Origin: Thermoplasmatota archaeon | GTDB lineage: Archaea > Thermoplasmatota > Penumbrarchaeia > Penumbrarchaeales > Penumbrarchaeaceae | Length of the DNA: 64,000 bases | Assembly: GCA_016928095.1 (NCBI GenBank) | Contig: JAFGLL010000051.1 | Span: 11,779-75,778, forward strand | Direction of reading: 5' to 3' | Part shown: positions 1 through 64,000 of the stretch, piece after piece | Layout: every line of letters begins with the position of its first letter | Numbering within the stretch: position 1 is the first letter of the stretch | The notes under the pieces: generated by a model | What the model was told of the DNA's origin: nothing | Databases searched by the model: none | Seen by the model: the letters and a program-made list of their open reading frames with translations, nothing else | Made by a program: the position numbers and the translations under genes

Positions 1-1030
1 AATATGCTACGGTGGGTGGCTCATCGCCGATGATCACAGGTACGATCGGTGTATCGCTTGCACCGGTGTCGAACCCGAGCTTGTGAAGGCCGTCCTTAAG
101 ATAATTCGCGTTCTTCCATAGATTATCCTTGTGCTCGGGTTCATCCATCAATATCTGAAGGGCTTTCATTGCCGTAGCAACGTTGGATGGAGGCGGCGCC
201 GCTGAGAACATGAGGGATCTTGCAGCATGCTTGATATCGAATATCAGGTCCTCCCGTCCGACGATGAAACCTCCCATGGAGGCCAATGATTTCGAGAAGG
301 TACCCATTGTGATATCCACATCAAGTCCGAAATGGGCTGCGGTCCCACTTCCGTGGGGACCGATGACACCTATACCGTGAGCGTCATCGACCATGATCAT
401 GATATCGTTCTCCCTGCATATCCGATGGATGTCTGGAAGCTTGACGATATCACCTTCCATGGAGAATACACCGTCAGTTACCTCAAGTGCACCGATGCTC
501 TCGGGTATCTCCCCGACCACATCCTTGAGGGAACACATATCATTATGTGCATAGACGATCACCCTTGCCCTTGACATCCTTGCCCCATCTACGATGGAAG
601 CATGATTGTACTGGTCCGAGATGATGTAATCATCCTTTCCGGCGAGGGCATATATGGTTCCCAGATTGGTCTGATAACCTGTCGAGAACATGAGTGCTGC
701 CTCGGCACCCATGAAATCTGCTATGAGTTCCTCCATTTCCAGATGGATGTCCAGGGTTCCGTTGAGATATCTGGACCCTGTGCAACCCACACCAAACTTG
801 TCGATAGCGTCCTTGGCAGCTTTCTTCACTTCTGGATGTTCGGTGAGACCAAGATAGTTGTTTGAACCCAGCATCACGGTATCCTTTCCGTTCATTTTCA
901 CCCTGTGCCCCTGCTCACCGGTGACCGGTATGAAATATGGATAGAGACCTATCTCCATTGCTGATTCTATGATACGTCTGGAAAAAGGCAACCTATTCCC
1001 CTTGAGGATCCTTTTATTTCCCATATCCAT
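1..1030 (-). CDS. PLP-dependent alpha-oxoamine synthase, serine palmitoyltransferase-like (3' end truncated by window edge; absent from ORF track)
   Basis: Manual translation of the reverse strand: MDMGNKR..GLYPYF..MLGSNNYLGLT..GVGCTGSRYLNGTLDIH..STGYQTNLG..NHASI..DGVFSMEGD..DDAHGIG..GTFSKSLASMGGF. AGGTG SD at 1031-1035; ATG at 1030 or 1024. Frame is open to the window edge. Confidence 0.9.
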   Translation of the reverse strand, partial: MDMGNKRILKGNRLPFSRRIIESAMEIGLYPYFIPVTGEQGHRVKMNGKDTVMLGSNNYLGLTEHPEVKKAAKDAIDKFGVGCTGSRYLNGTLDIHLEMEELIADFMGAEAALMFSTGYQTNLGTIYALAGKDDYIISDQYNHASIVDGARMSRARVIVYAHNDMCSLKDVVGEIPESIGALEVTDGVFSMEGDIVKLPDIHRICRENDIMIMVDDAHGIGVIGPHGSGTAAHFGLDVDITMGTFSKSLASMGGFIVGREDLIFDIKHAARSLMFSAAPPPSNVATAMKALQILMDEPEHKDNLWKNANYLKDGLHKLGFDTGASDTPIVPVIIGDEPPTVAY

Positions 1031-1132
1031 CACCTATATCTGGAATCATAGCAGGTATTTAAAACACCTTGAGATAGTCATACATCATTTGCTCATCCCT
1101 ATCTCCCTGGCTTAAGATCGATAAAAGGAATA

Positions 1133-1208
1133 TGGCGCCCCGAACGGAATTTGAATCCGTGTCCTCGGTTCGACAGACCGAGATGATGGACCGCTACACC
1201 ATCGGGGC
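1133..1208 (-). tRNA. tRNA-Asp(GTC), CCA encoded
   Basis: Reverse complement GCCCCGATGGTGTAGCGGTCCATCATCTCGGTCTGTCGAACCGAGGACACGGATTCAAATTCCGTTCGGGGCGCCA; acceptor stem GCCCCGA/TCGGGGC; anticodon loop CTGTCGA. Confidence 0.95.
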
Positions 1209-1367
1209 GTATTTCGGCTAAGCGGTTAATCAGGATATAATATTAATTGGTTTCCATGGTCCAACAGTCTCCACCCCCAACAATGAGAAACTCTGTCATG
1301 ATCATCTTTCTGTGATATCTTTCCCCCAACACAAACGGTTTAATCCCTCCTTTCGGTTATACTGTTC

Positions 1368-3350
1368 ATGTTGTATTCCGACCTTTGCTCGTTCTATGGA
1401 AGGATAGAGGAACTCAGCGGAAGGTTGGAAATGACCGACCAGCTCGTTGAACTCTACCGTATAACCCCTCTTGAACTGATAGAGACCGTCGTACGGCTTA
1501 CCAAGGGAGAGATACGACCGGGATATGAGGGTCTGGAGATGGGGGTCGCCGAGAAGCTGGTGCTCAAGGCCTTGTATATGGTGACGATGCTTCCGGTGGA
1601 GGAGATCGAGGAGGAACGGGTCAGAAAAGGTGATATTGGAAGTGCAGCGGAGATATTGGTCGGCAAGAAGAGACAGACATCGCTGTTCCATGAACCTCTC
1701 ACGGTCACAAGGGTGTTCACCAGTCTGACAAGGATAGCCTCCGTAGAGGGGCGCTCCTCCCAGGACCTTAAATTGAAGTTGATCGCAGAGCTGCTCCACG
1801 ATTCGACCCCAATGGAAGCCAAATACCTGACAAGGACCGTATGTCAGAAGATGAGGTTAGGCATCGCCGACATGACCCAGATAGATGCACTCTCATATCA
1901 TAACACCCCGGGGATCGACGAACTCGGCGATTTTTTGGTCCATAACGGTCTTCCCCTCGACGATGGACTCGTTCAAGCTGTAAGAAAGCATCTGGCGACC
2001 GCAATGAGCACACTTGCAGAAACCAGGACCCTTATAAAGGAAAAAGGTATGGAAAAGGATGTTGTACGATCAATGACCGAAAGGGTCCAGAAGATCAGGT
2101 CGGTCGTTCAGGAGAACCGTGAGACCATCGTTAGAGCATACAACATCCATCCGGACCTGGGTTACATAGCATCGCTCCTGGCGAGTGGTGGGATAGGTAA
2201 TATGGGACATATCAATGTGACCCCGGGGATCCCTCTGAGAGCAATGCTCGGGGAGAGGTTACCATCCATCTCAGGGATCATGGAAAAGATGGGGGGCAAG
2301 GTAGCGTTGGAATACAAGTACGACGGTCTGAGGGTGCAGGCCCATATCACAGATATGGGGAAGAACGTTATACTCTTCTCGAGGCAGCTTGAGAACATCA
2401 CGGACCAGTTCCCGGATGTTGCCGGATACCTGGGATCGATGTTCAAAGGGCAGGACTGTATCCTTGAGGGTGAATGTGTTCCGGTGGAATCTGGAACCGG
2501 GAGAATGCTTCCATTCCAGGTCATCTCACAGAGGAGAGGCCGAAAATATGATCTTGAGGACAAGATCGAGGAGGTCCCGGTGATACTGGTCCTTTTTGAC
2601 TGTCTCTATCTGAACGGGAGCGAATACATAGGGAAACCATATCTGGAAAGAAGGGATGCGATCCGTCAAGCGATACCGGACCTTTCCGAGAGAATGGACA
2701 CAGGATCTGGTCTGGCCCTTTCGAGAATGGAAATAATGACAGATGCGGATGAGGGGGAGAATTTCTTCTTGGTGGCTCTTGATGATGGGTGTGAGGGAGT
2801 TATGGCCAAATCTGTAGGGGAGGGTTCGATATATCAGGCGGGGAACAGGGGATGGTTATGGATAAAATACAAAAAGGACTATCATTCAGAACTGATGGAC
2901 ACGATGGACCTTGTGATCATCGGAGCGTATCACGGAAGCGGAAGAAGAGGGGGTACCTTCGGTGCATTCCTGATGGCAGCATATGATAGTGATGATGACG
3001 TATTCAGGACGATCTGCAAACTGGGAAGCGGTTTCAACGATCGGCATCTTGAGGAACTGCCAGCTCTTCTCACGGAGCTTCAGGTCCCGGGGGGCCAAAA
3101 TCCCAAGGTGGATACCAGAATGGAGCCGGATGTATACATAATACCATCCATTGTCCTGGAGGTGAAAGCGGCCGAGATCACTTTCTCCCCGGTCCATACA
3201 TGTGCCTGGGGATATTTGAAGGACAATGCGGGACTTGCTCTCAGGTTCCCGAGGTTCACAGGGAGGATCAGGGATGACAAGGGCCCATATGACGCGACAA
3301 CCGTTCGTGAGGTAATAGGACTTTACGGGCAGCAGATCAAGTCATTATGA
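1368..3350 (+). CDS. lig: ATP-dependent DNA ligase (archaeal LigI type)
   Basis: Adenylation motif EYKYDG; ILEGE, EGVMAK, WIKYKKDY, DLVIIGA and LRFPRF motifs; N-terminal DNA-binding domain. Confidence 0.97.
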   Translation: MLYSDLCSFYGRIEELSGRLEMTDQLVELYRITPLELIETVVRLTKGEIRPGYEGLEMGVAEKLVLKALYMVTMLPVEEIEEERVRKGDIGSAAEILVGKKRQTSLFHEPLTVTRVFTSLTRIASVEGRSSQDLKLKLIAELLHDSTPMEAKYLTRTVCQKMRLGIADMTQIDALSYHNTPGIDELGDFLVHNGLPLDDGLVQAVRKHLATAMSTLAETRTLIKEKGMEKDVVRSMTERVQKIRSVVQENRETIVRAYNIHPDLGYIASLLASGGIGNMGHINVTPGIPLRAMLGERLPSISGIMEKMGGKVALEYKYDGLRVQAHITDMGKNVILFSRQLENITDQFPDVAGYLGSMFKGQDCILEGECVPVESGTGRMLPFQVISQRRGRKYDLEDKIEEVPVILVLFDCLYLNGSEYIGKPYLERRDAIRQAIPDLSERMDTGSGLALSRMEIMTDADEGENFFLVALDDGCEGVMAKSVGEGSIYQAGNRGWLWIKYKKDYHSELMDTMDLVIIGAYHGSGRRGGTFGAFLMAAYDSDDDVFRTICKLGSGFNDRHLEELPALLTELQVPGGQNPKVDTRMEPDVYIIPSIVLEVKAAEITFSPVHTCAWGYLKDNAGLALRFPRFTGRIRDDKGPYDATTVREVIGLYGQQIKSL

Positions 3351-3357
3351 ACCTGCC

Positions 3358-4596
3358 TTACACTATGTTCCTCATCATGGGTAAGAACCTTGGTATCAGC
3401 TTCAGGAGCGAAGGCTCTTTCCTTATTAGAAGCAGAGCGAGCCTCAACGGGTGATCTATATCACCTTCCCTGTTGATGATCTCCATCAGTTCAGGGTCCG
3501 AAAGTCTTTTAACCACCTCCTCAACCTCTTCGTCCTTGACCTGACTGATCAATTTCCTGAAGAAACGAGACCTTGACAGTTCCTTACCGTAACCGGACAA
3601 CCATGAGGACCGGAACAACTCGAGGGCATCTGGAGAGATGTCACAGGCCTTGTCCACGGAACGAACAAGGTCGTTCACCGCAAGCAATCCTGGATATATG
3701 CCTCCCCCGGATGTGGGTTTTGCCATTCCAGCTGAATCACCGAGAATGAGAGCATTACCGGAGATTATCGTTCGGGGGGAACCCATGGGAACGATACCAA
3801 TGTTGAAGGATATCTCACTTGTATGAGCGGTTCTATCACCATCGAGCCCCAACCATTCCGCAAGTCTAGCATCGTGGGGGAGGTTGGTCCAGCCTTTTCT
3901 CAGTGAATTTCCGTCCTCTGCTGCAAGACCGATCCTCATGGATGTTCTTGTCCCGGCCGGAACAGCCCATGCGAAGAAGCCTTTCGCAGTCTCTTCCCCT
4001 GTGAAGACAGCAACAATGTCATCCGGAACGGACCCTTCATCTATCTCGACCTGAAATGCAGCTCCTGGTATGATGCTGAAAGGTTTCTCGAGACCCAGGT
4101 ATCTTCTAATGGAAGAAGAAGCTCCGTCACAACCTATGAGAATCCTGGTCTTGATAATGCCCTCCCCTGAAAGGCCCCTAAAATTGACATCGAATCCTCC
4201 ATCGTTCCTCCTATCTATGCCAATGGCCTTGACGGATAGGAGTGTTTCGGTCCCTGCATCGGCGGCATTCTTCAGAAGGACCTTGTCGAACCTTGCCCGG
4301 TCCATGGATATGGCCTTTACCTTATTTGCCCTCAGGTTCAGGTATTTTCCTCCAGGTGAGTAGATGTCCGCTCCCGTGATATCGTTAAGTCTAACCCTAT
4401 CGATCACTTTATCCAGCTCAGGAAGGTCGAACATTGACCGGTTGACCAAACCGGCGCATTGTTCGGGTCGGCCAACTTCGGGATGCTCCTCGAGAAGCCC
4501 GACGGAGAAACCCTTTTTCGACAGCATCCATGCGGTATAACAACCAATAGGACCTGCACCTATGATGGTTATATCCGTCCTTTCAGGTACTCTCAA
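3358..4596 (-). CDS. Geranylgeranyl reductase family FAD-dependent oxidoreductase (probable digeranylgeranylglycerophospholipid reductase)
   Basis: GAGPIG Rossmann motif; EEHPEVGRPEQCAG; DRARFDKVL; IGCDGASS; GFFAWAVP; GDSAGMAKPTSGGGI. Confidence 0.88.
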   Translation of the reverse strand: MRVPERTDITIIGAGPIGCYTAWMLSKKGFSVGLLEEHPEVGRPEQCAGLVNRSMFDLPELDKVIDRVRLNDITGADIYSPGGKYLNLRANKVKAISMDRARFDKVLLKNAADAGTETLLSVKAIGIDRRNDGGFDVNFRGLSGEGIIKTRILIGCDGASSSIRRYLGLEKPFSIIPGAAFQVEIDEGSVPDDIVAVFTGEETAKGFFAWAVPAGTRTSMRIGLAAEDGNSLRKGWTNLPHDARLAEWLGLDGDRTAHTSEISFNIGIVPMGSPRTIISGNALILGDSAGMAKPTSGGGIYPGLLAVNDLVRSVDKACDISPDALELFRSSWLSGYGKELSRSRFFRKLISQVKDEEVEEVVKRLSDPELMEIINREGDIDHPLRLALLLIRKEPSLLKLIPRFLPMMRNIV

Positions 4597-4684
4597 TGCA
4601 TCAGACCTCTAACGTCCATGCATGGATCCTTAAAAAAACATTCCCCCGCCCAAAGGTAAATATCAAAACCGCAATGGTCCCTGT

Positions 4685-6226
4685 ATGTATCCCGTGGATG
4701 GTATGATCCCTGATGATGATGGGTTGTTGTTCGTTAACGGATCGGTATGGGATAGCAGTGAGTTGCGGTTCAGAAAGGGTGAGCTCCTCCTTAGGGGTGG
4801 AATGATAGAGAACCTGTCCTTCGCCGGGAGCATACCATCCTTCGAAAGGTCACGAGCGAAGATGTTCGACCTTGAGGGTGGTTTCCTCTGTCCGGCCTTC
4901 ATTGACGCGCACATGCATCTTCTCCAATGGTCCATTACCCGATCCGGTGTTGACCTATCCATGTGTAATTCGGTCGATGACGTATCGGGTAAGATATCGA
5001 ACGTTGTCGAAGGAAGAGAAAAGAACTTTCTTTACGACAGGACCGGTATCGTTTTCGGAACCGGCTATGATGATTCCCGGTTCCAGGAGGGTAGGCTCGA
5101 TAACGGGTATTTTCTTGAAAAAGAGTTTGGCTGGGTCCCCACGATCATAAGAAGGGTGTGCGGCCATATAGCACTGGCAAATTCAGAGGGAATAGGGAGG
5201 CTCGGTCTGGAACAAGGAGATATGGGCCATTCCCCTATCATGGAAGATATTGCCATGAACCTGCCATGGAGACTGCCGATAGATCTCCCAACGCTTTCGG
5301 ACCTTTTAAGAAACGCCATTGATGCGTCCTATTCTGTAGGGGTCATTGGAGGTGTGGACATCGTTCCATTGTCCCATTTTGAAAGGATGATAGAGGCAAT
5401 CTCACGCACAAGTCGGACACTGGTCATGACATATGCAATGATAAGGGATGATGACAGAGACCTTGAAGGGGTGGTCCCGTTGTCATCCCGGAACGGAGTG
5501 CTTTCATCGGAAGTGAATGATGATAAGATGGTTCCCTTCGCCTTCGAAAAGTTCTTCTTGGACGGTTCAATAGGAGCAAGGACGGCAAGCTTTTCCGTGG
5601 ATTATACTGACTCACCCTCCTTCCCTCTTGTCCATGAGGATAATGAACTCAAAAAAAGGGTAACCTTAAGTTACGATCAGGGCATGGTCCCGATGGTTCA
5701 CTGCATAGGTGACAGGGCGATCTCGCAAGGTGTGGGCATCCTACGATCGTTCGGATCACCATACAGGTTGGAGCATGCCGAATCCATCGAAATTTCACAT
5801 CTCGCATCGATGAGTAAAGGAAAAGGGGCCTTATGCCTGCAACCGAACTTTCAATTTCTATGGGGTGGAAATGACGGCCTTTACGAGAGAGCACTCGGAC
5901 ATCATGCAAAATGCCTGAATCCTTTCAGATCGGTAGTAGATTCTAAAGTACAATGGTGTTTCGGTACCGATATGATGCCTCCCGGACCTTTGTTCGCGAT
6001 GAAGGGAGGTCTTGAACATCGGGACCCAAGGCAGAGGTTGAGCTTGAATGAAATGATAAAGGGATTCACCATCAATTCTGCTAGGATATCCCTGCAAGAC
6101 GATCATTACTGTCCAGAACTTATTGTGGGTTCCTCACCGGATATGATAGTGATCGACCGGGAGATGATGAGGGTAAATGCAACCATGGTCAAAGGTCAGA
6201 TCGTCCATGTGATAACCCAGACATGA
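4685..6226 (+). CDS. Metal-dependent amidohydrolase (YtcJ / amidohydro_3-like)
   Basis: PAFIDAHMH; RVCGH; KFFLDGSIGARTA; HCIGDRA; RLEHAE; FGTD. Confidence 0.9.
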   Translation: MYPVDGMIPDDDGLLFVNGSVWDSSELRFRKGELLLRGGMIENLSFAGSIPSFERSRAKMFDLEGGFLCPAFIDAHMHLLQWSITRSGVDLSMCNSVDDVSGKISNVVEGREKNFLYDRTGIVFGTGYDDSRFQEGRLDNGYFLEKEFGWVPTIIRRVCGHIALANSEGIGRLGLEQGDMGHSPIMEDIAMNLPWRLPIDLPTLSDLLRNAIDASYSVGVIGGVDIVPLSHFERMIEAISRTSRTLVMTYAMIRDDDRDLEGVVPLSSRNGVLSSEVNDDKMVPFAFEKFFLDGSIGARTASFSVDYTDSPSFPLVHEDNELKKRVTLSYDQGMVPMVHCIGDRAISQGVGILRSFGSPYRLEHAESIEISHLASMSKGKGALCLQPNFQFLWGGNDGLYERALGHHAKCLNPFRSVVDSKVQWCFGTDMMPPGPLFAMKGGLEHRDPRQRLSLNEMIKGFTINSARISLQDDHYCPELIVGSSPDMIVIDREMMRVNATMVKGQIVHVITQT

Positions 6227-6288
6227 TTACCGGCTCCAGTTTCATTACTAAGTAAGCTTTAAATAATAGTTCAATTATTTTTCAAATC

Positions 6289-6300
6289 TTTATATATATA
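6289..6300 (+). promoter_or_regulatory. Archaeal TATA-box-like element (TTTATATATATA) in an AT-rich patch upstream of the structured intergenic region
   Basis: AT-rich run 6241-6302 ending in TTTATATATATA; no plausible CDS follows for ~600 nt. Confidence 0.55.
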
Positions 6301-6319
6301 TTTCTCGGGGTCTTCGTGG

Positions 6320-6800
6320 TAGTGATAGAACTGAATTACGACGAACGAGCTAGGACCGGGGAAAACCCCTTGAAACGATCATCCATTACACACCTTGAAC
6401 CCCAAAACAACCCCAATTCCGGAGCTCATGGAAGTGATGCCCGTGCTTTCGTGCGCGATATAGTTGCTTCCACTCATTTCCTTAAGACCGGAAATGAACT
6501 GGGCTCCGGAACCCCTCTCGATATAAGGAGTTTCTCGGACCAGAAGGCGCAGGCTGTCAGAATAAGCGACTACAGCTTTCCAACCTTCGTGATACGGAAA
6601 CCAAGGCAACGTAGTTCGTATAGCGAAAAAGGAGAGGGGGGGATGAGCTCCCCCTCTCCAGGCGATCATGCTCATATATAAAACCTCTATTAGGAATCTG
6701 AAACCCCGGTTGTGCCGTCGAATTTTCCCCGTGGCACAACCACTCTTCCTTTCACTCGAGATGGGAGTCCCGGACCTCACCTCTTGCATGAGGTCCGATC
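6320..6800. ncRNA. Candidate structured non-coding RNA (unassigned family)
   Basis: 12-bp helix 6417-6428/6500-6511 encloses two hairpins (6429-6472, 6474-6497); further stems at 6631-6642/6648-6659, 6708-6716/6733-6741 and 6771-6779/6789-6797; only non-protein-like ORFs overlap. Confidence 0.5.
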
Positions 6801-6900
6801 AGTCAAGGCTGGGCGGAAAAAATGCTTATGAAAGGGAAATCATTATTAACTAAAGATCGCATCGAACATATGTACATTAAGGTATAGTAGGAGACCAAAA

Positions 6901-9591
6901 ATGCGACCATCCACGATAAGGACATTTGCGATCGTCATGGTCATAATGACAGCTGCACTTTTCGTACTGAACTTGGATGCTTCCGCTAAGTATACCCAGA
7001 TGGTCTCTTTCAGGGAAACCGAACAGGTTGCCAACCAAGATATCGATGGCCCTATTCCGGTGAACGGTGGTATCGATGGGTCCTCCGAAGACCCAAAGCA
7101 CATCTCTCTGTCGATCGAGAACATCCAGATATCGTCAATGGTGAACAAGAAGATCTTTCCGAACACACCAGTTGATTTCATCATTGATACAAAAGGCCCT
7201 TCACCCGAAGTGGTCACATTGTTCCTGGACAATAACCACCCTTCCATGAACATTACATACGATCTTGGTCGAAATACTGTATTGGTCTCCGAGAGCCTTT
7301 ACGATCTGATCAGGGTGGACATGGAAAGGACATCAGCAAAGTTCAATGCAACAAGTAGACACTGGGAGATACTCTTCGCCCTATCGTTCGATTGGACCTT
7401 CCCCAAGGACTTCACAAAGGACATAGAGGTCACCGTTGTCGATACCTATGGTAATCTTGATAATGAGATCCTCGAGGAAGCCTATACTTTTGAACCTGAT
7501 ATCGAGATCAGCGGAGAACCGATCATCATTGTGGATGACCCAAACATCCTGACCGATGACCTTTTCATTAAAGGGGGGGAGAATATACTCCTGAAGCAGA
7601 TCAGCATTCATTTCGAGGGAGTTCCGGAGGTATCACCTGACCCGGGTGATGTCACTATAGGTGTGGAGGATTCCTTTGGCAGGTTCTGGGAATATTCTCC
7701 CAGCTTGAGAGAACAGCTTGGAGCAGTCTCCTTCTCGTTACCTGTACCAAAAATAGATGGGCCCGACACTTTCGAGTTCGTGGTTATGGAGCACCCTTCC
7801 GGGTCTGTTGTCCATGGCGGGGCAAGGTTCGATCTTAAAATAGATTCAACACCACCTTCAATGGGAGATTTCAGATACAATTCCGTCGACGGGAACCTCT
7901 TCATGAGTTGGGCATTGAACGAGGAAGGTTCCGGATTGAGGACGCAGTCGATGAAGTATTCGATCCTCGATGGAGATGAGATGATAATACCTTGGACAGA
8001 TATTCCTTCCTCGGCATTGATCGATGATAGATTGAAGCTCGAGATCGATAATGTTGAAGGTGACGACCTGCAAGTAAGACTGAGCATGGCCGACAGGGTT
8101 GGCAATGATATCCCCCAGGACCAGATCTATTATGTAACAACGGACCCAGTCGTAGCCCATGACATATCCATCGATGGGCTGAGGTATTCTCCGAACACGA
8201 TAGTGATCAATCAGGTCATTACATTCTTTGCATCCGTCCACAATCATGGGACAGAGGATGAGGGCCAAATTCAGGTTGATGTCATGGAAGACGGGAATAT
8301 CCTGACCTATATGGAGCTGGACCTTCCTGCAGGTTCGACAAGAGAGATCAGATGGACCTGGAGAGCGACAGAGGGAACCTCATATTTCGAAGTATCACTG
8401 GATCCTCAGGGCAGGGTCCCGGACGAATACATGTCCGATAATATACTTCACTTCATTGTGGAACCGGACTATCTGGATGTAACAGCAAGGGAAGATTACA
8501 TGTTGCTTTCCGATTCAAATGCCCAAGACATGGATATAATTTCCATAACGTTCTCCATCAGGTCCATAGGCGGCATCGAAAGCGGACCGATCAAGGTCAT
8601 TTTCATGGAAGAAGACAAGTTTATGGGCATGTATCAGGTCCCTTCGATCTACAAGGAGGAGGCAAGAGAACTTGTAGTCTATTGGAAGGTCGATATTTCC
8701 GTCAGGAACCTTTCATTGATGATAGATCCCTATAATGAGATCCTTGAGTCGATCGAGGATAACAACCTGTTGGTATATCAAAATCCTTTCTTCCTGTTCA
8801 TTGAACCAACACCCGATGAGAATGTCCATATCGAAGAGGATGAGTATGATACACTCGAGGAAGAAGTGATCGATGAGGCGATGAACGGAGTGACCCCCTC
8901 CGGAGGCACGACCTGGAAAGGTGAGGAGATACCTCAAAAAGAGGAGGTAACGCAAGAAGGTTCTCCATCGTTACCTGTGATCATCTCTCCAACCCCGGAG
9001 GAACCCAAGATCATACCACCTTTGATCCTTCCCACCGTTGGTTTCATACTGGGTACTGGATTGTTCAGCCTTACCATATTCGGTCTCAGAAGTGAGGTTC
9101 TCAAATTCAAGCTGCTCGGTCTTCTCATACCTCTGTATTCAAAGATCAAGAAAAGCAAGATCGAGAAGGGGACCAGACACGAGATCCTCGGTTATCTGAA
9201 GGCCAAACCTGGCGCCAATTATTCGGAGCTAAAGAGGAACCTGGACCTCAACGACGGCTCTCTGGTACATCATCTTCGTGTACTGGAACGTGAGGATATG
9301 GTATATTCCAAGAAGATGGGGAAATACAAGCTCTTCTATGTGAGCAGTTATCGTAGACAGGCAACCATCAGGGATTATATATCACCGTTCCAGCTTAGGA
9401 TAATGGAGATAATACTGCAGAATCCCGGGATCGTCCCAAATAAACTTTCCAAGATCCTGGACCGAACCCAGACCGATATGTCCTACCATCTTGGTGAGCT
9501 CTCGAGGAATGGACTTCTTGAAAAAAGGAAGAAGGGGCGGAACATACATTATTTCATATCCGAAGAATATTCGGATATTCTCACGGTCTGA
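6901..9591 (+). CDS. Membrane-anchored protein: signal peptide, Ig-like/CARDB domains, TM helix, C-terminal tandem winged-helix DNA-binding domains
   Basis: Hydrophobic N-terminus; two CARDB-like repeats (VHNHGTEDE..LDPQGRVPDEYMSDN; IRSIGGIES..IDPYNEILESIEDNN); TM ~aa 706-731; RHEILGYLKAKPGANYSELKRNLDLNDGSLVHHLRVLE and FQLRIMEIILQNPG..MSYHLGELSRNGLL wHTHs. Confidence 0.8.
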   Translation: MRPSTIRTFAIVMVIMTAALFVLNLDASAKYTQMVSFRETEQVANQDIDGPIPVNGGIDGSSEDPKHISLSIENIQISSMVNKKIFPNTPVDFIIDTKGPSPEVVTLFLDNNHPSMNITYDLGRNTVLVSESLYDLIRVDMERTSAKFNATSRHWEILFALSFDWTFPKDFTKDIEVTVVDTYGNLDNEILEEAYTFEPDIEISGEPIIIVDDPNILTDDLFIKGGENILLKQISIHFEGVPEVSPDPGDVTIGVEDSFGRFWEYSPSLREQLGAVSFSLPVPKIDGPDTFEFVVMEHPSGSVVHGGARFDLKIDSTPPSMGDFRYNSVDGNLFMSWALNEEGSGLRTQSMKYSILDGDEMIIPWTDIPSSALIDDRLKLEIDNVEGDDLQVRLSMADRVGNDIPQDQIYYVTTDPVVAHDISIDGLRYSPNTIVINQVITFFASVHNHGTEDEGQIQVDVMEDGNILTYMELDLPAGSTREIRWTWRATEGTSYFEVSLDPQGRVPDEYMSDNILHFIVEPDYLDVTAREDYMLLSDSNAQDMDIISITFSIRSIGGIESGPIKVIFMEEDKFMGMYQVPSIYKEEARELVVYWKVDISVRNLSLMIDPYNEILESIEDNNLLVYQNPFFLFIEPTPDENVHIEEDEYDTLEEEVIDEAMNGVTPSGGTTWKGEEIPQKEEVTQEGSPSLPVIISPTPEEPKIIPPLILPTVGFILGTGLFSLTIFGLRSEVLKFKLLGLLIPLYSKIKKSKIEKGTRHEILGYLKAKPGANYSELKRNLDLNDGSLVHHLRVLEREDMVYSKKMGKYKLFYVSSYRRQATIRDYISPFQLRIMEIILQNPGIVPNKLSKILDRTQTDMSYHLGELSRNGLLEKRKKGRNIHYFISEEYSDILTV

Positions 9592-9596
9592 TCTTT

Positions 9597-10031
9597 TCAG
9601 CTTTTCCTGAGCATCTCGTAACTTGGATAGTGCAGAAGTCCTGCTATCAAGAGCTCCTCTATCACGTCTTCGATCAGGACCCGATCGTACCCTTCTTCGA
9701 TTAGATGGGTCAAAAGGTGTTCCCTGTCCATGTCCCTGTCCAAGACCTTCAAGATATACCTTCTCAGGCTATCTCTGCTTCTTCCCGAGGCATAATGGTC
9801 GACCGATCCCCTGTGCTCCGATATTTCTTCATGCAATATCTTATTCTCCCCACCTTCCCATTTAATGGCCTTCAGGGTAGCCTGCATCCTTTCAAGTGTA
9901 TCGAAGACACTTACGGGTGAGATCTTCATCATATCTATATGATGTGAGCATCTTAGGCATCTTGTGGTCTTCACGGGATAATGTCCACCCTGGAGGTTAC
10001 TGCAGAAAGGACACTTCACGATACAATACAT
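9597..10031 (-). CDS. Zinc-ribbon protein (DUF1922/DUF5817-like) with C-terminal helical or wHTH-like region
   Basis: CPFC..CLRC at the N-terminus; divergent from mcm. Confidence 0.6.
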   Translation of the reverse strand: MYCIVKCPFCSNLQGGHYPVKTTRCLRCSHHIDMMKISPVSVFDTLERMQATLKAIKWEGGENKILHEEISEHRGSVDHYASGRSRDSLRRYILKVLDRDMDREHLLTHLIEEGYDRVLIEDVIEELLIAGLLHYPSYEMLRKS

Positions 10032-10115
10032 GAAGGTCGATCGATCTGATGCCTGATAAATATTGACCTATCACTTTCTCATATCTCCCCCCGGGGCAAC
10101 CCCTTAACTGCCATT

Positions 10116-10128
10116 GTTTCCACTGGAA
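10116..10128 (-). promoter_or_regulatory. ORB (origin recognition box) core TTCCAGTGGAAAC, putative Orc1/Cdc6 binding site upstream of mcm
   Basis: Plus strand gtttccactggaa; the reverse complement matches the canonical euryarchaeal ORB core and continues AATGGCAGTTAAGGGG. Confidence 0.55.
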
Positions 10129-10206
10129 TGAGAGATGTAAAATACAGGTGCGGACCATGGACCCTGAAAAGGGGTCTTTTTTGGGTCCGTTCATAGGTGA
10201 AGGGTA

Positions 10207-12330
10207 ATGTCAAAGTATGTGGACCAGGAATATGTTTTCCAGCTCTGGCAGGAATATCTTCGATCGAGGGACCTATCCGATCAGATCCGGTACATCGCCG
10301 AATCATCACCAGAGATCAAGTCGTTGGTCCTGGAGTTCAACGATATCTTCAATGCGAGCGGCAACCTTGCAGAGATCGTTCTGGAACAGCCGGAGATGAC
10401 CCTGAAAGAGGGAGAAGTTGCCATCGCCAGTCTTCTGGACCCTGATCTGAATGTTCCAATAAACCTCAGGATAAAAGACCTTTACCGGAGCCAATGGATA
10501 AATATCAGGAAACTTCGCGCAGAAGATCTAACCCATTTCATAGCCATGGAAGGTATTGTCAGGAAGGCCACTGAAGTTCGACCGAAGTTGCTTCAGGGTG
10601 TCTTTTCATGTTCATCATGTGGCCATGAGCAGGAGATCGTACAGGAATCCTTTGTTTTCAGTGAACCGCTCGAATGCAACAAGGATGATGGAGGTTGCGG
10701 AAAGAGGACCGGGTCAACGACCTTCAAGTTCATCCCGCAGAGATCCAGGTTCATCGACTCCCAGAAGATAGAGATCCAGGAGATACCCGAGGACCTGAGA
10801 GGTGGAGACCAGCCTCAAAGGATATCCATCCTGTTAGAGGATGACACATGCGGCAAGGTTGCCCCGGGGGACAAGGTTAATTTGACGGGTATCCTGAAGG
10901 CAAAACAGAGGAAGGAAGGGCAGGTGAAGGCTACAGTGTTTGATATTTACCTTCAAGGCAACTATGTGAAGATGGACGACCAGGTATTCGACGAGATGAA
11001 CCTGTCCGAAGAGGATATCGATAGGGCGAAGATGCTGGCAAAGGACCCGGCCATCTACAAGAAGATCATCAGGTCCATAGCCCCCTCCATCTTCCGACTT
11101 GACCATATCAAGGAAGCACTCATGCTGCAACTGTTTGGAGGAGTGAACAAGGAATTCCCGGATGGTTCCAAAGGAAGAGGGGATATCCATATACTGCTCG
11201 TTGGGGACCCGGGAACTGCCAAGTCCCAACTGCTGACATATATGGCAAGGTTGGCACCGAGGGGGATATTCACATCCGGCAAGTCCGCGTCAGCGGCCGG
11301 CCTGACCGCAGCAGTGATCAAAGATGAGTTCGGTGAAGGTAGGTATACTCTCGAAGCTGGTGTCATGGTCCTGGCAGACAAGGGACTTGCATGCATAGAT
11401 GAGCTTGACAAGATGACTGATTCGGACCGTTCGGCCATGCATGAGGCCATGGAGCAGCAGACCGTTTCCATTGCCAAGGCCGGGATACAGTCGACGCTGC
11501 AGAGTCGTTGCTCCGTACTTGGGGCTGCCAATCCGAAACAGGGAAGGTTCAGAGCTGGAGAGGGAAGGCATGACCAGATAAATCTTCCTCCTCCTTTGAA
11601 ATCCAGGTTCGATCTTATTTTTACCATGACCGATGAACCCGATAACAAGAAGGACCGTGAGCTAGCCAGGTCCGTGATCAGGCATCACAGGATAGGAGAG
11701 ATCCGAAGACTATCACTCATCGGTGACAAGACATATGAGACAATGATCGATAACGAGGATCCCGAACTCAACGAGGCAATGCCCGCGATCGATCCGGAGG
11801 AGCTTCGTAAGTATGTTGCTTATTCTAAAAGGATCTGTTACCCTATTCTCACAGAGGAAGCCATGTCGGAGATCATTGATTTCTACGTATCACTCAGGGA
11901 GAGAAGTGCCGGACCAATGGGAGATTCCGGTAGGGTCGCATTGACGGCAAGGCAGCTGGAGGCTTTGATAAGAATGGCGGAGGCGTCAGCAAGGATAAGA
12001 CTCAGCAATACGGTCACGCTGGCAGATGCTAAAACATCGATAAGATTGATGGAGACCTCCCTGAAAGATGTGGCCATGACCGAATCGGGGGATTTTGACA
12101 TCGATGGAATAATGGGATCCGGTTTTAAAAGCCAGAAAGATAAGATGTACGAGATCATCAGCATCATCAGAGAATCGAAGACCAAGGAAGGCAGGATCAC
12201 CAGAAGCGACCTTGCACAAATTGCCAAGGACAGGAACATTACAGAGGCCGAACTTGATAGGTATCTGAAAAAGCTTCAGGATGAGGGTGCGATATTCGAA
12301 CCCCGATCAGGAGAGTTCAGTGTACTTTAG
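10207..12330 (+). CDS. mcm: Replicative helicase MCM (no intein)
   Basis: CSSC..C..C zinc finger; Walker A GDPGTAKSQLL; IDELDKM; LGAANP; SRFDL; TARQLEALIR; C-terminal wHTH. Confidence 0.98.
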   Translation: MSKYVDQEYVFQLWQEYLRSRDLSDQIRYIAESSPEIKSLVLEFNDIFNASGNLAEIVLEQPEMTLKEGEVAIASLLDPDLNVPINLRIKDLYRSQWINIRKLRAEDLTHFIAMEGIVRKATEVRPKLLQGVFSCSSCGHEQEIVQESFVFSEPLECNKDDGGCGKRTGSTTFKFIPQRSRFIDSQKIEIQEIPEDLRGGDQPQRISILLEDDTCGKVAPGDKVNLTGILKAKQRKEGQVKATVFDIYLQGNYVKMDDQVFDEMNLSEEDIDRAKMLAKDPAIYKKIIRSIAPSIFRLDHIKEALMLQLFGGVNKEFPDGSKGRGDIHILLVGDPGTAKSQLLTYMARLAPRGIFTSGKSASAAGLTAAVIKDEFGEGRYTLEAGVMVLADKGLACIDELDKMTDSDRSAMHEAMEQQTVSIAKAGIQSTLQSRCSVLGAANPKQGRFRAGEGRHDQINLPPPLKSRFDLIFTMTDEPDNKKDRELARSVIRHHRIGEIRRLSLIGDKTYETMIDNEDPELNEAMPAIDPEELRKYVAYSKRICYPILTEEAMSEIIDFYVSLRERSAGPMGDSGRVALTARQLEALIRMAEASARIRLSNTVTLADAKTSIRLMETSLKDVAMTESGDFDIDGIMGSGFKSQKDKMYEIISIIRESKTKEGRITRSDLAQIAKDRNITEAELDRYLKKLQDEGAIFEPRSGEFSVL

Positions 12331-12333
12331 GAT

Positions 12334-12663
12334 GTGAATAAGATGAACGAAGATCCATCGATCTCCATGAAATTGCATTCCATACAGGGACAACTGATAC
12401 TTGCAGCCTGTGATCGCCAACTTCTTGGAAGGAGACTGAATAATGGTGATGTTCCCTTTCCGATATCGCAGAACTTCTACGGTGGGGACACGGTCAATGA
12501 CGATACGTTCCTTAATATCATAAGCCACGTAACCTCGGCCAATATCGTAGGCAACCATTGTGTTGGTCTTCTAATGGAAAGTGGCGTGGTCGATCCATCG
12601 GCTGTGATGATAATAGATGATATAATGCATGTTCAGATATATTCGGTGGCAAAGGGGAAGTGA
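12334..12663 (+). CDS. DUF424 family protein
   Basis: ILAACDRQLLG, FYGG and ANIVGNHCV motifs; typical archaeal neighbour of mcm. Confidence 0.8.
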   Translation: MNKMNEDPSISMKLHSIQGQLILAACDRQLLGRRLNNGDVPFPISQNFYGGDTVNDDTFLNIISHVTSANIVGNHCVGLLMESGVVDPSAVMIIDDIMHVQIYSVAKGK

Positions 12664-12670
12664 TGCTATC

Positions 12671-13669
12671 ATGACCGCCCGGAACGTTGCATCGAATTTG
12701 ATACCTCTTTCCGTATGGAAGGAAAAGGATTCCATAGATCGCAAAGAGGCTGATGCCCTGGTCATGATCCTGAAGACCCGAGGGTGTTCCTGGGCAAAGA
12801 GGTCTGGATGTACGATGTGCGGGTACAACAGGATAGTCTATCCCGATGTAACCTCTTCTGACCTGAAAGAACAAGTGGAGCATGCAATGAAAAGCTACAA
12901 TGATGAACCCTATGTCAAGATATTCACGTCGGGTTCGTACCTTGATCCGTGGGAGATCCCTGCAGAAACCCAGGTTGAGATGTCCAGGGTGATTGGTGAG
13001 AAGGCACCCATGGCAAGATTATTGATAGAGTCAAGACCGGAGTTCATAGATCCTGATGGATTGGAAAGAATATCCCATAATGTTGATGCACTGGAGATAG
13101 CGGTCGGTCTTGAAACATCCTCGGATGAGATCAGGGCGGTCCATATTAAAAAGGGTTTTACCTGGTCGGATTACGTGAAGGGAGGACGTATTATCTGCGA
13201 TGCGGGTTGCCTTTTAAAGTCATATCTTCTGATGAAACCTCCCTTCCTTGGAGAGGCCAATGCCATACAGGATTGCATCACCTCGATAATGAGGGTGTCG
13301 GAGGTATTCCCAGGGTCCAGGATCTCTGTGAACCCGATGAACATCCAGTCCCAAACACCTGTGGAGGACCTGTTCCGGAAAGGCTTGTACAGACCACCGT
13401 GGTTGTGGAGCCTGTTGGAGGTTTTGGATAGAGGATATGAATATGCCGATGGTAATCATATCATGTCCTCTCCGACGGCCGGGGGTCGGAAGAGGGGAGC
13501 TCACAATTGCGGAGAATGTGATGAGGGGATACTTGGGGCGATCACTTCTTTTTCGATAGATAACGATCCCTCAAAACTGAAACATCATGACCATTACTGT
13601 AAGGAGGAATGGAAAGAGCACCTGATCGGTTCTGTATCACACCCCATTGATGGCGTTCTGGGGGATTGA
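12671..13669 (+). CDS. Archaeosine biosynthesis radical SAM protein RaSEA (TIGR01210-like)
   Basis: ILKTRGCSWAKRSGCTMCGY; KIFTSGSYLD; ESRPEF; AVGLET; YLLMKPPFL; YRPPWLWS; RGAHNCGECD. ATG 12671 preferred over 12629. Confidence 0.9.
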   Translation: MTARNVASNLIPLSVWKEKDSIDRKEADALVMILKTRGCSWAKRSGCTMCGYNRIVYPDVTSSDLKEQVEHAMKSYNDEPYVKIFTSGSYLDPWEIPAETQVEMSRVIGEKAPMARLLIESRPEFIDPDGLERISHNVDALEIAVGLETSSDEIRAVHIKKGFTWSDYVKGGRIICDAGCLLKSYLLMKPPFLGEANAIQDCITSIMRVSEVFPGSRISVNPMNIQSQTPVEDLFRKGLYRPPWLWSLLEVLDRGYEYADGNHIMSSPTAGGRKRGAHNCGECDEGILGAITSFSIDNDPSKLKHHDHYCKEEWKEHLIGSVSHPIDGVLGD

Positions 13670-13785
13670 AAACACCCGAAGAACTTCAAAACTGTTTTTT
13701 TTTAAATCGCTTAAAAGACAATGAATAGAAAAATATTATCTACTAACGTACCATTCGTGAATTAAATGGCCATCTGGTGGTTATC

Positions 13786-14754
13786 ATGAGCTTCGACGAA
13801 AAAATCGAGTTCGATATGGATGATGAAGGTGGTAGAAGAAGAGAAAGGCCGAGATCATCATCATCAAAAAAGAAGGTACTATCAAAAAAGAGATCCAAAC
13901 CTAAGACTACTAAAACATCAGAAAAGAAGAAAGAAGAAGTGGAAGAAGTAGAAGAAGAAGAACGCCCCCCCAAGAAAAAAGCAACACCTTCAATAACAGC
14001 CAAGAGAAATCCGGTACCCGATGGAATAAAGAGAAAACTGGCCATGGACCTTCGCGAGATGAAGAACCTTAAAAAACAACTCAAAGAACTTGAAGATGAG
14101 AGAGGATCTTACGAGCATGAAATGGAACTTCTCGAGGATGAAATTGACAGTGTTCGCTCCGAGAAGGAAAGATTGGAAGATGAGGTCAATAACAAGATAG
14201 CACTTGTCGGGGCTTATGAGAAAAAACTCAACAGGAACCAGAAGGATTTCGATAACATCAGGAAGAGGATGCAATCAGATGTGGACCGACAGGTCAAACA
14301 GGATCAAAAAAAGGTCCTCATCGGGCTAATAGAGATAATCGATAATCTGGACAGAGCGATCCTGGAGGGAAGGAAGTATGATTACAAACCCGAGGTCTCC
14401 TTGATCATGGATGGCCTCGATTCCATAAAAAAGAACATGTTGAAGGTCCTCTCGGACACAAATGTTGAAATGTTGGACCCGATCAATGTTGCCTTCGATC
14501 CACACTTCCATGAAGCTATCGACATGGTGACGGATACTTCTGTACCGGACAAAACTGTGATAAGTGTACAATCCAAGGGGTATGTCATGGGAGATATTGT
14601 CCTCAGACCTGCGAAAGTAAATGTATCACGGGGTGGCGAACCCCGCAAAAAGGTGTCGAAAAAGAAGGAAGAAGGTTCGGAAGAAGAGGAGATACCCGAT
14701 CTTGACGAGGTCGAGGAGGAGCTTGAGGACATAGAGGAGCTGGATTCGGAGTGA
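13786..14754 (+). CDS. grpE: Nucleotide exchange factor GrpE with long charged N-terminal extension
   Basis: DFDNIRKR; IDNLDRAI; FDPHFHEAI; KGYVMGDIVLRPAKVNVS; first gene before dnaK. Confidence 0.9.
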   Translation: MSFDEKIEFDMDDEGGRRRERPRSSSSKKKVLSKKRSKPKTTKTSEKKKEEVEEVEEEERPPKKKATPSITAKRNPVPDGIKRKLAMDLREMKNLKKQLKELEDERGSYEHEMELLEDEIDSVRSEKERLEDEVNNKIALVGAYEKKLNRNQKDFDNIRKRMQSDVDRQVKQDQKKVLIGLIEIIDNLDRAILEGRKYDYKPEVSLIMDGLDSIKKNMLKVLSDTNVEMLDPINVAFDPHFHEAIDMVTDTSVPDKTVISVQSKGYVMGDIVLRPAKVNVSRGGEPRKKVSKKKEEGSEEEEIPDLDEVEEELEDIEELDSE

Positions 14755-14972
14755 TCTAATGGTATGGGGGGTCAACTCGGTTGGGTATTTGAGTTGCTGG
14801 CTCCGGTCCAAGATCACCTCCATGTGAGATCTCTTTCATTGATGAACGTAGAAACATATAAATAGTATTGTAATGTTGAAACAAATCCGTTGGATAATAG
14901 CAATATCCGTGGTCTTTGAAAATTACTCGATAATGGTGTATCCATTCATAAGATATTAGGAGGGTGATGAGC

Positions 14973-17174
14973 ATGGCAAAGGTTATCGGAATAGATCTTG
15001 GGACAACTTATTCGGCAATGGCAGTTCTGGAGGGGGGGGAGCCTGTGGTCATACCCACGGCGGAAGGAACCCGGACGATGCCTTCCGTTGTGGCCTTTAC
15101 GGAAGATGGTGAGATACTTGTCGGTCAGGTTGCAAAAAGGCAAGCCGTGACCAATCCCGAGAGGACAATATCCTCGATCAAGAGAAAGATGGGGACAAAA
15201 TACAAGGTAAAGGTCGATGAAAAGGTGTACACTCCCCAGGAGATCTCGGCCATGATCCTGAGGAAGCTTAAAAAAGATGCCGAGGAATACCTGGGAGAGG
15301 AGATCGATAAGGCTGTAATTACAGTTCCCGCTTATTTTGAGGACCCTCAGAGGCAGGCGACAAGGGATGCAGGGAGGATCGCCGGACTGGAGGTCCTGAG
15401 AATAATCAACGAACCCACGGCAGCATCACTGGCATACGGTCTCGACAAGCAGGACATCGAGCAGACAATCCTTGTGTTCGACCTGGGCGGTGGAACGTTC
15501 GATGTGTCTATCCTGGATATTGGCGAGGGTGTATTCGAGGTCAAGGCCACATCAGGTAACAATCTGCTTGGTGGTGATGATTTCGATGCTCGGATCATGG
15601 ACTGGATAATAGAAAAGTTCGATGAAGATTGCGGCATTTCACTTCGTGAGGACAGGAATGCGATGCAGAGATTGAAAGAAGCTGCGGAAAAGGCAAAGAT
15701 CGAACTTTCCTCTAGACTCGACACGAACATCAACCTGCCCTATATCGCAGCCGACAGTGATGGTCCGAAACATATCGATTATACCCTGACAAGGGCAAAA
15801 TATGAATCCCTCACGGAGGATCTAATCGATGCCACAAAAGGTCCGACAAAGAGATCATTAAAGGATTCTGGCCTGACTCCAAAGGAGATCCAGCAGATAC
15901 TCCTGGTAGGTGGGATGACAAGGACACCTGCAGTACAGAATTTTATTAAGGAGTTCTTCGGAAAGGCACCCAATAAGGGTATCAACCCGGACGAATGCGT
16001 TGCGATCGGAGCGGCCATTCAGGGTGGAGTTCTGACCGGTGAGGTCAAGGATGTCCTGCTTCTCGACGTAACACCCTTATCCCTTGGCGTAGAGACTGTT
16101 GGTGGACTTACCTCTAAGCTCATTCCCAGGAATACAACGATACCCTGCAGAAAGAACCAGATCTTCTCGACCGCGCAGGACAACCAGACATCGGTGGAGA
16201 TACATGTTGTACAGGGAGAGAGGGAGATGTCCACTGACAATAAGTCCCTTGGAAAATTCCATCTCATCGGGATACCCCCCGCTCCTAGAGGCGTGCCACA
16301 GATCGAGGTTACCTTCGATATAGATGCGAACGGTATAGTAAACGTTTCAGCGAAGGACCTCGCTACTGGCAAGGAACAGAAGATCACCATACAACCTTCC
16401 TCCGGTGTGACAGAAGATGAGGTTTCCAGGATGATAGAGGACGCTGACAAATATGAGAAGATAGACAAGAAGAAGAAGAAACTTGCAGAACTTCGGAACC
16501 AGGCGGATGCCATGATCTATTCCACGGAGAAAGCGATCGTGGAGCTTGAGGATAAACTGGACAAGAATAAGATGAAAGAGACCAAGATCGCACTGAAAGA
16601 GCTCAAGGTCCAGATGGAGGGTAAGAACGTCAAGGAACTGAAGGAGGCCATAGACATTCTTACAGAAAAGTCCCAGAGCTTGTTCGCCGATGCATACTCC
16701 GGTATCCGTGGGGATGATGAAGAAGGCTATGAACCGATCACGATAAAGTGTCCGAAGTGCAAGAAACCGATAAAGATAACCTCGCCCAAGAGGCCATTGA
16801 AGATCACCTGTCCGCACTGCGGGGCAAAGGGAACTATAAAGGGATCCCCACCCAAGAAGAAACCGGTAGAGGATCGGAAAGATGAGTCGAAAAAAGCTCC
16901 CAGGGAAGAGGAACCCAAGAAGAAGGTCAAGAAATCCTCCTCGGAAGAAAAGGAAGAGACAGAGGAGAAGAAACCTAAAAAGAAGGTGAAGAAACCTTCG
17001 GAGGATGAGGAGGAGGAAGAGGAGCCCAGGAAGAAGGGGAAAAAGGAACCGAAATATGAGCCCGAACTCATTGATTGTCCCAAATGCGGGAATGAGATCG
17101 AGATCGATTCTCCTGAAAGACCCCTAAGGGTTCAGTGCCCTGAATGCGGCGCAAAGTTGAAGATCACGGAGTGA
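14973..17174 (+). CDS. dnaK: Molecular chaperone DnaK (Hsp70) with C-terminal double zinc-ribbon extension
   Basis: GIDLGTT; TVPAYF; INEPTAA; [10 protein letters not shown]; NPDECVA; [11 protein letters not shown]; [15 protein letters not shown]. Confidence 0.98.
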
Positions 17175-17181
17175 TCGGAAA

Positions 17182-17212
17182 GGAGGGTCCGATCGGACCC
17201 TCTCTTTTTTTT
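17182..17212 (+). terminator. Hairpin plus T-tract terminator after dnaK
   Basis: GAGGGTCC-GATC-GGACCCTC stem followed by TC and T8. Confidence 0.75.
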
Positions 17213-17279
17213 CTTTGGAGTTGGATAGAATAAAATAGGATAACGATATAATGACCATTCCCTCCTGAAAGGTGATATA

Positions 17280-18323
17280 TTGGCTGATGATCATTACACC
17301 ATACTAGGGATCGAGGACGATGCCACCCAGGATGATGTAAAAAAAGCCTACAGGAAACTTGCCAAGAACCTCCATCCTGACCTGAACAAGGACGACTCTA
17401 CCGGTGCGGCCGATAGGTTTAAAAAGGTCAAGGAAGCGTACGAGATACTTTCAAACCCTTTGAAGAGAGAAAAGTATGACCTTGAGCTCATGAGATCTGG
17501 TTCAGCATCAAATCAATCTCCTGTACCACAGTCTGTTGGTTTTGTATATACAGGTCCGCCCCTTGCACCTCAGAGAGGCTCGGATGTCAAGCTTGTAATG
17601 AAGATACTCTTTCAGGAATCCTTCTCGGGTGTAAAGAAAGGTGTCGATGTCAAGATGCCTGTTAGATGTACCAATTGTGGTGGCTCAGGGTCTGCTCCGG
17701 GTACACCGGTCTCGACATGCCCCACCTGTAGAGGCTCAGGAGCATTACTTCAGCCTGTGCAGACCCCTCAAGGCTATATCAATCAGAGGATCATATGTAC
17801 CACATGCAACGGCAGGGGAATACTGATGCAGCAGTTCTGCCAGCGCTGCTCGGGTGTCGGACTGGTGAACGGTTCTGATAATGTGATCCTCTCTCTTCCT
17901 CCAGGGGTAGAAGACGGTGCAATAATTAAGATAAATGGTAAAGGAGGATACGGCCTTGGGAATGGTCCGAGAGGGGATCTTTTAATAACAGTGAACGTCG
18001 AGGAGCTTCCGAACATGAAGCGGGTCGATAATGACCTGTATATCGAAGAGTCGATCTCGCTCCCCAAAGCTGTCTTTGGGGGGAAACAGAGGGTCAACAC
18101 TCTGGAAGGAAGAAGGACCCTCAGGATACCTTCCTTGACAAAGAGCAGGACAGAGTTCCTCATAGAGAGCGAAGGTTTCCCTGACCCGGTGACCGGTGAA
18201 CACGGTGATCTCTACGTGGTCGTTTACATTGACCCGCCGGAGGACCTGACCGAGGGTGCCAAAAAAGCCCTCAAGAAGTATGCTCTGGAAATGGGCGAAG
18301 ACCTCAATGACCTGGGTCTCTAG
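17280..18323 (+). CDS. dnaJ: Chaperone DnaJ (Hsp40)
   Basis: J-domain with HPD; four CxxCxGxG repeats (CTNCGGSG, CPTCRGSG, CTTCNGRG, CQRCSGVG); GDL motifs in the C-terminal domains; TTG start. Confidence 0.93.
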   Translation: MADDHYTILGIEDDATQDDVKKAYRKLAKNLHPDLNKDDSTGAADRFKKVKEAYEILSNPLKREKYDLELMRSGSASNQSPVPQSVGFVYTGPPLAPQRGSDVKLVMKILFQESFSGVKKGVDVKMPVRCTNCGGSGSAPGTPVSTCPTCRGSGALLQPVQTPQGYINQRIICTTCNGRGILMQQFCQRCSGVGLVNGSDNVILSLPPGVEDGAIIKINGKGGYGLGNGPRGDLLITVNVEELPNMKRVDNDLYIEESISLPKAVFGGKQRVNTLEGRRTLRIPSLTKSRTEFLIESEGFPDPVTGEHGDLYVVVYIDPPEDLTEGAKKALKKYALEMGEDLNDLGL

Positions 18324-18347
18324 ACCTGCCTGTGCCAATTTATAAAT

Positions 18348-19148
18348 ATGGGCGCTCTTCTCACAAATCGGTTCATGATGATCACGCTTGTTGGTATCGG
18401 TCATGTTTTCTCCATAAAGGAGGCTGTCAAGTACATCGTATTGACCAGAAGACCCGATGCGGTATGTCTTGAGCTGGACAGACTGAGGTTCGACGCACTT
18501 GAGACCGGTACCAGAGAGCAGGGTGAAGCTCCATTTCTCTTCAGGAGGCTCCAGAGGATCTATGACAAGGCCGCTGAAACCCAGGGAGCCCAGGTAGGCG
18601 AGGAGATGCTAGGAGCGGCTGAGGCTGCCGGTGAAATAGGGATCCCTCATTATTTCATTGATATAGAGGCCTCTCCCATGGTGATGAACATTTTCCAGAA
18701 GCTTTCAATGTCGGAGAAGCTCAAATTGTTCGGATCTGTCATCGGTGCGTCCATCATCCCGAAAAAGACCCTGGAAGAGGGCATCAAGGAGATAGGAGAG
18801 GACCCTGATAAGTACATGGAGCAGTTCGAGAACTATTTTCCAACCCTGAAGAGAGATATTGTTGATTACAGGGACCGCTATATGTCAAAACGATTGATCG
18901 AAATATCAAAGAAGCACGAACATATCCTTGCAGTGGTCGGACAGGGCCATATAAGGGGAATGATCGATCTCCTTGAACCTTACGGGGCCCATGTCATCAA
19001 TCTCAAGGAGGTTCAGGAAATTGCCAGAGGTTTGGTGGACGGCTCGATCAAGATGCCTGTACCAAAGGGTGGAAATATCTATGAGGGATCGAACAACGAT
19101 GTGCATTTCGGATTCAATGTAGAGATGGAGACATCGGAGGAGATATGA
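18348..19148 (+). CDS. TraB/GumN (TIKI-like) domain protein
   Basis: VGIGHV; AVCLELDRLR; GEEMLGAAEAA; IVDYRDRYM; VVGQGHIRGM. Confidence 0.8.
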   Translation: MGALLTNRFMMITLVGIGHVFSIKEAVKYIVLTRRPDAVCLELDRLRFDALETGTREQGEAPFLFRRLQRIYDKAAETQGAQVGEEMLGAAEAAGEIGIPHYFIDIEASPMVMNIFQKLSMSEKLKLFGSVIGASIIPKKTLEEGIKEIGEDPDKYMEQFENYFPTLKRDIVDYRDRYMSKRLIEISKKHEHILAVVGQGHIRGMIDLLEPYGAHVINLKEVQEIARGLVDGSIKMPVPKGGNIYEGSNNDVHFGFNVEMETSEEI

Positions 19149-20413
19149 TGAAGACCAAGAAGAATATAGCCATGGGTCTTTTCTTTCTGCTTGGCCTATC
19201 GACCCTGGTGTTCGGGGCTTTCATATTCTATGTTACATTTGACCTCGATTCCATGGACGGTCGGACCATTCTTACCGGAGAGGTCAAAGATACGGACGAT
19301 GAACCTCTTGAGGGTGTTCATGTAATTTGCCAGGATCGGGAGACCTTCTCGGACGAGAATGGTCAATGGACCCTCAATGGTGTCCCGGAAGGATTGGTGA
19401 ATGTCGATCTATTTGATCCCGGATATGTAAGGCTTTCCATCAAATGGTTGGCCTATCCCTTTGAAGAGGTGAAGGATGATCTCGGGAAAAGCGCAAACAA
19501 TCTATCATATTCGTTCGAACAGTCCGGGGATGAGGGAATAATCCTCAAACGGGAGATGGTAGAATACGACCTTGATCATTACTCTATCGGGAACCTCACG
19601 ATCAATGTAGGTGCTTCGATATCGGACCTGGGTACATTCACGGAGATCCTCTTTTCGAACGGGACGAAGGAACTCAGGTCACAACCGATCTCGGCAGGGA
19701 TCACTACCATGATAGTATCCGGGATAGGCAGTTTTAAACTTGGATTTGACGAACAGGGCCCTTTCCTGACCGGTTTTCATCCGGTTCCGGGGGAGATTGA
19801 TGTAACGACAGCCTTGAAGGATATGATCATTCACGATCAGGATAGAGAATGGTCCGGGAGGAATGGTATCCTGAACGTTACGATGGTGACAGAGGATGAG
19901 ATCCACGATCTGAATATCATGATAAAGGATTTTTTTACAGGAATGTCGGTTTCGCAGAGGGTCCTTGGGTCCCCCATCGACAGTGTGTTCATACTTGCAC
20001 CCGGTGTTTACACAATCGAGGTTACAAGCCGATCCTACGTGGATTCTCTCTGGTCCGCTGTGGTGATGGGGGAAGGTTCCACGGAGGAAATGGAGATCCA
20101 GCTTTTTATGGCAGACACCGAGACCAGGTTGGACGATCTCTCCGTGAAGGGCAACTTCACGATAGCCGTCTCCTATATGGCCATATCATTGGTGCTCTTC
20201 TTCGGAGGATATTACACGAAGAAGGATGGGTCCTGGGCTGTCCTTCTGATATTGGCTTTCGTGGGTTTCCTTTCAAGGGGCCTGATAGACCTGTTCATCT
20301 TCAACATAAACTCTCTTATAGCTATCGTGCTGGTGGTGATCCTCTTCACCATGAGAGGAGAATACAATAAGATGAGGATGAAGAAGTCCGTGACAGGAAA
20401 CAGGAAATTATGA
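19145..20413 (+). CDS. Membrane protein with carboxypeptidase-regulatory-like (Ig) extracellular domains and C-terminal TM helices
   Basis: N-terminal TM; LTGEVKDTDDEPLEGVHV..SDENGQWTL motif; three C-terminal hydrophobic segments; overlaps the stop of the upstream gene. Confidence 0.6.
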   Translation: MMKTKKNIAMGLFFLLGLSTLVFGAFIFYVTFDLDSMDGRTILTGEVKDTDDEPLEGVHVICQDRETFSDENGQWTLNGVPEGLVNVDLFDPGYVRLSIKWLAYPFEEVKDDLGKSANNLSYSFEQSGDEGIILKREMVEYDLDHYSIGNLTINVGASISDLGTFTEILFSNGTKELRSQPISAGITTMIVSGIGSFKLGFDEQGPFLTGFHPVPGEIDVTTALKDMIIHDQDREWSGRNGILNVTMVTEDEIHDLNIMIKDFFTGMSVSQRVLGSPIDSVFILAPGVYTIEVTSRSYVDSLWSAVVMGEGSTEEMEIQLFMADTETRLDDLSVKGNFTIAVSYMAISLVLFFGGYYTKKDGSWAVLLILAFVGFLSRGLIDLFIFNINSLIAIVLVVILFTMRGEYNKMRMKKSVTGNRKL

Positions 20414-20417
20414 ACTG

Positions 20418-20813
20418 TCATTTCTTGGTGGAATAGGCTATGGTCCGCTCAATATCCTCGATTATCAGCTTGAGGCCGATCTCCGCTTCAGTTTTGAAGT
20501 TTGGATCATTTCGGAAATGTTCGCCGTGGGGACATGAAGGGTCTATTACCGGACCGCGATCGCCCAGGGTCATGGGAAAAGCCCTACATGCTGCAGGTCT
20601 GTTCTTGTAAACGCTGCATATTCCGTCCTTCAGAAATATGCATTTACCCTGTATGAAAACGAGTTCCTTGAGATTGTGACCCCATTTCGATGGTCTGGCA
20701 AAGGTCTGTTCGTAATGTCCCATTGTGAGAAGTTTGTGAACATCATCATGGGTCAGTACTATCTCCCTTTCCTGACAGCATTTGGTGCATTTCATATCCA
20801 TGCATATGGTCAA
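20418..20813 (-). CDS. YkgJ family cysteine-cluster protein (CxxCxxCC)
   Basis: CMDMKCTKCC; CIFL; CSVYKNRPAACRAFP. Confidence 0.85.
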   Translation of the reverse strand: MTICMDMKCTKCCQEREIVLTHDDVHKLLTMGHYEQTFARPSKWGHNLKELVFIQGKCIFLKDGICSVYKNRPAACRAFPMTLGDRGPVIDPSCPHGEHFRNDPNFKTEAEIGLKLIIEDIERTIAYSTKK

Positions 20814-21127
20814 TGTGCATCCCGCCCAGAAAGCTTCATATGATTAGATTTTTGGTATATATATATTTTGTACCTTGAAATTTCATTGATGTGATTATTT
20901 ACGTATTAAATGTTATCTTTTCTATAATATGGTTAAATTCTTAATAGAACGGTCTCAAAAACAGCAGGTCATTTGCCAAGATTATCATTGATCCGATCCC
21001 ATTTCATGTCCGGACAATGATATCGACCCATTGCTGCATTGATATCGGACCACCCTTCATGAAACAAAGTATTAATAAAACAAGCAGGATTAACTTGAAC
21101 CGCCACGTTTAGGGGAGGTCGTACCAG

Positions 21128-21544
21128 ATGGTAGATTATGAATATGGAAAGATCAAGACGGGGCTTTTCTCGGGAAAAGCGGTCGGTTATGAGAGCAAGC
21201 TCGTAAGACCGACCGCAACGGGTGAGGTAAGATCTCTGACAATGTACGATTATGACACCTCAAAGAGACTGGGAAGCATGGATTACGAGATCGATGGTTC
21301 CCAGGTCAAGGTGAATGGTTTCTCATTCACCGAATGGGGAGATAAACGTCTTCCTGAGGGGTTCATCAACTATTTTATCAAGAAGATGAAGAAAAGGGGA
21401 GTGAGCAGGGTGGTCGTCGAACTGTATGATGTTGATGCCAATACCCACAGCAAGCTCACCATCTTCAAATCCATGAAGTTCGTTACAGATACCACCGGAA
21501 ACATGACCGGTTACCAATCCTGGATGTTGATAAGGGACCTCTGA
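21128..21544 (+). CDS. Hypothetical protein, possible degenerate GNAT fold
   Basis: GGGGAGG SD; C-terminal pattern FINYFIKKMKKRGVSRVVVEL..N..IFKSMKF resembles the GNAT beta5-alpha4 region. Confidence 0.5.
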   Translation: MVDYEYGKIKTGLFSGKAVGYESKLVRPTATGEVRSLTMYDYDTSKRLGSMDYEIDGSQVKVNGFSFTEWGDKRLPEGFINYFIKKMKKRGVSRVVVELYDVDANTHSKLTIFKSMKFVTDTTGNMTGYQSWMLIRDL

Positions 21545-21554
21545 GGCTGATAGC

Positions 21555-21899
21555 ATGTTACCGGGTGGAAGGATGAATCCCCGTCAGATGGAGCGCATGA
21601 TGCGCAAGATGGGTCTCAACATGGAGGAGATAGAGGGTGTCAAGGAGGTCATAATCTACACCGATGCGAAGGAGATCCACATCCATGATCCGCAGGTTAC
21701 CGTCATGAACGTGCAGGGGGAAAAGAACTTCCAGGTCCAGGGAAAGGTCTGGGAAAAGGTCCTCAAGGAAGAGATACCCGAAAGCGACATACAGCTGGTC
21801 ATGGACCAGACAGGGGCCTCCAGGGAAGATGCGATCAAGGCATTGAAGAAGGCCGACGGTGAACCCGCAGAAGCGATAATATCCTTGATGGGTGGGTAG
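21555..21899 (+). CDS. nac: Nascent polypeptide-associated complex protein (archaeal NAC)
   Basis: MNPRQMERMMRKMG; VIIYT; C-terminal UBA-like region DIQLVMDQTGASREDAIKAL..GEPAEAII. Confidence 0.95.
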   Translation: MLPGGRMNPRQMERMMRKMGLNMEEIEGVKEVIIYTDAKEIHIHDPQVTVMNVQGEKNFQVQGKVWEKVLKEEIPESDIQLVMDQTGASREDAIKALKKADGEPAEAIISLMGG

Positions 21900-21980
21900 G
21901 GTCCAGGGTTTGGGACAGCCCCCGGTTTTCCCCGTCCCTATATTATTATTGCATATTCGATCCTTTATACGGGTAGGTCC

Positions 21981-23810
21981 ATGTATGGGGTAAGATCGAA
22001 GGTTGGGTCTTTTCAGGAGCAGAGAGACCATGATAAGAACATGCCTCAGCTGATATCGCAGATAGATACCGGTTTGCCGGAGGTCATCAAGGATAGAACC
22101 CTCGACACTCTATATCTGGGTTATCAGAAATTGGTTCCGGATGATCCTCAAGAATATGCCCATAAAAGGTCGTCAAATGACCATCCAGTCGGGTCTGGTA
22201 TCTGTGGACCATTCCCGTACAGGTCCATCATGGCAATAGAAAAGGACAGCGTGAACTCGATCAGGAGCGAGTTCAATGCGGCGATAAAGATGGGGTTCGA
22301 ACTGGTGCAGATAAGGCTGGACACCTTGAAACCCGGGAATACACCAGAGTCAAGAGCAAGGATGGGCGTCTACATAGTCCAGATAGCGTCGTTCTCAAAA
22401 AAGAACATCATCATCTCCTTACCACCTGGCCGTTTCGGAGGAAAGGTTGATGAGATTTCCCTCCCTGAACTTGTCCGCTTGGACCTCCTGATGATGATGG
22501 CTTCACAGGGATTTGCATGGCTGGAGCTTGAAGATGACATTCCCCTGAGCGAGATGACGGAGATCATCAAGAGAGCTCATGGATCAGGGACGAAGGTCCT
22601 TCTTTCAAGGTATCACGGATCTGCTGACAACTGGGTTCCACCTTCTCCCGGGGTCCAGCAGATGATCGACGGTTACAGGCTCAGGATATCCGTTTCCTCC
22701 GGCAAGGAGCTGAAAAAGTTCCTCAGGACATGCGGTCTGATCAGAAGCACCCTTAAGAACAAGTCCAAGATGATCGATCTGAAGAATTCCATTGCCGACG
22801 ATCTGAGATGGTTGACCCCTTTTCTTGGTTCGGATAATCTCGTGATGGGTCCCATGACCGATCCTGACCTCCATAACCATGGAGGGATGAGATACGGATG
22901 TGAACCTGCAATGGAATTCTGGAGAAGGACGGGACTCGTGGGTGAAGGTGTCGGCAAGGAATGGTCACTTCAGGACAGATGTATTGACAGCAACACAAGG
23001 ATAATGGCACGGATCGGAGGTGAAGGCGGTAATGACCTTATGATGCGTGTCCATAACAGTATTTTCAAGAGGAATGACAACAATGCTGTCATACTGCCAT
23101 GGCAAGTATCAAAAAAGGATGTGAACGGTTTTTTCAGGATGGCGAAGGACCTGGAACTATGCGGGATAATGGTCGATAAACCGTTCAACAGCACTGCTTT
23201 ATGGAACATGGACGATACAGATCCAGCATCAAGGAAGGTGGGGGCAGTGAACCTTGTACTTGGAAACAGGGGTAAATTGTCCGGATACAACACGGAGATC
23301 TACGCGATGACAGATATCCTGAAGGAGAACGTAGGAATTGATGGGGGCAAGGTGCTCGTGCTTGGATGCGGACCCAGCGGCAGGTCTGCAGCGATGGCGT
23401 CACATATTATCGGGTGTGATACAACGATCTCCGTATCGAGCACCGATAGGATAGAGGACCTGTCGATCTCCCTTGGTATCCCTCTGGAGGTCGTTTCATA
23501 CAAAGAACTGGGGGAGCCGGGAAGAAGATATGATGTGATCATCAACACACTCCCTTCCGGTTTCTTTTTTGAAACAGGTAGAGGGAGAATGAGCATCCCT
23601 GGCCTGGTCGGGAGAATGTCGCATACCATCGGGATAGAGATGTCGAGGTCAAATGTGGTGACACCTTTCCTCTCATCTCTAAGGACCAATGGTAACAAGA
23701 CCCATCCTGTCACTGAGATGATGGTCCGAACGGCCATCATTGACCAGAAACTGCTCTTGGACCAGGATATCATGGATGATATGGTCCGTGATCTGATATC
23801 AGGGCTTTGA
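21981..23810 (+). CDS. Type I 3-dehydroquinate dehydratase / shikimate dehydrogenase-like fusion with degenerate active sites
   Basis: QIRLD, LELE, SRYH and VMG of the AroD fold; HNSIF, VGAVN, GYNTE, VLGCGPSG and IINT of the AroE fold. Confidence 0.7.
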   Translation: MYGVRSKVGSFQEQRDHDKNMPQLISQIDTGLPEVIKDRTLDTLYLGYQKLVPDDPQEYAHKRSSNDHPVGSGICGPFPYRSIMAIEKDSVNSIRSEFNAAIKMGFELVQIRLDTLKPGNTPESRARMGVYIVQIASFSKKNIIISLPPGRFGGKVDEISLPELVRLDLLMMMASQGFAWLELEDDIPLSEMTEIIKRAHGSGTKVLLSRYHGSADNWVPPSPGVQQMIDGYRLRISVSSGKELKKFLRTCGLIRSTLKNKSKMIDLKNSIADDLRWLTPFLGSDNLVMGPMTDPDLHNHGGMRYGCEPAMEFWRRTGLVGEGVGKEWSLQDRCIDSNTRIMARIGGEGGNDLMMRVHNSIFKRNDNNAVILPWQVSKKDVNGFFRMAKDLELCGIMVDKPFNSTALWNMDDTDPASRKVGAVNLVLGNRGKLSGYNTEIYAMTDILKENVGIDGGKVLVLGCGPSGRSAAMASHIIGCDTTISVSSTDRIEDLSISLGIPLEVVSYKELGEPGRRYDVIINTLPSGFFFETGRGRMSIPGLVGRMSHTIGIEMSRSNVVTPFLSSLRTNGNKTHPVTEMMVRTAIIDQKLLLDQDIMDDMVRDLISGL

Positions 23811-23817
23811 AGTCGTT

Positions 23818-24672
23818 TTATTTTCCGCATTCCGGACATGAACCTTCACTTTTCATATATACGGCGGAGCAATTTTTACACCGGACCTTGCCCGTCATGT
23901 CCACCTCACCTTTGATCTTTAAAAGGTCCGGGTCGTTCTCTTTCTCCGGGCTTTCGGGACAGTTCAATGCTTTTTCCTTCAATTTAACATTACAGTGTGG
24001 GCATTTCATGTCCTTCTCGGAGATGATACCGCCACAGGCACCGCAGATATGTTCCTCCTCCTCGAATTCGGCATTGCATCCCGGGCATCTCTCGTCGTCT
24101 TGGGATATTGTTGCACCGCAAGCGGAGCAGACCATCCCCGAAGGTTCCGCTCCTCTGGTCGTTTGTTTCTGTATCTTCTTGCCTTTGAAATATGACCAGG
24201 TCAAGAATATTATGATCACCGTGATGAAGATCACGGAGATGGCAAAGTATGTCTTTGGAAGTCCGAATATCGTATCCTTCTTTTGATCTTCAGTACCATT
24301 CACATGTATGGTATGCCCTTCAAAAAGGATGGAACTCCCGTTGGTCAGGATCGCCGTATAGGTGATATTGTGGGTACCCGGGTTGAGGACGGTCATACTG
24401 CATGAGTAGATGATCGCCGGTTCTTTGGACATGGAAACCCCTTCCCATGCAGGGGTCATGATCTGGGTCCTGTTATCCATCCTGAGCTCCACACTGAGTA
24501 TCCCCGACCCGTTGTTGGTGGATCCCACAACATAGAACTGCACCACATCCCCTTCGACCGGGTCAAGGGGGGAATAATGGTCAAGACAGAGGGCAGCATC
24601 TCCTTTTACTGTTCCCAGGAAGGGGATGAGCAATACGGTGAGAAGCAGGATCAGAACGGCTTTATAATTCAT
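23818..24672 (-). CDS. Membrane-anchored protein with extracellular Ig-like domain and cytoplasmic multiple zinc ribbons
   Basis: Signal peptide; TM YFAISVIFITVIIIFLTWSYF; six CxxC pairs (CSAC/CPGC, CGAC/CPHC, CKNC/CPEC). Confidence 0.7.
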   Translation of the reverse strand: MNYKAVLILLLTVLLIPFLGTVKGDAALCLDHYSPLDPVEGDVVQFYVVGSTNNGSGILSVELRMDNRTQIMTPAWEGVSMSKEPAIIYSCSMTVLNPGTHNITYTAILTNGSSILFEGHTIHVNGTEDQKKDTIFGLPKTYFAISVIFITVIIIFLTWSYFKGKKIQKQTTRGAEPSGMVCSACGATISQDDERCPGCNAEFEEEEHICGACGGIISEKDMKCPHCNVKLKEKALNCPESPEKENDPDLLKIKGEVDMTGKVRCKNCSAVYMKSEGSCPECGK

Positions 24673-24745
24673 CGTGACATGAAATGTCTATTATGGATAT
24701 AAGTTAATGGAAAGATTAATCCGCATTCATATCCATCATATGGAC

Positions 24746-25765
24746 ATGGGTGTCAAATTGGGGGACCTTGTGGTCAAGAGGAGGATCGGGGACGGGGAAC
24801 TCTCCGGCAAGGTGATCGGTATGGACGCTTACAACATACTGTATCAGTTCGTATCCTCCATCAGGACACCGGAAGGTTTTCCCCTGACGGATTCAGGGGG
24901 GAATATCGTCTCTCATCTGAAAGGGCTCTTCAGCAGGACGGCGAGTCTCATGTCAGAGGGGGTCAGTCCCATTTATATCTTCGATGGAAGACCTCATGAG
25001 CTTAAAAGAGGGACCCTTGAACTCAGGAGGGCGAGGAAGGAGAAGGCCGTGATGGAATGGGAGAAAGCTCTGGAAGAGGGAGATCTTCAGACAGCAAGGA
25101 CGAAAGCTTCACAGACATCAAGGCTTACAGATGAAATGATCGATGACGCCAAGCATCTCCTGGGGTTAATGGGGGTTCCATGTGTCCAGGCACCGGGGGA
25201 AGGAGAGGCTCAGGCATCTTACATGGCTTCGAAAGGTGATGTATACGGGGCCTCTTCGCAGGATTTCGATTCGATACTCTTCGGATGTCCGTTGCTGATA
25301 AGGAACCTTGCCGTTACCGGAAGGAGAAAACTTCCCGGGAAGAGGGAATGGATAGACGTCCAACCAGAGATCATTGACCTAAAAAGAACGCTTTCGGAAT
25401 TGGGTCTTACCCGGGAGCAATTGATAGATCTGGCGATCCTGGTCGGTACCGATTTCAATGAAGGGGTGAAAGGGATCGGTCCGAAACGGGCACTTTCCAT
25501 GATCAGGGAGTTCGGAACACTTGAGAGGGCAGCGAAGGAAAAGCGCATCCCGTTACTGGAATGGGACAAGGTCAGGGAGATCTTTCTTGACCCATGCGTG
25601 ACAGATGAGTATTCCATAGAATACGGGGAACTCAAAAGGGATATGGTGATGGGTTTCCTTGTGGATAATAGGGAGTTCGGACCATCCGGAGTGGAGCGGA
25701 CCCTGGACCAGATAGGTGCGAGGAAGAAGGAGGTCCCACAGTCATCACTTGATGCTTTCCTCTAG
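24746..25765 (+). CDS. fen: Flap endonuclease 1
   Basis: MGVKLG; DAYNILYQF; SHLKGLF; FDG; APGEGEAQA; SQDFDSILFG; GTDFNEG..GIGPKRA; C-terminal PIP box QSSLDAF. Confidence 0.97.
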   Translation: MGVKLGDLVVKRRIGDGELSGKVIGMDAYNILYQFVSSIRTPEGFPLTDSGGNIVSHLKGLFSRTASLMSEGVSPIYIFDGRPHELKRGTLELRRARKEKAVMEWEKALEEGDLQTARTKASQTSRLTDEMIDDAKHLLGLMGVPCVQAPGEGEAQASYMASKGDVYGASSQDFDSILFGCPLLIRNLAVTGRRKLPGKREWIDVQPEIIDLKRTLSELGLTREQLIDLAILVGTDFNEGVKGIGPKRALSMIREFGTLERAAKEKRIPLLEWDKVREIFLDPCVTDEYSIEYGELKRDMVMGFLVDNREFGPSGVERTLDQIGARKKEVPQSSLDAFL

Positions 25766-28700
25766 TGCAGGGGGAGGGGTTTCGATCGTTCCGGGCTTCT
25801 GATCGGCACCACTGGTATCACTGACCCATTCATCAACCACTGGCCCCATATTCCTGTATTCCCTGGTTTTCTTGATCTGATACGCCACACCTGCGAGAAC
25901 CGATAGTATGATGATCACAAAGATCGTCAATCCCACTATCAGCCATGTGAGATCGGACCTCTTTTCGATCTCCTCACGGTACTCCTTTTCGGATCTTACA
26001 GGTATGTCTCCGAGGTTCTCCACCTCACCCTCGTATACCTCGAACTCGACCTTTGTGTCGTGGAAGGATGTGTTGGAGACGATTATGAAATTCACTCCCG
26101 CTGTAACAAAGATATCGAACCTTCCATCATCATCACATTTTCCCTTTTCACCGGTCTTGAACCTGTAACTTGCCTGCGGTATGGGGAGTCCATCGGTCGT
26201 GACGACCCTCCCGTGGACCCTTCCATATCTCAGCGATAGGTCCTCTTCCGTTGTGAAGAACCAGTCGAACTTGACCATGTCGTTACCGGCCATGTCCTTT
26301 CCGCTCACGGCTATGGAATATCTCTTGGAATGTTCCAGGTCCGATTGCGGTATCATCGTAAGGTTGTTCCCGTCCCAGACGAACTCTCCTTCTATGCCGG
26401 GAGAATCCACCATCACGGAATCCCTGTCCATCTCCTCGGAGAATGCGATGGTTATATTTGACCCGACAGCCACATCCAAGCCGCCCGGACTGGCAAAGGT
26501 GATGAAGGGATAGGTCACATCGAAACTGAAGGAAATGTTGATATTGGCCACATTACCTGCCTTGTCGAAAACCTCAAGGACCAGGTAATGGGAGCCATCC
26601 TCGAACCATTCTATGATGACAGGTTTTGGAACAGGATAATAGGTCCAATCTCCACCATCCATCCTGATCCTCGATTGTCCCATTCCGGATATATCATCGT
26701 GAGCTTCCCATTCGAGGGTCACCGGCCCGTTGTACATGACACCGTCCAGCAGGTTCATCACGCTCATCTCAGGCGGGGTCATATCAACGGTACCGGTGGT
26801 GGAAACGACCAACTCGTTACCGGACCCGTCGACGGCCTTCACATACAGATGATGTTCACCCTCACTGAGATAGGTGAAGTTGTGCGATTTCTCAAGTCCC
26901 TTAGATATCCAGTTTTCCAGATCGATCCTAACGAAATATCCTGTCACGTTGGTAAGGTCATCGAATGCCGAATAGACCATCTCGATGACCCCGGTGGGGT
27001 AATACCCTGGTCCGGAAGGTTGTACGATCCAGAGGGTCGGAGCCTTCAGGTCGATGATAATATCGACACTGTCCTCCGCCCAATTGCCTCCTTTATCGAC
27101 ACACCGGACAGTTATCTCATGCAGGCCAGCATCAAGGGGAGAGGTGAAAAGATATTCCTTGACATCGCCGAGCCGGGTCCAGTTCCCACCGTCGTATCTC
27201 ACCATGTGATGATCTATACCGGGACCTGTATCCTCCGAATCCCATGAGATCAGAGGCAGGTCGGTATTGAAGAGCAGAGGTCCAATTCCTTCCTTGTCGA
27301 TCTCGATGGATGGTCTGGTCAGATCGATGTGGAAAAAAACCGTATCGCTCCTGTTATGTTCCGCCATGTCATAGACCCTGACCTCGACGGAATGCTGTCC
27401 TTCTTCCAGATCAAGGAAGAGGTAATGGTCGTTGAGCTCGACGTTCATGGTCGGGTCATCGTCAAGGGTTATCTCGAAATAATCAATGACTATGTTATCC
27501 GTTCCTATCCAATCCACAAACACATCACCGTCGTTGAACACGGCGTTATCTTCGGGTGATGTGATGGATATGGATGGTCTGACGACGTCCGGGGAGCTCT
27601 TGACGCGATTGGACCTGTTGCTCTCCGCTATCTCGGTGACCGCGGTCACGTAATAGTAATAGCTCCGTCCCGGGAGGACATCATAATCGGTATATGACAG
27701 AGAATCCGCATCAGTACTGTCCAGATAGAATTCCCCGCCTTCCCTTTCATTCTTGTAGATATTGAACTTCTGGACCCGTACACCCATACCGTAATTAACG
27801 GGCCACCATGTGAGGTTGATATGGTCCTTTCCGGGTTGGGCCGTCAACTTCTTGGGTGGTGTGAAAACATCGGGTATCGGAGAATCCACAAGAGGGTAAA
27901 GGTCATATTGTTCTCCCCCTTCGAGAAAATACCAGCCCTCGACTATCCCGTCCCCATTGGAGTCCGGTGATCTCAGGTCGTGCCAGTAATTACCCCGTTT
28001 GGTAACAGAATGCCATATATTGTTCTTGCTGATATCCCGAGCCTGCCTTGTGGTGAACACATAGTAGCTCCCGGTCCCGTTATTGTAAAAAAGGATATTT
28101 CCGTAGATCCTGTTCCCGCTTGACGTGGAATGATCGATATTTATGCCGAACTTGTCGGATTTGAGTATATAGTTATTGAAGATCTCGTTGTTGTTGGAAA
28201 GGTATATCCTCACCCCGTAATTGTTTCTGACCATATTGTTATCATTGACCTTGGATCCGTCACCGGTATGCAGGTTCACCCCCCAGGAGTTCTGTAACAT
28301 CCGGTTCCCCGAAATGAGTGCATTGTCCCCATCGACCATGACCCCGATCTTGTTGGCCCAGAGGGTGTTGTTGATGACGATATTATCATCGGCCCCTATG
28401 TAAATCCCGTTGTTCCAGTTCTCGACAACATTATTGTCTGCAACCAGATTGTGAGATGAAGTGTCCTCTATCCTTATCCCGTCGCTTTCGGACCTGTGGA
28501 CACGGTTCTTCTCGATCGTATTATCTGCTGAAGAGCCCATGAGATGGATGCCATGATGGTTCATGACAAAGATACCTGTAGCATCCATTGTGTTGTTGTC
28601 CATCAGATCACGGGTCGAATCGATGAGACGGATACCGTCCCCTTCGTTGGGTCCGATCTCATTTCCAGTGATTCTTATGTTCATGGAATTTGATAACAAG

Positions 28701-29032
28701 ATCCCTGCAATGGATGCACCTGTCAGGTTGCACCCTCTGATCTCGAGGTACAGATCGGTATTGGATATGGAGATGCAGGATGAACCGGTGGCCATTATCC
28801 GGTAGTCCGAGATGACGAAGGGATCGGTGGAAATTCCCGAACCAGACCATTTCTCTGTCGTGGCCAAGTTCTGCAATGCTGTATTTCCGCTCAGTGATAT
28901 GGGTGAGTGGTCGATGGTTGCGAACTGCTCCATCAACGGATAAGGGTCATCCCCTTTGTCGGCTCCTCCATGGTCAAAGGATATTGAGGCAAGGACCATC
29001 AGCAGGACAATAAGCAAATGGACCGATCTCAT
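25745..29032 (-). CDS. Large cell-surface protein: right-handed beta-helix (NosD/CASH), FN3, Ig-like repeats, Big_5-like and carboxypeptidase-regulatory-like domains, C-terminal TM
   Basis: Signal peptide; GI-x-L..N-x-I..N repeats; GNYWHD..DGDG..DLYPL; FN3 YYYYVTAV; repeated H..V...D..GN; TM LTWLIVGLTIFVIIILSVLAGVAY. Confidence 0.85.
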   Translation of the reverse strand: MRSVHLLIVLLMVLASISFDHGGADKGDDPYPLMEQFATIDHSPISLSGNTALQNLATTEKWSGSGISTDPFVISDYRIMATGSSCISISNTDLYLEIRGCNLTGASIAGILLSNSMNIRITGNEIGPNEGDGIRLIDSTRDLMDNNTMDATGIFVMNHHGIHLMGSSADNTIEKNRVHRSESDGIRIEDTSSHNLVADNNVVENWNNGIYIGADDNIVINNTLWANKIGVMVDGDNALISGNRMLQNSWGVNLHTGDGSKVNDNNMVRNNYGVRIYLSNNNEIFNNYILKSDKFGINIDHSTSSGNRIYGNILFYNNGTGSYYVFTTRQARDISKNNIWHSVTKRGNYWHDLRSPDSNGDGIVEGWYFLEGGEQYDLYPLVDSPIPDVFTPPKKLTAQPGKDHINLTWWPVNYGMGVRVQKFNIYKNEREGGEFYLDSTDADSLSYTDYDVLPGRSYYYYVTAVTEIAESNRSNRVKSSPDVVRPSISITSPEDNAVFNDGDVFVDWIGTDNIVIDYFEITLDDDPTMNVELNDHYLFLDLEEGQHSVEVRVYDMAEHNRSDTVFFHIDLTRPSIEIDKEGIGPLLFNTDLPLISWDSEDTGPGIDHHMVRYDGGNWTRLGDVKEYLFTSPLDAGLHEITVRCVDKGGNWAEDSVDIIIDLKAPTLWIVQPSGPGYYPTGVIEMVYSAFDDLTNVTGYFVRIDLENWISKGLEKSHNFTYLSEGEHHLYVKAVDGSGNELVVSTTGTVDMTPPEMSVMNLLDGVMYNGPVTLEWEAHDDISGMGQSRIRMDGGDWTYYPVPKPVIIEWFEDGSHYLVLEVFDKAGNVANINISFSFDVTYPFITFASPGGLDVAVGSNITIAFSEEMDRDSVMVDSPGIEGEFVWDGNNLTMIPQSDLEHSKRYSIAVSGKDMAGNDMVKFDWFFTTEEDLSLRYGRVHGRVVTTDGLPIPQASYRFKTGEKGKCDDDGRFDIFVTAGVNFIIVSNTSFHDTKVEFEVYEGEVENLGDIPVRSEKEYREEIEKRSDLTWLIVGLTIFVIIILSVLAGVAYQIKKTREYRNMGPVVDEWVSDTSGADQKPGTIETPPPALEESIK

Positions 29033-29082
29033 ACCCCTACCTATTGTCTGATAGATGATTAATGTTTCTCACACAAATGCGG

Positions 29083-29916
29083 TCATATTATGCTCCAGAT
29101 GATGAAGACAGCCATGGCTGTCAGCATTCCCAACTTGGCTGTCCTCTGGGCCCACAAAGGGTTCTTGAAAAGTAATATCGAGGATAGGATCAATACCCCA
29201 TCCGCCACCGATATCCAGATAAGATATGCAGGAGCCCATCCAAGGAAAACGAGAGGTATGGAACTGGACATGACCGCAAGAAACATTGTTGCAAGACCAA
29301 TAAAGGACGCGTATCTGGTCCCAATTGTCTGTGGAAGGGTCCTCCTTCCTATATCCTGATCTTGGTCCTGTATGTCCTTCATTATCTCCCTTGAGGTGTT
29401 GGACAGGAATGCCATCAGGAAGATGGTAAGGATGAGGGGAGAGTAACCAGCGATGGAGCCACCCAGCAAGAAAGGGATACCAGTAAGCGATCCCACGATA
29501 AGATTGCCTGGCATACCCATACCCTTCAGCCTTTTCTCGTAGTACACTATCAGTGCTGTGGCCATGATCACTATAAATAGGGGGAGAAATGCTCTGACCA
29601 TCAATGATGCGATACAGGCCGAAAGGATGCCTGCGCTCCATGATAAAAAAAAGACCATCCTGGCATTCTTTTCAGAAATGGACCCGGCCACCAGAGGGCG
29701 CGTGGCATGTGCTTTCCGGTCTATCTCCACATCTTCGAGGTCGTTCAGGACGTTGCCCCCGCTTACCATGAAGAATGCGGAGATGGAGAGAAGCAACAAT
29801 GAGATCCGGTGGGACAGGAAAGGGCCCTGTTCAATGATGTATCCTATCATTACCGCCACGGCTGCCATGGAACCGTTCAGGGGCCGCAGGACGACGATGT
29901 GGTCTTTCCATCTCAT
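29083..29916 (-). CDS. UbiA family prenyltransferase, probable DGGGP synthase (geranylgeranylglycerol-phosphate geranylgeranyltransferase)
   Basis: LRPLN; NDLEDVEIDRKAHATRPL; YEKRLK..GNLIVG; REIMKDIQD..D..TLP; multiple TMs. ATG 29916 preferred (ORF extends to 29940). Confidence 0.85.
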   Translation of the reverse strand: MRWKDHIVVLRPLNGSMAAVAVMIGYIIEQGPFLSHRISLLLLSISAFFMVSGGNVLNDLEDVEIDRKAHATRPLVAGSISEKNARMVFFLSWSAGILSACIASLMVRAFLPLFIVIMATALIVYYEKRLKGMGMPGNLIVGSLTGIPFLLGGSIAGYSPLILTIFLMAFLSNTSREIMKDIQDQDQDIGRRTLPQTIGTRYASFIGLATMFLAVMSSSIPLVFLGWAPAYLIWISVADGVLILSSILLFKNPLWAQRTAKLGMLTAMAVFIIWSII

Positions 29917-32461
29917 CTGGATCGTGATGGGTCTCCCCATGCTTTAAACCTCTCGCCACATGGTTTTTAAAAAAGATACCAACCGCCACGGCAATAACGA
30001 TCATGATACACAAAACGATAACAATAATCAACAGTATCCCGCTTACTCCGTCGTCCTCTCCATTTTCCTTGATCCAAAACTGCACTTCCGCCTCCCAGGG
30101 TCCTTCATCCGGGCCGGAAATGTTCAGAATGAGTGATGAGGGAGCTTCCCTTCGCGGTCCCTCGATCCTGATCGATATGTTCAACGGGAAGAAGAGTTTC
30201 TGTATCGTTGAGGGTGTGATGGAGATAGAAAAGTTTTGGGGGAGCCCATCAACACGCAGGACAAGTCCGTCGAATTCCCCGTTCACAGGGGTCAGAACGA
30301 CCCAGAACTCCGAGCTTACTTTGCTATCTTCGGTATCGACATATCCGTAACCATTTGGGTCCAGGTCAATATCAAGTACAGCAGCGGGCGGGAGGACCGA
30401 AACAGTAAGATATGTTTCGACCATGATCACCCCCGATGTGCCCTTCATCTGAAGAAGATCATCTCCTACCCCGAGCACGACCTCGATGAATATGTCCACG
30501 GACCCTGTCGGTTGGATCACGTTCTTTGAAAGCACAATGGATATTCCAGGGACATCCGGATAGGTGGAGATGGTCACGTTGCCCTGGAAACCGTTCTCGG
30601 CTATGACGTATAACCGGACCGTTGCATTCCCGCCCTCGGGGATCGAGATCCTTGAGGTCTCGAGCTGTAATTTGAAGGTCGGTTCCCTCCAATCCTGAAC
30701 AGAGGCTTCGATGGCCACCGCCCGGTATGTCCCGTTCCCCCCATCAAGGATGATGAAGAACATGTACACCCTTACGGATATCCATCTCTCTGCAGACAGT
30801 ATTCCGGAGACCATGTTTATTCCAGAAGATACTGTAAGGATACCATCCAGGTTTTCGATATCAAGCCCCCTCGGTATCATTATTTTCGATAATCCCAGAA
30901 CGAATGGTTGTTCGTTATCCGAATAGATCTCAATGGGTAGATCGACCTGGCTGTCGGCATTTATCATCGCATCGATCCTGTGATCGACCGTTTGAAAAAC
31001 CTTGCTTTCACCTTCTATGTTGATCATCAACGATCTTATGCTGCTGCTCATTGAGGTGTTGGCGTATATCCGGACCTCCAAAGGTTGGTCCGTCGGAGAT
31101 CTTGCTTCTATCTCTAAGTATGAGATCGTACCGGATCCTACGGTAGTTGCGGGAATGGAAGCATTGATGTTCTCCGAAATTTCGAAGAGGGACAGTTCAA
31201 CTGATCCCTCATATCCCCCTCTCTTCTCCACAATGAATGGAACCCTGATCTTCTCACCAACGGATAAGGAGGTCTCTTCGAACGGGAGTATCAGTTCCGC
31301 CCCGGCGTCCTCCTGGAAGATCATGGTGACCCTTCCAAGATAGCTCAGGGAGAGCACTTCGTTCCCCTCGTATGCAGGGTCGATGTCAAAGATAGCCGTT
31401 CCCATGATGATGTACTCTTCCCGGTAGATCTCCCGGAAACGGAACCCGTCGCTATACCATATCAGTCCTACCCTGTTGTCGTAGGAGGCTATCGAAAGTG
31501 CGTTGCCGTCACCAAGATATCCGGTTTCCATGCCGTATATCAACTTTCCTTCGGCATGAACAATGGTCTTTGACCAGTTACCGTCCTTCAGATATACCTC
31601 CAATACATCGCCGTTGATGGTTGAAGCATAAATCTCATCACCGGGAATGGTAGGATCCAGGTCAACCACTGTCACGTCAGTGACCTGTCCTCCGACATCC
31701 ATTATCTCTTCCTGATTCCAGATATTCCCGTCGAAATAGGATATAAACAGTATCCCCCTTCCTCCGCCCAATACTACCTCGTTACCCGGTCGGTCGGTAT
31801 AGATGTCGGCTATCCAGCATGCTTCGAAGATATCGATGTCCGTGGCTATCGTGGTAGATACCCACGAGGCCCCGCTCCGGGAAAGCATCGTTGCCCTCTT
31901 CTGTTCTCCGACCACGACCATCTCTACCTGTTCGGTCCCGCCGACGAGTTCCCCGATATCCACCTCGTAGAGCCAGTCAGTGTCTTTCCACAGTATTGTT
32001 GATGACCACTTCCCGGATCCTTCATCGTAAGCTATGAGGTTCACGGCATATCTCTCATCCACGGCTATCAGTTCATCGCCCTCATCCTCGGGCAGAACAT
32101 CACCCGAATCAAGGGAGAACACCTGGGCTTTTTCACCGGCACCCCCGGAAAAGACGGAGGTATGGACCAGCGTCGATGTCCAGGACAGTCTGGACCCGTA
32201 TGTGACCACGACATTTCCGTTCTTGGAGCAGGTGGCCATTTCCGGACCGGGGTTGTTGGCCATCAGGTCGGCCGCTGTTGCCCGGTAGACGAGATCGTTC
32301 TCGTTATAGATCCTCTCGTTCAGATAGGGCAGATCATCAGGGCTCCTTGTAATGGCATCCTCATCGATGTTCATTTCTGCTTTACCTTCCAGGAGCAGGG
32401 CATGCATCGAGGTGAAAATGAGGCACAATAGCAGAAGATAGGTACATGCTCTGTCCTTCAT
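29831..32461 (-). CDS. Secreted or membrane-anchored beta-propeller (FG-GAP-like) plus Ig-like domain protein
   Basis: Signal peptide; about seven repeats of type D-[LIV]...[GP]-[DN]-E-hydrophobic; repeated beta-rich Ig-like blocks; C-terminal TM ILLIIVIVLCIMIVIAVAVGIFF. Confidence 0.7.
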   Translation of the reverse strand: MKDRACTYLLLLCLIFTSMHALLLEGKAEMNIDEDAITRSPDDLPYLNERIYNENDLVYRATAADLMANNPGPEMATCSKNGNVVVTYGSRLSWTSTLVHTSVFSGGAGEKAQVFSLDSGDVLPEDEGDELIAVDERYAVNLIAYDEGSGKWSSTILWKDTDWLYEVDIGELVGGTEQVEMVVVGEQKRATMLSRSGASWVSTTIATDIDIFEACWIADIYTDRPGNEVVLGGGRGILFISYFDGNIWNQEEIMDVGGQVTDVTVVDLDPTIPGDEIYASTINGDVLEVYLKDGNWSKTIVHAEGKLIYGMETGYLGDGNALSIASYDNRVGLIWYSDGFRFREIYREEYIIMGTAIFDIDPAYEGNEVLSLSYLGRVTMIFQEDAGAELILPFEETSLSVGEKIRVPFIVEKRGGYEGSVELSLFEISENINASIPATTVGSGTISYLEIEARSPTDQPLEVRIYANTSMSSSIRSLMINIEGESKVFQTVDHRIDAMINADSQVDLPIEIYSDNEQPFVLGLSKIMIPRGLDIENLDGILTVSSGINMVSGILSAERWISVRVYMFFIILDGGNGTYRAVAIEASVQDWREPTFKLQLETSRISIPEGGNATVRLYVIAENGFQGNVTISTYPDVPGISIVLSKNVIQPTGSVDIFIEVVLGVGDDLLQMKGTSGVIMVETYLTVSVLPPAAVLDIDLDPNGYGYVDTEDSKVSSEFWVVLTPVNGEFDGLVLRVDGLPQNFSISITPSTIQKLFFPLNISIRIEGPRREAPSSLILNISGPDEGPWEAEVQFWIKENGEDDGVSGILLIIVIVLCIMIVIAVAVGIFFKNHVARGLKHGETHHDPDEMERPHRRPAAPERFHGSRGGNDRIHH

Positions 32462-32604
32462 GGGATAACCATCATGAACGGGTCTATTTCAAAATATCGG
32501 TATATATCGAGGATCGTCGAATATGATCGGTAATGTCCAGAGATCATGATAGTTCGACCGACAGGCCGAACACGACGGTAAATGTCCCGGATATGCCACA
32601 TCGA

Positions 32605-34452
32605 TCAGAGATCTGTAGGGACCACTCTGATAAGATGGTCGTACTGGACGGTGATATCATATGCATTACCGCTGTCCCTGGGCCTCCCGGGCAGATATAC
32701 CGGAGGGTCGAACCCGGTCTGATAATCTCCGACATCCACAAGGACCACTTCGAGAGAATGGATACCTGTCCCATTGGTGGGGTCGGTGTCCGTGCCGTAA
32801 TGATGGCTGAGTTCCATCTCTCCGACGCCATTTCTCGGATTTGCACCTGTTTCGGACAGTTCCGTGGCATTGCAGGGGATGAAGGATATCTCGAACAGGT
32901 CCGGCTGGTTCTCGAAGGTACGAAGAAGGAAGGTCTGGTCCGGTTCATCCGACCATGAAAGCGTGATGTTGACCCAGAGGATGTTCTCCTCCGATAGAGG
33001 GATATCGATACGATGATTCTCACCTTCGGATAGTGTCCCTGAAAAACTGATGGTCGTTCTACCGATATCGTATAAGTATCCGTTCTCTTCCGTGTAGAAG
33101 GGGTCCCCCACATATCCAGTCCTTCCAAGGGAGACCCCCACGATAAGAACGATGGGGATGAAGGACCACGGGGCAAGGAAGGATGTCCTTCGACCGAAGA
33201 ACCCGCGGGTGACGGCCCTCACATCTTCCGTCTTTGGGGAGATGATCCTGTTATAGATGAGGAAGCCGCCCATGGTCAGTAATCCGATGGACACATATAT
33301 AGCCCAGAACAACCTCGAATGACCGTTGTTCACGGCTATCGAATCCCACATTATTCCACCAAAGAGAGAACCCACGACATTGCCGAAAGCGGATGGCAGG
33401 AAGGCATACCCCATGTACAATGCGACCCGCTCCTCCGGGGCTATCTTGGACACAAATGATATAAAACTTGGGTGGGTCACGAACTCTCCGATGGAATAGA
33501 CGAATATCCCGATGGCCATTGCATACCACAGGGGTATCATGCCTATGATGAACAATCCCGCACTGAATATCAACATCCCGGTGATCATCAATTTCAGAGA
33601 ATCGAACCTGTCCGTGAACTTGGCAAGGATAGGACCTATCGTAATTATCGTAAGGGGGTTGATCGCACTGATGAGGGGGGCCGTGAACCATCTCGCGGGT
33701 TGTATCCCGAATCCAAAATAATATGCTGGAATGAACGTGTGCATCGATGAGAAGATGACGAAGAAGCCGGAGTAGAACAGAAGGAGCAGGACGAACCTTC
33801 TGTCGGAAAGGACAATACCCATCTTCTTGAAGGCCGAAGAGACCTTCTCGTTCGGATCATTTTCAATTGGGTCCCTGTAAAATAACAATGTGATGATGAG
33901 ATTTACGGTGATCAGGACGGCACCCACGGCGAATACGATCTGCGCGAAATGCTGCGGGATCAAAAAACCTGTTGCCAGCATGGCAAGGAATGAGCCCCAG
34001 TTAATCGATAGGTAGTAGATGGAGTAAGCGGAGTTCCTCTCCTCCTTTCCGGTAACATGGGCGATGGTTGCGGAGACCATCGGTTTGAACGCTCCGGCTC
34101 CTATCCCCCAGGCTACGATGGCGAAGAAAAAGGAGAGCTCCGTGGTCAGGAAGGTCATCCCCAGGTATGATGGTATGAGTATCAGAAAAGCGATGGTTAG
34201 GATCCTCTTGTAACCGATCTTCTTCGCCAGGGAAGCTGAAACGATTGGAACGAAATAGAGCAGGAAGACCAGGAGGGCATAGAGCGCTCCGTAAACCTTA
34301 CCCGAGAAACCGAGGTTGTAGAGGGCGTGTACGGGAAAATAACCCATGATGCCGTAATATGCACCTCTCTCGAACAGTTCCAGGGATATGACCACCCAGT
34401 ATTGGGGTGAAAACCTCTTGAAGTACCGGGGGACGATATCCTTGAAGCTCAT
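32605..34452 (-). CDS. MFS transporter, POT/PTR peptide-transporter-like, with soluble C-terminal extension
   Basis: ELFERGAYYG (ExxER motif); FKPMV; YYLSINWGS; about 13 hydrophobic segments; ORF extends upstream to 34518. Confidence 0.8.
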   Translation of the reverse strand: MSFKDIVPRYFKRFSPQYWVVISLELFERGAYYGIMGYFPVHALYNLGFSGKVYGALYALLVFLLYFVPIVSASLAKKIGYKRILTIAFLILIPSYLGMTFLTTELSFFFAIVAWGIGAGAFKPMVSATIAHVTGKEERNSAYSIYYLSINWGSFLAMLATGFLIPQHFAQIVFAVGAVLITVNLIITLLFYRDPIENDPNEKVSSAFKKMGIVLSDRRFVLLLLFYSGFFVIFSSMHTFIPAYYFGFGIQPARWFTAPLISAINPLTIITIGPILAKFTDRFDSLKLMITGMLIFSAGLFIIGMIPLWYAMAIGIFVYSIGEFVTHPSFISFVSKIAPEERVALYMGYAFLPSAFGNVVGSLFGGIMWDSIAVNNGHSRLFWAIYVSIGLLTMGGFLIYNRIISPKTEDVRAVTRGFFGRRTSFLAPWSFIPIVLIVGVSLGRTGYVGDPFYTEENGYLYDIGRTTISFSGTLSEGENHRIDIPLSEENILWVNITLSWSDEPDQTFLLRTFENQPDLFEISFIPCNATELSETGANPRNGVGEMELSHHYGTDTDPTNGTGIHSLEVVLVDVGDYQTGFDPPVYLPGRPRDSGNAYDITVQYDHLIRVVPTDL

Positions 34453-34532
34453 TCCATGTAACTCCCTTGGACGCGTGGACAAGGTCGGGGTTGGTATAGG
34501 TATTTTTTCGGCATGCATGTAAAAATGTACTA

Positions 34533-34802
34533 TTACACGATCCTGAATTCTCCAAATTCCCTCCTTGACGGCTCAAAGGTAACTTCCGTTCCGGTGACCC
34601 GAGCGATCGGTTGATCGTTCGAGCACCATCGTAAAAGTTCCTGAAGGTCCCTGATATCCCCCTCCGCTACGGATTCAACGGTCCCGTCAGGAAGGTTCCG
34701 GACCCATCCCACCAGTCCAAGCTCGATGGCCTTCTTCTGGCAGTGTGCGCGGAACCATACACCTTGTACCTTTCCCTTGTATATGACACGCATCCTGTCC
34801 AT
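34533..34802 (-). CDS. acyP: Acylphosphatase
   Basis: GKVQGVWFR; GWVRNLPDGTVE. Confidence 0.95.
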   Translation of the reverse strand: MDRMRVIYKGKVQGVWFRAHCQKKAIELGLVGWVRNLPDGTVESVAEGDIRDLQELLRWCSNDQPIARVTGTEVTFEPSRREFGEFRIV

Positions 34803-34949
34803 GTGAAGGTCAGGACATTTAGGTTATTTTCGTTTTTCTGATCTTACCTGTCAATTCCCCCGAGGTCCTCCGATCGACCTGATCCATCAGGGTGACGGAA
34901 CATTTATACAGTAACTATCCATACCACTCCCGCCCGGGCTTCCCGGCAC

Positions 34950-34964
34950 AAAGATATTATCTTT
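34950..34964. promoter_or_regulatory. Palindrome AAAGATA-T-TATCTTT, candidate operator upstream of the PFOR gene
   Basis: Perfect 7-1-7 inverted repeat between a TATA-like ATTTATA (~34902) and the start codon (34986). Confidence 0.4.
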
Positions 34965-34973
34965 CATCATTGA

Positions 34974-38510
<3,537 letters not shown>

Positions 38511-38520
38511 TGTAATGGTC

Positions 38521-38552
38521 GAAAGCCCCTCTCAGAGGGGCTTTCATTTTTA
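38521..38552. terminator. Hairpin terminator between convergent genes
   Basis: GAAAGCCCCT-CTCAG-AGGGGCTTTC 10-bp stem followed by ATTTTTA. Confidence 0.75.
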
Positions 38553-39008
38553 TTCTATTATTATTGATTGTTTCTTGGACAGATCGAAACCCATGGGTAT
38601 ATCCAGGTTTCCAATAAGCTTCCATTCTATCCTTGAACGTCTTCCGGAAAGGCTCTCCAGGGCGCCGACGACATCTCCGAGCAATCCTTCGGGCCTTGCC
38701 CCCTCGTCGAAGAGGTTCCTCGGTATTGGGACCCTGAAGTGATATATTCCCTCGGAGTACTCCTTCTCCCCATCCAGGGGGACCTTGAGATCGAAGATCT
38801 TGTGGGTTCTCGTCTCGGTCCTTGAGTGCCCGTCCTCGTAGCGTCTTTCGGAGACCTTCTCCTCCCCCACCAGCCGAACGTAGATCCCCCTTGCCTTCGT
38901 TGGCTTTTTGAGGGTGAGGAGCAGATCCCCTTCTATGGCGTCCCCCGGTCTGAACTTGAAGCGGTCCAATTTCAGCTCTATCTTCCCTTTCCAGAAACCT
39001 ATGCCCAT
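38550..39008 (-). CDS. Hypothetical protein, arrestin-N / SpoOM-like beta-sandwich
   Basis: Pattern F-x-PGD-x-I-x-G-x-L..A-x-GI-x-V-x-L-x-G-x-E..Y-x-F..P..I-x-W-x-L typical of the arrestin clan. Confidence 0.55.
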   Translation of the reverse strand: MGIGFWKGKIELKLDRFKFRPGDAIEGDLLLTLKKPTKARGIYVRLVGEEKVSERRYEDGHSRTETRTHKIFDLKVPLDGEKEYSEGIYHFRVPIPRNLFDEGARPEGLLGDVVGALESLSGRRSRIEWKLIGNLDIPMGFDLSKKQSIIIE

Positions 39009-39239
39009 GCGTAACATCTCCTGCCCTCAATGAACTGTACACATATAGAATAATTTATTGATAGCTTCGATCGCTGATCTTTCCGATCCGCATTATAGGT
39101 CCTATCCGATCTCCGGATCGATCAATGAGAAATATTTCGACATCCCTGTTCTCCCGGTCCGATGAGATCATTGTCATGGGACACTATGATACACATCCGG
39201 GGCTTGAATGAAAATGATTTGCCGCTGGGGAGGCCTCTA

Positions 39240-40304
39240 TCAGATCCATATGGAATATCTTGTCATGTTGCAGTTGACGCCCAGACATTCGTAGTAACTT
39301 TCCTTGCTCCTGAGACTGATATACCTAGCATTGTTCCAGATCTCCCTGAAGGTCTCCCTGGTGAGATCTCCCATGTAGTGGTGCTTTTGACAGCAGCTCA
39401 GGACCTTACCGTCCGATCGTATCACCGATTCCACCCACGGGTATCCGCACATGCCTCCAAAAGGATTGTTGTCCTCCAACGAGAACGGGGCATACCTGTC
39501 GATCTTGAGAGAGAAATCATACCAGTTATGGTGATCCTCTATCAACTCTGGCCCTATCTTCCTGGGGCAGGAGAACCTGATTAAAGAATCATCAGCTTCC
39601 TTCTTGGCCAGTTTGAGATAATATGCGGTTTTTTCCGGATCCGATGTCAGATGCTTGTCGAAGGATATTCCGAAATCGAGAGCACCGAACATGACATCCG
39701 AGATCCCTATCTCCCTTGCCAGTCTGACGATCTTTGGAGCTTCCTGAACATTGTGCATGCCCAGAGTGGTGGCAAGTCTTATGTGGAAACGATCGTTGGA
39801 GGATTGTTGACCGATCTCTACCAGACGTTTCAACTTGGGAAGAAGTTTTTTAAAATTCCCCTTCCCCCTCACTCCATCATAAGCGGTTTCGGTGCCTCCG
39901 TCGAAGGAAACGTTCACGAAAACACCGTTACTGACCAGAAGGTCCATCTTCTTCTCATCCAGGAGGAGTCCGTTCGTGAAGATCTTGGGGAGGAAGGAAT
40001 ATTTCTGTGATGTTCTGATCATTTCCGGAAAGTTCTTCGATAGAAGGGGCTCTCCATTGAGGAAGAAGTCAACCTCTGCCACATGTTCGAAAAGCTCTTT
40101 TTCGATCTTCCTTAGAAGCGGGATTTCCATATCCTCCGTGGACCTCCTTCTTCCCCAGTCGCACATCCAGCAGTTCAGGTTGCAGCGCTGCGTCGGCTCC
40201 ACATAGATCTTGATAGGGTATGAATCAAGTTTCCTTCTTCTCTCGAACAGCTCTAACGTGTTCAATTCCATGTTCTTCTTGACCTTATCGGTGAATTCAT
40301 TCAT
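39240..40304 (-). CDS. Radical SAM protein with SPASM/twitch domain
   Basis: PTQRCNLNCWMC; NGEPLL; FTNG; SFDG; C-terminal CGYPW..DGKVLSCC..MGDL..IWN..C..C. Confidence 0.9.
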   Translation of the reverse strand: MNEFTDKVKKNMELNTLELFERRRKLDSYPIKIYVEPTQRCNLNCWMCDWGRRRSTEDMEIPLLRKIEKELFEHVAEVDFFLNGEPLLSKNFPEMIRTSQKYSFLPKIFTNGLLLDEKKMDLLVSNGVFVNVSFDGGTETAYDGVRGKGNFKKLLPKLKRLVEIGQQSSNDRFHIRLATTLGMHNVQEAPKIVRLAREIGISDVMFGALDFGISFDKHLTSDPEKTAYYLKLAKKEADDSLIRFSCPRKIGPELIEDHHNWYDFSLKIDRYAPFSLEDNNPFGGMCGYPWVESVIRSDGKVLSCCQKHHYMGDLTRETFREIWNNARYISLRSKESYYECLGVNCNMTRYSIWI

Positions 40305-40312
40305 AGGATACC

Positions 40313-41251
40313 TCAGTCATATTTCGCCCGTATCGAACGGAGAAAGCGTTCTTTATCGAGCACTCCGAGAATAATACCCGTCCGCAATGCCGTTCCACAG
40401 ATGATCTCGGATATGAAATGTGAGATCCCTAACCGGAAAAGAACAAGAAGAGAGCCAGGAACGAAGAGAAGATAACCTCTGATCCCAAGTATACCGAACA
40501 GGCTATCGTCCCTTTTTGTTTTCCCGGGTCTGTTCATGGTGTACTGGAGATACGTCCATTTACCCATTTCCACCCATCGTGATAACAGGTCACGGAGACC
40601 CAGATCAACGTATTGAGAGACCAACGAGTCATGCAAATAGCGTATCCTGAGCCCGTATCTCTTCGTCCGGAGTCTGATATCAAGGTCCTCGAAATGCTTC
40701 ACATGCCTATCGAACATTCCCATATCGAGAAGGATGCTTCTCCTGAAGGCAATGTTCCTCAGATCGATATGATCTATGTATCTCACTTCAGAAGAGGCTT
40801 TCATCAACCGTTCTATTCCCAGTTGATGGAGGTGCGACCAGTATCTCCCTGATGAGATGATGGCGTTTCCCTGGACAATCTCCTCGCCGGATATGATGGG
40901 CACGATCATTCTCTCGATCCAATCACAGGGTGCCTCGCAATCTGGATCGGTCAAGATGATTATATCCGCTCCGGATCCCATTATACCTCTGTTCCTCAAT
41001 GCACTGTGGGAGAAGAATTCCTCATGGAATAACTTCAGACCCTTGAATTTCTTTTGGAATTTGGACACGACCTTCTCAACAGAGTCGGTGGATGTTCCGT
41101 CAATGATCATTATCTCATGGTCTTTGAAAGATTGGTCAATGATCGAGCGTAGACATCTTTCGATATTGTTCTGATGATCGCTTACCGGGACCACCACAGT
41201 TACTTTGTAATTGGTCTTTTCATTATTCCGCATAGCAGTCCGAACCTCCAT
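40313..41251 (-). CDS. Glycosyltransferase family 2
   Basis: VTVVVP; IIDGTSTD; LRNRG; LTDPDC (DxD-like); FEDLD. Confidence 0.88.
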   Translation of the reverse strand: MEVRTAMRNNEKTNYKVTVVVPVSDHQNNIERCLRSIIDQSFKDHEIMIIDGTSTDSVEKVVSKFQKKFKGLKLFHEEFFSHSALRNRGIMGSGADIIILTDPDCEAPCDWIERMIVPIISGEEIVQGNAIISSGRYWSHLHQLGIERLMKASSEVRYIDHIDLRNIAFRRSILLDMGMFDRHVKHFEDLDIRLRTKRYGLRIRYLHDSLVSQYVDLGLRDLLSRWVEMGKWTYLQYTMNRPGKTKRDDSLFGILGIRGYLLFVPGSLLVLFRLGISHFISEIICGTALRTGIILGVLDKERFLRSIRAKYD

Positions 41252-42069
41252 GATATCCCGGAGACAAGATGATAAAGAAAGCTTGCATCCATTTTCAGAG
41301 CTTCCGTTGCCAGACCGAGAGAATAACCCAGGAATATTCTCAATGAATGGTGTTCGAATACGGGATCATCCGGATATTTTTTAAGTAGCATTGAATGATA
41401 AGAACCCCTGTGGATCGATTTTCCTGCAACAGCCCATAAAGTGAGGGGGTTGTGATGTCCAACGCTTGTATCCATCAGAGCGACTCTGTACCCATTTTTA
41501 TGGATCCTTGCCGCAAGTTCCGTATCATTCAGGTGATCCATATCTCTATCCGTATATCCCACTTTCTTCAGCACCCCCCTGTCTATGCAGAAGTTGGCCG
41601 TATCCACCTTGCTCGTTCCGTAACGTTCGAAAAAAGACCACATCAAGTGTTTCTCCTCCTGCTCGACGTGTTCTGACCAGTAATTTTTCCTGATAGCATG
41701 TTTCAAACCCTGTGTGGCTGGAACACTGCCTTCCAGAACGGGGGTTGACATCCTTTCTATCCAGTTCCGCGGTACCTCGCAGTCGCTGTCCGTCATAAGA
41801 ATGACCTTTCCTCTGGCTTTTTTTTCGCCTTTGTATCTCGCGTTTCCTATGCCCCTCCTGAGTTCGTTCGTATAGATCACCTTTGGATCCTTCCGGGCGA
41901 GATCCTTTACGATATCTCGTGTACCATCTGTCGAGTTATTATCCACCACCATCACTTCAAAATCATCGAAAGTTTGATCCAGGACGCTTGCCAGACATTT
42001 AGAGATCTCTACCTTTCTGTTTCTCACGGGAATTACTACAGTAACGATGGGGACGTTTTTCGATCTCAT
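41200..42069 (-). CDS. Glycosyltransferase family 2
   Basis: VTVVIPVRN; VVDNNSTDGT; GIGNARYKG; MTDSDC; DTELAAR. Confidence 0.9.
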   Translation of the reverse strand: MRSKNVPIVTVVIPVRNRKVEISKCLASVLDQTFDDFEVMVVDNNSTDGTRDIVKDLARKDPKVIYTNELRRGIGNARYKGEKKARGKVILMTDSDCEVPRNWIERMSTPVLEGSVPATQGLKHAIRKNYWSEHVEQEEKHLMWSFFERYGTSKVDTANFCIDRGVLKKVGYTDRDMDHLNDTELAARIHKNGYRVALMDTSVGHHNPLTLWAVAGKSIHRGSYHSMLLKKYPDDPVFEHHSLRIFLGYSLGLATEALKMDASFLYHLVSGISWRFGLLCGIMKRPITK

Positions 42070-42433
42070 ATGACCCTCCCACTATGGTCGGAAATTACCA
42101 GCAAATAAGGAATTAAAACTCATTCATGGCCAGTATTCCGAAGAGGACCATATCGGTATTTATATTTATCTTGACCTTCAACTCATTATTCTCTACAAAA
42201 TTTTATATGAATTTGTGGAAAGGATCAAGGTAACATCGATCAATTCCTGCATGGTCATTTGTCCCGGTCAATGGAATGAATTAATGATCTGGCTCTTCAT
42301 ATCTTTGAGGCATAAATCCCGGAGAGGGGGGATCCCGGCTAGCAGATCGAATGCTAATTAAAAAAGTCATTTTCCCTTTCGTTATCGCCATTCTGACGAT
42401 TGTTGGTCAGTCTCAAATACGAGAAATGAATAG

Positions 42434-42507
42434 TGGGCCCGCCCGGATTCGAACCGGAGACCTCCGCCGTGTGAAGGCGACGTCATAACCAGCTAGACCA
42501 CGAGCCC
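42434..42507 (-). tRNA. tRNA-Val(CAC), CCA not encoded
   Basis: Reverse complement GGGCTCGTGGTCTAGCTGGTTATGACGTCGCCTTCACACGGCGGAGGTCTCCGGTTCGAATCCGGGCGGGCCCA; anticodon loop TTCACAC. Confidence 0.95.
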
Positions 42508-42695
42508 TTGTTCTGATATTTAGGGTGGATGATCATAGACCATATAAAACTTACCAACTTCGTTATGAACGGAGATGAAGACGTTCTGAGGGTATCTTTC
42601 TTCCATTAATCTTAAATCCAGCATCCGATATCTCCCAAAGAGGAGAATATAAATTCTTTGATACTCATCAACAAACATCATCGGGGGTCGGAAAA

Positions 42696-43232
42696 GTGGC
42701 AGACATAAGGAAGCTTGTAGTGGATGACCGCGGCTGGATCAAGAAGTTACAGAACTTCCTGCCCGGATACAAGAAGTACAGGACATGCGAGGACCTGAGG
42801 GCAGCAGACAGCATGCTGAGAAAGGAGCTGGCAATAAGGCTTTCGCATGTTGAGGAGAGCATAAAGAGGTCCAGAGAGGAGATAACCAGGAACATGGAAA
42901 TGGACCTTATCAACCGCATCGGTGAGCTCGTGAACATCTCTCACCGCCTGACGGAAAAGGTACGCCATGCTGAGCAGGGATACGCACCATGGATATCAGG
43001 TGATGTCAGGATAGAGGAGGATGAATTGAACAAGCTCTACGAATACGACCTTTCGCTGGTCGATCATATAGAAAAATTGTTCAATGAGGCGAAAAAGCTG
43101 GAAGAGGCGACCATCAACAAGGCCACTGATAGAACACAGAGACTCGCATCCATGAGAGGCTCAATAGAGGAGTTCGAGAGCGTGTTCGGGCAGAGGATCG
43201 CAAAGGTCACGAATGTTGCCCAGAGGAAGTAA
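42696..43232 (+). CDS. Conserved-looking alpha-helical hypothetical protein, co-transcribed with the SPFH gene
   Basis: LPGYKKY..R.AD..LR; IRHAEQGY-like segment; ELNKLYEYD; GTG start; stop 15 nt before the SPFH start. Confidence 0.7.
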   Translation: MADIRKLVVDDRGWIKKLQNFLPGYKKYRTCEDLRAADSMLRKELAIRLSHVEESIKRSREEITRNMEMDLINRIGELVNISHRLTEKVRHAEQGYAPWISGDVRIEEDELNKLYEYDLSLVDHIEKLFNEAKKLEEATINKATDRTQRLASMRGSIEEFESVFGQRIAKVTNVAQRK

Positions 43233-43247
43233 AGAGAGGTGAAAAGA

Positions 43248-44414
43248 ATGGGTATAATCGATAAGATGAAAGGGGGAAAGCCCAGCGTCGTGGGAGGGTC
43301 CACCTATCAGTGGGAGGACAAGGGAGAGGACGTGATATGGAAGATCCCCAAGAACATTGTATGGAACGACAACATAGTCGTGAAGGAAGATGAATATGCA
43401 ATATTCTTCAGGGACGGAAAGGCTCTCACGGTCTTCGACAGACCCGGGAGGTACGCACTGACCACCCAGAACATAATGACCTGGAAGCTTGCCGACAAGT
43501 TCCAGGACCTGACCGGCATCCGCCAGATCGGAGAGATATACTACCTCCAGAGGCGGGAGATGAGGGGCAAGTTCGGAACCAAGGAGCCCATAGCCTTCAG
43601 GGATTCCGATTTCGGGATGGTAAGGATACGCGTCTTCGGACAGTATTCCTACAAAGTGAAGGACCCGCTCCTCTTCATAACACAGTTCATAGGGACAGAG
43701 AGTAAAGAGACCACCGGACAGATAGTGGACTGGTTCAGGGACCAGATAGTGATGTCCCTCAACGACATCCTCGGGGAGCTCAAGAGAGACAAGAACATGG
43801 CCATCATAGACGTTCCGGCATATCTGGAAGAAATGGAGCAGATACTCCTTGCAAGGATAAAGGACGACACGGAGAGGTACGGTGTGGAGATATCGAAGAT
43901 CACCGGTCTTAACTTCAACCTGCCGGAAAAGGTCCAGGAAGCCATAGACAAACGCGGAGAGCTGCAGGCCCTCGGCGTGAACTACATGCAGTACCAGGCC
44001 GGACAGGCCATGGTAAAGGCCGCCGAGAACGAGGGAGCCGGAGGGAACATGGCGGGTATGGGTGTCGGTCTCGGAGCGGGTCTTGGTATGGGTTACGGGA
44101 TGACAGGTGCCGTGGGAGCGGGAATGGACCCCAACGCACAGAACCCGTGGGGTTCCCAGCAGCCCGGTGTCGCAGCGGGTAAGAAATGTCCCAAGTGCGG
44201 AACCGATGTTCCTGCCACGGCAAAGTTCTGCAATATATGCGGGGAGAACCTCTCCGGGGAGAAGCTTTGCATAAAATGCGGACAGCCTGTAGCCCAGGGT
44301 ACAAAATTCTGCTCCAACTGCGGCTCAAAGCAGACAATGGAATGTCCCAGCTGCAAGCAAGAGCTTTCATCGGGAGCGAAGTTCTGTCCGAACTGCGGTT
44401 TCAAGATGGGATAG
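43248..44414 (+). CDS. SPFH/band-7 domain protein (YdjI-like) with C-terminal zinc ribbons
   Basis: IVVKEDEYAIFFRDGK; PGRYALTT; KFGTKEPI; RVFGQYS; AENEGAGG; G-rich GLGAGLGMG; six CxxC pairs; GAGGTG SD. Confidence 0.88.
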   Translation: MGIIDKMKGGKPSVVGGSTYQWEDKGEDVIWKIPKNIVWNDNIVVKEDEYAIFFRDGKALTVFDRPGRYALTTQNIMTWKLADKFQDLTGIRQIGEIYYLQRREMRGKFGTKEPIAFRDSDFGMVRIRVFGQYSYKVKDPLLFITQFIGTESKETTGQIVDWFRDQIVMSLNDILGELKRDKNMAIIDVPAYLEEMEQILLARIKDDTERYGVEISKITGLNFNLPEKVQEAIDKRGELQALGVNYMQYQAGQAMVKAAENEGAGGNMAGMGVGLGAGLGMGYGMTGAVGAGMDPNAQNPWGSQQPGVAAGKKCPKCGTDVPATAKFCNICGENLSGEKLCIKCGQPVAQGTKFCSNCGSKQTMECPSCKQELSSGAKFCPNCGFKMG

Positions 44415-45212
44415 CTACTTCCTCTTGCCGAAGAAAGCCCTCTTCATATCGGAGAAGAACCCGCCGACCGACAGGTCAGGCGGGGGGATGTCCCCTCTTA
44501 TGACATTGCCGGTATTTCCGCAGACCAGTATCTGAAAAGGTGATCCGTTATAGGTGTAGTCGATCCTCCAAACAGGTGCATGCACGAACTCCACATCCTC
44601 GATCTCGAAGTCATGATCCATTTCGGAGACCTCGTTCACTTGGTCCATTATCAGGAACCTTTGATGGTCCTGGACCTCCACCTTTGTCATGTCCTGGGCA
44701 TCCTTCTCGTCGAACTCAGCATTCAAATATTTTGCCTTGGCCGGTATCTTCGAAAGGTTGAAATCCTCCTTTCCAGAAAGTGGTATCTCATATTCCTTTG
44801 TGGGGAATTTTGACCCCCTTCTGCCCAGAACCTTCCAGTAGTATTCCCGGTCCAGACTGCCTGACCTCTCTTCCCTTCCTCCACCTCTGGTAAAGAAACC
44901 CTTGTAACTGGTCCTCACGTTCGTATGAACGATGTAGAATGGGAGGAACACCTGCGATCTTCCGGTGATGATCGATCTGCTCCGAAGGTTCGATGGTTTC
45001 AGCGGTCCGTCACCCATCCAGGTCCTGACGATATCATCCACCTTCTTATTGTCGAAGTTTGATGGCAGTATAGAGTGCTCCAGGAAGAAGTCCTTGCCGG
45101 AGGCCACATTGAAGGCCGTCCCGCAGAAATCGCATGTGATTATGACCTCGCCCGCCTTGAGGGAGAGCGAGGCTCCACAGTTGTGACATTTGACATCCCG
45201 GATCAATCCCAT
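44415..45212 (-). CDS. Zinc-ribbon protein, YdjG-like
   Basis: CHNCGASL..CDFCGT; FLPFYIV; HAPVW..Y.Y.G..V.G.TG.V.G..P; stop abuts the SPFH stop. Confidence 0.7.
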   Translation of the reverse strand: MGLIRDVKCHNCGASLSLKAGEVIITCDFCGTAFNVASGKDFFLEHSILPSNFDNKKVDDIVRTWMGDGPLKPSNLRSRSIITGRSQVFLPFYIVHTNVRTSYKGFFTRGGGREERSGSLDREYYWKVLGRRGSKFPTKEYEIPLSGKEDFNLSKIPAKAKYLNAEFDEKDAQDMTKVEVQDHQRFLIMDQVNEVSEMDHDFEIEDVEFVHAPVWRIDYTYNGSPFQILVCGNTGNVIRGDIPPPDLSVGGFFSDMKRAFFGKRK

Positions 45213-45281
45213 GTCTACACATCCCTGATATTCTACACGACATCGATTAAGCATTATATATCCCTTAACGATTTTCCCACC

Positions 45282-46325
45282 ATGGCATCCATAACCACCC
45301 TCAAGATCAACTCGTACTTCTTCATGGGACTTCTGTTCCTTATTTTCGCTCTCTTCATTTTCGCCATCGGTGTGATAGTGGGTCTCGACCTTGTCCTGAC
45401 ATCCATCATATTCTTGCTGTTCACCGTATTCTATGTTCTGATATCCCCATGGATAGTAAAGCTCTCCTCAAGGGTCAGGTATCTGAAAAAAGGTGAGATC
45501 CCGTTCCTGGAAGAAAAGGTATCCAAACTGGCAAAGGAAGCAGAAATACCAATGCCAAAGCTCGGTTTAGTCGAGGACTCCACCCCCAATGCCTTCGTCT
45601 TCGGATTGACCCAGGGAGGTTCGACCCTGGCCGTCAACAGGGGGATCCTCACACTTCTCAATGATGGGGAAATGGAGGCTGTCCTGGCCCATGAGATAGG
45701 CCATATCAAGAATCGGGACTGTATGTACATGACGATCCTCTCCGTCCTGCCAACCCTTGCCATGTGGGGAATGCATATGCTGTTCATGGCAAGGTTCAGA
45801 CCAAGAGGAAGGGATGCCGGCAAGGTGATGCTGGCAATGATCCTGATAGGATTGGTATCCGCCGTGGTCTATTTCATTTCATCACTTCTCATAAAACGGC
45901 TTTCAAGGATCCGGGAATTCTACGCCGATGCATATTCAGCCCATATCACCAGTGATCCGCATTCGCTTGCATCCGCCCTCACAAAGATCGTTTACGGACT
46001 GTCCCTCGCTCCTGCAGAGGAGAAGGCGAAGGCCAACCTGAGGCAGTTCTATATAGGAGATGTCCAGAACGCTCACAGGGAGATCGACCGTATAAAACGC
46101 AACAGCTCGAAGTATGACCTGGACGGGGACGGTGTCATAGACGAGAACGAACTGGAGATCGCCATGTCGGACGAGGCGAACAGGAGTGCATGGGATAAGT
46201 GGGGAGGATTGTTCAGCACCCATCCACCGACCTTTAAAAGGATCCTTGCCCTGAAGGACCTCGAAAAGGATATGGACAGGGGCAATGTCAGGCAGGATGA
46301 CATATACGAAAAGGTGGAGTTCTGA
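45282..46325 (+). CDS. htpX: Zinc metalloprotease HtpX (M48 family) with EF-hand-like insertion
   Basis: PNAF; AVLAHEIGH; SRIREFYAD; LASALTKI; FSTHPP; two N-terminal TMs; DLDGDGVIDENE loop. Confidence 0.9.
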   Translation: MASITTLKINSYFFMGLLFLIFALFIFAIGVIVGLDLVLTSIIFLLFTVFYVLISPWIVKLSSRVRYLKKGEIPFLEEKVSKLAKEAEIPMPKLGLVEDSTPNAFVFGLTQGGSTLAVNRGILTLLNDGEMEAVLAHEIGHIKNRDCMYMTILSVLPTLAMWGMHMLFMARFRPRGRDAGKVMLAMILIGLVSAVVYFISSLLIKRLSRIREFYADAYSAHITSDPHSLASALTKIVYGLSLAPAEEKAKANLRQFYIGDVQNAHREIDRIKRNSSKYDLDGDGVIDENELEIAMSDEANRSAWDKWGGLFSTHPPTFKRILALKDLEKDMDRGNVRQDDIYEKVEF

Positions 46326-46405
46326 AATATTCGGAGAATCTTGGTCAATAGACCAGCATCCACATCTCATCATCGATATGAACATATCAGATTGTCAGGG
46401 GAGGT

Positions 46406-46687
46406 TCATTTTTCTTTTCTCAACCAGATAAGGAATGCCAGGACCGCGATGTCCATGATATCCTCTTTCTTCCCTTTTCGTTCAGTGACCTTGTCCCCCA
46501 TATATACGATGATCTGATCGTACAATCGATCCTCGATATGTGAGATCCTCTCTTCATTGTATATCTCGAGATACCTGTCGTTGTGCTCGGTCAAGGTCGC
46601 TCTGAATTCATCGAAAAATCCGTCCATACCGGTCCCGATGTGGTCCAGTGGTTTTTTATCCATATGCACCATCGGGTAAATATGCAA
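46406..46687 (-). CDS. Small hypothetical protein
   Basis: 93-aa ORF with protein-like composition filling the gap between htpX and the coiled-coil gene. Confidence 0.5.
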   Translation of the reverse strand: MHIYPMVHMDKKPLDHIGTGMDGFFDEFRATLTEHNDRYLEIYNEERISHIEDRLYDQIIVYMGDKVTERKGKKEDIMDIAVLAFLIWLRKEK

Positions 46688-46781
46688 TTATCCCATAATA
46701 AGATATTGGGTATGTTGGGACCGGGTCCCGAATTTGAAAGAGCTGCCCCGGACGGGGCAGGCTCGTCGTAACGATACCAGA

Positions 46782-48425
46782 TCAGTGGGATAGCTTCCCT
46801 TTCTTTCCGCATTTTGGACAGGTGATGATGATAGGTCTCTTTGCGCTCTTGACCAGGATCTTCTCACTGCATCCCTTGCATTTCACTATCTTTGGTTTGT
46901 AATCGTCCTGGGAAGGTTCGGGTTCTTCTTCCTTTTCTTCCTCTGGAGGCTCCTCATCCAGATCTTCCTTCCCATGATCTCTTATGGGCTTCCTGATCAT
47001 GAACTGATTATCTTCATCTTCTTCCTTTTCCAAGATCGGGGACCTTCTCTTCTTCGGAACTGATATCTCCTCTTCCTCTTCATCTTCCTCGATGATCTTG
47101 ACCTTTTTCTTCATGGGTCTCTCGGACCTCTGCGACGGTATATCCTTTTCAAGCTCATAGATCCTGTCATTGAGGAGACGGATCTTCTTTTCATGGTCCT
47201 CAACTGTTATGTAACCGTCCTTTTTTCTCTCGAAGTCGTTCAATTCACCTTTCAGGGATGATTTCTCATTTTCAATGGCCCTGAGCTCTTCCTCTATCTC
47301 TTCCTTCATCTCGATTGACCTTGCTCGTTCCTTCTCGAAGAGCTTCTTCTCGTTCTCGATGTCCCTTCTGGCTGTCATGATCTCTTCTCGTTTCTTGTCG
47401 ATCTCTATCTGTTCCTTGATCAACGAATCCTTTTCGGATTTGAAGGCCTTGACCTCCTCCTTCAGCTCTATCTGTCTGTTCTCCAGTTTCTTCTCCCAGG
47501 ATTCAAGCTTTTCTTTGCCTTTCTCATATTCCCTGAACTCTATCCTGAACTTGTTGTATCTCTCCTGGAAATCATCCCATTCCCTCTCGTGTGATTTCCT
47601 GGTAGCATTGAATTCCTCGAAGTCCTGATCGAAAAGCTCTCTCTTTCGATCTATCGAATCGCTTTCCTTGTCAAGGAGTATTCTTTCCTTTTTCAGCTTT
47701 GCCTCTCTTTCTTTAAGTTCATCTTCGAACTTCTTGAATTCCTGCTTCTCCTCGAAGAACCTGTTCTCCCTATCTTCCTGTTCGACCTTCTCCCTTTCAA
47801 TGTTCTCCTTTTCCCTGACGATGTCGGACTTCTGTGAATCGAAGGTTGCCTTCTCCAACTCGATATCCCTCTTCATCTTCAGAAACTCGTCCCTTTCCTC
47901 TTCAAGGGATTTGATCTCCCTGAGGATGTCCTCCCTCTTGTCCATCAATTCCTTACGTTCCCTGCTGAGGCGCGCTTCCCTGGATTCAAGATCTTCCTTG
48001 TCGGCCTGGATGGAGATAAGGTTAGCCTTCACGAACTTCTCCATGAGCTCCAGCACTTTCGTTTCCTCGTCCACAAGGTCTCTTCTCTTTCTATTGACGG
48101 AATCATAGATGCTCTCGATCTCATCTTTCTTACCAAGGACGGCCTTCAACTCCTGGTCGAGGCGATACTGGTCAAGGTCCATCTCCTTTTTTCCGATGGG
48201 TTGCGATCTAACCTCAACAGCCTCCTCATCGATCTCCTCGATATCCACCTCCTCATGCATCTCTTCTGGTTCCGGTTCTTCCTCCACAACGACCGCTTTT
48301 TTCTTCGGGACGACGATCTCTTCTTCATCGTCCTCGAACTCGATCTTGGGAGCCATCTTCCTGCCCTTCTTTCTGATTTTTACATCATCATCGTCGGACC
48401 AGTCCACTTTGGATCTCTTAGGCAT
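46782..48425 (-). CDS. Long charged coiled-coil protein with C-terminal zinc ribbon
   Basis: About 330 aa of E/K/R-rich heptad-like sequence; no Walker motifs; ends CKGC..SAKRP..CPKCG; GGGGTG SD before ATG 48425. Confidence 0.8.
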   Translation of the reverse strand: MPKRSKVDWSDDDDVKIRKKGRKMAPKIEFEDDEEEIVVPKKKAVVVEEEPEPEEMHEEVDIEEIDEEAVEVRSQPIGKKEMDLDQYRLDQELKAVLGKKDEIESIYDSVNRKRRDLVDEETKVLELMEKFVKANLISIQADKEDLESREARLSRERKELMDKREDILREIKSLEEERDEFLKMKRDIELEKATFDSQKSDIVREKENIEREKVEQEDRENRFFEEKQEFKKFEDELKEREAKLKKERILLDKESDSIDRKRELFDQDFEEFNATRKSHEREWDDFQERYNKFRIEFREYEKGKEKLESWEKKLENRQIELKEEVKAFKSEKDSLIKEQIEIDKKREEIMTARRDIENEKKLFEKERARSIEMKEEIEEELRAIENEKSSLKGELNDFERKKDGYITVEDHEKKIRLLNDRIYELEKDIPSQRSERPMKKKVKIIEEDEEEEEISVPKKRRSPILEKEEDEDNQFMIRKPIRDHGKEDLDEEPPEEEKEEEPEPSQDDYKPKIVKCKGCSEKILVKSAKRPIIITCPKCGKKGKLSH

Positions 48426-48607
48426 GATATTCACCCCTTTATGAACGGAACGCACTATGCTATTCAAACCTTCATATAACAAGGATGTTATATATCTTTT
48501 TTCAGTGAATAACATCCATTGAGGATCGAGATATCGTTACACTTATCATCTTATTCCACCTATGGCTTCACCGATGTCCGATAATAAGGAAAAGGTTTTC
48601 ATGTCAT

Positions 48608-51600
48608 GTGACATGTGGTGAACGAGGAGTGTTGGACCGCTTGGCAGAATATCTGAACGGGCGTTATACCGATCCGAATGGTTTGGGCCGAAATATCGGG
48701 TTAGATCCCCGGGAAGGGATAGTCGTAGAATCCTCTCTGAGGCCCCTTATTGATGAAAAGAGCGGTTATGTCGTCCTGGGAAGAAGCAGCTCCGCTCACA
48801 AGAAATGGAGAAGGAAGGGATTGCTTCAGATCGGTGCTGTTGGGGAGTTGCAGGAAACCGGTGATAACCTTTTCGGAAGGGAGGTTTACATTGATGCAGC
48901 CTTCCCGCACATCATGTTCATCTGCGGTAAGAGAGGAAGCGGAAAATCCTATACCCTTGGTATCTTTGCAGAAGAGCTCATCAGGTCAGCCATAGGTGTC
49001 GGTGTCATACTCGTCGACCCTATCGGTATCTTCTGGTCCCTGAAGACGGAGAACACTTCCAGGTCCGAGAGAAAAGCACTTGAGAAATGGGGTTTGAACC
49101 CTACCTCGTTCCCTGAGGTAAAGGTCCTTGCGCCCGGAAACGACATCGGCATGCTGCCCGCCAATTGTGATGGACCCTATACCATAGGGGTCAGTGAGAT
49201 GACGGCAGAGGATTGGTGTCAGGTCTTTGACATGGACAGGTTCAAGACCCAGGGACTTCTTGTCGGGACCGCCATAGATCAGGTGAGATCGGGATACAAG
49301 GCCCTGATAGATGAAGCAATGATCGATATTCCATCCAGACCCCAACTTTTCTCTATAGGGGATATCATCCGATGTATGGAATTCTCATCGACGATCATCA
49401 GCAAGACAGGGGGATACAACCCGCAGACCAGGAGATCGGTGATCGCCAGGTTCACCGCTGCCGCGGGCTGGGGAATATTCAGCATCGAAGGCACACCACT
49501 CAGAGAACTCACATCACCGAACAGGGTGACCGTTCTTGATGTCAGCGATACGAACCTGGGAGATTCAAAACGAAGCCTCATCACCGGGATCATCGCCCGA
49601 AAGGTTCTCGAGGGAAGGATCAGATCGGCAAGGAAAGAGGAACATCACGGTTTCGATGAGACGGACCCCGAAATGATCCCACTGACATGGCTCCTGATAG
49701 ATGAAGCACATATCATCCTTCCACACAACAAACAGACACCTGCTTCGGAAGCTCTGATAGAATATGCCAAACAGGGCAGGAGACCGGGATGCGCCATGAT
49801 CCTTGCAACCCAGAGACCCGCCTCAACATCCGATGAGATCCTTTCACAGGTGGACATTCTTCTTGGCCACAACCTCGCCCTGGAGGACGACATGTCGGCC
49901 TTGAGGAGGAGGGTCCCGGCAAAACTCCCCCAGGAGTTCGCTGTTTCGGATTTCATCAGGGGTATACCCGTCGGGACCGCTATCGTCGCTGACCAGAAGA
50001 CACAGCAGAGGTCTTTCCTTGTTAGATTGAGACCACGATTATCCCATCATGCAGGGAGTTCCGCAATGCCAAAAGCATTTCAGGAGAAGAAAGGCAGAAT
50101 GAAGAGACCGATCCCTCTCACGGGAACTTATATTCCCAGGAATATGCCATCCGTCCTTGATCCTACCCCGGTCCCACGTTCTATCGATGACATAGGCGAA
50201 ATCGAAGAGATAGATGAAGATCCTTCTGTATCTGTTTCTCCTGTTTCGGAGGTGATCGCAGATGTCCCGGAAGATCTGGATATCATACCCGAAGGTCCTG
50301 TACCGGACCTTCCTTGGGGTTCGACGATCATTCTCAGGGACAGGTCGAAAGAGGACCTGGAAATGTTTTTGGGGAACGTTGAAGGTGCAACCGGGTTCAT
50401 GCTACTATCTGCCGATGATCCATCAAGGTTAAGTGTTCCATCAGGACCCAAGAGGGTGGACCGCTGGTTCTCGGAAACCGATTCATGTCCGATCCGGGAC
50501 CCAAACGGTCCGGAGATGGCTCTTTCCGCTATAGAGAACACCATCGGAGAAACAAGCTCATGGGTCGTGGTTATCGATCATGTCGAGAACATGTTCAAGG
50601 AACACCCCAAGGAAAAGATCAGGGGTATGTTGAAAGCACTGCATGACAGGGTATTCGAGGGGAAGCATCTTCTGGTGATCAGATGGGATGGTGAAGACCG
50701 GGAAGGAATGCTTCAAGGGATCTTTTCCGTCAAGGATGGGGTCGAAAAAGGACCGGGGCCGAGCATGAGGGACCGAAAGGAAGGCCTCATGCCCACCAAG
50801 ATCGTCCAAAACGGCTCATTGAGGGATGAAGAGCTCAGATGGATGTGCAACGTCATGGGACTTCCAACGGATGGCAACGATACAGAACTGCTGAACAGGT
50901 TGCTGGAATCAGGAAAGGGTATCCTTAACGAAAGCAGCGGGGATAATGTCAATATCGACCTGTTAAAACAGGTGATGCATGAGTCGACAAGGGCCAGAGA
51001 GGAGAACAATAGACTTCTTCAGAGGATCAAGGAGCTCGAATCGGAGATAGGTGTGGATACCCCCGCAGAACCTTTGAGAGAAATGCAAGTTGCTGAAAAA
51101 GGTATCAAGAAGGATAGGAAACTCGTGGTTGTTTGGGAAGATGAGGAGCAGCAACAGGGAAAGGTCGAGCAGTTCATCCAGGAAGTGGAAGACCTGAAGA
51201 GTGAGATAGAAAACGGGCCGATCGAAGGCTCTCCCGCAGAATTCAGTGACACCCTCTTTTCAAAATTGATGAACAAACTCGATGAGGAAAAGCTTGAGAA
51301 CCGAGAACGCCTGAAAAGGCTTGAGGAAATTCTCCAGAACGAGATGGATTCCTTCAGGGATGAGCTCGAATCTCAGAGAAAGAAAATGACAGCATCACGC
51401 AGGATACCAAAGCTCAGGGTCATCAAGGAAAAGCCTCCCCATATGGAACACACTGATGTGAAGAACAGGGTCCTGAAAAGGAAGGTCCTGAAAAGGGGGG
51501 AGGAAGTGGCGGCGGTATCCCCAAGAATAGAGACAAACCAAGCACTGGATATCGGGAAAAGGAACCTGAAAAGAAGTATCTTCAGGGGGCCAAAGGAATC

Positions 51601-52264
51601 CATTGATGATATCATACCCTATAACATATTGCTTTATCGATTTCTTGTAGGTTACAGAGGAGGATTGAGAAGGTCCGACAGGGAATCCGATGTGTTCATT
51701 GATTCCATTACGGGAGAGATCGTGGAACAGGGTAGGACCGGGCTCAGGAGGAGCGAGGGCCTGCCATGCCTCCTCAGGATGACCGATCTGGAGATGGACG
51801 TTTTCGCAGTATTGACCACATCACCGAAAGAGCCGTCATGGATATCCAAAGCTTCCGGCATAGACGTTGCTCGGGTTAAAAGGTCTCTGTCATCTCTCGA
51901 GAAAAAAGGACTTGTAAGGAGGGTCCGAATAGAAGGTAACCTTGACCTTTTTTCGATAGGGGACAATATCAAGATCCCTTCAAGACCTTGGGTGAGGGAC
52001 CATGGATTTGAACCAGCTTTCGTGATATGTAAAGGTGAGAGGATACTGACCCCGAGGATAACGGTTAATGATGCACGGACCGTGATCGAGAGATTATCTC
52101 GCCAGATAGATATCATAGAACAGGATACCGTTAGATATCCGATCCATGTGATAAAGATCAGGGGTGAGGGTCGAACTAGATATATCGCCGTAGATGGATT
52201 CGGGGGCAGGTTGGACAGAAGGATCTCCAATATCCTCAAAAACATCATCGAGGGCGGCAATTAG
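48608..52264 (+). CDS. HerA/FtsK-superfamily ATPase (DUF87/COG0433-like) fused to DUF835-like, SAP-like, coiled-coil and wHTH modules
   Basis: GKRGSGKSYT (Walker A); LVDPIG; LLIDEAH (Walker B); ILATQRP; VVIDHVENMF; EELRWMCNVMGLPTDGNDTELLNRLL; KRSLSSLEKKGLV. Confidence 0.85.
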   Translation: MTCGERGVLDRLAEYLNGRYTDPNGLGRNIGLDPREGIVVESSLRPLIDEKSGYVVLGRSSSAHKKWRRKGLLQIGAVGELQETGDNLFGREVYIDAAFPHIMFICGKRGSGKSYTLGIFAEELIRSAIGVGVILVDPIGIFWSLKTENTSRSERKALEKWGLNPTSFPEVKVLAPGNDIGMLPANCDGPYTIGVSEMTAEDWCQVFDMDRFKTQGLLVGTAIDQVRSGYKALIDEAMIDIPSRPQLFSIGDIIRCMEFSSTIISKTGGYNPQTRRSVIARFTAAAGWGIFSIEGTPLRELTSPNRVTVLDVSDTNLGDSKRSLITGIIARKVLEGRIRSARKEEHHGFDETDPEMIPLTWLLIDEAHIILPHNKQTPASEALIEYAKQGRRPGCAMILATQRPASTSDEILSQVDILLGHNLALEDDMSALRRRVPAKLPQEFAVSDFIRGIPVGTAIVADQKTQQRSFLVRLRPRLSHHAGSSAMPKAFQEKKGRMKRPIPLTGTYIPRNMPSVLDPTPVPRSIDDIGEIEEIDEDPSVSVSPVSEVIADVPEDLDIIPEGPVPDLPWGSTIILRDRSKEDLEMFLGNVEGATGFMLLSADDPSRLSVPSGPKRVDRWFSETDSCPIRDPNGPEMALSAIENTIGETSSWVVVIDHVENMFKEHPKEKIRGMLKALHDRVFEGKHLLVIRWDGEDREGMLQGIFSVKDGVEKGPGPSMRDRKEGLMPTKIVQNGSLRDEELRWMCNVMGLPTDGNDTELLNRLLESGKGILNESSGDNVNIDLLKQVMHESTRAREENNRLLQRIKELESEIGVDTPAEPLREMQVAEKGIKKDRKLVVVWEDEEQQQGKVEQFIQEVEDLKSEIENGPIEGSPAEFSDTLFSKLMNKLDEEKLENRERLKRLEEILQNEMDSFRDELESQRKKMTASRRIPKLRVIKEKPPHMEHTDVKNRVLKRKVLKRGEEVAAVSPRIETNQALDIGKRNLKRSIFRGPKESIDDIIPYNILLYRFLVGYRGGLRRSDRESDVFIDSITGEIVEQGRTGLRRSEGLPCLLRMTDLEMDVFAVLTTSPKEPSWISKASGIDVARVKRSLSSLEKKGLVRRVRIEGNLDLFSIGDNIKIPSRPWVRDHGFEPAFVICKGERILTPRITVNDARTVIERLSRQIDIIEQDTVRYPIHVIKIRGEGRTRYIAVDGFGGRLDRRISNILKNIIEGGN

Positions 52265-52322
52265 ATTAGGAAAAGGTTTTATCCAAAGACCGGTTGGCCT
52301 TAATCAGGGCAGGTGCAGATCG

Positions 52323-53237
52323 TTGGCAAGGAGAAGGATAGTCCACGAGGAAGAGCCGGAGGCCGAGAAGGAGAAGAGACCATCCTTCAAACCAACGGAA
52401 TTCAATGAGACCGAATTCCTGCAGACCGAGAACAAATCTGCAAAGATGATCTACATCTCTCTTGGGGTTGCGGTGGTCGCAGGGATAGTCTCGTTCGGAC
52501 TTATGAGACTTTTCTATGCTCTGGATACGGGTTTGCATTTCATTATTCCTGTGGTATCACCGGTTGCATTCGCTGTCCTTGTGATATATCTATTTCACAG
52601 GTTCGGGATCAATGTAAGGACCCTGGAATGGAAGAAATGGCTCGAGAACGGTTTCATGTACCTGCTTGCATGGTTCGTCATTTGGATGCTTTCCATGAAC
52701 CCTCCGATAAGCGACTTCTCGGATCCGCAGATACAGGAGCCCGTGATGGAGCTCAAGACCGTTGAGGGACGCAACTTCACCTATTTTCTGGGAGCGCTCT
52801 ATATCAACAATGAGGTCACCGATTCCTATACACCGAGCGTGGAGCTAGATGATATCGACCAGGTCCTGATATATTCGGTCCTCACGGACAACAACAAGGT
52901 CCACAGCGATATAGAGGTCTATTACAAATTGGATGGATCAGACGTTTTGATACAGGACCCTGCATCCGTTGGGATATATGTTGAAAAGGACATCCTGTTC
53001 GAACCGAAAGAAGACCTCGAGGACAGTATAGACGAAACATGGCTCCAGACGGACCCGAAAGCATGGGATGATGATCTTTGGACCGTTCTTTTGGAGATGA
53101 AGGAAGTGAGGAACGGAACACTGTCTTGGAACAACGGGTCAGCATTGAATGAGCTTGACATGAAGATCGTTTACAGAGCGTGGGATTCCTGGGGCAACGA
53201 TGCGGACAGGGAGTTCACTTTCAAGATAGCTCTTTGA
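52323..53237 (+). CDS. Hypothetical membrane protein (3-4 N-terminal TMs, C-terminal extracellular beta domain)
   Basis: TTG start with AGGTG SD; hydrophobic helices; same strand and 58 nt downstream of the HerA-like gene. Confidence 0.65.
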   Translation: MARRRIVHEEEPEAEKEKRPSFKPTEFNETEFLQTENKSAKMIYISLGVAVVAGIVSFGLMRLFYALDTGLHFIIPVVSPVAFAVLVIYLFHRFGINVRTLEWKKWLENGFMYLLAWFVIWMLSMNPPISDFSDPQIQEPVMELKTVEGRNFTYFLGALYINNEVTDSYTPSVELDDIDQVLIYSVLTDNNKVHSDIEVYYKLDGSDVLIQDPASVGIYVEKDILFEPKEDLEDSIDETWLQTDPKAWDDDLWTVLLEMKEVRNGTLSWNNGSALNELDMKIVYRAWDSWGNDADREFTFKIAL

Positions 53238-53316
53238 GGTCCTGTCATGGAAATCGGTCCATAAAGCTTAATACAGGCAAAGGTAGTAATCCGATGTAAG
53301 CCAGGTGGTTCCATTA

Positions 53317-54867
53317 ATGACCTCGAAGAATACCAAAGGGATCGACAATACGGTAACCGAAGAGGATTGGGACCTTTGGGAAGAGGAGGATGACATCATA
53401 GACGATGATGAGGAAGAAGAGGAGACCCCTGATGCCATCGAGGAACCCGATAGGAAGGTTCCTGACAAAGGAAAGCGGAAAAAAAAGCCGGGAAGTAATG
53501 GTATGGACCCGAAAGCAAAGAAAGGGATGATATGGGCGGTCAGGGTATTCGTCATCATTATCGTGGTAATTCTTCTTTTTGCACCCGGTTTTCCTTTTCA
53601 TGACATCAGGGAGACGACCGGTATCAATTCATTGAAGAACCTCATGAAGCCATTTTTGCCCTTCCCGGAATGGACGAACGTAAGCGTTACGTTGGCATAT
53701 GATGTCGTGGTTTCCGGCGGTAGAGCGACCGAAATAGAGATCCATGTAGCAACCCCATTCGATATTCCCTTCGACCCCGGTCCGGGGAAGACAAGGGATT
53801 ATTTGATACAGGATGTACAGAACGTTCAGTTCACCCCGTCCAGTAATATGGCGATCAATGATTGGAACACCGAAAAGAACGTCATTTCCGGATGGGTCAT
53901 CAACAATATCAGAGGAGAATTCAGGTATGAGGTCACCATCGACATGACCCTCCACGCATACCAATGGGACATAGACGAAGAAGATTCGGGCACTCTTCAG
54001 GAGATACCCGTTGAATATGTTGACCGATACTGTGTGAACGCTTGGGCCGTCAAGGACGATGACGGAACGATCGAGCATTACAGATACGAGCCTCTTGACC
54101 CTGTGATCAAAAGAACCGCGGAACAATTGACCAGCGATGAACCGACCGTCCTTGGGAAAGTAAAGGCGATTTTTGAATGGATGGAGGACCATTTCAACTA
54201 TACTTCTCCCGAAGAGAGACAGAGGGACAGATTGGTCTACGGTGATTATCCCAAATGGGCAACGGGGTGTCTCTCCGATTGGTACGGTGACTGCGACGAT
54301 CAATCGTTGCTGATGGCATCTCTATGCAGGGCTGTCGGCATACCTGCCTGGTTGGAGATCGGTTATCTTTATGACCCGAGCCCTACCAATGAGGACCCTA
54401 CCCAGAAATGGGGAGGCCACGGTTGGTTCAGCGTTCTCATACCGCTCAAGGATAGCGACGATTTCGTTATAGCGAACATAGACCCTGTCAACCACGAGTT
54501 CCTGTTCCGGGACCCGTACAGGTTCACCGATTGGGTCGATGATGGAACATACATGAACGTGAACGGAGAGGATGTCTACAATCTTGACTACTACTACAAT
54601 TATTTCAGTTCATCTGCACCGTCCGGTGTGGTCGTTGATCCGAGCCCCAGCACCATAAGCAACAGTTTCGAGAGGCACGGATCGATCAAGGTCTATACGG
54701 ACAGACCGCTGACCGATGGAAATCTACCAGGGACACAACAGCAGTTTTCCAGCCTCCCTACCCCGTCCCCACTTCTACTGGCACCCCTATCACTTCTATT
54801 TCTGGCGGTTCCGATCAGAAGGGCTTTTCTGAAGAGGGACCAATGTTCAGATGGTAGTGAACATTAA
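53317..54867 (+). CDS. Membrane-anchored transglutaminase-like domain protein
   Basis: GDCDDQSLLMASLCRAVGIPA (Cys); GHGW (His); IDP (Asp); acidic N-terminus followed by a TM. Confidence 0.85.
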   Translation: MTSKNTKGIDNTVTEEDWDLWEEEDDIIDDDEEEEETPDAIEEPDRKVPDKGKRKKKPGSNGMDPKAKKGMIWAVRVFVIIIVVILLFAPGFPFHDIRETTGINSLKNLMKPFLPFPEWTNVSVTLAYDVVVSGGRATEIEIHVATPFDIPFDPGPGKTRDYLIQDVQNVQFTPSSNMAINDWNTEKNVISGWVINNIRGEFRYEVTIDMTLHAYQWDIDEEDSGTLQEIPVEYVDRYCVNAWAVKDDDGTIEHYRYEPLDPVIKRTAEQLTSDEPTVLGKVKAIFEWMEDHFNYTSPEERQRDRLVYGDYPKWATGCLSDWYGDCDDQSLLMASLCRAVGIPAWLEIGYLYDPSPTNEDPTQKWGGHGWFSVLIPLKDSDDFVIANIDPVNHEFLFRDPYRFTDWVDDGTYMNVNGEDVYNLDYYYNYFSSSAPSGVVVDPSPSTISNSFERHGSIKVYTDRPLTDGNLPGTQQQFSSLPTPSPLLLAPLSLLFLAVPIRRAFLKRDQCSDGSEH

Positions 54868-54894
54868 TAATACACCATACCATTCGAGAGGACC

Positions 54895-55386
54895 ATGCAT
54901 CATCAACTGCAGATAGACGGTTGGAGGTCGAACATTCGTTTCTCCTCATGCCATATGCTCCTGAGGCATGACAAATGCTCACGTCTCCACGGACATTCCT
55001 ATGCCATCCATCTGAAAGTGACAGGAGAACTTGATGAGAACCATATGCTTGCTGATTTCGGAGACATGAAGAAAGCCCTGAGGTCCATCGCAGATGGGCT
55101 TGACCATCGTATCATCCTTCCCACACGGAACCCGGAGATCCTGATATTGGAGAATGAAGCGGAAGGGAGTGTCACCGTTGACATGCAGGGGAAAAGATAT
55201 GTTTTCCCTGTTTGTGATATCGTCAAGGTTCCCATTACCACCACCACCGTGGAAGAACTATCGAACCATCTGCTCGGAAGGTTCCTGGAGACAGCGAAAA
55301 TACCTCAAGGCGTGTTGGAGGTCTCCCTGGGTGTGGATGAAGGCCAGGGTCAGGGTGCCTGGTCCACAAGAATGGTACGGGAGTGA
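54895..55386 (+). CDS. queD: 6-carboxy-5,6,7,8-tetrahydropterin synthase
   Basis: FSSCH; KCSRLHGHSY; DFG; LDH; TTVEEL. Confidence 0.9.
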   Translation: MHHQLQIDGWRSNIRFSSCHMLLRHDKCSRLHGHSYAIHLKVTGELDENHMLADFGDMKKALRSIADGLDHRIILPTRNPEILILENEAEGSVTVDMQGKRYVFPVCDIVKVPITTTTVEELSNHLLGRFLETAKIPQGVLEVSLGVDEGQGQGAWSTRMVRE

Positions 55387-55390
55387 TATC

Positions 55391-56065
55391 TTGAAGGCCG
55401 TCGTGCTGCTTTCGGGAGGAATAGATTCGAGCACAACCATGGCCATTGCGGGATCGATGGGATATGAATGTTATGCGCTCACCATCAGATACGGCCAGAT
55501 ACATGATCGTGAGGTCATGTCCGCAAGGAATATCGCTGTATCCCTCAAAGTGAAGGAGCACCGGGTGATAGAGCTCCCTGAAGGGATGTTCACGGGTAGT
55601 GCATTGCTCGGGGATGGTGAGATCCCACTCGACAGGGATGTGGGGTCGACAGAGGGTATTCCCGACACCTATGTTCCGGCAAGGAACCTGATATTCTTGT
55701 CCATAGCTTCCGGATGGGCAGAGGTCCTGGATGCGGATGCGGTTTTCATAGGGGCAACGGCCATGGATTATTCCGGATATCCTGACTGCAGGCCCGAGTT
55801 CTTGAGGTCTTTTCAGAGCACACTCGATCTTGCGACCAGAAAAGGGGTCCAGGGAGGGTCCATCAAGGTGTTGGCACCTCTCCTGGACCTTAAAAAGAGC
55901 ATGATAATCCAGAAAGGTATCGATCTTGGTCTCGACCTCTCCCTTACCTGGTCCTGCTACCAGGGTGGTGAGAAAGCCTGCGGAAGATGCGATTCTTGTC
56001 TGTTCAGACTTCGGGGTTTCAAAGAGCTTGGGTTAAAAGACCCTGTGAAATATGAAAAGGTGTGA
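55391..56065 (+). CDS. queC: 7-cyano-7-deazaguanine (preQ0) synthase
   Basis: SGGIDS; YGQ; TYVPARN; YSGYPDCRPEF; TWSCY..CGRCDSC; TTG start. Confidence 0.97.
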   Translation: MKAVVLLSGGIDSSTTMAIAGSMGYECYALTIRYGQIHDREVMSARNIAVSLKVKEHRVIELPEGMFTGSALLGDGEIPLDRDVGSTEGIPDTYVPARNLIFLSIASGWAEVLDADAVFIGATAMDYSGYPDCRPEFLRSFQSTLDLATRKGVQGGSIKVLAPLLDLKKSMIIQKGIDLGLDLSLTWSCYQGGEKACGRCDSCLFRLRGFKELGLKDPVKYEKV

Positions 56066-56733
56066 AGATGGAACTGATGGTGAACGAGATATTCGTATCT
56101 TTCCAGGGTGAAGGGGTCCATACAGGCATCCCGACGGTATTCGTTAGACTTGCAGGCTGCAATCTCAGATGCAGATGGTGTGATACGGAATATGCTCTTG
56201 ACCCCTCTTCAGGCATACGGATGTCCATGCATGATATACTTACCGAGGTTGAAAGATATCACGTGGGAATGGTATGTCTCACGGGAGGCGAACCTCTGAT
56301 GCAGGAGGGTTGCGTCGAACTCGTCAAGTGCTTGATATCCAGGAACATTTTGGTGGATATCGAGACCAACGGATCGCTTGACATAGGGGCCTTGATCGAA
56401 AATGGGGAGCATGTCCTCATATCAATGGACGCCAAGACCCCATCTTCGGGTATGCAGGAGAGGATCTTCGGATCGAACATTGCGATGCTGCGACCGTGGG
56501 ACCAGCTGAAGTTCATAGTGAAGGACGAGCCTGATATCCGATACGCTGCCGGCATCATAAGAGAATTCGGTCCCGTATGCAATATTATCTTCACACCCGA
56601 GGGGAACCAGGATACCGAGAAGATCGCAGGGCTCATCCTGGAAATGGTACTTTCCAATGAACTTCCCAAATGTGCAAGGCTTATGCTCCAGATGCACAAG
56701 ATGATCTGGGGACCGGATAGAAGAAGGAGCTAG
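56062..56733 (+). CDS. queE: 7-carboxy-7-deazaguanine synthase (radical SAM)
   Basis: EIF.SFQGEG; FVRLAGCNLRCRWCDT; LTGGEPL; IETNG; QMHK. Confidence 0.95.
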   Translation: MKMELMVNEIFVSFQGEGVHTGIPTVFVRLAGCNLRCRWCDTEYALDPSSGIRMSMHDILTEVERYHVGMVCLTGGEPLMQEGCVELVKCLISRNILVDIETNGSLDIGALIENGEHVLISMDAKTPSSGMQERIFGSNIAMLRPWDQLKFIVKDEPDIRYAAGIIREFGPVCNIIFTPEGNQDTEKIAGLILEMVLSNELPKCARLMLQMHKMIWGPDRRRS

Positions 56734-57347
56734 AGAGAGGTGACCGGGTCCATCCCGGACATGGGTCCAAGTAGTTGTGCTATTTCCTCCTCGGTCAGTA
56801 TCTCTTCGGTGACCATACCTTCTTCGGGGGAGATTATTGCACTATTACCCATCGGGTCCTCGATCACCAGGGTTATCTGCTTGCCTTCGGGTAAAGAACC
56901 ATCCATAAGACCGTCGAGGAGCATGAGGAGCTCCGATGCCTTTGCCCTCTTTTCCTCGATGTCCGGTGTATCCGGATGACGGTCCATATCATCTCTCATT
57001 TGGATCAGGATGTCCCGGATCCTTCTCAATATACCTTCGACATTCGTGACATAGCCTTCAGATATCCTTCCAGGATCGATCCTGGCCCCGATCTCCGGGA
57101 CCCGGACGGTGGATGTACCCGATCTCACGACCCTGAGGTCCAATCGTTCGGGAGGACCAAGGACAACGGAATACCTCTTGGGTTTCCTTGTTTCAACAGG
57201 AATGATGTCCGATGACCTGAACCCACAACGGGGACAGATAATGGTTGAGATGACCATCTCACCAAAATAAGGGACCATCATCTGTTCAGTGGATATGTTC
57301 AACACACCTTCTAGGCAGGCAGGACACATCACCTGGTAGTTACCCAT
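56730..57347 (-). CDS. ZPR1-type zinc finger protein
   Basis: CPAC..VPYFGE..CPRCGFR; VVRS; EGYVTNVEGIL; IEDPMGNSAI. Confidence 0.9.
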   Translation of the reverse strand: MGNYQVMCPACLEGVLNISTEQMMVPYFGEMVISTIICPRCGFRSSDIIPVETRKPKRYSVVLGPPERLDLRVVRSGTSTVRVPEIGARIDPGRISEGYVTNVEGILRRIRDILIQMRDDMDRHPDTPDIEEKRAKASELLMLLDGLMDGSLPEGKQITLVIEDPMGNSAIISPEEGMVTEEILTEEEIAQLLGPMSGMDPVTSL

Positions 57348-57365
57348 ATGGACATACCCTGTGAT

Positions 57366-57764
57366 CTAGAACTTCTTCCTTTCTATCCTCTTCATCTTCT
57401 TCTTGTCGATACCGATACCTTTCGGTGTGACCATGAGCATGTTCTGTCCTACACCGGCGATATCACCGTTGATATCCTCAACGACCCTCTTCAGTTCGGT
57501 GATGGTCCTTTTAAGCTCGAGATCATCATTGGCGATCGGAGTGAAGTCAAGTACAAGGATGTTGCCCTCGTAAACGAGGTTCGAAAGTTCCGGTACCTGT
57601 CTGTATCCTTCGATATCGGCGAACTTGACGAACGGTCCCCCGGTGTTCGAGGGACTCGGGTCCCTTCCCTTGAGCACTCCCAGGTCTATGTATGTCCTGC
57701 CGATGTTGACATCATCCTGTGGGTTTTCCTCATCCGTATCTTTCTTTCTATTGAGCCAACCCAT
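57366..57764 (-). CDS. sepF: Cell division protein SepF
   Basis: YIDL; GNILVLDF; LKRTITELK; GDIAG; MVTPKGI; typical ZPR1-sepF neighbourhood. Confidence 0.88.
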   Translation of the reverse strand: MGWLNRKKDTDEENPQDDVNIGRTYIDLGVLKGRDPSPSNTGGPFVKFADIEGYRQVPELSNLVYEGNILVLDFTPIANDDLELKRTITELKRVVEDINGDIAGVGQNMLMVTPKGIGIDKKKMKRIERKKF

Positions 57765-57958
57765 AATATCCCTCCAAAACAGTTAAAATTCCCATACTTT
57801 GCATGTGGTCATTCAGTTTTACGATTAAATACTTTATCCCCGGGAAACCGGTGCTGGTCCATCGGTCATCAGGGACAAAATCATTTTTTTTGGAAAATGG
57901 ATTTTTTTCACTAGTTAACCGTCGTTCTTATGGAAGTGCCCCCTCGATCCAAAGTGCA

Positions 57959-60900
57959 TCATTCCGGCGATGTCGGAGGGTCTTGCTGGACGATCGTTTC
58001 CTGGACAGCTGCTTTCTGCAGTATATCCTCAGGAATGTCATTCTCGGAGATCGAATCCAGGTCCGCTATCTGACCGGGGGCCATGGGTGAGAATATATCA
58101 TCAATGGCCTCCAACCTTCTCTCGTCTATCGGTTTCTCCTCCACCTGGTCAAAGACGGATGTGTCCCCCTTGACCTTATCTGATGATTCGATGAACAGCT
58201 CCACATCCTGTTTGGACCTCTGGATCTCCTCGAGCTTTTTCTTCTTCTCCTCTTCCTCCTCCTGCTGTTTCTTTTTCCTCATGATCAGGACGACAGCAAG
58301 TGCCAGGGCAAGGACCACGAGTACCACTGCAACAAGTATCATTGCAATGAGGAGAGGGCTCGTCTTTTCCTCGTCATTGGCCACGAGTATCGTAATGGTC
58401 TTAGCTGTCGAATTCTCGAAACCATCGAATGCTTTTACGGTTATGACAAGCTCTCCATCGGGGTATTCCTTCGTATCTATCTTGTAGGTCCAGCTCTCTC
58501 CTTCCAGAGGTATGAAGTTCTCGGTGTCACCGACCATTACATATATCCCCTTTAACGGGCTCGGGCTGACGGAAACCGTCCCGCCTATGACGAGGTCCCC
58601 TTTGATCTTCTGTCCATCTTTGGAGGTGTCCATTCTGAAGTCCCAGACCCTTGGAGCTCTGGATACATGGACGGAGAAGTTCTGGTAAACCTTGTAATGG
58701 GTGGAGGAGACCTTTATCGATACCATATGATACCCCAATTGGGAGCCGTTAGGGGTCCATAATAAATTCTCGGAAAGGTCATCGTAATACATCCCGGGAG
58801 GTCCATTATCCAGTTCAACGAAGTATATGTCATCATCGGGTTCCGTTATCCATATGTTGTAGTACCATTCCACGTAATCGAATAGCTCCGTATTGGGATC
58901 CGATGTTATCGTTGGTGGAATATCCAGGAAGGTAATGTTGACAAAGAAAATGATCTCTGAAAAGGCCCCATCCATATCAGTGGCCCTGACCCTGAACTTC
59001 TGCGGTTCCTCCAGATAGAGCTGCGGGGTCCATGTGAGATAACCAAGTTCGAAAGCGATCGAAGACCCTGTCGGACCTTCAGGCAGGGAATATTGAACGA
59101 GATCCATTGGATCAAGGTCGTAAGCATTGAACTGGAAGGAGAACGTCTCTCCCATGAGAACCTCCGCACCGATCGGCGCGAGGGTCGAAAAGATCGGGGC
59201 ATCATTGATATTTTGGACCGTCAACATGAAGACATAGGACCTCTGGTCCATTCCGTCACCCAGGACCAATGTCCATTCCAAGTTACCGACCTGCCATCCG
59301 TTCGGCTGGAATATAACGGTTCCCAGCTCATCGATGGTCATATTTTCCGGTGCATTCACCAGACTGTAAAGGATATCGTCATTCTCGACATCTACGGCAT
59401 GAGGCAGATACTGTAATTTTGCCCCCTGGAGGATCTGAATATCGGGAAGGCTTGTGATCGCTGGAGGATCGTTCACAGGATCGACGTTCAGGTCGATCCC
59501 GAGGTTCCTGGACCTACCTCCACTGATATCGGTGGCGGTAACGATTATCGATATCTCCCCTGTCCAGTTCGTACTATCGGTCCCATTTTGAAGATCTATG
59601 GCAATGTAGCGACCATTGTTGATGTAAGTTTTGAACATCGTCCGATTAACGCCTGTTGAGCTGACCTGATAGACCAGATCGCTGTCTTCAGTGAGGTCGT
59701 CCTGGAAGAGCAGGTATGCATCGATCAATTCCATAACATGAGAATCCTCGTCGACATGAATGATCCCGGGAATACCCTCGATCTCCGGAACAAGGTCAAC
59801 AGTGACATCGATGTCATCTATCCTTATACCCCCTTCCGACGATCCCCCGTATGCGATGGGGACCTTTATGATACCAAGGTCATTGTCAATGTTCGCATCG
59901 GTTCTTGACAGATAGTTATTGAAGGCCTGGGCTATCTCTCCTGTGGACCTTTCCATATCATAGACCATCTTGAAATTATCGATCCTGAATTGATTGGACC
60001 CTTCCAGGCTGCTAATGCTCACCATACCTACCTCGATATCTATGTAAATAAAACCATCATACGGCGTGTTGAGGGATGGTATCTTCTTCTGGATCTGGGA
60101 ATTGATATATGAGGAAAGGTCAACTGTTGTTATCACCTCGCCTTCGTATAGATGGTCCTGGTCATATGTCCAGACCTCCTCCCCGTTTATGTATACAACT
60201 GGTGAATTGGGAGGTATCTCGGTTATCGGGAACCGTTCATGGACCCATGTCCAACCGAGATTGGAGGCCTTGGGAGCACCTACCACAAGGTCCCCGAAAC
60301 CGTCCTTTCGAAGGTCGGTCCCGAAAGCTACCGAGTAACCGTAATTATCCCCCGACGTCGTCGAAGTCTTGGACCAGAGAGGTGATGAAGAAGACATCGA
60401 ATATAGGCCAACGTATCCACGGTTCGTGCCACTTCCAGGTGCACCGATGGCGATCTCCGGGATCGAATCTCCATTGATATCATATCCGATATCCATATCC
60501 TGTCCGAAATTGGAAACTCCGTTGGGGGCGGTGAAGGTCACATCCGCGCTTGTATCATAGGACACGCCTCCGTGATGTATCAATACCGATCCTCTGCTGG
60601 GATCGGGGAGACCGATGGCCAGAGAATCTCCTTGGGGTCCGGATAGCTGTCCGATGAAACTGACCGCCCGTATGGTGCTTGAGGGGAAAGATGCCAGAGG
60701 GTCGAAATTGGAATCATAGGATGTGTCCAGAGGTGAACCACCGTGGAAGACGAACACATCCTGGTCCGAGGCCACGGCCATATCATCCTTTTTATCATTG
60801 TTCATGTCACCTGCGGAAAGGGTTTTACCGAAGGAATTATCTGATTTTGATCCGTTTATCACGGTCAGCAGTTCCAGCTGGTATACAAGATCATCCGGGC

Positions 60901-61900
60901 CCTGTACCTGATGGTAGATATGGACTGAACCGGTCCCGGAGTTGGCACCCGGTGCTCCAACGAGGAGTTCATCATCACCATCACCATCAAGATCGCCAAC
61001 GGCCAGGGCTTCTCCGAACCGGTCCCCGCTCCGGTTTCCTTCCAGCGTCTGGAAAGAAATGTACCCTGTACCAATATCCATTAGCTCCACTGATCCCCGG
61101 TTCGAATCATGTCCTGGTGCACCAACGGCGAACTTAGGTATTTTTTCTCCGGTAATGGCGATCTGGTCCGAAAGTGAGTAACCGAATTCGTCGAACCTCA
61201 CCGAGCTGGTTACCAGTATCGTGTAGATAATACCTGTACTGTCCCCGTAGATGAGGAATACCCTGCCGGAACTCGTGGAGTAACCTGGATCCCCCATGCC
61301 AACATATGTCCCGTCAAGGTCCTTGACACTGTAACCGACCATGTCCCCGGCTGTATCCCCGGTCAGATAATAGTCCTTCCATTCTGCACTGCGCTGGAAA
61401 CCTGTGATGTTAAAGGAGGCTGATGTCAAAGTAGCGTTCTTCGGAAGAACGAACCGACCGTTCAACTTTGTACTTGCTGTCACTGTTCCTTCAATGAAGG
61501 ATTCCAGGGTCCGCGTCCTGTTCTGAAAACCCCATGTTCCGAACATTTCTTCCCCGGAATTTCCGTACACGTACTCCTTGGTCTCCGCTCCTATGTTCAA
61601 CCATGCATCAGCGGAGTATCTTGTACTTCCAGCAGTATATGGTATGTTCGAATAGCTCATGTTCGCGGATACAACGGTCGCACCGATAGGGACAGGATAA
61701 TAATATGAAGTGTTCGAATTCTTCCCGGGGTCCAGTTTTATCTCTGTTCCGGGTATGACCTGGTTCCACGGGATGGCCCTTCCCGGAGCCTCCTCCTCTT
61801 CCGAAATGCTCCTTGCAGGCCCGTTCAATAGCATGATCATGGGAACTGAGCTCATCATCAATGCGATCAGGAGGGTCAGAACGTGTCTGGACATTTCCAT
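57959..61900 (-). CDS. Giant surface adhesin-like protein: FG-GAP/integrin-alpha-like propeller, cadherin/He_PIG-like repeats, C-terminal TM
   Basis: FG..[LV]..GD[LM][DN]GDG.D[ED]L.VGAP repeats; NDPP.ITS.P, NDAP.F and PP.ITSDP repeats; TM LLIAMILVAVVLVVLALALAVVLI; ATG 61900 or 61894 preferred over 62098. Confidence 0.88.
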   Translation of the reverse strand: MEMSRHVLTLLIALMMSSVPMIMLLNGPARSISEEEEAPGRAIPWNQVIPGTEIKLDPGKNSNTSYYYPVPIGATVVSANMSYSNIPYTAGSTRYSADAWLNIGAETKEYVYGNSGEEMFGTWGFQNRTRTLESFIEGTVTASTKLNGRFVLPKNATLTSASFNITGFQRSAEWKDYYLTGDTAGDMVGYSVKDLDGTYVGMGDPGYSTSSGRVFLIYGDSTGIIYTILVTSSVRFDEFGYSLSDQIAITGEKIPKFAVGAPGHDSNRGSVELMDIGTGYISFQTLEGNRSGDRFGEALAVGDLDGDGDDELLVGAPGANSGTGSVHIYHQVQGPDDLVYQLELLTVINGSKSDNSFGKTLSAGDMNNDKKDDMAVASDQDVFVFHGGSPLDTSYDSNFDPLASFPSSTIRAVSFIGQLSGPQGDSLAIGLPDPSRGSVLIHHGGVSYDTSADVTFTAPNGVSNFGQDMDIGYDINGDSIPEIAIGAPGSGTNRGYVGLYSMSSSSPLWSKTSTTSGDNYGYSVAFGTDLRKDGFGDLVVGAPKASNLGWTWVHERFPITEIPPNSPVVYINGEEVWTYDQDHLYEGEVITTVDLSSYINSQIQKKIPSLNTPYDGFIYIDIEVGMVSISSLEGSNQFRIDNFKMVYDMERSTGEIAQAFNNYLSRTDANIDNDLGIIKVPIAYGGSSEGGIRIDDIDVTVDLVPEIEGIPGIIHVDEDSHVMELIDAYLLFQDDLTEDSDLVYQVSSTGVNRTMFKTYINNGRYIAIDLQNGTDSTNWTGEISIIVTATDISGGRSRNLGIDLNVDPVNDPPAITSLPDIQILQGAKLQYLPHAVDVENDDILYSLVNAPENMTIDELGTVIFQPNGWQVGNLEWTLVLGDGMDQRSYVFMLTVQNINDAPIFSTLAPIGAEVLMGETFSFQFNAYDLDPMDLVQYSLPEGPTGSSIAFELGYLTWTPQLYLEEPQKFRVRATDMDGAFSEIIFFVNITFLDIPPTITSDPNTELFDYVEWYYNIWITEPDDDIYFVELDNGPPGMYYDDLSENLLWTPNGSQLGYHMVSIKVSSTHYKVYQNFSVHVSRAPRVWDFRMDTSKDGQKIKGDLVIGGTVSVSPSPLKGIYVMVGDTENFIPLEGESWTYKIDTKEYPDGELVITVKAFDGFENSTAKTITILVANDEEKTSPLLIAMILVAVVLVVLALALAVVLIMRKKKQQEEEEEKKKKLEEIQRSKQDVELFIESSDKVKGDTSVFDQVEEKPIDERRLEAIDDIFSPMAPGQIADLDSISENDIPEDILQKAAVQETIVQQDPPTSPE

Positions 61901-62027
61901 TTTCGGTCCCCCTTCGGGTTCTGTTCGAGTGGAGTGTAGGGACTGATTATATATCTTTCCTATCCCTGCCCCAGAGTAAGTTTTATGTTCATGGTCTGAA
62001 TAACCGACCAGGGGTGGACAGGTGTAT

Positions 62028-62861
62028 ATGGACCTTCGGTGCATGCCATGTTTTGTCAAACAGTATACCAATGAGCTCGAAGGGTCCCACCTTTCCATGG
62101 AACAGAACGAGGAGATCGTAAGAGAGATGCTCTCTCTTTTTTCATCTATGAGATATGATCAGGCGCCTGTCGATGTCTCATTGATCATGCATAAAAGGAT
62201 GTTGGATCTCGGAGTGTCGGTGGACCCTTACCGGATGTTGAAGGAGATATCGACAAGAAAAGCGCTTGAAATGGTGGGGGAGATCGAGAGAGAGGTCCTT
62301 TCGGCGAAAGACCCGATCTTTGATGCCATACTTGTTTCCATGGCGGGGAACGTGATAGATTACGGTGCGAAGAACATGCTGAACCTTGAAGAGGTACTCG
62401 GTATGGCAAGGAAGAACGGTTTCAGGATCAACGATCATCACCTGTTCCGAGAAAAGCTTATGTCCGCCCGCGAGGTTGTGATGTTCCTTGACAATTCCGG
62501 TGAGGTGGTCTTCGATCATCTTTTGATGAGGACCATTCATAGATACTATCCCTCTATCAGGTTCAAGGCCGTTGTCAAACGGATACCGCTCCTGAACGAT
62601 GTCACAAAAGAGGATGCCAGACAGGCAGGGATGACCGATGGATATATCGAACTGGTGGAGCTGCCAGACGAAGGCTGGATAAGACCGGAGCAGCTGTGTC
62701 TTTTCCCCGATGCGGATATATTCCTCTCCAAGGGGCAGGGGAACTTCGAATCGCTCAGCGAGGCAGGAGGTGTTTTCTTTCTGCTGGTGACCAAATGCGA
62801 GGTTGTAGCTGAATATCTGGGTGTCAAGGTCGGAGAGATGGTGTTCAAATACACCAATTAA
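62028..62861 (+). CDS. DUF89 / ARMT1-like damage-control phosphatase
   Basis: CMPCF; GNVIDYG; DNSGEVVFD; NDVT; KGQGNFESLSE; TKC. Confidence 0.9.
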   Translation: MDLRCMPCFVKQYTNELEGSHLSMEQNEEIVREMLSLFSSMRYDQAPVDVSLIMHKRMLDLGVSVDPYRMLKEISTRKALEMVGEIEREVLSAKDPIFDAILVSMAGNVIDYGAKNMLNLEEVLGMARKNGFRINDHHLFREKLMSAREVVMFLDNSGEVVFDHLLMRTIHRYYPSIRFKAVVKRIPLLNDVTKEDARQAGMTDGYIELVELPDEGWIRPEQLCLFPDADIFLSKGQGNFESLSEAGGVFFLLVTKCEVVAEYLGVKVGEMVFKYTN

Positions 62862-63249
62862 TTAAAGAACAATAGAAGATCATTATTATTATTTATTTGT
62901 TATATAACAATATACAAAATATTAATGCATTGATACCATACTAATGAAAGAACATGATAAAATTAATACGTTTATATATTATTGTACATATTCTATTACT
63001 AGTTTAATGGATTAAAATCTAATATTATATCTCATTAGGTATAAATTCATATTGCAAAATTATCATCTCTCTTTAACATTTCAATGATATTGTCCGAAGG
63101 TGTACCTCCTGCATGTTCACAACAGCTACCCCCAGAAAATCCTCTAAATTGAGTAAAATTAATCTATAACCAATTACTGTACAGTGTAATGTATTGATCG
63201 ATACAACCCTTGAAGAGAGGTTGACGATAATACATGCAGGGGGAAGAAA

Positions 63250-63600
63250 ATGAAGGAAACAGGTATCTGCGTAAATTGTGATTCTGAAAAAGCAAAGAAC
63301 ATCGTGGAGGAGTCGTTCAAGGAGAAAGGATTCAAGGTCGATTATGATGGCAATAACGGTGTTGCCGAAAAAGGTAGTAAGATGATGAGGATGTTCTTCG
63401 GAGGATTTGCTGACTACTACAAGATAGAGTTTGATGTTCATACTAAGAAAAATGATAGTGTTGTGAACATTAAAAAAAGATCCAGTGGCATATCCGGCGG
63501 TTTGGTCGGCGCATCCAAAGCGGAGAATATGTACAATAGTGTGATCCAGGACCTGATCACAAAGTTCGAAGGATCAGGGATACGAGTCAAAAAACAATAG
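63250..63600 (+). CDS. Hypothetical protein
   Basis: GGGGAAG SD-like element; 116-aa ORF with glycine-rich segments (MFFGGF, SGISGGLVG). Confidence 0.6.
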   Translation: MKETGICVNCDSEKAKNIVEESFKEKGFKVDYDGNNGVAEKGSKMMRMFFGGFADYYKIEFDVHTKKNDSVVNIKKRSSGISGGLVGASKAENMYNSVIQDLITKFEGSGIRVKKQ

Positions 63601-63856
63601 ATCGATGATCCTAATGATACGATCTTCTAACTCTTGATGTAAGGGAAAAGGGGAACAGGTATGAGAATATCCTTCGGGATCAAGCACCGCTGTAAAGTCC
63701 GTGATACGGGCACACGATAATCCCAGGATTCCGTAAAATCGTAAGCGATTTCACTTACCTTGAGACGAGTATGTTTCAAGAACAATGTTCGAATCCGGAA
63801 AAGACATCCCTGATCCTGTTTGTCAATGAATTATAAAATAACACGAACAGGATGGA

Positions 63857-63938
63857 TGCAGGGAGCCGGATTCGAACCGACGTACCACTAAGGACCGGAT
63901 CTTAAGTCCGGCGCCGTTAACCACTTGGCTATCCCTGC
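63857..63938 (-). tRNA. tRNA-Leu(TAA), CCA not encoded
   Basis: Reverse complement GCAGGGATAGCCAAGTGGTTAACGGCGCCGGACTTAAGATCCGGTCCTTAGTGGTACGTCGGTTCGAATCCGGCTCCCTGCA; long variable arm; anticodon loop CTTAAGA. Confidence 0.95.
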
Positions 63939-64000
63939 ATGGTCGTTTTGCGACCAAGATGGGCCCGGATATAATAATATTATCCGTATCGAGAGGGTCA

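What the first reader, a model, noticed from the sequence alone, without database searches (positions are those of the whole stretch)
1..1030. Bacteroides-type serine palmitoyltransferase-like enzyme in an archaeon
Seen: a reverse-strand ORF, missed by the track, encodes GLYPYF, GSNNYLGLT, GCTGSRYLNGTLDIHL, STGYQTNLG, DGVFSMEGDI and GTFSKSLASMGGF. Known (from recall): the GSR[FY]LNGT motif, including the Asn equivalent to Sphingomonas SPT N100, and the upstream YPYF and GTFSKSLA motifs mark the bacterial SPT clade (e.g. Bacteroides BT_0870). Kbl instead has VR.I.GT and BioF has other motifs. Inference: an archaeon that also encodes ether-lipid genes in this window (GGR 2.3 kb away, DGGGP synthase) may condense an amino acid with an acyl-CoA or acyl-ACP to make sphingoid or other aminolipids.
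Basis: partly seen in the sequence, partly recalled or inferred. Interest (0 to 1): 0.75.

Follow-up and report, generated by a model that had tools for sequence, protein, structure and literature searches.

The report
Serine-palmitoyltransferase-like enzyme gene in an archaeon
An uncultured sediment archaeon (Thermoplasmatota) stably carries a bacterial-type gene whose product looks like serine palmitoyltransferase, the enzyme that starts sphingolipid synthesis, a lipid class that the literature I could search does not report from archaea; its activity is untested.

Summary
A minus-strand ORF starts at 1030 (or 1024), runs off the window start, and carries all six quoted motifs. It is 343 of 403 residues.

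It is a PLP-dependent alpha-oxoamine synthase. Its closest solved relative is Sphingobacterium multivorum serine palmitoyltransferase (SPT): 51% identity, and the AlphaFold model fits it with TM 0.91-0.94.

In a bootstrapped NJ tree it falls, with 94.5% support, in one clade with three characterised SPT types and three bacterial Spt genes that sit beside ceramide-synthase-like and reductase-like genes. Kbl, ThAOS and BioF fall outside. Diagnostic residues are SPT-like, not Kbl-like or SulA-like.

The host is archaeal. The gene is resident: the same neighbours recur in independent Thermoplasmatota assemblies, composition is native, there is a TATA-like box, and dN/dS is about 0.02-0.07. A sister archaeal clade places the gene beside a ketosynthase-ACP fusion, an MMPL transporter and lipases.

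Caveats:
- It misses NCBI's Bacteroidota-SPT cut-off (498 vs 640 bits) and is only 44-45% identical to Bacteroides SPT.
- No partner genes lie nearby.
- Substrates are inferred only.

Verdict: a probable long-chain-base synthase, the first archaeal member I could find.

The parts
1..1030 (-). N-terminal 343 of 403 codons of a PLP-dependent alpha-oxoamine synthase of the SPT-like clade. The stop codon lies about 180 nt beyond the window start. An alternative start is ATG 1024.
932..949 (-). GLYPYF (residues 28-33). Tyr30, Tyr32 and Phe33 correspond to Tyr25, Tyr27 and Phe28 of S. multivorum SPT. [quoted passage not shown]
   Evidence: One search shows it conserved in the SPT-like sequences aligned there (the alpha-proteobacterial SPT is not aligned at this N-terminal stretch) and absent from Kbl, ThAOS and BioF. 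Role of the residues from PMC10196870.
755..778 (-). GSRYLNGT loop (residues 85-92). Ser86 sits at the position that is Val in all Kbl (ThAOS Val79) and Ser in SPT and AONS. Thr84, just before the loop, is the true equivalent of S. paucimobilis Asn100 and S. multivorum Ala79.
   Evidence: PMC11906848. PMC10196870.
602..604 (-). His143, equivalent to His138 (S. multivorum) and His159 (S. paucimobilis). It stacks on PLP and anchors the substrate carboxylate.
   Evidence: invariant in all sequences..
377..388 (-). DDAH (Asp215-His218). Asp215 pairs with PLP N1, Ala217 packs on the ring, and His218 bonds O3'.
287..304 (-). GTFSKS PLP-binding motif (residues 243-248). The Schiff-base lysine Lys247 is encoded at 290-292.
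   Evidence: Described as the SPT-characteristic motif in PMC10196870. Kbl and ThAOS have SKA or GKA.
200..211 (-). MFSA (residues 274-277). Ala277 sits at the position that is Ala in bacterial Spt and Lys281 in the cysteate acyltransferase SulA.
   Evidence: PMC9304779.
1056..1063 (-). TTTAAATA, an archaeal TATA-box-like element. Its 3' end lies 25 nt upstream of ATG 1030, which implies the gene has its own promoter and a short or absent leader.
   Evidence: Similar boxes lie at the same distance in orthologous loci L002, L006, L009, L010 and L030. The function of the box is inferred, not shown.
1133..1208 (-). tRNA-Asp(GUC) immediately upstream on the same strand. It is a neighbour rather than part of the gene; its 3' end is also visible upstream of the orthologue in L030.

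Best explanation
The ORF encodes a soluble, PLP-dependent alpha-oxoamine synthase of the serine-palmitoyltransferase (Spt-like) clade; by analogy with the solved SPTs it is probably a homodimer.

Proposed mechanism, by analogy with the solved S. multivorum and S. paucimobilis enzymes:
1. Lys247 holds PLP as an internal aldimine.
2. A small L-amino acid, most likely L-serine, displaces it. His143, Arg370 and a water network on Ser86 hold its carboxylate. Asn57, Gly85 and Ser246 surround its side chain.
3. A long-chain acyl thioester binds in a hydrophobic channel walled by Tyr32 and Tyr88.
4. Claisen-type condensation with loss of CO2 gives a 3-keto long-chain base (3-ketosphinganine-like amino ketone).

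The gene was acquired from bacteria by an ancestor of a Thermoplasmatota lineage and has been inherited vertically since, under its own archaeal promoter. The acyl donor in this lineage is probably acyl-CoA rather than acyl-ACP.

What is shown: the fold, the catalytic residues, the clade, residency in an archaeal genome, and purifying selection. What is inferred: the substrates, the product and its fate.
For: Sequence, HMM and fold
- The best PDB match is S. multivorum SPT: 430 bits, 51% identity over 377 aa. Next come S. paucimobilis SPT at 288 bits, ThAOS at 281, Kbl at 227-235, SulA at 240 and BioF at 210 or less.
- The AlphaFold2 model (pLDDT 92.6) fits 8guh and 3a2b best: TM 0.91-0.94, rmsd 1.3-1.4 A.
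- The NCBIfam ranking is SerpalmtaseCFB 498, then TIGR01825 414, Kbl 372 and BioF 367.
- Bacterial Spt genes validated by their gene cluster score 444-591 on the same SPT model. True Kbl scores 375 on it but 570-689 on the Kbl models.

Phylogeny
- NJ tree of 131 sequences, 391 columns, 200 bootstraps.
- The archaeal clade groups with S. multivorum SPT, Bacteroides and Parabacteroides SPT orthologues (NF047600 684-700 bits), and S. paucimobilis SPT.
- The same clade holds three Spt genes flanked by homologous bCerS-like and CerR-like genes: Aureispira L026, Rubrobacter L027 and P0118/L036.
- Support is 94.5% against Kbl, ThAOS and BioF.

Diagnostic residues
- Ser86 (Val in Kbl), GTFSKS, Ala277 (Lys in SulA; Thr or Asn in Kbl and BioF), the YxYF motif, and all PLP ligands.
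- These are invariant, or changed in at most one sequence, across the 33 archaeal sequences (papers).

Residency in the archaeal genome
- The order MCM, CARDB/HTH, amidohydrolase, GGR, DNA ligase, AOS is the same in the independent assemblies L002, L004/L005, L006/L007, L030 and L031, at 64-85% protein identity.
- GC3 is 0.59, like the neighbouring genes. dN/dS is about 0.02-0.07.
- A TATA-like box recurs at the same distance upstream.

Sister clade
- The sister archaeal clade (TBP gene on the contig) places the gene directly after a KS-ACP fusion and a cis-prenyltransferase, beside an MMPL transporter, a patatin lipase and a PlsC-type acyltransferase. This is a lipid context.
Against: - No biochemical data exist for this protein or for any member of its clade.
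- It does not reach the curated cut-off of any NCBIfam equivalog.
- Pairwise identity to S. aureus Kbl (44.6%) equals that to Bacteroides SPT.
- No ACP, acyl-ACP synthetase, bCerS-like, CerR-like or DAG-kinase-like gene lies in the 64-kb window or within 10 kb in the archaeal relatives examined. The rest of the genome could not be searched.
- Archaea generally lack ACP-based fatty-acid synthesis, so the source of a long acyl chain is unknown.
- Two positions near the substrate or acyl site differ from bacterial relatives. Phe338 is Phe in 79 of 79 bacterial hits but Val, Met or Ala in the archaeal clade. Ser275 is replaced by Ala. These changes could alter specificity.
- The tree is distance-based and lacks ALAS, CqsA and SulA sequences.
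- No transcript was found in the one metatranscriptome of the same study.
Confidence: 0.6

Rival explanations
1. It has the SPT fold and belongs to the SPT clade, but uses a different substrate pair. The amino acid could be alanine, glycine or another. The acyl group could be unusual, for example isoprenoid-derived or a polyketide-type acyl carrier product. The product would be a non-sphingoid amino-ketone lipid or a secondary metabolite rather than 3-ketosphinganine.
For: - Substitutions specific to the archaeal clade lie at the acyl-site core (Phe338 to Val, Met or Ala) and next to the PLP-phosphate loop (Ser275 to Ala).
- Thr84 sits at the position whose mutation in human SPTLC1 (Cys133) changes amino-acid choice.
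- The sister clade couples the enzyme to a PKS-like KS-ACP and a cis-prenyltransferase.
- No ceramide-pathway partner genes lie nearby.
Against: - First-shell residues are otherwise identical to S. multivorum SPT.
- Thr at position 84 is also found in 47 of 79 bacterial relatives and in the Rubrobacter Spt, which has bCerS-like and CerR-like neighbours.
- Known SPTs already tolerate Ala and Gly as minor substrates, so this rival overlaps with the main explanation.
Confidence: 0.2
2. It is a Kbl-type or ThAOS-type short-chain enzyme, that is, glycine C-acetyltransferase or a promiscuous alpha-oxoamine synthase. It would serve threonine catabolism or glycine metabolism.
For: - Archaeal AOS of this type exist. 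The Halobellus gene sits next to an epimerase-family dehydrogenase and has ThAOS as its best PDB match at 350 bits.
- P0001 scores 372 bits on NF005394 and 414 on TIGR01825.
- It is 44.6% identical to S. aureus Kbl.
Against: - It has Ser86 where all Kbl have Val, SKS rather than SKA, and Ala277 rather than Thr or Asn.
- It falls outside the Kbl/ThAOS group with 94.5% bootstrap support.
- It is below both Kbl cut-offs, 460 and 493.
- No threonine dehydrogenase lies nearby.
Confidence: 0.1
3. It is BioF (8-amino-7-oxononanoate synthase) for biotin synthesis. Several metagenome pipelines label relatives this way.
For: - JGI names several clade members '8-amino-7-oxononanoate synthase'.
- It scores 367 bits on TIGR00858, whose cut-off is 426.
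- BioF also has Ser at the Val79 position, and some BioF have GSR.
Against: - It is below the BioF cut-off, and cluster-validated Spts score even higher on the BioF model (379-424).
- BioF sequences form the outgroup in the tree.
- No bioA, bioD or bioB genes lie in the window or flanks, whereas real BioF genes in L018, L024 and L025 sit inside bio operons.
- It has Ala277 rather than Thr, and a YxYF N-terminus that BioF lacks.
Confidence: 0.07
4. It is a bacterial gene wrongly joined to an archaeal contig by an assembly or binning artefact.
For: - The gene lies at the window edge.
- Its closest non-archaeal relatives are bacterial.
Against: - The same gene lies between the same archaeal genes in at least six independent assemblies from NCBI, JGI, ENA and Logan.
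- Composition matches the neighbours.
- A single Logan contig covers the junction at uniform depth.
Confidence: 0.01

Closest known systems
Serine palmitoyltransferase of Sphingobacterium multivorum (PDB 3A2B, 8GUH). This is the soluble homodimeric bacterial SPT of the CFB type (NCBIfam NF047600).
   Same: - 51% identity over 377 aa. It is the best sequence match and the best fold match (TM 0.91-0.94).
- The PLP ligands are identical: His, Asp, Ala-His, Thr and Lys in GTFSKS.
- The substrate-carboxylate network (Ser, Met, Arg) and the Asn-Tyr pair are identical.
- It shares the N-terminal Tyr-x-Tyr-Phe motif.
   Different: - 498 bits on NF047600, below the 640 cut-off.
- Ala79 is Thr84, Ser53 is Asn58, Phe83 is Tyr88, Phe338 is Val341 and Ser275 is Ala278.
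- There is a 2-residue deletion before the GTFSKS strand.
- The host is an archaeon with ether-lipid genes, not a Bacteroidota bacterium.
Bacterial 'Spt-like' clade B of Ding, von Meijenfeldt et al. 2024 (PMC11334938). These are Spt homologues from many anaerobic bacterial phyla, often clustered with bCerS and CerR.
   Same: - The nearest bacterial relatives (54-60% identity) carry names from Marinimicrobia, Zixibacteria, Thermodesulfovibrio and Deltaproteobacteria.
- One of them, P0118, is flanked by CerR-like and bCerS-like genes.
- The archaeal clade nests among them in the tree.
   Different: - That study found no archaeal MAG with an Spt-like protein. This clade is archaeal.
- The archaeal loci show no bCerS or CerR neighbours.
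- Membership of their clade B was not tested with their reference set.
Kbl / ThAOS (2-amino-3-ketobutyrate CoA ligase; Thermus thermophilus promiscuous AOS, PDB 7POA)
   Same: - Same fold and same Claisen-type PLP chemistry.
- 32-45% identity. The fold match is TM about 0.9.
   Different: - Val, not Ser, at the amino-acid-selectivity position.
- SKA motif, and Thr or Asn instead of Ala277.
- Separate clade.
SulA / CapB cysteate acyl-ACP transferase (Alistipes finegoldii, PDB 7U7H)
   Same: - Same fold.
- Condenses a long-chain acyl group with an amino acid to start a sphingolipid-like lipid.
   Different: - About 33% identity.
- The defining Lys281 is Ala277 here.

Membership tests
Alpha-oxoamine synthase family (PLP fold-type I, Pfam PF00155) | Significant match to the family profile over the whole catalytic domain | tested here: met
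   PF00155 at 160 bits, E=1e-46, residues 50-337 of the in-window part
Alpha-oxoamine synthase family (PLP fold-type I, Pfam PF00155) | Catalytic set: Schiff-base Lys, stacking His, Asp to the pyridine N1, His to O3', and Arg for the substrate carboxylate | tested here: met
   Lys247, His143, Asp215, His218 and Arg370 are present. They are invariant in the 48-sequence alignment, and in the wider 112-sequence comparison except where one short fragment has a gap at Arg370
Alpha-oxoamine synthase family (PLP fold-type I, Pfam PF00155) | AOS three-domain fold | tested here: met
   AF2 model with pLDDT 92.6. TM 0.85-0.94 to all solved AOS. The dimer was not modelled
Bacterial serine palmitoyltransferase (Spt / Spt-like clade) | Phylogenetic grouping with biochemically characterised SPTs to the exclusion of Kbl, BioF and other AOS | tested here: met
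   94.5% NJ bootstrap for a clade holding S. multivorum, Bacteroides-type and S. paucimobilis SPTs plus three cluster-validated Spts. Kbl, ThAOS and BioF fall outside. ALAS, CqsA and SulA were not in the tree but are more distant by score. ML was not run
Bacterial serine palmitoyltransferase (Spt / Spt-like clade) | SPT-type active-site signature: GTFSKS, Ser at the ThAOS-Val79 position, and Ala at the SulA-Lys281 position | tested here: met
   G243-S248, Ser86 and Ala277 (definitions)
Bacterial serine palmitoyltransferase (Spt / Spt-like clade) | Curated equivalog score (NF047600 at 640, NF047599 at 500, NF047603 at 670) | tested here: not met
   498, 370 and 327 bits. The cluster-validated Spts of Aureispira, Rubrobacter and P0118 also fail, at 487, 444 and 591, so the cut-off defines the CFB subgroup, not SPT activity
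Bacterial serine palmitoyltransferase (Spt / Spt-like clade) | Genomic association with ceramide-pathway genes (bCerS, CerR, ACP, acyl-ACP synthetase, lipid kinase) | tested here: not met
   No tblastn hit in the 64-kb window or within 10 kb in the archaeal relatives examined. Clustering is not obligatory: Bacteroidota and Cloacimonadota also lack it. Whole genomes could not be searched
Bacterial serine palmitoyltransferase (Spt / Spt-like clade) | Catalyses L-serine plus long-chain acyl thioester to 3-ketodihydrosphingosine | not testable with these tools
   Needs an enzyme assay
Kbl (glycine C-acetyltransferase) | Conserved Val at the ThAOS-Val79 position, curated score, and tdh neighbour | tested here: not met
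   Ser86. 372 bits against a cut-off of 460, and 291 against 493. No tdh nearby
BioF (8-amino-7-oxononanoate synthase) | Curated score (TIGR00858 at 426) and bio-operon context | tested here: not met
   367 bits. No bioA, bioB or bioD in the window or flanks. Outgroup position in the tree
SulA/CapB cysteate acyltransferase | Active-site Lys (SulA Lys281) in place of the Spt alanine | tested here: not met
   Ala277, invariant in the archaeal clade

The most novel reading that the evidence does not exclude
Two related archaeal lineages, this Thermoplasmatota clade and a sister clade, make sphingoid-type long-chain amino-lipid bases. The sister clade's gene sits in an MMPL / KS-ACP / cis-prenyltransferase / lipase cluster. 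This would be the first sphingolipid-like biosynthesis in Archaea. It would have been acquired from bacteria and kept for a long time alongside isoprenoid ether lipids. Clade-specific changes in the acyl pocket (Phe338 to Val, Met or Ala) might adapt the enzyme to a non-bacterial acyl donor.
Probability: 0.35. Interest if true: 0.8.

Novelty: new member of a known kind. Interest (0 to 1): 0.62.

Why it matters
Sphingolipids are known from eukaryotes and a growing list of bacteria. The papers I could search describe archaea as never reported to make them. A large survey found no Spt-like gene in archaeal MAGs (PMC11334938).

A conserved, selected, natively expressed-looking SPT-clade gene in archaea gives a concrete, clonable candidate. 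With it one can test whether some archaea add bacterial- or eukaryote-style amino-lipids to their ether-lipid membranes.

This bears on three questions:
- the 'lipid divide';
- how sedimentary sphingolipid biomarkers are attributed to source organisms;
- how lipid pathways move between domains.

If the enzyme turns out to use another substrate pair, it is still a new specificity within a biocatalytically useful enzyme family.

Tried and rejected
- **Own contig.** I tried to fetch the window's own 101,893-bp contig beyond the window start through the exact protein. It is not on record. The C-terminus and 100 nt downstream came from Logan contig L001 instead.
- **Partner genes.** I searched by tblastn with bCerS-like, CerR-like, ACP, acyl-ACP-synthetase-like, DAG-kinase-family, SDR-type and E. 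coli Tdh queries taken from bacterial and haloarchaeal loci. The targets were the window and the fetched archaeal loci. Nothing turned up, apart from a generic epimerase 8 kb away in the sister clade.
- **Conserved neighbours.** The 302-aa and 237-aa genes downstream in relatives have no family match. They look like soluble acidic proteins unrelated to lipids.
- **KS-ACP search.** I used a database search on the sister clade's KS-ACP fusion, hoping to find a Thermoplasmatota copy. The top 120 hits are bacterial PKS-like proteins plus a few labelled Asgard or haloarchaeal, and none labelled Thermoplasmatota. This is uninformative for the window's lineage.
- **Transcription.** One metatranscriptome from the same study holds no matching contig, which is not evidence of absence.
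- **Literature.** Searches for archaeal SPT or AOS reports found none.
- **Contamination.** I considered and rejected contamination or chimera (see rivals).
- **Cysteate acyltransferase.** I considered and rejected this reading (Ala277, 33% identity).
- **Corrected estimate.** My own early estimate of 57% identity to S. multivorum SPT was too high. The aligned value is 51%.
Full report
**1. Observation**

Translating the minus strand of bases 1-1300 shows one long open frame. It starts just after a stop at 1036: GTG at 1033, ATG at 1030, and a second ATG at 1024. It is still open at the window edge, giving 343 codons from 1030. The complete protein was recovered from public data as P0001 (403 aa) and P0002 (401 aa, from the second ATG), the latter on a 6,989-bp Logan contig that matches the window. 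Orthologues begin MGxKR, so 1024 may be the real start. The window therefore lacks the last 60 or so codons.

**2. What the protein is**

Pfam gives Aminotran_1_2. Among NCBIfam models, the full-length protein ranks as follows:

| Model | Score (bits) | Cut-off |
|---|---|---|
| NF047600 'serine palmitoyltransferase, CFB type' | 498 | 640 |
| TIGR01825 | 414 | 535 |
| Kbl NF005394 | 372 | 460 |
| beta-proteobacterial SPT | 370 | 500 |
| BioF | 367 | 426 |

No curated cut-off is reached.

Against solved structures, the scores are:

| Structure | Score (bits) |
|---|---|
| S. multivorum SPT | 430 |
| S. paucimobilis SPT | 288 |
| ThAOS | 281 |
| SulA (7u7h) | 240 |
| Kbl | 227-235 |
| BioF | 210 or less |

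Identity to S. multivorum SPT is 51%. An AlphaFold2 model built on 48 homologues (pLDDT 92.6) superposes best on 8guh and 3a2b, with TM 0.91-0.94 and rmsd 1.3-1.4 A. All other AOS structures follow at TM 0.8-0.9. The fold confirms the family but cannot discriminate substrate.

**3. Calibrating the HMM scores**

I scored reference proteins taken from annotated records (P0118):

- The Parabacteroides and Bacteroides genes that sit next to a diacylglycerol-kinase-family gene reach 684 and 700 bits on NF047600. They are bona fide members.
- Three bacterial Spt genes are flanked by mutually homologous bCerS-like (about 370-385 aa) and CerR-like (NAD(P) oxidoreductase) genes: Aureispira, Rubrobacter, and the metagenomic P0118. 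They score only 487, 444 and 591.
- A true Kbl (S. aureus) scores 375 on the SPT model but 570-689 on the Kbl models.

The archaeal protein's profile (498 on SPT, with an 84-bit margin over the next model) is that of the cluster-validated Spts. Failing the 640-bit cut-off says 'not the CFB subgroup'. It does not say 'not an SPT'.

**4. Phylogeny**

I aligned the 120 best database hits with 14 references:

- S. multivorum and S. paucimobilis SPT, transcribed from the PDB alignments;
- the S. parapaucimobilis SPT with its ACP neighbour;
- the two Bacteroidales SPT orthologues;
- the Aureispira and Rubrobacter cluster Spts;
- E. coli and S. aureus Kbl;
- ThAOS;
- a Halobellus AOS;
- three BioF proteins from bio operons.

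An NJ tree (Kimura distances, 391 columns, 200 bootstraps) gives 94.5% support for a clade of all SPT and Spt references plus all hits. Kbl, ThAOS, the Halobellus AOS and BioF fall outside (the first version gave 92%). Within that clade:

- The Thermoplasmatota sequences form a 100%-supported group.
- Their sister, at 92%, is a set of 391-aa proteins (P0037-P0040).
- S. paucimobilis SPT is the deepest branch, and the S. multivorum and Bacteroides SPTs are nested on the other side.

The archaeal clade is therefore bracketed by characterised SPTs. Limits: the method is distance-based, ALAS, CqsA and SulA are not in the tree, and internal nodes are weakly supported.

**5. Residues**

Mapping the S. 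multivorum active site (PMC10196870) onto P0001 gives:

| S. multivorum | P0001 | Note |
|---|---|---|
| Asn52 | Asn57 | |
| Tyr54 | Tyr59 | |
| Gly80-Ser81-Arg82 | Gly85-Ser86-Arg87 | |
| Asn85 | Asn90 | |
| His138 | His143 | |
| Ser185 | Ser190 | |
| Asp210 | Asp215 | |
| Ala212-His213 | Ala217-His218 | |
| Thr241 | Thr244 | |
| Ser243-Lys244 | Ser246-Lys247 | in GTFSKS |
| Met271-Phe272 | Met274-Phe275 | |
| Arg367 | Arg370 | |

Three positions discriminate between families:

- Ser86 is Val in every Kbl and in ThAOS, where it limits the amino-acid scope. It is Ser in SPT and AONS (PMC11906848).
- Ala277 is Ala in bacterial Spt, Lys in the cysteate acyltransferase SulA (PMC9304779), and Thr or Asn in Kbl and BioF.
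- The N-terminal Tyr30-x-Tyr32-Phe33 corresponds to residues that wall the acyl-chain site in S. multivorum SPT. It is absent from Kbl, ThAOS and BioF.

Differences from the bacterial relatives are Thr84 (Ala79 in S. multivorum, Asn100 in S. paucimobilis), Tyr88 for Phe83, Ala278 for Ser275, and Val341 for Phe338. Phe338 is Phe in all 79 bacterial hits but Met, Val or Ala in the archaeal clade. The last two changes are clade-specific and lie near the PLP-phosphate loop and the acyl-site hydrophobic core. Their effect is unknown.

Counting along the printed alignment puts N100 opposite Thr84.

**6. Host and residency**

The window encodes the following:

- MCM;
- a FEN1-type nuclease;
- an ATP-dependent DNA ligase (TIGR00574, 460 bits);
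- the archaeosine radical-SAM enzyme RaSEA (above cut-off);
- EMC6-arch;
- a geranylgeranyl-reductase-family protein (TIGR02032, above cut-off; 3358-4596);
- a UbiA prenyltransferase that scores 173 bits on a DGGGP-synthase model (its second-best match), below cut-off (29083-29940).

Database names for the close homologues are Thermoplasmatota or Thermoplasmatales MAGs. The only public run holding the sequence is a sediment metagenome.

The gene order MCM, small ORF, CARDB/HTH protein, amidohydrolase, GGR, DNA ligase, AOS recurs in independent assemblies whose AOS proteins are 64-85% identical. In most of them a large NosD/beta-helix surface protein follows.

Gene GC (0.506) and GC3 (0.59) equal those of the neighbours. 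Nei-Gojobori dN/dS against five orthologues is about 0.02-0.07, with saturated dS.

A TTTAAATA box lies 25 nt upstream of ATG 1030, and similar boxes sit at the same distance in five orthologous loci. tRNA-Asp lies just upstream on the same strand.

The gene is thus an old, fixed, selected resident of this archaeal lineage. It is not a contaminant.

**7. Context**

Neither the 64-kb window nor the 10-kb flanks of the archaeal relatives contain any of these:

- ACP;
- ketosynthase;
- acyl-CoA or acyl-ACP synthetase;
- bCerS-like, CerR-like or lipid-kinase genes;
- threonine dehydrogenase;
- biotin genes.

Lack of clustering does not exclude sphingolipid synthesis. Bacteroidota and Cloacimonadota Spt genes are also unclustered (PMC11334938). 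It does leave the pathway downstream of the enzyme unknown.

The sister clade is informative. Its contigs are archaeal too, because one carries a TBP gene (199 bits). There the AOS is the third or fourth gene of a same-strand array:

1. an MMPL/RND transporter;
2. a FabF-like ketosynthase fused to an ACP;
3. a UppS-like cis-prenyltransferase;
4. the AOS;
5. a patatin-like lipase.

A PlsC-type acyltransferase lies nearby in one contig. That is a lipid-making and lipid-exporting context with a built-in acyl carrier. It fits a long-chain acyl substrate for this branch of the family. I found no close copy of the KS-ACP labelled Thermoplasmatota, so the window's lineage probably uses another acyl donor. 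Acyl-CoA is the obvious candidate, but this is inference.

**8. Mechanism proposed**

By homology with the solved SPTs:

1. Lys247 carries PLP as an internal aldimine.
2. L-serine, or a similarly small L-amino acid, forms the external aldimine. His143, Arg370 and waters on Ser86 and Met274 hold its carboxylate.
3. Binding of a long-chain acyl thioester triggers deprotonation.
4. Claisen condensation, decarboxylation and release of a 3-keto long-chain base follow.

Shown here: the family, the clade, conservation of every catalytic and first-shell residue, the fold, residency and selection. Inferred: which amino acid, which acyl donor, and what the cell does with the product.

**9. Comparison with what is known, and novelty**

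The enzyme is an ordinary-looking member of the bacterial Spt-like radiation. What is new is the host. The full-text library returned no paper that links SPT or alpha-oxoamine synthases of this type to archaea. The largest survey states that no archaeal MAG encoded an Spt-like protein and that archaea have never been reported to make sphingolipids. NCBI labels the clade only as 'aminotransferase class I/II-fold PLP-dependent enzyme', and JGI labels it BioF. I therefore rate it a new member of a known kind, of moderate to high interest. It offers a directly testable candidate for amino-lipid or sphingoid-base synthesis in Archaea, and the sister-clade gene cluster is an additional lead.

**10. 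Verdict**

| Question | Result |
|---|---|
| Observation | confirmed |
| SPT-type long-chain-base synthase (best explanation) | confidence 0.6 |
| SPT-fold enzyme with another substrate pair (main rival) | 0.2 |
| Kbl-type or ThAOS-type | 0.1 |
| BioF | 0.07 |
| Assembly or binning artefact | 0.01 |

Noticed in passing
L028:448-8499, L033:1-6147, L034:2-8170, L032:3-5167 and 9005-9547: A sister archaeal clade (TBP gene on contig L032) carries the SPT-like gene in a conserved same-strand cluster: an MMPL/RND transporter, a FabF-like ketosynthase fused to an ACP, a UppS-like cis-prenyltransferase, the AOS, then a patatin-like lipase. A PlsC-type acyltransferase lies nearby. This looks like an uncharacterised archaeal lipid-synthesis and export cluster.
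   Followed up: partly
window 8-10 (codon of Val341), and alignment position Phe338 of S. multivorum SPT: Phe338 belongs to the hydrophobic core next to the acyl-chain site. It is Phe in all 79 bacterial relatives but Met, Val or Ala throughout the archaeal clade. Ser275 is likewise Ala in all archaeal members. These may mark altered acyl or substrate preference.
   Followed up: partly
window 14964-17174 (+): The DnaK (Hsp70, 785 bits) is 736 aa long and carries C-terminal zinc-ribbon matches (Zn_ribbon_LysW, Zn_ribbon_4, HypA-like) after the Hsp70 domain. This is an unusual extension. It sits in a GrpE-DnaK-DnaJ row (13777-18323).
   Followed up: no
window 12629-13669 (+), 55154-56065 (+), 56062-56733 (+): Archaeosine and 7-deazaguanine pathway genes are scattered in the window: RaSEA (TIGR01210, above cut-off), QueC and QueE-like radical SAM.
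   Followed up: no
window 48608-52264 (+): A 1218-aa protein combines a HerA-type DUF87 ATPase domain with a C-terminal TrmB-type winged helix. Function unknown.
   Followed up: no
window 21981-23810 (+): A 609-aa ORF has weak type-I dehydroquinase and shikimate-dehydrogenase matches. It may be an AroD-AroE fusion with extra sequence. The long ORF start may be over-called.
   Followed up: no
window 29083-29940 (-) and 29831-32461 (-): The UbiA/DGGGP-synthase-like ORF overlaps by about 110 nt the end of an upstream 876-aa ORF that has no family match. The true UbiA start is probably further downstream.
   Followed up: no
window 34986-38510 (+): A single-chain 1174-aa pyruvate:ferredoxin oxidoreductase of the fused type, with higher GC3 (0.69) than its neighbours (0.53-0.60).
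   Followed up: no
L002:16449-18162, L004:15751-17446, L006:15737-17495, L031:13264-15000: Downstream of the AOS in most relatives lie three conserved genes: a zinc-ribbon-like 55-aa ORF, a repeat-rich acidic protein of about 300 aa, and a protein of about 237 aa. None has a family match. The corresponding region lies outside the window.
   Followed up: partly
L022:1909-4185 (Halobellus limi plasmid): A haloarchaeal AOS sits next to an NAD-dependent epimerase-family gene. Its best PDB match is ThAOS (350 bits). It is probably an SDR-type threonine dehydrogenase plus Kbl pair. This shows that archaeal AOS of the Kbl type exist and are distinct from the window's protein.
   Followed up: partly

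Follow-up and report, generated by a model that had tools for sequence, protein, structure and literature searches.

A conserved transcription unit of Thermoplasmatota that probably joins a small-protein gene to a previously undescribed structured RNA

What is encoded between positions 6302 and 6850 of the 64,000-nucleotide stretch of Thermoplasmatota DNA analysed here (the window)? An earlier note, made from the letters of the sequence, had described an intergenic region of about 550 nt folded into nested helices, and had proposed either an undescribed structured RNA or a complex leader for the downstream regulator. The region is not simply intergenic: bases 6370–6681, 312 of the ∼550 nt, are a conserved ORF on the + strand that overlaps the proposed RNA and proves to be a conserved protein. 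The proposal of an undescribed structured RNA survives in part. There is a + strand RNA with covariation, transcribed in relatives and matching no Rfam family, but the portion with independent conservation at the RNA level is the 3′ third (6603–6755). We consider it probable that the locus gives one compact, strongly promoted transcript that is in part the mRNA of a 103-aa protein and in part a previously undescribed Thermoplasmatota non-coding RNA. The transcription unit would run from 6258 to about 6755 on the + strand, and its RNA would serve two purposes. As mRNA it would encode the basic 103-aa protein from TTG 6370, with a Shine–Dalgarno motif ahead and a stop codon at 6679–6681, and its RNA role would reside in the 3′ third from 6603 to about 6755, comprising a conserved box, hairpin H1, a 26-nt block and hairpin H2. 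The features are as follows.

6258–6300, + strand: archaeal promoter, with an upstream TTTAAATAATA element (6258–6268) and CAAATCTTTATATATATA with the TATA box TTTATATA (6289–6296)
6320–6369, + strand: 5′ leader of variable sequence, ending in the Shine–Dalgarno-like GGGGA (6358–6362)
6370–6681, + strand: unannotated gene for a basic 103-aa protein, TTG start and TAA stop (MKRSSITHLEPQNNPNSGAHGSDARAFVRDIVASTHFLKTGNELGSGTPLDIRSFSDQKAQAVRISDYSFPTFVIRKPRQRSSYSEKGEGGMSSPSPGDHAHI)
6417–6428/6500–6511, + strand: long-range RNA helix within the coding sequence, enclosing the hairpin 6474–6481/6490–6497
6603–6630, + strand: GCAACGNAGUUCGUAUAGC box, in which AGTTCGTATAG is 6613–6623; can pair with 6567–6573
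6631–6659, + strand: hairpin H1, GGAGAGGGGGGG/CTCCCCCTCTCC, within the last 17 codons of the ORF
6682–6707, + strand: near-invariant 26-nt block AACCUCUAUUAGGAAUCUGAAACCCC, beginning immediately 3′ of the stop codon
6708–6741, + strand: hairpin H2, with an invariant 9-bp stem GGUUGUGCC/GGCACAACC and a variable loop
6742–6755, + strand: pyrimidine-rich tail ACUCUUCCUUUCAC, in which ACUYUU is conserved
6771–6797, + strand: lineage-specific 9-bp hairpin, in a region that cannot be aligned with relatives and lies outside the conserved element
6834–6850, + strand: promoter-like motif GGGAAATCATTATTAAC ahead of the CARDB-wHTH gene (ATG 6901), at the end of the unit

The frame that starts at 6370 is open for 102–106 codons in 17/17 related loci; the other five frames run for 16 to 106 codons and are inconsistent across loci. 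Among the 14 complete loci the start codon is TTG in 13 and GTG in one (L020), and in all 14 it is preceded by GGGGA, GGAGA, GAGGA or GGTGA at a distance of 7–9 nt. The stop codon lies 0–6 nt from the block across loci. Pairwise differences at codon positions 1, 2 and 3 number 2999, 2949 and 4537, respectively, and codons with a single difference comprise 1615 synonymous and 1408 non-synonymous cases (53% synonymous); in the four loci closest to each other the Arg codon at 6595–6597 appears as CGG, CGA, CGC and CGT. To judge by comparison of these sequences, the open frame, the excess of third-position and synonymous change, the conserved start, Shine–Dalgarno motif and stop, and the relatives found at the protein level identify the ORF as a protein-coding gene. 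Two other frames were rejected: a minus-strand 136-aa ORF, called by one pipeline, is not open in relatives, and neither is a 61-aa ORF in the +1 frame (6668–6853); moreover, the lengths of the H2 loop differ between loci by non-multiples of three. Readthrough or frameshifting at the stop codon was rejected on the same grounds.

Protein searches found six and 19 relatives, about 20 overall. The cluster representatives are ∼70–150 aa long in 18 cases out of 19, the weakest match (E = 4e-4) having 250 aa. Identity to the window protein spans 26–79% in a 22-member alignment, and the motif KTG...PFSxQKAKAxxLSxYSFPxFVIR is common to the relatives. The proteins have a pI of 9.6–10.4 and lack cysteine in 12 of 14 cases. 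Sequence and profile searches gave no match in Pfam, NCBIfam, PADLOC or the PDB, a single PHROGs match (E = 0.006) was obtained for one of the 22 family members, and single-protein back-translation scans of genome contigs gave no match. The protein is apparently disordered. Two AlphaFold runs ended with pLDDT values of 55 and 64, a low-confidence model in which only a helix at residues 24–40 is placed confidently.

The coding sequence also carries RNA structure. The + strand folds at -191.8 kcal/mol with z = -4.71 versus dinucleotide shuffles, compared with z = -2.47 for the - strand, which favours a + strand RNA and fits the earlier remark that several stems extend through G–U pairs in the + sense only. 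The ten helices that had been listed are all present in the window: 71/71 pairs of the nine that can be aligned with relatives are standard, and the tenth, the hairpin at 6771–6797, is visible in the window sequence. When support was scored over 15 orthologues, two of the nine showed clear covariation, three were retained with less support from covariation or none, and four were not conserved. The 12-bp helix 6417–6428/6500–6511 is paired in 85.4% of cells, with six pairs changed on both sides among A–U, G–U, G–C and U–A. Shuffles reach 76.3 ± 1.5, with 0/500 as good, and slid controls reach 17–56%. RNAalifold recovers this helix from a structure-blind codon-based alignment, and in L006 it contains GGGG/UUUU runs of G–U pairs that are compatible with the + strand only. 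The three-way junction that it had been thought to close lies wholly within the coding sequence and is retained in part: the closing helix and one hairpin, 6474–6497 (moderate support, 77% of cells paired), are conserved, but the rest is not, with 36% of cells paired in the arm 6429–6437/6464–6472 and 55% in its CGTGC/GTGCG cap. Further downstream, CGACTAC/GTAGT(T)CG (6567–6573/6611–6618) is conserved in sequence and 86% paired, but the changes within it are exclusively one-sided and to G–U; the TTTCC/GGAAA stem that it was said to enclose is not conserved, its inner pairs being broken in relatives. The proposed GGGG-AAAA-CCCC hairpin (6358–6369) turns out to be the Shine–Dalgarno motif with its spacer, paired in 52% of cells and showing no covariation.

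Conservation is highest towards the 3′ end. Nucleotide identity to L004/L002 is 61–71% in the flanking genes, 79–80% in the ORF and 85–89% over 6603–6750; the structured RNA is kept in relatives beyond its flanking genes. The GCAACGNAGUUCGUAUAGC box is likely to be the 5′ edge of the conserved RNA domain. Its TCG and TAT codons show zero synonymous variation in 15 loci, and the ORF-less RNA L138 retains the box as GAAGUUCGUAGAUA. The 12-bp GC hairpin H1 is borne out by eight covarying pairs, with compensatory changes in many lineages (GAAGGGA/UCCCUUC, GAGGGGGCC/GGUCCCCUC and GACGGGGGUUU/AAACCCCCUC) around a loop of variable length. The block that follows is predicted to be mostly single-stranded save for a 3-bp CCU/AGG mini-hairpin. 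The genomes of 15 species, every one from Thermoplasmatota, share an identical 25-mer (6685–6709) made up of its last 23 nt and the two opening nucleotides of H2, and the core AACCUCU(AU)UAGGAAU is retained in 24 distinct sequences, the ORF-less ones included. Searching with a degenerate pattern of block plus H2 returned 20 loci in 19 assemblies, 20/20 of them Thermoplasmatota; a hairpin-only pattern gave mostly chance inverted repeats in bacteria among the matches listed. Several contigs end exactly at the block because it breaks metagenome assemblies. No complement of the block occurs within the 64-kb window, and a manual search for pairing with the leader, the Shine–Dalgarno motif, the C-rich start of the coding sequence, the H2 loop and the distal loop yielded pairings of just 4–7 bp, none conserved.

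Of 24 sequences, 22 have the same H2 stem, the exceptions being one G–U pair in L032 and one broken pair in L139, and the loop varies from ∼5 to 19 nt. The 9-bp stem proposed at 6708–6741 is therefore paired in 100% of cells but, being invariant, it is uninformative as to covariation; a tenth pair alternates between G–C, C–G and G–U. As neither the block nor the 9-bp stem of H2 shows covariation, their structure is unproven by comparison. The short-form RNA may end in the tail at 6742–6755, which may have a role in 3′-end formation.

The TATA-like run at 6289–6300 that had been pointed out is real and conserved across loci. The promoter (6258–6300) is 82–88% identical to L002/L004, versus 61–71% in the flanking genes, and is kept in every locus for which upstream sequence is available, including the ORF-less L072, L132 and L138. 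From the usual archaeal spacing of the TATA box (about −26), transcription is predicted to start near 6320. RNA contigs from relatives span the region from promoter to block, with flanking genes at zero; those of L004 start 34–66 nt past the TATA run and none lies upstream, although the contigs carry no strand information and their ends are approximate. The element was assembled in 20 small metatranscriptomes (the L004 version is present in 20 runs), one contig reaching a depth of 139. Two RNA contigs stop just past the closing helix of a distal domain that is described below, and a contig from one relative ends 12 nt past the stretch that aligns with L004, a stretch which itself ends a few nucleotides after H2. 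Runs X7, X8, X13 and X14 appear to be DNA. In relatives the unit is covered and the flanks are not; the RNA of the window's own lineage has no matching contig and a depth of 0 in its only same-study metatranscriptome.

An ordinary small protein gene might seem to account for much of this, with the 3′ sequence as a terminator or UTR and the helix in the coding sequence as a by-product of codons or amino acids (CCGG-type palindromes, Ser-Gly and Gly-Ser-Gly). H2 followed by a U/C-rich tail does resemble a terminator, the coding-sequence helix is centred on the palindromes TCCGGA and CCGG, and the block and H2 are without covariation. We nevertheless regard this explanation as unlikely. Terminators are not kept base-for-base where the neighbouring proteins share only 35–60% identity, and the coding-sequence helix outperforms its shuffled and slid controls. 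Furthermore, in L072, L132 and L138 the RNA element stands behind a homologous promoter with no ORF. Most lineages also carry an extra distal domain of ∼200 nt, which makes the RNA 330–350 nt long. This domain covaries, with the majority of the 11 covarying pairs of alignment A4 falling in its helices, and it is transcribed; the L138-type RNA, which lacks the ORF, is represented among the RNA contigs by its distal domain. In the window, L002 and L007 a short unrelated sequence takes its place, and the comparison indicates that the domain has been lost in the window's lineage.

The protein gene and the RNA element also travel together. Both are kept in a different neighbourhood, downstream of a Cupin_2 gene, in L032, L033 and L139, and one MAG has two copies, one ORF-less and one ORF-linked. 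L030, a distant relative of the protein, has no RNA element adjoining it. This protein without RNA and the three RNAs without ORF mean that the two parts are separable and that their partnership is a hypothesis only. The 64-kb window contains a single copy of the element and no other copy of the region, so that a repeat or a mobile element can be discounted.

The other suggestion of the earlier note, that the RNA acts in cis as a leader or regulator of the membrane-anchored CARDB-wHTH gene further downstream, is not supported and is in our view distinctly unlikely. The element does lie directly 5′ of the CARDB-wHTH gene in most lineages, including the ORF-less L072, the upstream neighbours of which differ. 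Between the two, however, lies the conserved promoter-like motif at 6834–6850. A sequence GGGAAA-N2-3-TTA(A/T)(T/G)AAC is kept ∼50 nt 5′ of the downstream start codon in most loci, and we infer that the motif is the putative promoter of the CARDB-wHTH gene itself. The RNA contigs stop short of this gene, in relatives at a defined point, and in L032, L138 and L139 the RNA is not followed by any gene on the same strand.

It is very unlikely that the unit is a purely non-coding RNA of ∼450 nt in which the ORF is an untranslated accident. The conserved RNA structure inside the ORF, the existence of ORF-less versions and the poor model predicted for the protein would all suit such an RNA. Against this, the sole open frame is shared by every locus compared, the third-position and synonymous excess is clear, the Shine–Dalgarno motif and the TTG/GTG start are conserved, and protein motifs persist at 27–45% identity, beyond the point at which the DNA can be aligned.

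The inverted repeat GGTTGTGCC...GGCACAACC together with the block could also be protein-binding DNA, such as an operator or origin-recognition box, in keeping with an invariant sequence that shows zero compensatory change and with ligase, MCM and wHTH regulator genes nearby. This is extremely improbable: the spacer between the arms varies from ∼5 to 19 bp, the G–U pair of L032 would be a mismatch as DNA, there is a single copy and no array of boxes, and the flanking helices covary as RNA and are transcribed at high depth.

Equally improbable is a very divergent RNase P RNA, SRP RNA, or C/D or H/ACA guide RNA. The abundance of the element in metatranscriptomes would suit RNase P or SRP RNA, and CUGA (6699–6702) stands after the block in the manner of a D box after its guide. 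Against this, Rfam models gave no E value below 0.27 for the window or for the short or long forms of its relatives, conservation does not extend to the C box, L072 and L132 lack CUGA, and one genome has two copies. Rfam was scanned five times in all, an ORF-less relative included. At gathering level, Rfam 15 detected only tRNAs in the window and 15 relatives, and sensitive scans of window positions 6150–6950, L022, L018 and L138 gave chance matches (E ≥ 0.27) far below gathering scores. A presumed weak resemblance to CR-I and CR-V of RNase P, and presumed resemblances to the 790-loop region and the 3′ end of 16S rRNA, were not relied on.

The likeness to archaeal box C/D guide sRNAs is local. 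An invariant stretch of 15–18 nt sits immediately 5′ of CUGA, in the position that a guide has relative to box D, and a UGAWG motif occurs 20–30 nt upstream in many lineages. Assignment to this class was rejected: the C-like motif, GAUCAUG in the window where a C box would read RUGAUGA, varies elsewhere, the spacing is ∼27 nt compared with ∼12 nt for a guide, CUGA is present in most sequences but not in all, and spacing, size and the missing C′/D′ boxes all set the element apart. A TnpB/IscB-omega RNA module was also considered and rejected, there being no recognised domain and a single window copy at a syntenic site. Like the omega RNA or reRNA of TnpB and IscB (IS200/IS605), the present element is a structured non-coding RNA that overlaps the 3′ end of a same-strand ORF; it exceeds the protein in conservation and accompanies it into other genomic contexts. 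The protein here, in contrast, has 103 aa and no RuvC, there are no transposon ends, one or two copies occur at stable syntenic sites and nothing suggests a guide segment.

Other parallels are found among RNAs with two functions. In the bacterial SgrS/SgrT, RNAIII/delta-haemolysin and SR1/SR1P systems, a small-protein transcript has a structured domain with an exposed conserved stretch, and coding and RNA functions are separable in relatives. The present unit differs in being archaeal, in its larger ORF (103 aa), which lies 5′ of the RNA domain and overlaps it, and in an RNA domain that is far more conserved than any seed we know of. Conservation signatures of both kinds, coding and RNA, are present here, as they might be in a putative dual-function RNA. 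With 3′UTR-derived sRNAs, such as enterobacterial CpxQ, DapZ and SroC and those reported in haloarchaea and methanogens, it shares an RNA that starts around the stop codon and has the 3′ end of the mRNA, so that release by processing is possible. Unlike these, it is an independent promoter-driven gene in other genomes, takes in part of the coding sequence (the box and H1) and in most lineages is 330–350 nt long with a multi-helix distal domain. OLE, GOLLD, ROOL and the raiA motif resemble it in high conservation, covarying helices, abundance in (meta)transcriptomes and restriction to one lineage; unlike them it is archaeal and smaller, and in many cases it is joined to a small ORF.

Returning to a transcript that is both mRNA and structured RNA, a mechanism can be proposed. 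H1 and H2 would keep the invariant block exposed for recognition of its sequence by a conserved partner, which could be a base-pairing RNA or a protein, the cis-encoded basic protein being the obvious candidate. Because the ORF runs through H1 and ends exactly at the block, a ribosome that is translating or terminating would melt H1 and cover the block, and translation and RNA function may thereby be coupled. The frequency of this coupling would be set by the conserved weak TTG start together with the conserved helix in the coding sequence.

A bolder reading, conceivable but doubtful, takes the RNA for a new and abundant ribonucleoprotein with a housekeeping role in an uncultured Thermoplasmatota class, with the block as seed and the small, basic, disordered protein encoded in cis as its dedicated partner. 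If so, the block would pair with an equally invariant cellular RNA, such as rRNA or tRNA, or would dock on the ribosome, the balance between protein and free RNA would be set by translation termination at the block's edge, with TTG a deliberately weak start, and the window would represent a naturally minimised short form lacking the distal domain.

The RNA element is specific to Thermoplasmatota, and the unit matches no known RNA or protein family. To our knowledge, once rRNA, tRNA, RNase P, SRP and guide sRNAs are set aside, archaea have yielded very few conserved structured RNAs, and we know of no such RNA in the uncultured sediment lineages of Thermoplasmatota. For annotation there is the lesson that gene callers miss or miscall the ORF. 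The element is more conserved than the proteins that surround it; it is a free RNA gene in some genomes and in others is fused to a conserved orphan gene that encodes a small protein and has a fixed start codon other than ATG. It may thus be tractable as an example of an archaeal transcript with two functions, and it is a candidate for a new ribonucleoprotein.

The element is located in a Thermoplasmatota archaeon MAG between the amidohydrolase and CARDB-wHTH genes, in the following setting.

Features of the window
1368–3350: ATP-dependent DNA ligase gene
3358–4596, minus strand: geranylgeranyl-reductase-like flavoprotein gene
4685–6226: Amidohydro_3 protein gene
6258–6300: promoter
6370–6681, plus strand: ORF for a basic protein of 103 amino acids
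6603–6623: box GCAACGNAGUUCGUAUAGC, with TCG and TAT codons lacking synonymous variation
6631–6659: hairpin H1
6682–6707: block AACCUCUAUUAGGAAUCUGAAACCCC, directly after the stop codon
6708–6741: hairpin H2, stem GGUUGUGCC/GGCACAACC, following the block and itself followed by the tail ACUCUUCC
6901–9591: membrane-anchored CARDB and double-wHTH protein gene
10207–12330: MCM gene

The nearest homologues of the amidohydrolase (48–60% identical) come from Thermoplasmatota MAGs, and their contigs have the same gene order and a similarly large gap (713–826 nt). Upon alignment among relatives, the conservation of this gap exceeds that of the surrounding genes. A minus-strand ORF of 144 amino acids with two CxxC pairs (9597–10031) sits between the CARDB-wHTH and MCM genes; it is found at the matching place in two related loci, L004 (144 amino acids) and L005 (149 amino acids), and no Pfam match is recorded for it.

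Nucleotide identity of the window to the related loci L004 and L002
Amidohydrolase gene: 61% and 65%
CARDB gene: 66% and 71%
6370–6681: 79% and 80%
6603–6750: 85% and 89%
Promoter region: 88% and 82%

The earlier note had taken 6302–6850 as an intergenic region, but most of the gap is a conserved protein gene (6370–6681). In a four-way alignment its substitutions fall at every third base, and the arginine codon at 6595–6597 reads CGG, CGA, CGC and CGT across the four loci. An ORF in the same frame with a common end point is present at every locus retrieved, and all 17 loci of the set extended by three metagenomic ones keep it open. None of the remaining five frames is consistently open in these 17, and a minus-strand ORF of 136 amino acids called by one pipeline was excluded on this ground. 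In all 14 complete loci the start matches position 6370 (TTG, or GTG in L020), is preceded at 7–9 nt by GGGGA, GGAGA, GAGGA or GGTGA, and opens an ORF of 101–105 codons. Pairwise differences at codon positions 1, 2 and 3 number 2999, 2949 and 4537, and codons with a single-base difference are synonymous in 1615 cases and non-synonymous in 1408.

Six close and 19 more distant relatives of the protein were found; all except the weakest are about 70–150 amino acids long, and these share the motif KTG...PFSxQKAKAxxLSxYSFPxFVIR. The 103-residue protein is hydrophilic, has a pI of 9.6–10.4 and is cysteine-free in most lineages. Searches against Pfam, NCBIfam, PADLOC and the PDB gave no match, and PHROGs a single marginal one. 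The predicted structure is poor (pLDDT 55–64, one confident helix), as would be expected of a protein that needs a nucleic acid in order to fold. The TTG start is also retained in the most distant family members, at 27–28% identity (window 6370; L030:46; L032:2001), which points to selection for initiation that is weak or regulated.

The plus-strand RNA of 6302–6850 folds at −191.8 kcal/mol (z = −4.71; none of 100 shuffles is as good), compared with z = −2.47 for the minus strand, so that the plus-strand preference of the earlier note reflects a real asymmetry. Of the ten helices that it proposed, the nine within the alignable part contain 71 standard pairs out of 71 at the positions given, and the tenth (6771–6797) is visible in the window sequence. 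The pattern that the note described is thus real and stronger than chance. The full structure was then scored on 15 orthologues for the percentage of cells paired and for covarying pairs.

Proposed helices scored on 15 orthologues
6417–6428/6500–6511, 12 bp: 85% paired, six pairs changed on both sides, supported
6631–6659 (H1): 71% paired, eight covarying pairs, supported
6474–6497: 77% paired, moderately supported
6567–6573/6611–6618: 86% paired, one-sided changes to or from G-U only
6708–6741 (H2): 100% paired, invariant and hence uninformative
Arm 6429–6437/6464–6472: 36% paired, not conserved
CGTGC/GTGCG cap: 55% paired, not conserved
TTTCC/GGAAA: 73% paired, inner pairs broken, not conserved

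The GGGG-AAAA-CCCC hairpin of the earlier note (6358–6369; 52% of cells paired, not conserved) is instead a Shine–Dalgarno motif plus spacer. RNAalifold, applied to a codon-derived and structure-blind alignment, recovered two helices, 6420–6428/6500–6508 and the GC hairpin 6631–6659. Taken alone, the 12 bp helix is paired in 85.4% of cells compared with 76.3 ± 1.5 in shuffles (0/500), its covariation score is 0.331 versus 0.190 (0/500 shuffles), and sliding one partner lowers pairing to 17–56%. Its G-U-rich versions, for example CGGGGCCCGG with CCGGGUUUUGG in the related locus L006, can pair on the plus strand only. RNA structure is conserved as well, part of it within a protein-coding gene.

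The 25-mer 6685–6709 retrieved 15 species genomes, all Thermoplasmatota, and a degenerate block-plus-H2 pattern found 20 loci in the genome collection, again from Thermoplasmatota only, with one copy in the window. Among 24 distinct sequences, next to no variation is seen in the core AACCUCU(AU)UAGGAAU or in the H2 stem. H2 has a loop of variable length (about 5 to 19 nt) and a tenth pair that alternates between G-C, C-G and G-U; L032 carries a G-U within the stem. Public assemblies often break within the invariant block (6677–6720; L001, L021 and L007): Logan contigs of the source run stop at 6706/6707 and restart at 6720, and the L021 contig stops at the ORF stop codon. The likely cause is k-mers common to co-occurring lineages.

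Judging from its distribution, the 3′ element is an RNA in its own right. In L072 and L132 a homologous promoter is followed by a 13 bp hairpin, the block and H2, the longest ORF has at most 16 codons, and the RNA lies upstream of a distant, collinear CARDB-wHTH orthologue. The orthologue in L072 (2015–3313), from a different Thermoplasmata lineage, is about 21% identical to the protein of 6901–9591; the adjacency of RNA and regulator therefore predates the presence of the small ORF there. L138 is flanked by an aminoacyl-tRNA-synthetase-like gene and a minus-strand gene. It has no ORF; promoter, GAAGUUCGUAGAUA box, H1-like hairpin, block, H2 and the complete distal domain are all present. MAG MG1_202111_bin_239 carries both this copy and an ORF-fused one, L139, after a Cupin_2 gene, an arrangement common to L032 and L033. 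L031 (protein 37% identical) has the synteny of the window, with its ORF stop (TAG) within the block; L029 has the ORF with a short RNA, and L030 (27% identity) the ORF and no RNA. ORF and RNA thus usually travel together yet are separable.

Distal domain of about 200 nt, following H2 in most lineages
Part 1: GGCC hairpin
Part 2: CYCGAC hairpin, covarying
Part 3: long-range helix AGAUGyyCGGGG/CCCCG..GACAUC around the conserved, near-invariant GACCCUUCCCAUACGGCUAUUUCCCCAC

Eleven pairs in the alignment of distal forms show compensatory changes, mostly in the distal helices. Carriers include L004 (8064–8335), L009, L017, L022, L031, L032 and L138. The window, L002, L007 and L029 have lost the domain and show short unrelated hairpins at this place, 6771–6797 among them.

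No RNA was found for the window's own lineage, the same-study metatranscriptome X10 having depth 0. Soil and sediment metatranscriptomes do contain the L004 version, in twenty runs. In four of these, contigs that match L004 at 100% identity begin 34–66 nt past the TATA run, cross the ORF and reach the block, where the RNA assemblies split by lineage; coverage of the amidohydrolase and CARDB genes is zero. A 919 nt contig (depth 139) from an L139-like lineage takes in a portion of the Cupin gene, the ORF and the RNA in full, and its alignment to L139 stops just past the distal closing helix. A 198 nt contig 97% identical to L138 covers the distal domain and stops exactly at ...GACAUCACCC ahead of a U-rich run. 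Projected on the window, RNA contigs of other lineages, four or more in number, cover 6367–6747 only. All these start and end points are approximate, since the contigs are strandless and their ends rough. Two RNA contigs align as far as ...CAUC(A/U)CAYCC.., just beyond the distal domain. Within the promoter lie two conserved elements rich in A and T, TTTAAATAATA (6258–6268) and CAAATCTTTATATATATA (6283–6300), about 25 nt apart and both also present in ORF-less loci. A further motif, GGGAAATCATTATTAAC (6834–6850), conserved in most loci some 50 nt before the start codon of the CARDB-wHTH gene, is probably the BRE/TATA of that gene.

The Rfam scan proposed by the earlier note matched the element to no known RNA family: Rfam 15 at gathering level found three tRNAs and nothing else in the whole window, a permissive scan of 6150–6950 gave chance matches only (E at least 2), and scans of 15 related loci, of the long-form L022 and L018 and of the ORF-less L138 likewise gave only tRNAs or chance matches. 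Text searches found no description of this RNA or protein. Both are undescribed, the RNA in Rfam 15 and the protein in Pfam, NCBIfam and the PDB. Five alternatives were weighed, namely a divergent known RNA, a DNA element, a purely non-coding RNA, a leader of the CARDB-wHTH gene and a plain gene with a terminator, but each is contradicted by at least one direct observation. The anatomy that is well supported is a promoter, a Shine–Dalgarno leader, a small-protein ORF that opens at a conserved TTG and contains a conserved helix, and an overlapping 3′ non-coding RNA domain of a new family.

How this unit works we can only infer. An invariant and probably exposed block set between two hairpins is how recognition or seed regions are usually arranged. 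Its partner could be RNA or protein, and the protein encoded in cis, basic and poorly folding, is the obvious candidate. With the block starting right after the stop codon and H1 contained in the final 17 codons, a ribosome that terminates there is expected to melt H1 and cover the block. Translation and RNA would thereby be coupled, to a degree set by the conserved, weak start codon and by the intragenic helix. In kind, the unit resembles dual-function RNAs and RNAs embedded in 3′UTRs, as well as other orphan conserved RNAs.

Follow-up and report, generated by a model that had tools for sequence, protein, structure and literature searches.

The open reading frame (ORF) at positions 6901..9591 (+ strand) of the 64,000-nt stretch of DNA analysed here (the window), which comes from an uncultured Thermoplasmatota archaeon, encodes a surface protein of 896 aa that, on balance, is probably a membrane-tethered one-component transcription regulator with putative DNA-binding activity. 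Under the mechanism that we propose, a Sec-type signal peptide would export an ectodomain in which three Ig-like beta-sandwich domains are followed by two more, of the CARDB type, and which a flexible, acidic, Pro-rich stalk would hold off the membrane, and a transmembrane (TM) helix together with a conserved juxtamembrane helix would join this ectodomain to a basic cytoplasmic pair of winged helix-turn-helix (wHTH) domains. Ligand binding to the ectodomain, or its clustering, would be relayed through the TM and juxtamembrane helices and would alter the engagement of DNA by both wHTH domains, with the protein remaining in the membrane throughout; two wHTH domains in a single chain could serve as a built-in pseudo-dimer. 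We can only infer the signal relay, the nature of the ligand and the genes that are controlled.

Domain architecture and membrane topology

The ORF starts with ATG, has exactly the boundaries given in an earlier note on this DNA and encodes a protein without a single Cys residue. The AF2 model of the full-length protein (mean pLDDT 77.5) consists of an all-beta region at aa 67-627 (blocks of ~80-94), a disordered segment (636-706), a TM helix (709-729) and two winged helices (Table 1). The domain order proposed in the earlier note, with an extracellular CARDB-containing sensor followed by a TM segment and tandem winged helices, is borne out by Pfam, NCBIfam, hydropathy, AF2 and Foldseek; the domain HMM searches recover CARDB twice, HTH_HVO_0163_N and HTH_20/HTH_24/MarR, the C-terminus comes out cytoplasmic from the signal peptide and the positive-inside rule, and the ArsR/MarR nature claimed for both winged helices is upheld by Pfam, NCBIfam, sequence matches to the PDB and Foldseek. 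A gene-fusion or assembly artefact can be rejected because the fusion is collinear in orthologues from at least 12 independent contigs.

Table 1. Sequence features of the ORF at 6901..9591 and of the region upstream of it (positions in the window)
Feature	Position	Strand	Description
AT-rich block with TATA-like boxes TTTAAATA (6258-6265) and TTTATATA (6289-6296)	6258..6299	+	60-80% invariant columns in a 5-locus alignment
Small conserved ORF, 103 aa	6370..6681	+	Conserved TTG start; soluble; stop-free and alignable in all loci having it
Near-invariant 65-nt element	6679-6745	+	TAAAACCTCTATTAGGAATCTGAAACCCC, then hairpin arms GGTTGTGCC (6708-6716) and GGCACAACC (6733-6741), then ACT; variable loop
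Candidate TATA box TTATTAAC	6843..6850	+	~50 nt upstream of ATG; conserved in 4/5 aligned loci
Signal peptide, aa 1-29	6901..6987	+	n-region with 2 Arg, ~16-residue hydrophobic core, A-S-A|K
Disordered N-terminal linker, aa 30-66	6988..7098	+	pLDDT 25-48; 9-41% orthologue identity
Three Ig-like beta-sandwich domains, aa 67-200, 201-316, 317-416	7099..8148	+	AF2 all-beta, pLDDT ~81-94
Two CARDB domains, aa 417-522 and 523-632	8149..8796	+	Pfam PF07705, 2 stretches, 68 bits vs cut-off 22.7
Acidic Pro-rich disordered stalk, aa 633-706	8797..9018	+	pLDDT ~30; 14-45% orthologue identity
Single TM helix, aa 707-731	9019..9093	+	Hydropathy peak 703-729; AF2 helix 709-729
Juxtamembrane helix, aa 732-757	9094..9171	+	Family motif E-x-(G)K(Y/F)-x-LL-x-L-x-x-PLY-x-K-(L/I)-K(K/R)
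Winged helix 1 (wHTH-1), aa 758-818	9172..9354	+	HTH_HVO_0163_N/ArsR-type; Pfam PF24266, 65.1 bits vs 31
Winged helix 2 (wHTH-2), aa 828-886, and short C-terminal helix 888-895	9382..9588	+	ArsR/MarR-type; Pfam HTH_20, HTH_24, MarR

The hydropathy profile reveals an N-terminal hydrophobic segment (~aa 9-27) followed by A-S-A|K and a single TM segment at ~aa 705-729. The small residues at -3/-1 are kept in the orthologues (ASA, ASG, VSG, ADA); AF2 models the signal peptide as a helix (2-28), and the signal appears to be Sec-type and cleavable. The exported part is an acidic, all-beta ectodomain of ~565 aa that comprises three Ig-like and two CARDB domains. For the three Ig-like domains (aa 67-416), there is no Pfam match at E<=1, and Foldseek aligns the ectodomain only with generic multi-Ig/MG arrays (TM-scores ~0.14), which provide no clue to the ligand, be it the surface contact or the protein suggested in the earlier note. 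Both CARDB domains end in a D-P-x-(G/N)...(D/E)-N(-N) motif, the D/N columns of which are nearly invariant in the alignment of orthologues; the C-terminal motif of the D-P-x-N...E-x-N-N type is present as IDPYNEILESIEDNN (aa 608-622), within a beta-sandwich fold in the AF2 model. The stalk contains 20 D/E and 10 P among its 74 residues (pI 4.05).

The computed pI is 4.17 for the ectodomain and 9.82 for the cytoplasmic part, and 8 K/R residues are located within 28 residues C-terminal to the TM helix. Given the signal peptide, the positive-inside charges and the pI difference (4.2 vs 9.8), the product is confidently predicted to be a type-I single-pass membrane protein with an N-out, C-in topology.

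The cytoplasmic winged-helix pair

An AF2 model of the C-terminal 200 aa (pLDDT 88.5) has the order TM helix, long helix, wHTH, wHTH, and AF2 extends the juxtamembrane helix into a continuous helix spanning residues 732-768. The juxtamembrane helix is 81-92% identical among the six closest orthologues, and across the family alignment the Pro of its motif is invariant and the E, L and Y are nearly so. The most conserved part of the protein is wHTH-1 (pI 9.64), with an identity of 92-97% among the six closest orthologues and 60-92% in seven more distant ones. Given that the Ig-like and CARDB domains of the same six orthologues are only 34-78% identical, the strongest constraint acts on the tail. 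Other surface proteins encoded in the window are alike in having a signal peptide, an ectodomain and a TM segment, yet end in short low-complexity tails, so the wHTH pair is a specific addition.

All the Pfam models concerned (HTH_HVO_0163_N, HTH_20, HTH_24, HTH_5 and MarR) score above their curated cut-offs. The HTH_20/HTH_24/MarR matches fall on aa 828-878; HTH_5 (PF01022) reaches 28.5 against a cut-off of 22, the MarR match (PF01047) is marginal (27.5 vs 24.6, wHTH-2 core only), and the NCBIfam model NF033788 (HTH_metalloreg, ArsR/SmtB subfamily) scores 59.2 against 55. Sequence searches match wHTH-1 to PDB 5duk (E 1.9e-12) and wHTH-2 to the ArsR structure 6j05, and each of the two domains superposes on SmtB, CzrA, HlyU and ArsR with an rmsd of ~2 A (Foldseek). 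An ArsR-like (S/N)-(Y/H)-H-L-x-x-L signature is found in both recognition helices. From homology, the wHTH pair is thus a putative DNA-binding module.

The ArsR/SmtB and MarR repressors, which both domains resemble by sequence and fold, are small proteins that form soluble dimers, those of ArsR/SmtB through terminal helices, and many of them sense metals or thiols at sites made of Cys or of His/Asp/Glu. The ArsR winged-helix core (alpha-alpha-alpha-alpha-beta-beta, with the S-x-H-L recognition helix) is present here in a membrane-anchored chain that carries two wHTH domains. No Cys is available for ArsR-type sensing, the scores against the ArsR-family equivalog models (Rv2640c family, BigR and CmtR) are far below their cut-offs, and the AF2 model includes no MarR-type helical bundle, that is, no N- and C-terminal dimer-interface helices flanking the wHTH, with the short C-terminal helix being the only additional element. 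The protein after which PF24266 is named, HVO_0163 of Haloferax volcanii, has been called an ArsR-type transcription protein (PMC10294847). The best match of wHTH-1 among solved structures, 5duk, shares with it the NPG...YHL..LE(R)...Y.R.Y signature, differs in being a single isolated domain (a 'putative DNA binding protein' of 77 aa), and is an entry for which we found no function or paper.

Given that wHTH-1 starts only ~10 residues past the PLY motif, it may be held close to the membrane, which could hinder access to DNA. Release of the wHTH pair would relieve this steric problem: the protein could be an inactive membrane precursor that, upon a signal perceived by the ectodomain, undergoes shedding and intramembrane cleavage, so that the freed pair acts on the chromosome, as in the release-type precedents SREBP, Notch and RsiW. 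The long disordered stalk would offer an accessible site-1 cleavage region, and the invariant Pro of the juxtamembrane motif could be a recognition or helix-breaking site. Nevertheless, we consider such proteolysis quite improbable: neither the gene nor any of the 80 family loci examined has a linked protease, whether site-2 protease, rhomboid or other, and outside the closest orthologues the TM segment shows little conservation (12-38% identity), whereas proteins that typically undergo regulated intramembrane proteolysis have conserved TM features.

A caveat to regulation by a membrane-resident transcription factor is that, in Foldseek comparisons, the fit of the tandem arrangement to ScpB, ESCRT-II, RPC34 and SelB is roughly as good as its fit to transcription factors; winged helices are also used to contact other proteins and RNA. 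The top Foldseek matches to the whole module, ScpB, ESCRT-II Vps25/Vps22, RNA polymerase III RPC34, SelB and P. furiosus PF0095, all contain two consecutive wH domains. Given the TM-scores of ~0.3 and rmsd of 10-14 A, only this generic arrangement is common to them and the module; these proteins have neither sequence similarity to it nor a membrane anchor. The same matches bear on an alternative whereby the protein is primarily a structural or adhesive surface protein, with an envelope, adhesion or S-layer-like ectodomain, and the wH pair, instead of regulating genes, serves as an anchor or adaptor that organises or positions it through non-specific binding to nucleoid DNA or through contacts with RNA or with a cytoskeletal or sorting protein. 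Besides the tandem-wH adaptors ScpB and ESCRT-II, the Foldseek matches include the archaeal S-layer protein 7ptp, and archaeal ESCRT systems use wH domains as sorting adaptors (PMC11188069). We nonetheless regard this alternative as unlikely, with the similarity being specifically to the DNA-binding ArsR/SmtB/MarR families, above curated cut-offs, and the cytoplasmic domain being strongly basic (pI 9.8).

Family distribution and comparison with known regulators

A phmmer search with aa 697-896 as the query retrieved 4,944 cluster representatives at E<=1e-3, 1,749 of them at E<=1e-10; the family becomes visible in exhaustive HMMER searches, whereas word-indexed protein searches detect close orthologues only. 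Family members were defined by the TM segment, the juxtamembrane E..K(Y/F)..L..PLY.K motif, HTH_HVO_0163_N and, at the very C-terminus, another wHTH of the ArsR/MarR type, and the protein analysed here aligns with them end to end and contains the invariant P, G, L-E, G, G and Y columns. Of the 159 sequences analysed, 148 have the module at the C-terminus and 149 have a TM segment immediately before it. All 60 sampled distant members have HTH_HVO_0163_N together with HTH_24, behind ectodomains that include CARDB (9), PKD (7), FG-GAP (6), He_PIG (6), Big_9 (6) and Beta_helix (4). The named members are Thermoplasmatota, and several copies of the module are present per genome in Thermoplasmata and Methanomassiliicoccales MAGs. 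Judging from these sequences, a TM segment and a C-terminal tandem wHTH behind interchangeable, adhesin-like ectodomains is a standard Thermoplasmatota design rather than a unique one; with thousands of clusters in which the module follows large ectodomains of many kinds, the rarity implied by the earlier note is not supported.

The domains that recur in these ectodomains (CARDB, PKD, FG-GAP, beta-helix, Big, He_PIG) are typical building blocks of adhesins and envelope proteins, and the other type-I surface proteins in the window share ectodomain types, in line with the anchor or adaptor role considered above. Near-identical recognition-helix motifs across paralogues would also fit a common partner better than many operators, although a conserved recognition-helix motif is normal in the ArsR family despite differing operators.

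The ORF at 6901..9591 is a single-copy, syntenic orthologue, with MCM downstream in every orthologous locus fetched. The genomic loci were scanned with a 5-sequence module alignment that is biased to one sub-family, a 28-sequence alignment being too diverse. Among 80 family loci (199 neighbours in 119 clusters), no conserved target operon or family-wide neighbour gene was found, and the recurrence of neighbours follows orthologous sub-groups only. No paralogues were found inside the 64-kb window, and scanning GTDB genomes with the complete protein yielded no confirmed relative. The metatranscriptome contigs of the source study contain nothing from 5800-10200, and our literature search found no published experimental work on any member of the TM plus tandem-wHTH family.

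Because the domain order, the C-in topology and the ArsR/MarR winged helices hold, the protein, with its TM region and predicted DNA-binding domain, falls under the published operational definition of transmembrane transcription regulators (TTRs), in which a TM region and a DNA-binding domain are combined in one polypeptide (PMC10269533). The TTRs are mostly single-pass proteins and are common in archaea, with ~4 per genome (Demey et al. 2023, PMC10269533); the text of this census makes no mention of Thermoplasmatota, CARDB or PKD. This combination is the likeness to ToxR, TcpP and CadC. In ToxR and CadC, however, a cytoplasmic OmpR-type wHTH is N-terminal and a small periplasmic sensor is C-terminal; here, the order is reversed, with the tandem ArsR/MarR-type pair at the C-terminus and a large Ig/CARDB ectodomain, and no OmpR-type Trans_reg_C match was obtained in Pfam at E<=1, which sets the protein apart from the ToxR/CadC type.

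Among archaeal proteins, ArnR and ArnR1 of Sulfolobus acidocaldarius are characterised membrane-bound one-component regulators that control surface-structure genes (PMC10269533), and the likeness extends to the cytoplasm-facing HTH. ArnR differs in that its HTH motifs are N-terminal, and no sequence relationship to the present protein was detected. ArnR is not known to have a large ectodomain. The hybrid two-component systems of Bacteroides are likewise single membrane-spanning chains that have a large sensor outside the cytoplasm and bind DNA through a C-terminal domain, in their case by means of a histidine-kinase and receiver relay that leads to an AraC-type HTH, whereas here there is no phosphorelay and only ~26 residues of helix separate the TM segment from wHTH-1. 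These hybrid systems come as many paralogues per genome that differ in the sensor (PMC10269533).

The upstream region and implications

The earlier note had proposed the adjacent structured region as a plausible target of the wHTH pair. The interval 6240-6900 is not simply structured: it consists of a promoter-like AT block, a small protein gene, which takes up most of the proposed target, and a short, near-invariant element that, in keeping with the proposal, is co-inherited with the regulator gene in all 12 orthologous loci fetched. The AT-rich block is recognisable in two orthologous loci (L091 and L092) and is likely to be the promoter for the transcript of the small ORF. Differences at the three codon positions of the latter amount to 0.238/0.201/0.382; its homologues are confined to the same lineage, and it has no Pfam or PDB match. 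Closer to the regulator gene, TTATTAAC is its putative promoter, with comparable TATA-like motifs 55-60 nt upstream in L091 and L092.

The 65-nt element lies directly 3' of the small ORF and is present in a single copy in the window. Its mean pairwise difference is 0.03-0.05, compared to ~0.5 in the flanks; it is absent from all 80 paralogue loci, is kept in orthologues down to 25% protein identity and persists in L091 despite broken upstream synteny. The hairpin loop is variable, and complementarity exists between it and the 5' UTR of the small ORF, where two loci show compensating changes; this suggests a role within the transcript of that ORF. Given the variable loop and this complementarity, the element looks more like one that acts as RNA than like a DNA operator of fixed geometry.

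Several other identities of the upstream sequences were considered. In Rfam searches, the whole window yielded three tRNAs elsewhere only, with no match at the gathering score for 6227-6900; the segment 6100-7000 gave matches at chance level (E>2), and the longer version from locus L001 gave none. On inspection by eye, RNase P RNA, SRP RNA and C/D or H/ACA sRNAs were rejected, there being no correctly arranged box motif, no pseudouridylation pocket and no Rfam match. A replication origin, suggested by an AT-rich block and an ORB-like repeat near MCM, is unsupported because the element is single-copy and repeated boxes are absent. A coding role for the invariant block (ORF 6668..6853, frame KTSIRNLKPRLCR) was rejected: the indels in the loop are not multiples of three and the flank lacks synonymous variation.

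The co-inheritance of the element with the gene admits a locus-specific alternative, which we find very unlikely: the wHTH pair would recognise the element, either in the DNA or as a hairpin in RNA, resulting either in autoregulation or in retention of the MCM-proximal region or transcript at the membrane. The confinement of the element to orthologous loci (12/12 vs 0/80), the unusual conservation of wHTH-1 in the same set of genomes, the invariable adjacency of MCM and the presence of SelB-type tandem wH domains among the structural matches are all compatible with such a tether. However, conserved gene order alone could explain the co-occurrence. Moreover, the element lies anywhere between 75 and ~306 nt from the gene start, the spacer of the hairpin measures 11 to 20 nt depending on the locus, which is unfavourable to a fixed operator, and the complementarity of the loop suggests a role in the upstream transcript.

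A wider conjecture, to which we give small chances, is that in the MCM-linked orthologues the wHTH pair binds the 65-nt element and forms one functional unit with it, which couples the state of the Ig/CARDB receptor to the expression or membrane localisation of the MCM-proximal locus or transcript. In general terms, the paralogues, which number in the thousands, would then provide archaea with a set of receptor-like transcription factors that exchange their adhesin ectodomains and work without a phosphorelay.

Very little is known about signal transduction in uncultured Thermoplasmatota, a group with members in sediments, the sea and the gut. If the membrane-tethered regulator proposed here is real, these organisms would sense the outside largely through many single-chain receptors, each connecting an adhesin-like ectodomain to a DNA-binding tail; such receptors would be simple and modular, would work without a kinase or second messenger, and would help explain how these archaea recognise polymers, surfaces and neighbouring cells. 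The receptor could also appeal as a minimal transmembrane gene switch. The orthologue analysed here is vertically inherited beside the replicative helicase gene, and the ultra-conserved non-coding element that travels with it is a concrete first candidate for binding by the wHTH domains. Should the tail turn out instead to be a non-regulatory anchor, it would represent a new use of tandem winged helices in the organisation of the archaeal envelope.

Domain architecture and topology of the window protein

The large gene encodes a protein of 896 aa in which Pfam models detect two CARDB stretches (68 bits, cut-off 22.7), HTH_HVO_0163_N at aa 758-818 (65.1, cut-off 31) and HTH_20, HTH_24, HTH_5 and MarR at aa 828-878, and in which an ArsR/SmtB subfamily model of NCBIfam exceeds its cut-off. 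By hydropathy, an N-terminal hydrophobic segment precedes A-S-A|K, and there is a single internal TM; the stalk holds 20 Asp/Glu and 10 Pro per 74 residues, and the protein contains no cysteine. The full-length AF2 model, built from an 18-sequence orthologue alignment, has a mean pLDDT of 77.5, and the C-terminal 200 aa, modelled separately (pLDDT 88.5), yielded elements that agree with it (see the table). Profile matches, hydropathy, charge and model together therefore recover every part that the earlier note had listed, from signal peptide to tandem winged helices, at the coordinates given there. The N-out, C-in topology on which that description depended is likewise borne out by hydropathy, by eight Lys/Arg within the 28 residues after the TM and by the contrast in pI between the mature ectodomain (4.17) and the cytoplasmic part (9.82).

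Features of the window, the window protein and related loci (nucleotide positions are those of the window unless a locus is named)
Feature	Location	Strand	Description
AT-rich conserved block	6258-6299		Two TATA-like boxes; gap alignment
5' partner of loop, CGGGGAAAA	6357-6365		Just 5' of the small ORF's start
Small ORF	6370..6681	+	103 aa, conserved TTG start; gap alignment
Element	6679-6745		Starts at the small ORF's stop codon; gap alignment
Break of assembly contigs	6706-6720		Run X1
Hairpin arms of element	6708-6716 and 6733-6741		
Loop sequence, TTTTCCCCG	6723-6731		
Candidate TATA, TTATTAAC	6843-6850		For the large gene; lies in the weakly conserved stretch; gap alignment
Large gene	6901..9591	+	Window protein
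Zinc-ribbon protein	9597-10031	-	144 aa, conserved
Hsp70/DnaK homologue	14964-17171	+	C-terminal zinc-ribbon extension
NosD/beta-helix/Big surface protein	25748-29032	-	1095 aa, type I
Surface protein without family assignment	29834-32461	-	876 aa, type I
HerA-type ATPase fusion	48608-52261	+	1218 aa
FG-GAP/He_PIG/Big_9 surface protein	57962-62098	-	1379 aa, type I
Helix	aa 2-28		Full-length AF2 model
Disordered segment	aa 29-66		Full-length AF2 model
All-beta region	aa 67-627		Confident; full-length AF2 model
Stalk	aa 633-706		
Disordered segment	aa 636-706		Full-length AF2 model
TM	~aa 705-729		Hydropathy
TM helix	aa 709-729		Full-length AF2 model
Juxtamembrane helix	aa 732-768		Continuous; full-length AF2 model
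Winged helices, two	aa 774-814 and 829-886		Full-length AF2 model
Short terminal helix	After second winged helix		Full-length AF2 model
Second conserved block, CCCTTCCCATACGGCTATTTCCCCACAAA	L001 5810-5838; L002 5810-5838; L085 8744-8772; L090 11746-11774; L092 3037-3065		Orthologous loci; not in the window

Among solved structures, wHTH-1 comes closest in sequence to 5duk ('putative DNA binding protein', E 1.9e-12), and wHTH-2 matches ArsR, MarR and SlyA chains; the individual domains superpose on SmtB, CzrA, HlyU and ArsR at ~2 A. By sequence and fold, the predicted DNA-binding domains thus belong to the ArsR/MarR repressor families. The whole tandem resembles RPC34, ScpB, SelB, ESCRT-II and PF0095, which are generic two-winged-helix proteins, only loosely (TM-scores ~0.3). 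The ectodomain matches nothing beyond generic Ig/MG/FN3 strings (complement C3/C5, CD109, receptor ectodomains and a Haloferax S-layer protein among them; TM-scores ~0.14), and these structural matches to generic domain arrays gave no hint of a ligand.

Orthologues and the wider family

The window, which derives from a sediment metagenome, places the large gene among genes for a DNA ligase, a geranylgeranyl-reductase-like flavoprotein, an Amidohydro_3 enzyme and MCM, and further for DUF424, a radical-SAM protein, GrpE and Hsp70. Full-length relatives (46-68% identity), annotated as 'CARDB domain-containing protein' or 'predicted transcriptional regulator', come from Thermoplasmatota MAGs only, and synteny is identical on four orthologous contigs. 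More distant orthologues, reached through the upstream element and an exhaustive search, are 34-52% identical to the window protein (loci L085-L090) or, for protein P0025 of locus L091, 25% identical and collinear over 846 aa; MCM lies downstream wherever the orthologous contig extends that far. In most orthologous loci a gene for a zinc-ribbon protein (N-terminal CxxC...CxxC, a weak DUF5817 hint alone) is convergent to the large gene; L091 lacks it, and there MCM follows the large gene by 17 nt. The extension of the Hsp70/DnaK homologue (aa 590-734) has weak LysW-like, Zn_ribbon_4 and HypA-like matches.

Identity to the window protein among the six closest and the seven more distant orthologues, respectively, is 92-97% and 60-92% in wHTH-1, 74-94% and 35-70% in wHTH-2, 81-92% and 50-62% in the juxtamembrane helix, 34-78% and 14-45% in the Ig-like and CARDB domains, and 19-45% and 14-22% in the stalk. 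Judged by these values, the strongest constraint in the protein falls on the predicted cytoplasmic tail.

A phmmer search with the TM and tail (aa 697-896) against 1.84 billion cluster representatives returned 4,944 matches at E<=1e-3 and 1,749 at E<=1e-10, and at the sequence level the architecture is therefore part of a large family, not a one-off. Among 159 analysed sequences, the module ends no more than 40 residues from the C-terminus in 148 and is immediately preceded by a hydrophobic TM-like segment in 149, while protein length ranges from ~110 to 2,185 aa. Each of the 60 distant members sampled has both HTH_HVO_0163_N and HTH_24, and the N-terminal domains of these proteins include CARDB (9), PKD (7), FG-GAP (6), He_PIG (6), Big_9 (6), NPCBM_assoc (5), Beta_helix (4), NosD (3) and others. 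The family alignment contains a conserved juxtamembrane motif (E-x-G-K-Y-x-L-L-x-L-x-x-P-L-Y-x-K-L-x-K-E-x-V-L-D) and, in both recognition helices, ArsR-like signatures (N-G-T-L-x-Y-H-L-x-x-L-E and S-Y-H-x-x-x-L-x-x-x-G-x-I). Named members belong to MAGs labelled Thermoplasmata, Thermoplasmatota or 'Euryarchaeota'; GTDB species genomes, scanned with a pattern that favours one sub-family, gave 106 confirmed matches, nearly all in Thermoplasmata, Methanomassiliicoccales or 'Methanobacteriota archaeon' MAGs, with up to five copies per genome (CP070751.1). One member (L046) is located on a chromosome labelled Candidatus Aminicenantes bacterium (CP070825.1), which could reflect horizontal transfer or a mistake in binning or labelling. 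Comparison of the neighbours of family loci found no family-wide neighbour gene, and the 64-kb window contains no paralogue of the window protein.

A proposed membrane-tethered regulator and its alternatives

Transmembrane transcription regulators (TTRs) are operationally defined as proteins that combine a TM region with a DNA-binding domain (PMC10269533), a definition that covers the window protein. Given this, the ArsR/MarR-type domains, the basic tail and the expansion of paralogues with variable sensors, as is typical of signalling proteins, the best-supported reading is that the protein would act as a membrane-tethered one-component regulator. With two wHTH domains per chain, it could occupy two half-sites without dimerisation, and the conserved juxtamembrane helix would be the sole candidate for relaying a signal. 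We infer this mechanism rather than assert it, because no experimental study of any family member was found in the literature searched, winged helices also serve other purposes and wHTH-1 lies very near the membrane. Release of the wHTH pair by proteolysis, which the earlier note had also envisaged, is possible, but nothing specific speaks for it, since no protease is linked to the large gene or to the 80 family loci examined and the TM is poorly conserved.

A serious rival is a structural or adhesive protein whose cytoplasmic tail would be an anchor. Three other large surface proteins of the window consist of a signal peptide, an ectodomain and one C-terminal TM, two of them (NosD/beta-helix/Big and FG-GAP/He_PIG/Big_9) share the ectodomain vocabulary of the wHTH family, and all three end in short, charged, low-complexity tails of 45-110 aa without wHTH. 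Beside these ordinary surface-protein layouts, the wHTH pair stands out as a specific addition on the cytoplasmic side. The window also encodes an unusual fusion of a HerA-type (DUF87) ATPase with a C-terminal TrmB-type wHTH.

The TTR class and the component domains are already known, and databases label family proteins as wHTH regulators. Compared with the window protein, the domains of ToxR and CadC run in the opposite order, with small sensors and a wHTH of another class, the HTH of ArnR lies in its N-terminal region, and the hybrid two-component systems of Bacteroides rely on phosphorelay. The literature searched contains no description of the family as such, in which proteins of type-I topology join large, exchangeable ectodomains of adhesin-like character to a tandem ArsR/MarR wHTH at the C-terminus and which has expanded in Thermoplasmatota.

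The conserved upstream element

Alignment of orthologous gaps dissected 6227-6900 into four features: the AT-rich block, the small ORF, the element and the weakly conserved stretch. The small ORF is alignable and stop-free in every locus that carries it, with codon-position differences of 0.238/0.201/0.382 (third positions vary most); its homologues are confined to this Thermoplasmatota lineage, and neither Pfam nor PDB gave a match for it. L091, the most divergent orthologous locus, lacks the small ORF and retains the promoter-like block and the element.

The element is a near-invariant non-coding 65-nt block (TAAAACCTCTATTAGGAATCTGAAACCCC, GGTTGTGCC, loop, GGCACAACC, ACT), present once in the window. 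Pairwise differences are 0.03-0.05 within it vs ~0.5 in the flanks, and, the hairpin loop apart, its sequence stays the same in loci with flanking proteins of only 25-68% identity. Both halves occur in 12/12 orthologous loci vs 0/80 paralogue loci, its exact 23-mer recurs in another six metagenome contigs, with synteny unchanged in every one, and the element persists in L091 despite broken upstream synteny. Its distance to the start of the large gene varies from 75 to ~306 nt. Public assembly contigs break exactly at the hairpin; the cause is probably not biological but an assembly artefact at the palindrome.

The stem arms are invariant, and both the sequence and the length (11-20 nt) of the loop differ between loci. 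In the window, loop sequence TTTTCCCCG is perfectly complementary to CGGGGAAAA, 357 nt upstream; differing loops in L086 (ATGGGGAAA with TTTTCCCAT) and L092 (GGGGCAA with TTGCCCC) have matched 5' partners at the equivalent position, and in the remaining loci the match is weaker or placed elsewhere. This complementarity and the matching changes suggest, short of proof, a 5'-3' interaction at the RNA level inside the small-ORF transcript. In six loci other than the window, the conserved non-coding stretch runs on for ~250 nt. Between the element and the large gene, several orthologous loci share a second, exactly conserved block, CCCTTCCCATACGGCTATTTCCCCACAAA (the full 29-mer in L001, L002, L085, L090 and L092, and a version shorter by one base in L088), enclosed there by a long-range helix; RNAalifold identified six pairs with compensatory changes overall, most of them in this helix. 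This extended stretch may represent a longer structured RNA (~250-300 nt), of which the window's lineage would keep a reduced form. No Rfam family matched the element or the adjacent region, including the longer L001 version, and metatranscriptome contigs of the source study yielded nothing from 5800-10200. The structured region that the earlier note had proposed as a target of the regulator is thus partly real, and its link to the protein is one of co-inheritance alone. The least expected feature of the locus is this invariant upstream element.

Follow-up and report, generated by a model that had tools for sequence, protein, structure and literature searches.

A composite box of the kind bound by the archaeal initiator Orc1/Cdc6 (an ORB) lies alone in the spacer between mcm, the gene of the replicative helicase, and a divergent gene for a Zn-ribbon protein in a 64-kb stretch of Thermoplasmatota DNA, the whole of which we call the window. 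Comparing sequences across genomes, we regard this solitary box as probably, though far from assuredly, a transcriptional operator in a bidirectional promoter and not an origin of replication: a single conserved box between two promoters looks like a gene-control site coupling the initiator to the helicase. What is new here is a known initiator box in a conserved, gene-specific promoter context, and our literature searches turned up neither an archaeal ORB placed upstream of mcm nor regulation of mcm by Orc1, nor any described archaeal mcm promoter.

The box begins with a perfect dyad. As the initial annotation had reported, positions 10116-10128 of the minus strand read exactly TTCCAGTGGAAAC, which agrees with TTCCAGTGGAAA(C/T) at 13/13 positions, and 78 nt separate the end of the box from the mcm ATG at 10207. 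That annotation took the 13-mer to be the conserved ORB core, in agreement with the published consensus, given as CTTCCAGTGGAAACGAAAGGGGT for archaea and as GTTCCAGTGGAAATGG-AGGGGTA for Methanomassiliicoccales (PMC4153887). By simple arithmetic, an exact copy is expected about 0.002 times on both strands of 64 kb; copies with up to two mismatches are at chance level in the window (3 observed vs 2.0 expected), so that only the exact copy counts. The window had also been said to hold a single ORB, and when up to three mismatches are allowed and GGGG is required after the core, this box is indeed the sole match in its 64 kb. On the other side, 84 nt lie between the box and the ATG of the divergent 144-aa ORF, the entire mcm/Zn-ribbon spacer measuring 175 bp. 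The box is about equally near the two genes, with its G-string side facing the divergent one, a point that the initial annotation had missed.

Past the 13-mer, the minus strand carries AATGGCAGTTAAGGGG(T), reaching 10099, and over this same continuation it reads AATGGCAGTTAAGGGGT. In the window GGGGT begins 12 nt beyond the perfect dyad and departs from the 3-4 nt of the published consensus, the canonical G-string distance holding only relative to an overlapping degenerate unit that matches at 14/21 positions. The element is in fact a pair of ORB-like units that overlap, shifted by 9-10 nt against each other, as comparison with relatives shows, and this overlap accounts for the 12-nt spacing. 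Since the G-string stands 12 nt from the dyad instead of 3-4 nt, the affinity of Orc1/Cdc6 for the window's box is uncertain. In one relative (L009) the distal register is a near-perfect canonical ORB, AACCAGTGGAAATAAAGGGGT, matching at 20/22 positions including the G-string, and it is the proximal unit that is degenerate; an nhmmer profile of the block likewise aligns its distal part to canonical cdc6-linked ORBs. Table 1 lists the features of the spacer and of its two genes.

Table 1. Features of the mcm/Zn-ribbon spacer and its flanking genes, in window positions.
Feature	Position	Strand	Remarks
Divergent gene, 144-aa Zn-ribbon protein (DUF5817/DUF1922-like) with C-terminal MCM-like winged helix	9597..10031	-	Pfam, hhalign
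Putative TATA-like element of the divergent Zn-ribbon gene, ATATTTATC	10055..10063	-	About 25-30 nt from its ATG; promoter role inferred
CACTTTC box (GAAAGTG on minus)	10072..10078	+	Conserved; adjoins the TATA-like element of the divergent gene on its upstream side
C-run, which read on the minus strand is a further G-string; palindrome CCCCCCGGGG in the window	10087..10096	.	C-rich run kept in relatives
Distal unit, degenerate full ORB with G-string, AAACAATGGCAGTTAAGGGGT	10099..10119	-	14/21 positions of TTCCAGTGGAAATAAAGGGGT; overlaps the proximal unit
Proximal unit, perfect palindromic mini-ORB, TTCCAGTGGAAAC	10116..10128	-	Exact match; dyad kept in 14/15 lineage members
(G/A)GATG stretch, possible BRE	10130..10137	+	Conserved columns between ORB and TATA-like box; BRE suggested by position alone
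TAAAATA, putative mcm TATA box	10138..10144	+	63-69 nt before the mcm ATG; starts 10 bp past the ORB dyad
Nested inverted repeat, GGACC..GGACCC-TGAAAA-GGGGTC..GGGTCC	10153..10188	+	Between TATA-like element and Shine-Dalgarno
Shine-Dalgarno-like GGTGA	10196..10200	+	All relatives have GGTG or GGAG 6-10 nt ahead of the ATG; also found before many window genes
mcm, replicative helicase, 707 aa	10207..12330	+	Pfam MCM 4e-91, MCM_OB, MCM_lid

What else occupies the spacer? It appears to be filled by two divergent promoter-like elements. On the mcm side, the AAAATA of the putative TATA box is invariant in 10/10 aligned sequences and kept in five further members of the lineage; a box of the same type, AATAAAATA, precedes the window's dnaJ by about 50 nt, and AAAATA is enriched 8.7-fold upstream of window genes, where TTAAT- and AAATA-type hexamers are enriched as well. 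On the other side, AT-rich boxes stand at the place of the divergent gene's TATA-like element in all relatives. The true TATA box may instead be a second AT-rich stretch, CCTTAACTG, within the ORB spacer; the dyad would then lie between TATA and the transcription start site (TSS), and the predicted effect of the box would become repression. The organism is an uncultured Thermoplasmatota archaeon whose genome was also found in a sediment metagenome run, and three metatranscriptomes of the same study contained essentially nothing from it.

Several other elements accompany the promoters. ACTTTC is nearly invariant in the lineage alignment and is also kept in L363, L371, L373, L375 and L367; CACTTTC..CCCC was considered as a second ORB and rejected, its polarity matching neither ORB orientation. 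Of the two inverted repeats that the initial annotation had described as flanking the box, the CCCC/GGGG palindrome CCCCCCGGGG is absent from the relatives' alignment, in which only the C-run is conserved, and the GGACCC/GGGTCC repeat of the mcm leader persists as a feature with differing arms. In the window its arms (GGACCC at 10159-10164, GGGTCC at 10183-10188) match perfectly and the repeat folds at -23.4 kcal/mol (z = -2.8); in relatives this place is taken by an inverted repeat with arms of different sequence (GGACC/GGTCC, ACCGG/CCGGT, TCGGAC/GTCCGA). RNAalifold returned no consensus RNA structure of the leader among the relatives and single-sequence z-scores were mostly weak, on which grounds we dropped the reading as a structured-RNA leader; we retain the feature simply as an inverted repeat. 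Extra GGGGG runs 3' of ORBs have been noted for Methanomassiliicoccales and are also seen in Poseidoniales. The window contains two other replication genes, for an ATP-dependent DNA ligase (1368-3350) and for FEN1 (24707-25765), and neither has an ORB upstream.

The arrangement is shared by a whole lineage. Upstream sequence was available for 15 members (the window, L363/L374, L203, L001-L006, L008, L009, L371, L373, L375 and L367), with MCM identities to the window of 60-83%, and in 15/15 the block stands at the same place and in a common order: CACTTTC, C-run, ACCCC (invariant in the alignment), a TTCCA-like half site, TTCC-NNN-GGAA, (G/A)GATG, (T/A)AAAATA, the variable inverted repeat, Shine-Dalgarno and ATG. 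Fourteen of the 15 retain the dyad TTCC-NNN-GGAA, in which only the central bases vary, and the 13-mer cores of the relatives differ by 0-3 mismatches, most of them in these bases. From the end of the dyad to the invariant TAAAATA the distance is 10 bp in all members, a fixed position that comes with conservation beyond neutral expectation. Against the closest relative, whose MCM is 83% identical, 29 of the 31 positions from 10098 to 10128 are identical (94%), as are 14/17 in the BRE/TATA stretch, compared with 47-62% over the remaining spacer and 32% at the 4-fold degenerate sites of mcm, which are saturated. By this measure the ORB block is under strong purifying selection. The initial annotation had proposed conservation upstream of mcm in relatives as a check on the box, and the outcome speaks in its favour.

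The second check proposed there concerned the frequency of the motif at large. A scan for the full ORB, CCAGTGGAAAYNAAGGGGT, in one genome per GTDB species matched at least 120 stretches (L083-L202); among the matches listed, 77 of 80 stretches were archaeal, and cdc6 was found in the same 8-kb block in 52 of 120, lying within 700 nt of the match in 41 of those 52 as measured to the cdc6 start. Because cdc6 is so frequently close to CCAGTGGAAAYNAAGGGGT matches, the motif family can be taken to mark Orc1/Cdc6 sites, and the central-base variants of the lineage (TTCCATAGGAAAC, TTCCACAGGAAAC, TTCCAATGGAAA) are the variants found at cdc6-linked ORBs of other Thermoplasmatota. Run against 596 Gb of GTDB representative genomes, a degenerate composite-box pattern returned 13 matches, 12 of them the mcm/Zn-ribbon spacer, one per genome; the 13th is repetitive bacterial coding sequence, and about one match is expected by chance. 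That single match apart, the composite box occurs only at this spacer, once per genome. One of the 12 spacer contigs is binned as Atribacteria, yet codes for the Zn-ribbon homologue. Assemblies with the box include GCA_049472215.1/JBLIRH01, JBLIRF01, JBLIRI01, JBLIRL01, JAWOCK01, CAWEDU01 and JALOTP01.

Is the association with mcm peculiar to this lineage? For comparison we gathered mcm loci by MCM similarity alone, not by motif. A canonical full ORB lies 71-93 nt upstream of mcm at 11/11 loci of Poseidoniales (Marine Group II), for example TTCCAGTGGAAATATAGGGGT, and at 2/132 (1.5%) of the other archaeal mcm loci; a motif scan yielded at least five further Poseidoniales cases. The G-string has its canonical spacing at all 11 Poseidoniales sites and in L009. 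Methanoperedens has two direct ORB-like sites upstream of mcm, at about -278 and about -80, flanking some 190 nt of AT-rich DNA, and a Thermoplasmata locus (L010, 48% identical) has one ORB-like site at about -60. Together with the box of the window's lineage, these cases show that the link between ORB and mcm is lineage-specific but recurrent, with an independent recurrence in Poseidoniales. ORB-like matches upstream of mcm in five loci from lakes and sediments (L256, L269, L273, L280 and L282) were rejected, as they fall within TBP coding sequence (GKLVCTGTK). Solitary ORBs of Poseidoniales also occur next to a beta-CASP-like gene and next to an HTH gene.

Polarity distinguishes these sites. 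The G-string points toward mcm in Poseidoniales, L010 and Methanoperedens and away from it in the window's lineage, which is awkward for one common mechanism at mcm. Relative to the divergent gene, the window's dyad lies at -85 to -97 with its G-string proximal, which is the Poseidoniales geometry at mcm. The target of the box may be both genes, or mainly the divergent gene.

A different protein, another winged-helix factor or some other transcription factor, might read the block, its likeness to an ORB being incidental or convergent. Candidates would include the CARDB/HTH protein encoded nearby, the Zn-ribbon/winged-helix protein itself and a lineage-specific regulator; HTH genes lie next door, the spacing of the G-string is non-canonical in most lineage members, and further conserved boxes (CACTTTC, the C-run, the leader inverted repeat) run alongside. 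Such a factor would nevertheless have to have settled on a dyad that equals the ORB core at all 13 positions in the window, on central-base variants shared with cdc6-linked ORBs of other Thermoplasmatota, and on a site that in L009 holds the 20/22 canonical ORB complete with G-string, and Poseidoniales independently carry a fully canonical ORB upstream of mcm. We judge this account unlikely, if the least so among the alternatives to an Orc1/Cdc6 operator.

Archaeal origins are defined by their ORBs, and the box might instead be a minimal or secondary origin, or a helicase-loading site, linked to mcm rather than to cdc6, where Orc1 at a single ORB cluster would recruit MCM to the adjacent DNA. 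For comparison we used 80 cdc6 loci of another Thermoplasmatota group (MBG-D-like), 50 of them with complete upstream sequence. ORBs lie upstream of cdc6 in 42/50, and 24/50 have a canonical inverted pair, with a distal minus-strand ORB at -357 to -443, a proximal plus-strand ORB at -198 to -270, dyads facing each other over about 150 nt of AT-rich DNA, and G-strings pointing outward. At the mcm box there is one cluster on one strand, with no inverted partner within 1 kb or inside mcm, and in the best-studied origin, oriC1 of S. islandicus, neither of the two inverted ORBs is dispensable for activity (PMC12141716). The initial annotation had seen no clear unwinding element, and base composition agrees: the lowest 60-nt GC within +/-750 nt of the box is 0.33, some 500-580 nt away, in a window with a mean of 0.49. 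A set of 37 cdc6-linked ORB loci has medians of 2 ORBs within +/-750 nt and of 0.20 for the lowest 60-nt GC, 27 points below the locus mean; for 13 mcm-linked sites the corresponding values are 1 ORB and 0.30. The Poseidoniales mcm sites, too, have a single ORB and no AT-rich stretch.

Other observations would suit an origin better. No cdc6 was found in the 64-kb window, which extends from -10 to +54 kb, by a Walker-A scan, by Pfam on 27 large ORFs or by tblastn with Thermoplasmatota Cdc6, as the initial annotation had claimed, and none turned up in 20 kb of L363 or at any of over 160 loci anchored on mcm; the box is therefore not an outlier of a cdc6-linked origin. A search for this lineage's own cdc6 and origin elsewhere, by protein search and genome scan with the L133 Cdc6, did not find them and returned only the MBG-D-like group. 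The paired direct sites of Methanoperedens, set around AT-rich DNA, point the same way, as does a GC3 skew that is slightly negative in the two genes directly left of the box and positive in those directly right. Overall, however, plus-strand GC3 skew keeps its sign, at about +0.02 over five genes to the left, too few for a firm reading, and about +0.06 over 37 genes to the right; the coarse GC skew profile tracks gene strand, and the assembler depth of the organism's Logan contigs, 7-9.5 kb long, is flat at about 12x. Given no partner ORB, no AT-rich element, no clear change of skew sign and a 175-bp spacer already occupied by two putative promoters, an operator is favoured, and a minimal origin seems to us improbable, more so than binding by another factor. 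Of the two explanations offered in the initial annotation, control of mcm transcription by Orc1/Cdc6 fits the selection, the fixed position and the Poseidoniales parallel, whereas an unusual mcm-linked origin is disfavoured.

The divergent gene may add a further connection to the helicase. It is syntenic with mcm in every lineage member, and its product combines an N-terminal zinc ribbon (CPxC..CxxC) with a last stretch of about 46 residues that resembles the C-terminal winged helix of MCM. Pfam searches with nine members detected DUF5817 in 5/9 (2.5e-6), DUF1922 in 4/9 and MCM_WH_arc in 3/9 (9.6e-5), and hhalign of the protein against the C-terminus of the window's MCM gave a probability of 87% (E = 4e-6), the two having in common the motif ..L..L...G.IFEPR.G.F..V. 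An AlphaFold model built from a two-sequence alignment reached pLDDT 66, with non-significant fold matches to MTH1184 (DUF1922) and the Rpa2 winged helix. HTH genes adjoin the locus, among them one for an 896-aa CARDB/HTH protein. The MCM winged helix has been reported to contact ORB-bound Orc1-1 (PMC12141716), which makes the Zn-ribbon/winged-helix protein a candidate decoy or adaptor for Orc1; this is speculation on our part.

The same contact could be built into a different scheme, with the box as a one-ORB helicase-recruitment site on mcm's own promoter. ORB-bound Orc1-ATP would recruit MCM via its C-terminal winged helix, serving either as a minimal, cdc6-unlinked origin or as an autoregulatory shut-off by surplus MCM, and the Zn-ribbon protein would act as decoy or adaptor for the same Orc1 surface. 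We consider this scheme improbable. Least probable of all would be Orc1/Cdc6 bound for titration (a datA-like sink), for chromosome organisation or at a fossil origin that overlap with promoter elements has preserved: solitary ORBs with no assigned role are on record in Methanomassiliicoccales, the Pyrococcus dp1 gene and Poseidoniales, but a sink or fossil would explain neither the constant spacing from the TATA-like box nor why such a site goes specifically with mcm, and does so repeatedly, in two orders when the background is 1.5%.

How would an operator work here? The box would occupy the roughly 80 bp between the divergent core promoters of mcm and the Zn-ribbon/winged-helix gene, and one Orc1/Cdc6 paralogue would bind it with its winged helix on the dyad and its AAA+ domain on the G-string side. 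Toward mcm, about 2 bp separate the dyad from the BRE-like stretch and 10 bp separate it from the TATA-like box; on the opposite side, the G-strings face the divergent promoter. Occupancy by Orc1/Cdc6 would then aid or hinder the recruitment of TFB/TBP at one or both promoters, and the supply of the helicase and of the protein with the MCM-like winged helix would be tied to the amount or the nucleotide state of the initiator, much as with DnaA boxes. The likeness to ORBs, the purifying selection, the fixed position, the uniqueness per genome and the recurrence in Poseidoniales are shown by the sequences, whereas Orc1 binding, the promoter elements, the TSS and the sense of the effect, activating or repressing, are inferred.

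Archaeal Orc1/Cdc6 has been treated almost only as an origin binder, and the genome-wide study in Pyrococcus stressed its non-DnaA-like behaviour at promoters. If our reading is right, a selected initiator box at the mcm promoter would be a direct regulatory wire from the initiator to the helicase gene, and a long-standing question, by what means archaea that lack cyclin/CDK-type control match the supplies of their replication proteins, would become directly testable. The box is unique per genome in the Thermoplasmatota lineage and recurs in every Poseidoniales locus examined; Poseidoniales (Marine Group II) are among the most abundant archaeal groups of the surface ocean. For tools that call origins from ORB matches, solitary mcm ORBs would be false positives. 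The Zn-ribbon protein with its MCM-like winged helix is in turn a new candidate replication-associated factor.

Among known systems, the closest in sequence are the cdc6-linked ORBs and mini-ORBs of Sulfolobus oriC1, Pyrococcus oriC and Methanomassiliicoccales, which have the same dyad core, TTCCAGTGGAAAC, with a G-string on one side. The box described here differs in being solitary, with neither inverted partner nor AT-rich element nor neighbouring cdc6, in the 12 nt between G-string and perfect dyad in most members, and in its location within a probable bidirectional promoter of 175 bp. A lone mini-ORB of Pyrococcus went unbound in vivo, although a single full ORB was bound well in vitro, and ChIP-chip there detected no promoter binding by Cdc6, in explicit contrast to DnaA (PMC1904270).

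The functional parallel we propose is nonetheless with DnaA, a transcription factor whose targets include dnaA and nrd (Messer and Weigel 1997, as cited in PMC1904270). With DnaA boxes in bacterial promoters, as we propose for the archaeal box, an initiator's origin-type site is re-used next to the core promoter of a gene for replication; the two cases differ in domain of life, in the fold context of the protein family and in promoter machinery (here TBP/TFB). Within archaea, the Orc1/Cdc6 paralogue Orc1-2 of Sulfolobales regulates the DNA-damage response (PMC6061795, PMC9738581), and a review has suggested a role for Orc1/Cdc6 in gene regulation in general terms (PMC5333045). Orc1-2 thus provides a precedent for a sequence-specific transcription regulator of the Orc1/Cdc6 family at promoters. 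This crenarchaeal protein reportedly recognises a short ANTTTC-type motif and not the ORB dyad. The conserved ACTTTC at 10073-10078 lies 20 bp from the ORB G-strings, and the likeness of this 6-mer to an ANTTTC-type motif may be coincidence.

A more distant analogy comes from the human MCM4/PRKDC bidirectional promoter, where Mcm4 promoters reportedly co-localise with origins (PMC2018721). There, as proposed here, an initiator-binding region sits in a bidirectional MCM promoter. The parallel is no more than an analogy, the human case being eukaryotic and not known to have a sequence-specific ORC site. Canonical ORB sequences away from a cdc6-linked cluster have also been recorded before, as the solitary ORB3 and ORB4 of Ca. 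Methanomassiliicoccus intestinalis, listed without interpretation (PMC4153887), and as the ORBs and mini-ORBs inside the Thermococcales dp1 gene (PMC2643942). Those are single-genome records without demonstrated conservation or gene-specific placement, whereas the box described here holds a fixed place upstream of mcm in 15 species and has its counterpart at 11/11 Poseidoniales loci.

The mcm gene of this lineage keeps a constant neighbour. A divergent gene, whose product carries an N-terminal zinc ribbon of the DUF5817/DUF1922-like kind, is syntenic with mcm in 15 of 15 lineage members (the loci sharing the same ORB block upstream of mcm, window included), and the product's C-terminal domain resembles the winged helix at the C-terminus of MCM (probability 87% by hhalign). 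The public gene call gives this protein only 110 aa, against 144 aa here, and starts downstream of the conserved zinc ribbon.

On the mcm side of the spacer, a nested inverted repeat covers the predicted transcription start site of mcm; with TAAAATA as TATA box, only part of the repeat would be transcribed. Relatives keep an inverted repeat at this site with differing arms (GGACC/GGTCC, ACCGG/CCGGT, TCGGAC/GTCCGA), and the closest of them share an inner CCTGAAAAGGGG; in the window, T6 follows the repeat.

Three genes of replication, DNA ligase, mcm and FEN1, lie inside 25 kb (1368-25765), and a grpE-dnaK-dnaJ cluster sits between them; from ligase to dnaJ, gene order is fully syntenic with the closest relative, L363. 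The DnaK homologue bears extra zinc-ribbon-like segments at its C-terminus, one matching Zn_ribbon_LysW (Pfam) at residues 704-734 and a second at about 590-622, which is unusual in an Hsp70.

Features of the window and ORB or ORB-like sites in comparison loci (window coordinates unless a locus or mcm is named)
Feature	Position	Strand	Remarks
Gene divergent from mcm	9597-10031	-	144-aa product
CACTTTC box	10072-10078	+	Immediately precedes the TATA-like box of the divergent gene; kept by nearly every lineage member
Nested inverted repeat	10153-10188	+	Between TATA-like box and mcm Shine-Dalgarno
DnaK homologue	14964-17174	+	736 aa
1218-aa protein	48608-52264	+	HerA/DUF87-type ATPase domain near N-terminus; TrmB-type winged helix near residue 1060
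Distal ORB-like site, Methanoperedens mcm	about -278		TTTCCAGTGGAA..GGGGT
Proximal ORB-like site, Methanoperedens mcm	about -80		TTTTTCCAAAAGAAATAAAGGGGTTG
Poseidoniales ORB adjoining ~438-aa metallo-beta-lactamase/beta-CASP-like gene	L089 ~4375, L093 ~4851, L146 ~4081		At least 3 loci
Poseidoniales ORB at 5' end of 850-885-aa protein with N-terminal HTH	L095 ~3524, L145 ~3383		At least 2 loci

ORB-like sequences also occur in other archaea. Two direct sites precede mcm, at about -280 to -60, in five Methanoperedens loci (L022, L025, L042, L048, L208), separated by some 190 nt of AT-rich DNA; the pair may represent an origin linked to mcm or some other regulatory arrangement. In Poseidoniales genomes, more canonical ORBs stand alone at sites that recur between loci; among the matches listed, no Poseidoniales ORB adjoins cdc6.

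Not every apparent box is genuine. Several lake and sediment archaeal loci (L256, L269, L273, L280, L282) have a TBP gene directly upstream of mcm, and the ORB-like GTTCCAGTGCAAAC found there was rejected, being the repeated GKLVCTGTK codons of that gene mimicking the dyad, a trap for origin prediction by motif. Archaeal genes (the zinc-ribbon homologue with the ORB box, a Poseidoniales-type mcm with an ORB, Thermoplasmatota cdc6) also appear on contigs L367, L191, L316 and L362, which public MAGs place in Atribacteria, Verrucomicrobiales, Gammaproteobacteria and 'bacterium' bins; mis-binning is the probable cause.

The conserved CACTTTC box lies 20 bp from the G-strings of the ORB and is present in two copies at L010, a Thermoplasmata mcm locus. 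Sulfolobales Orc1-2 reportedly recognizes an ANTTTC motif; the CACTTTC box fits this motif, an agreement over six bases that carries little evidential weight.
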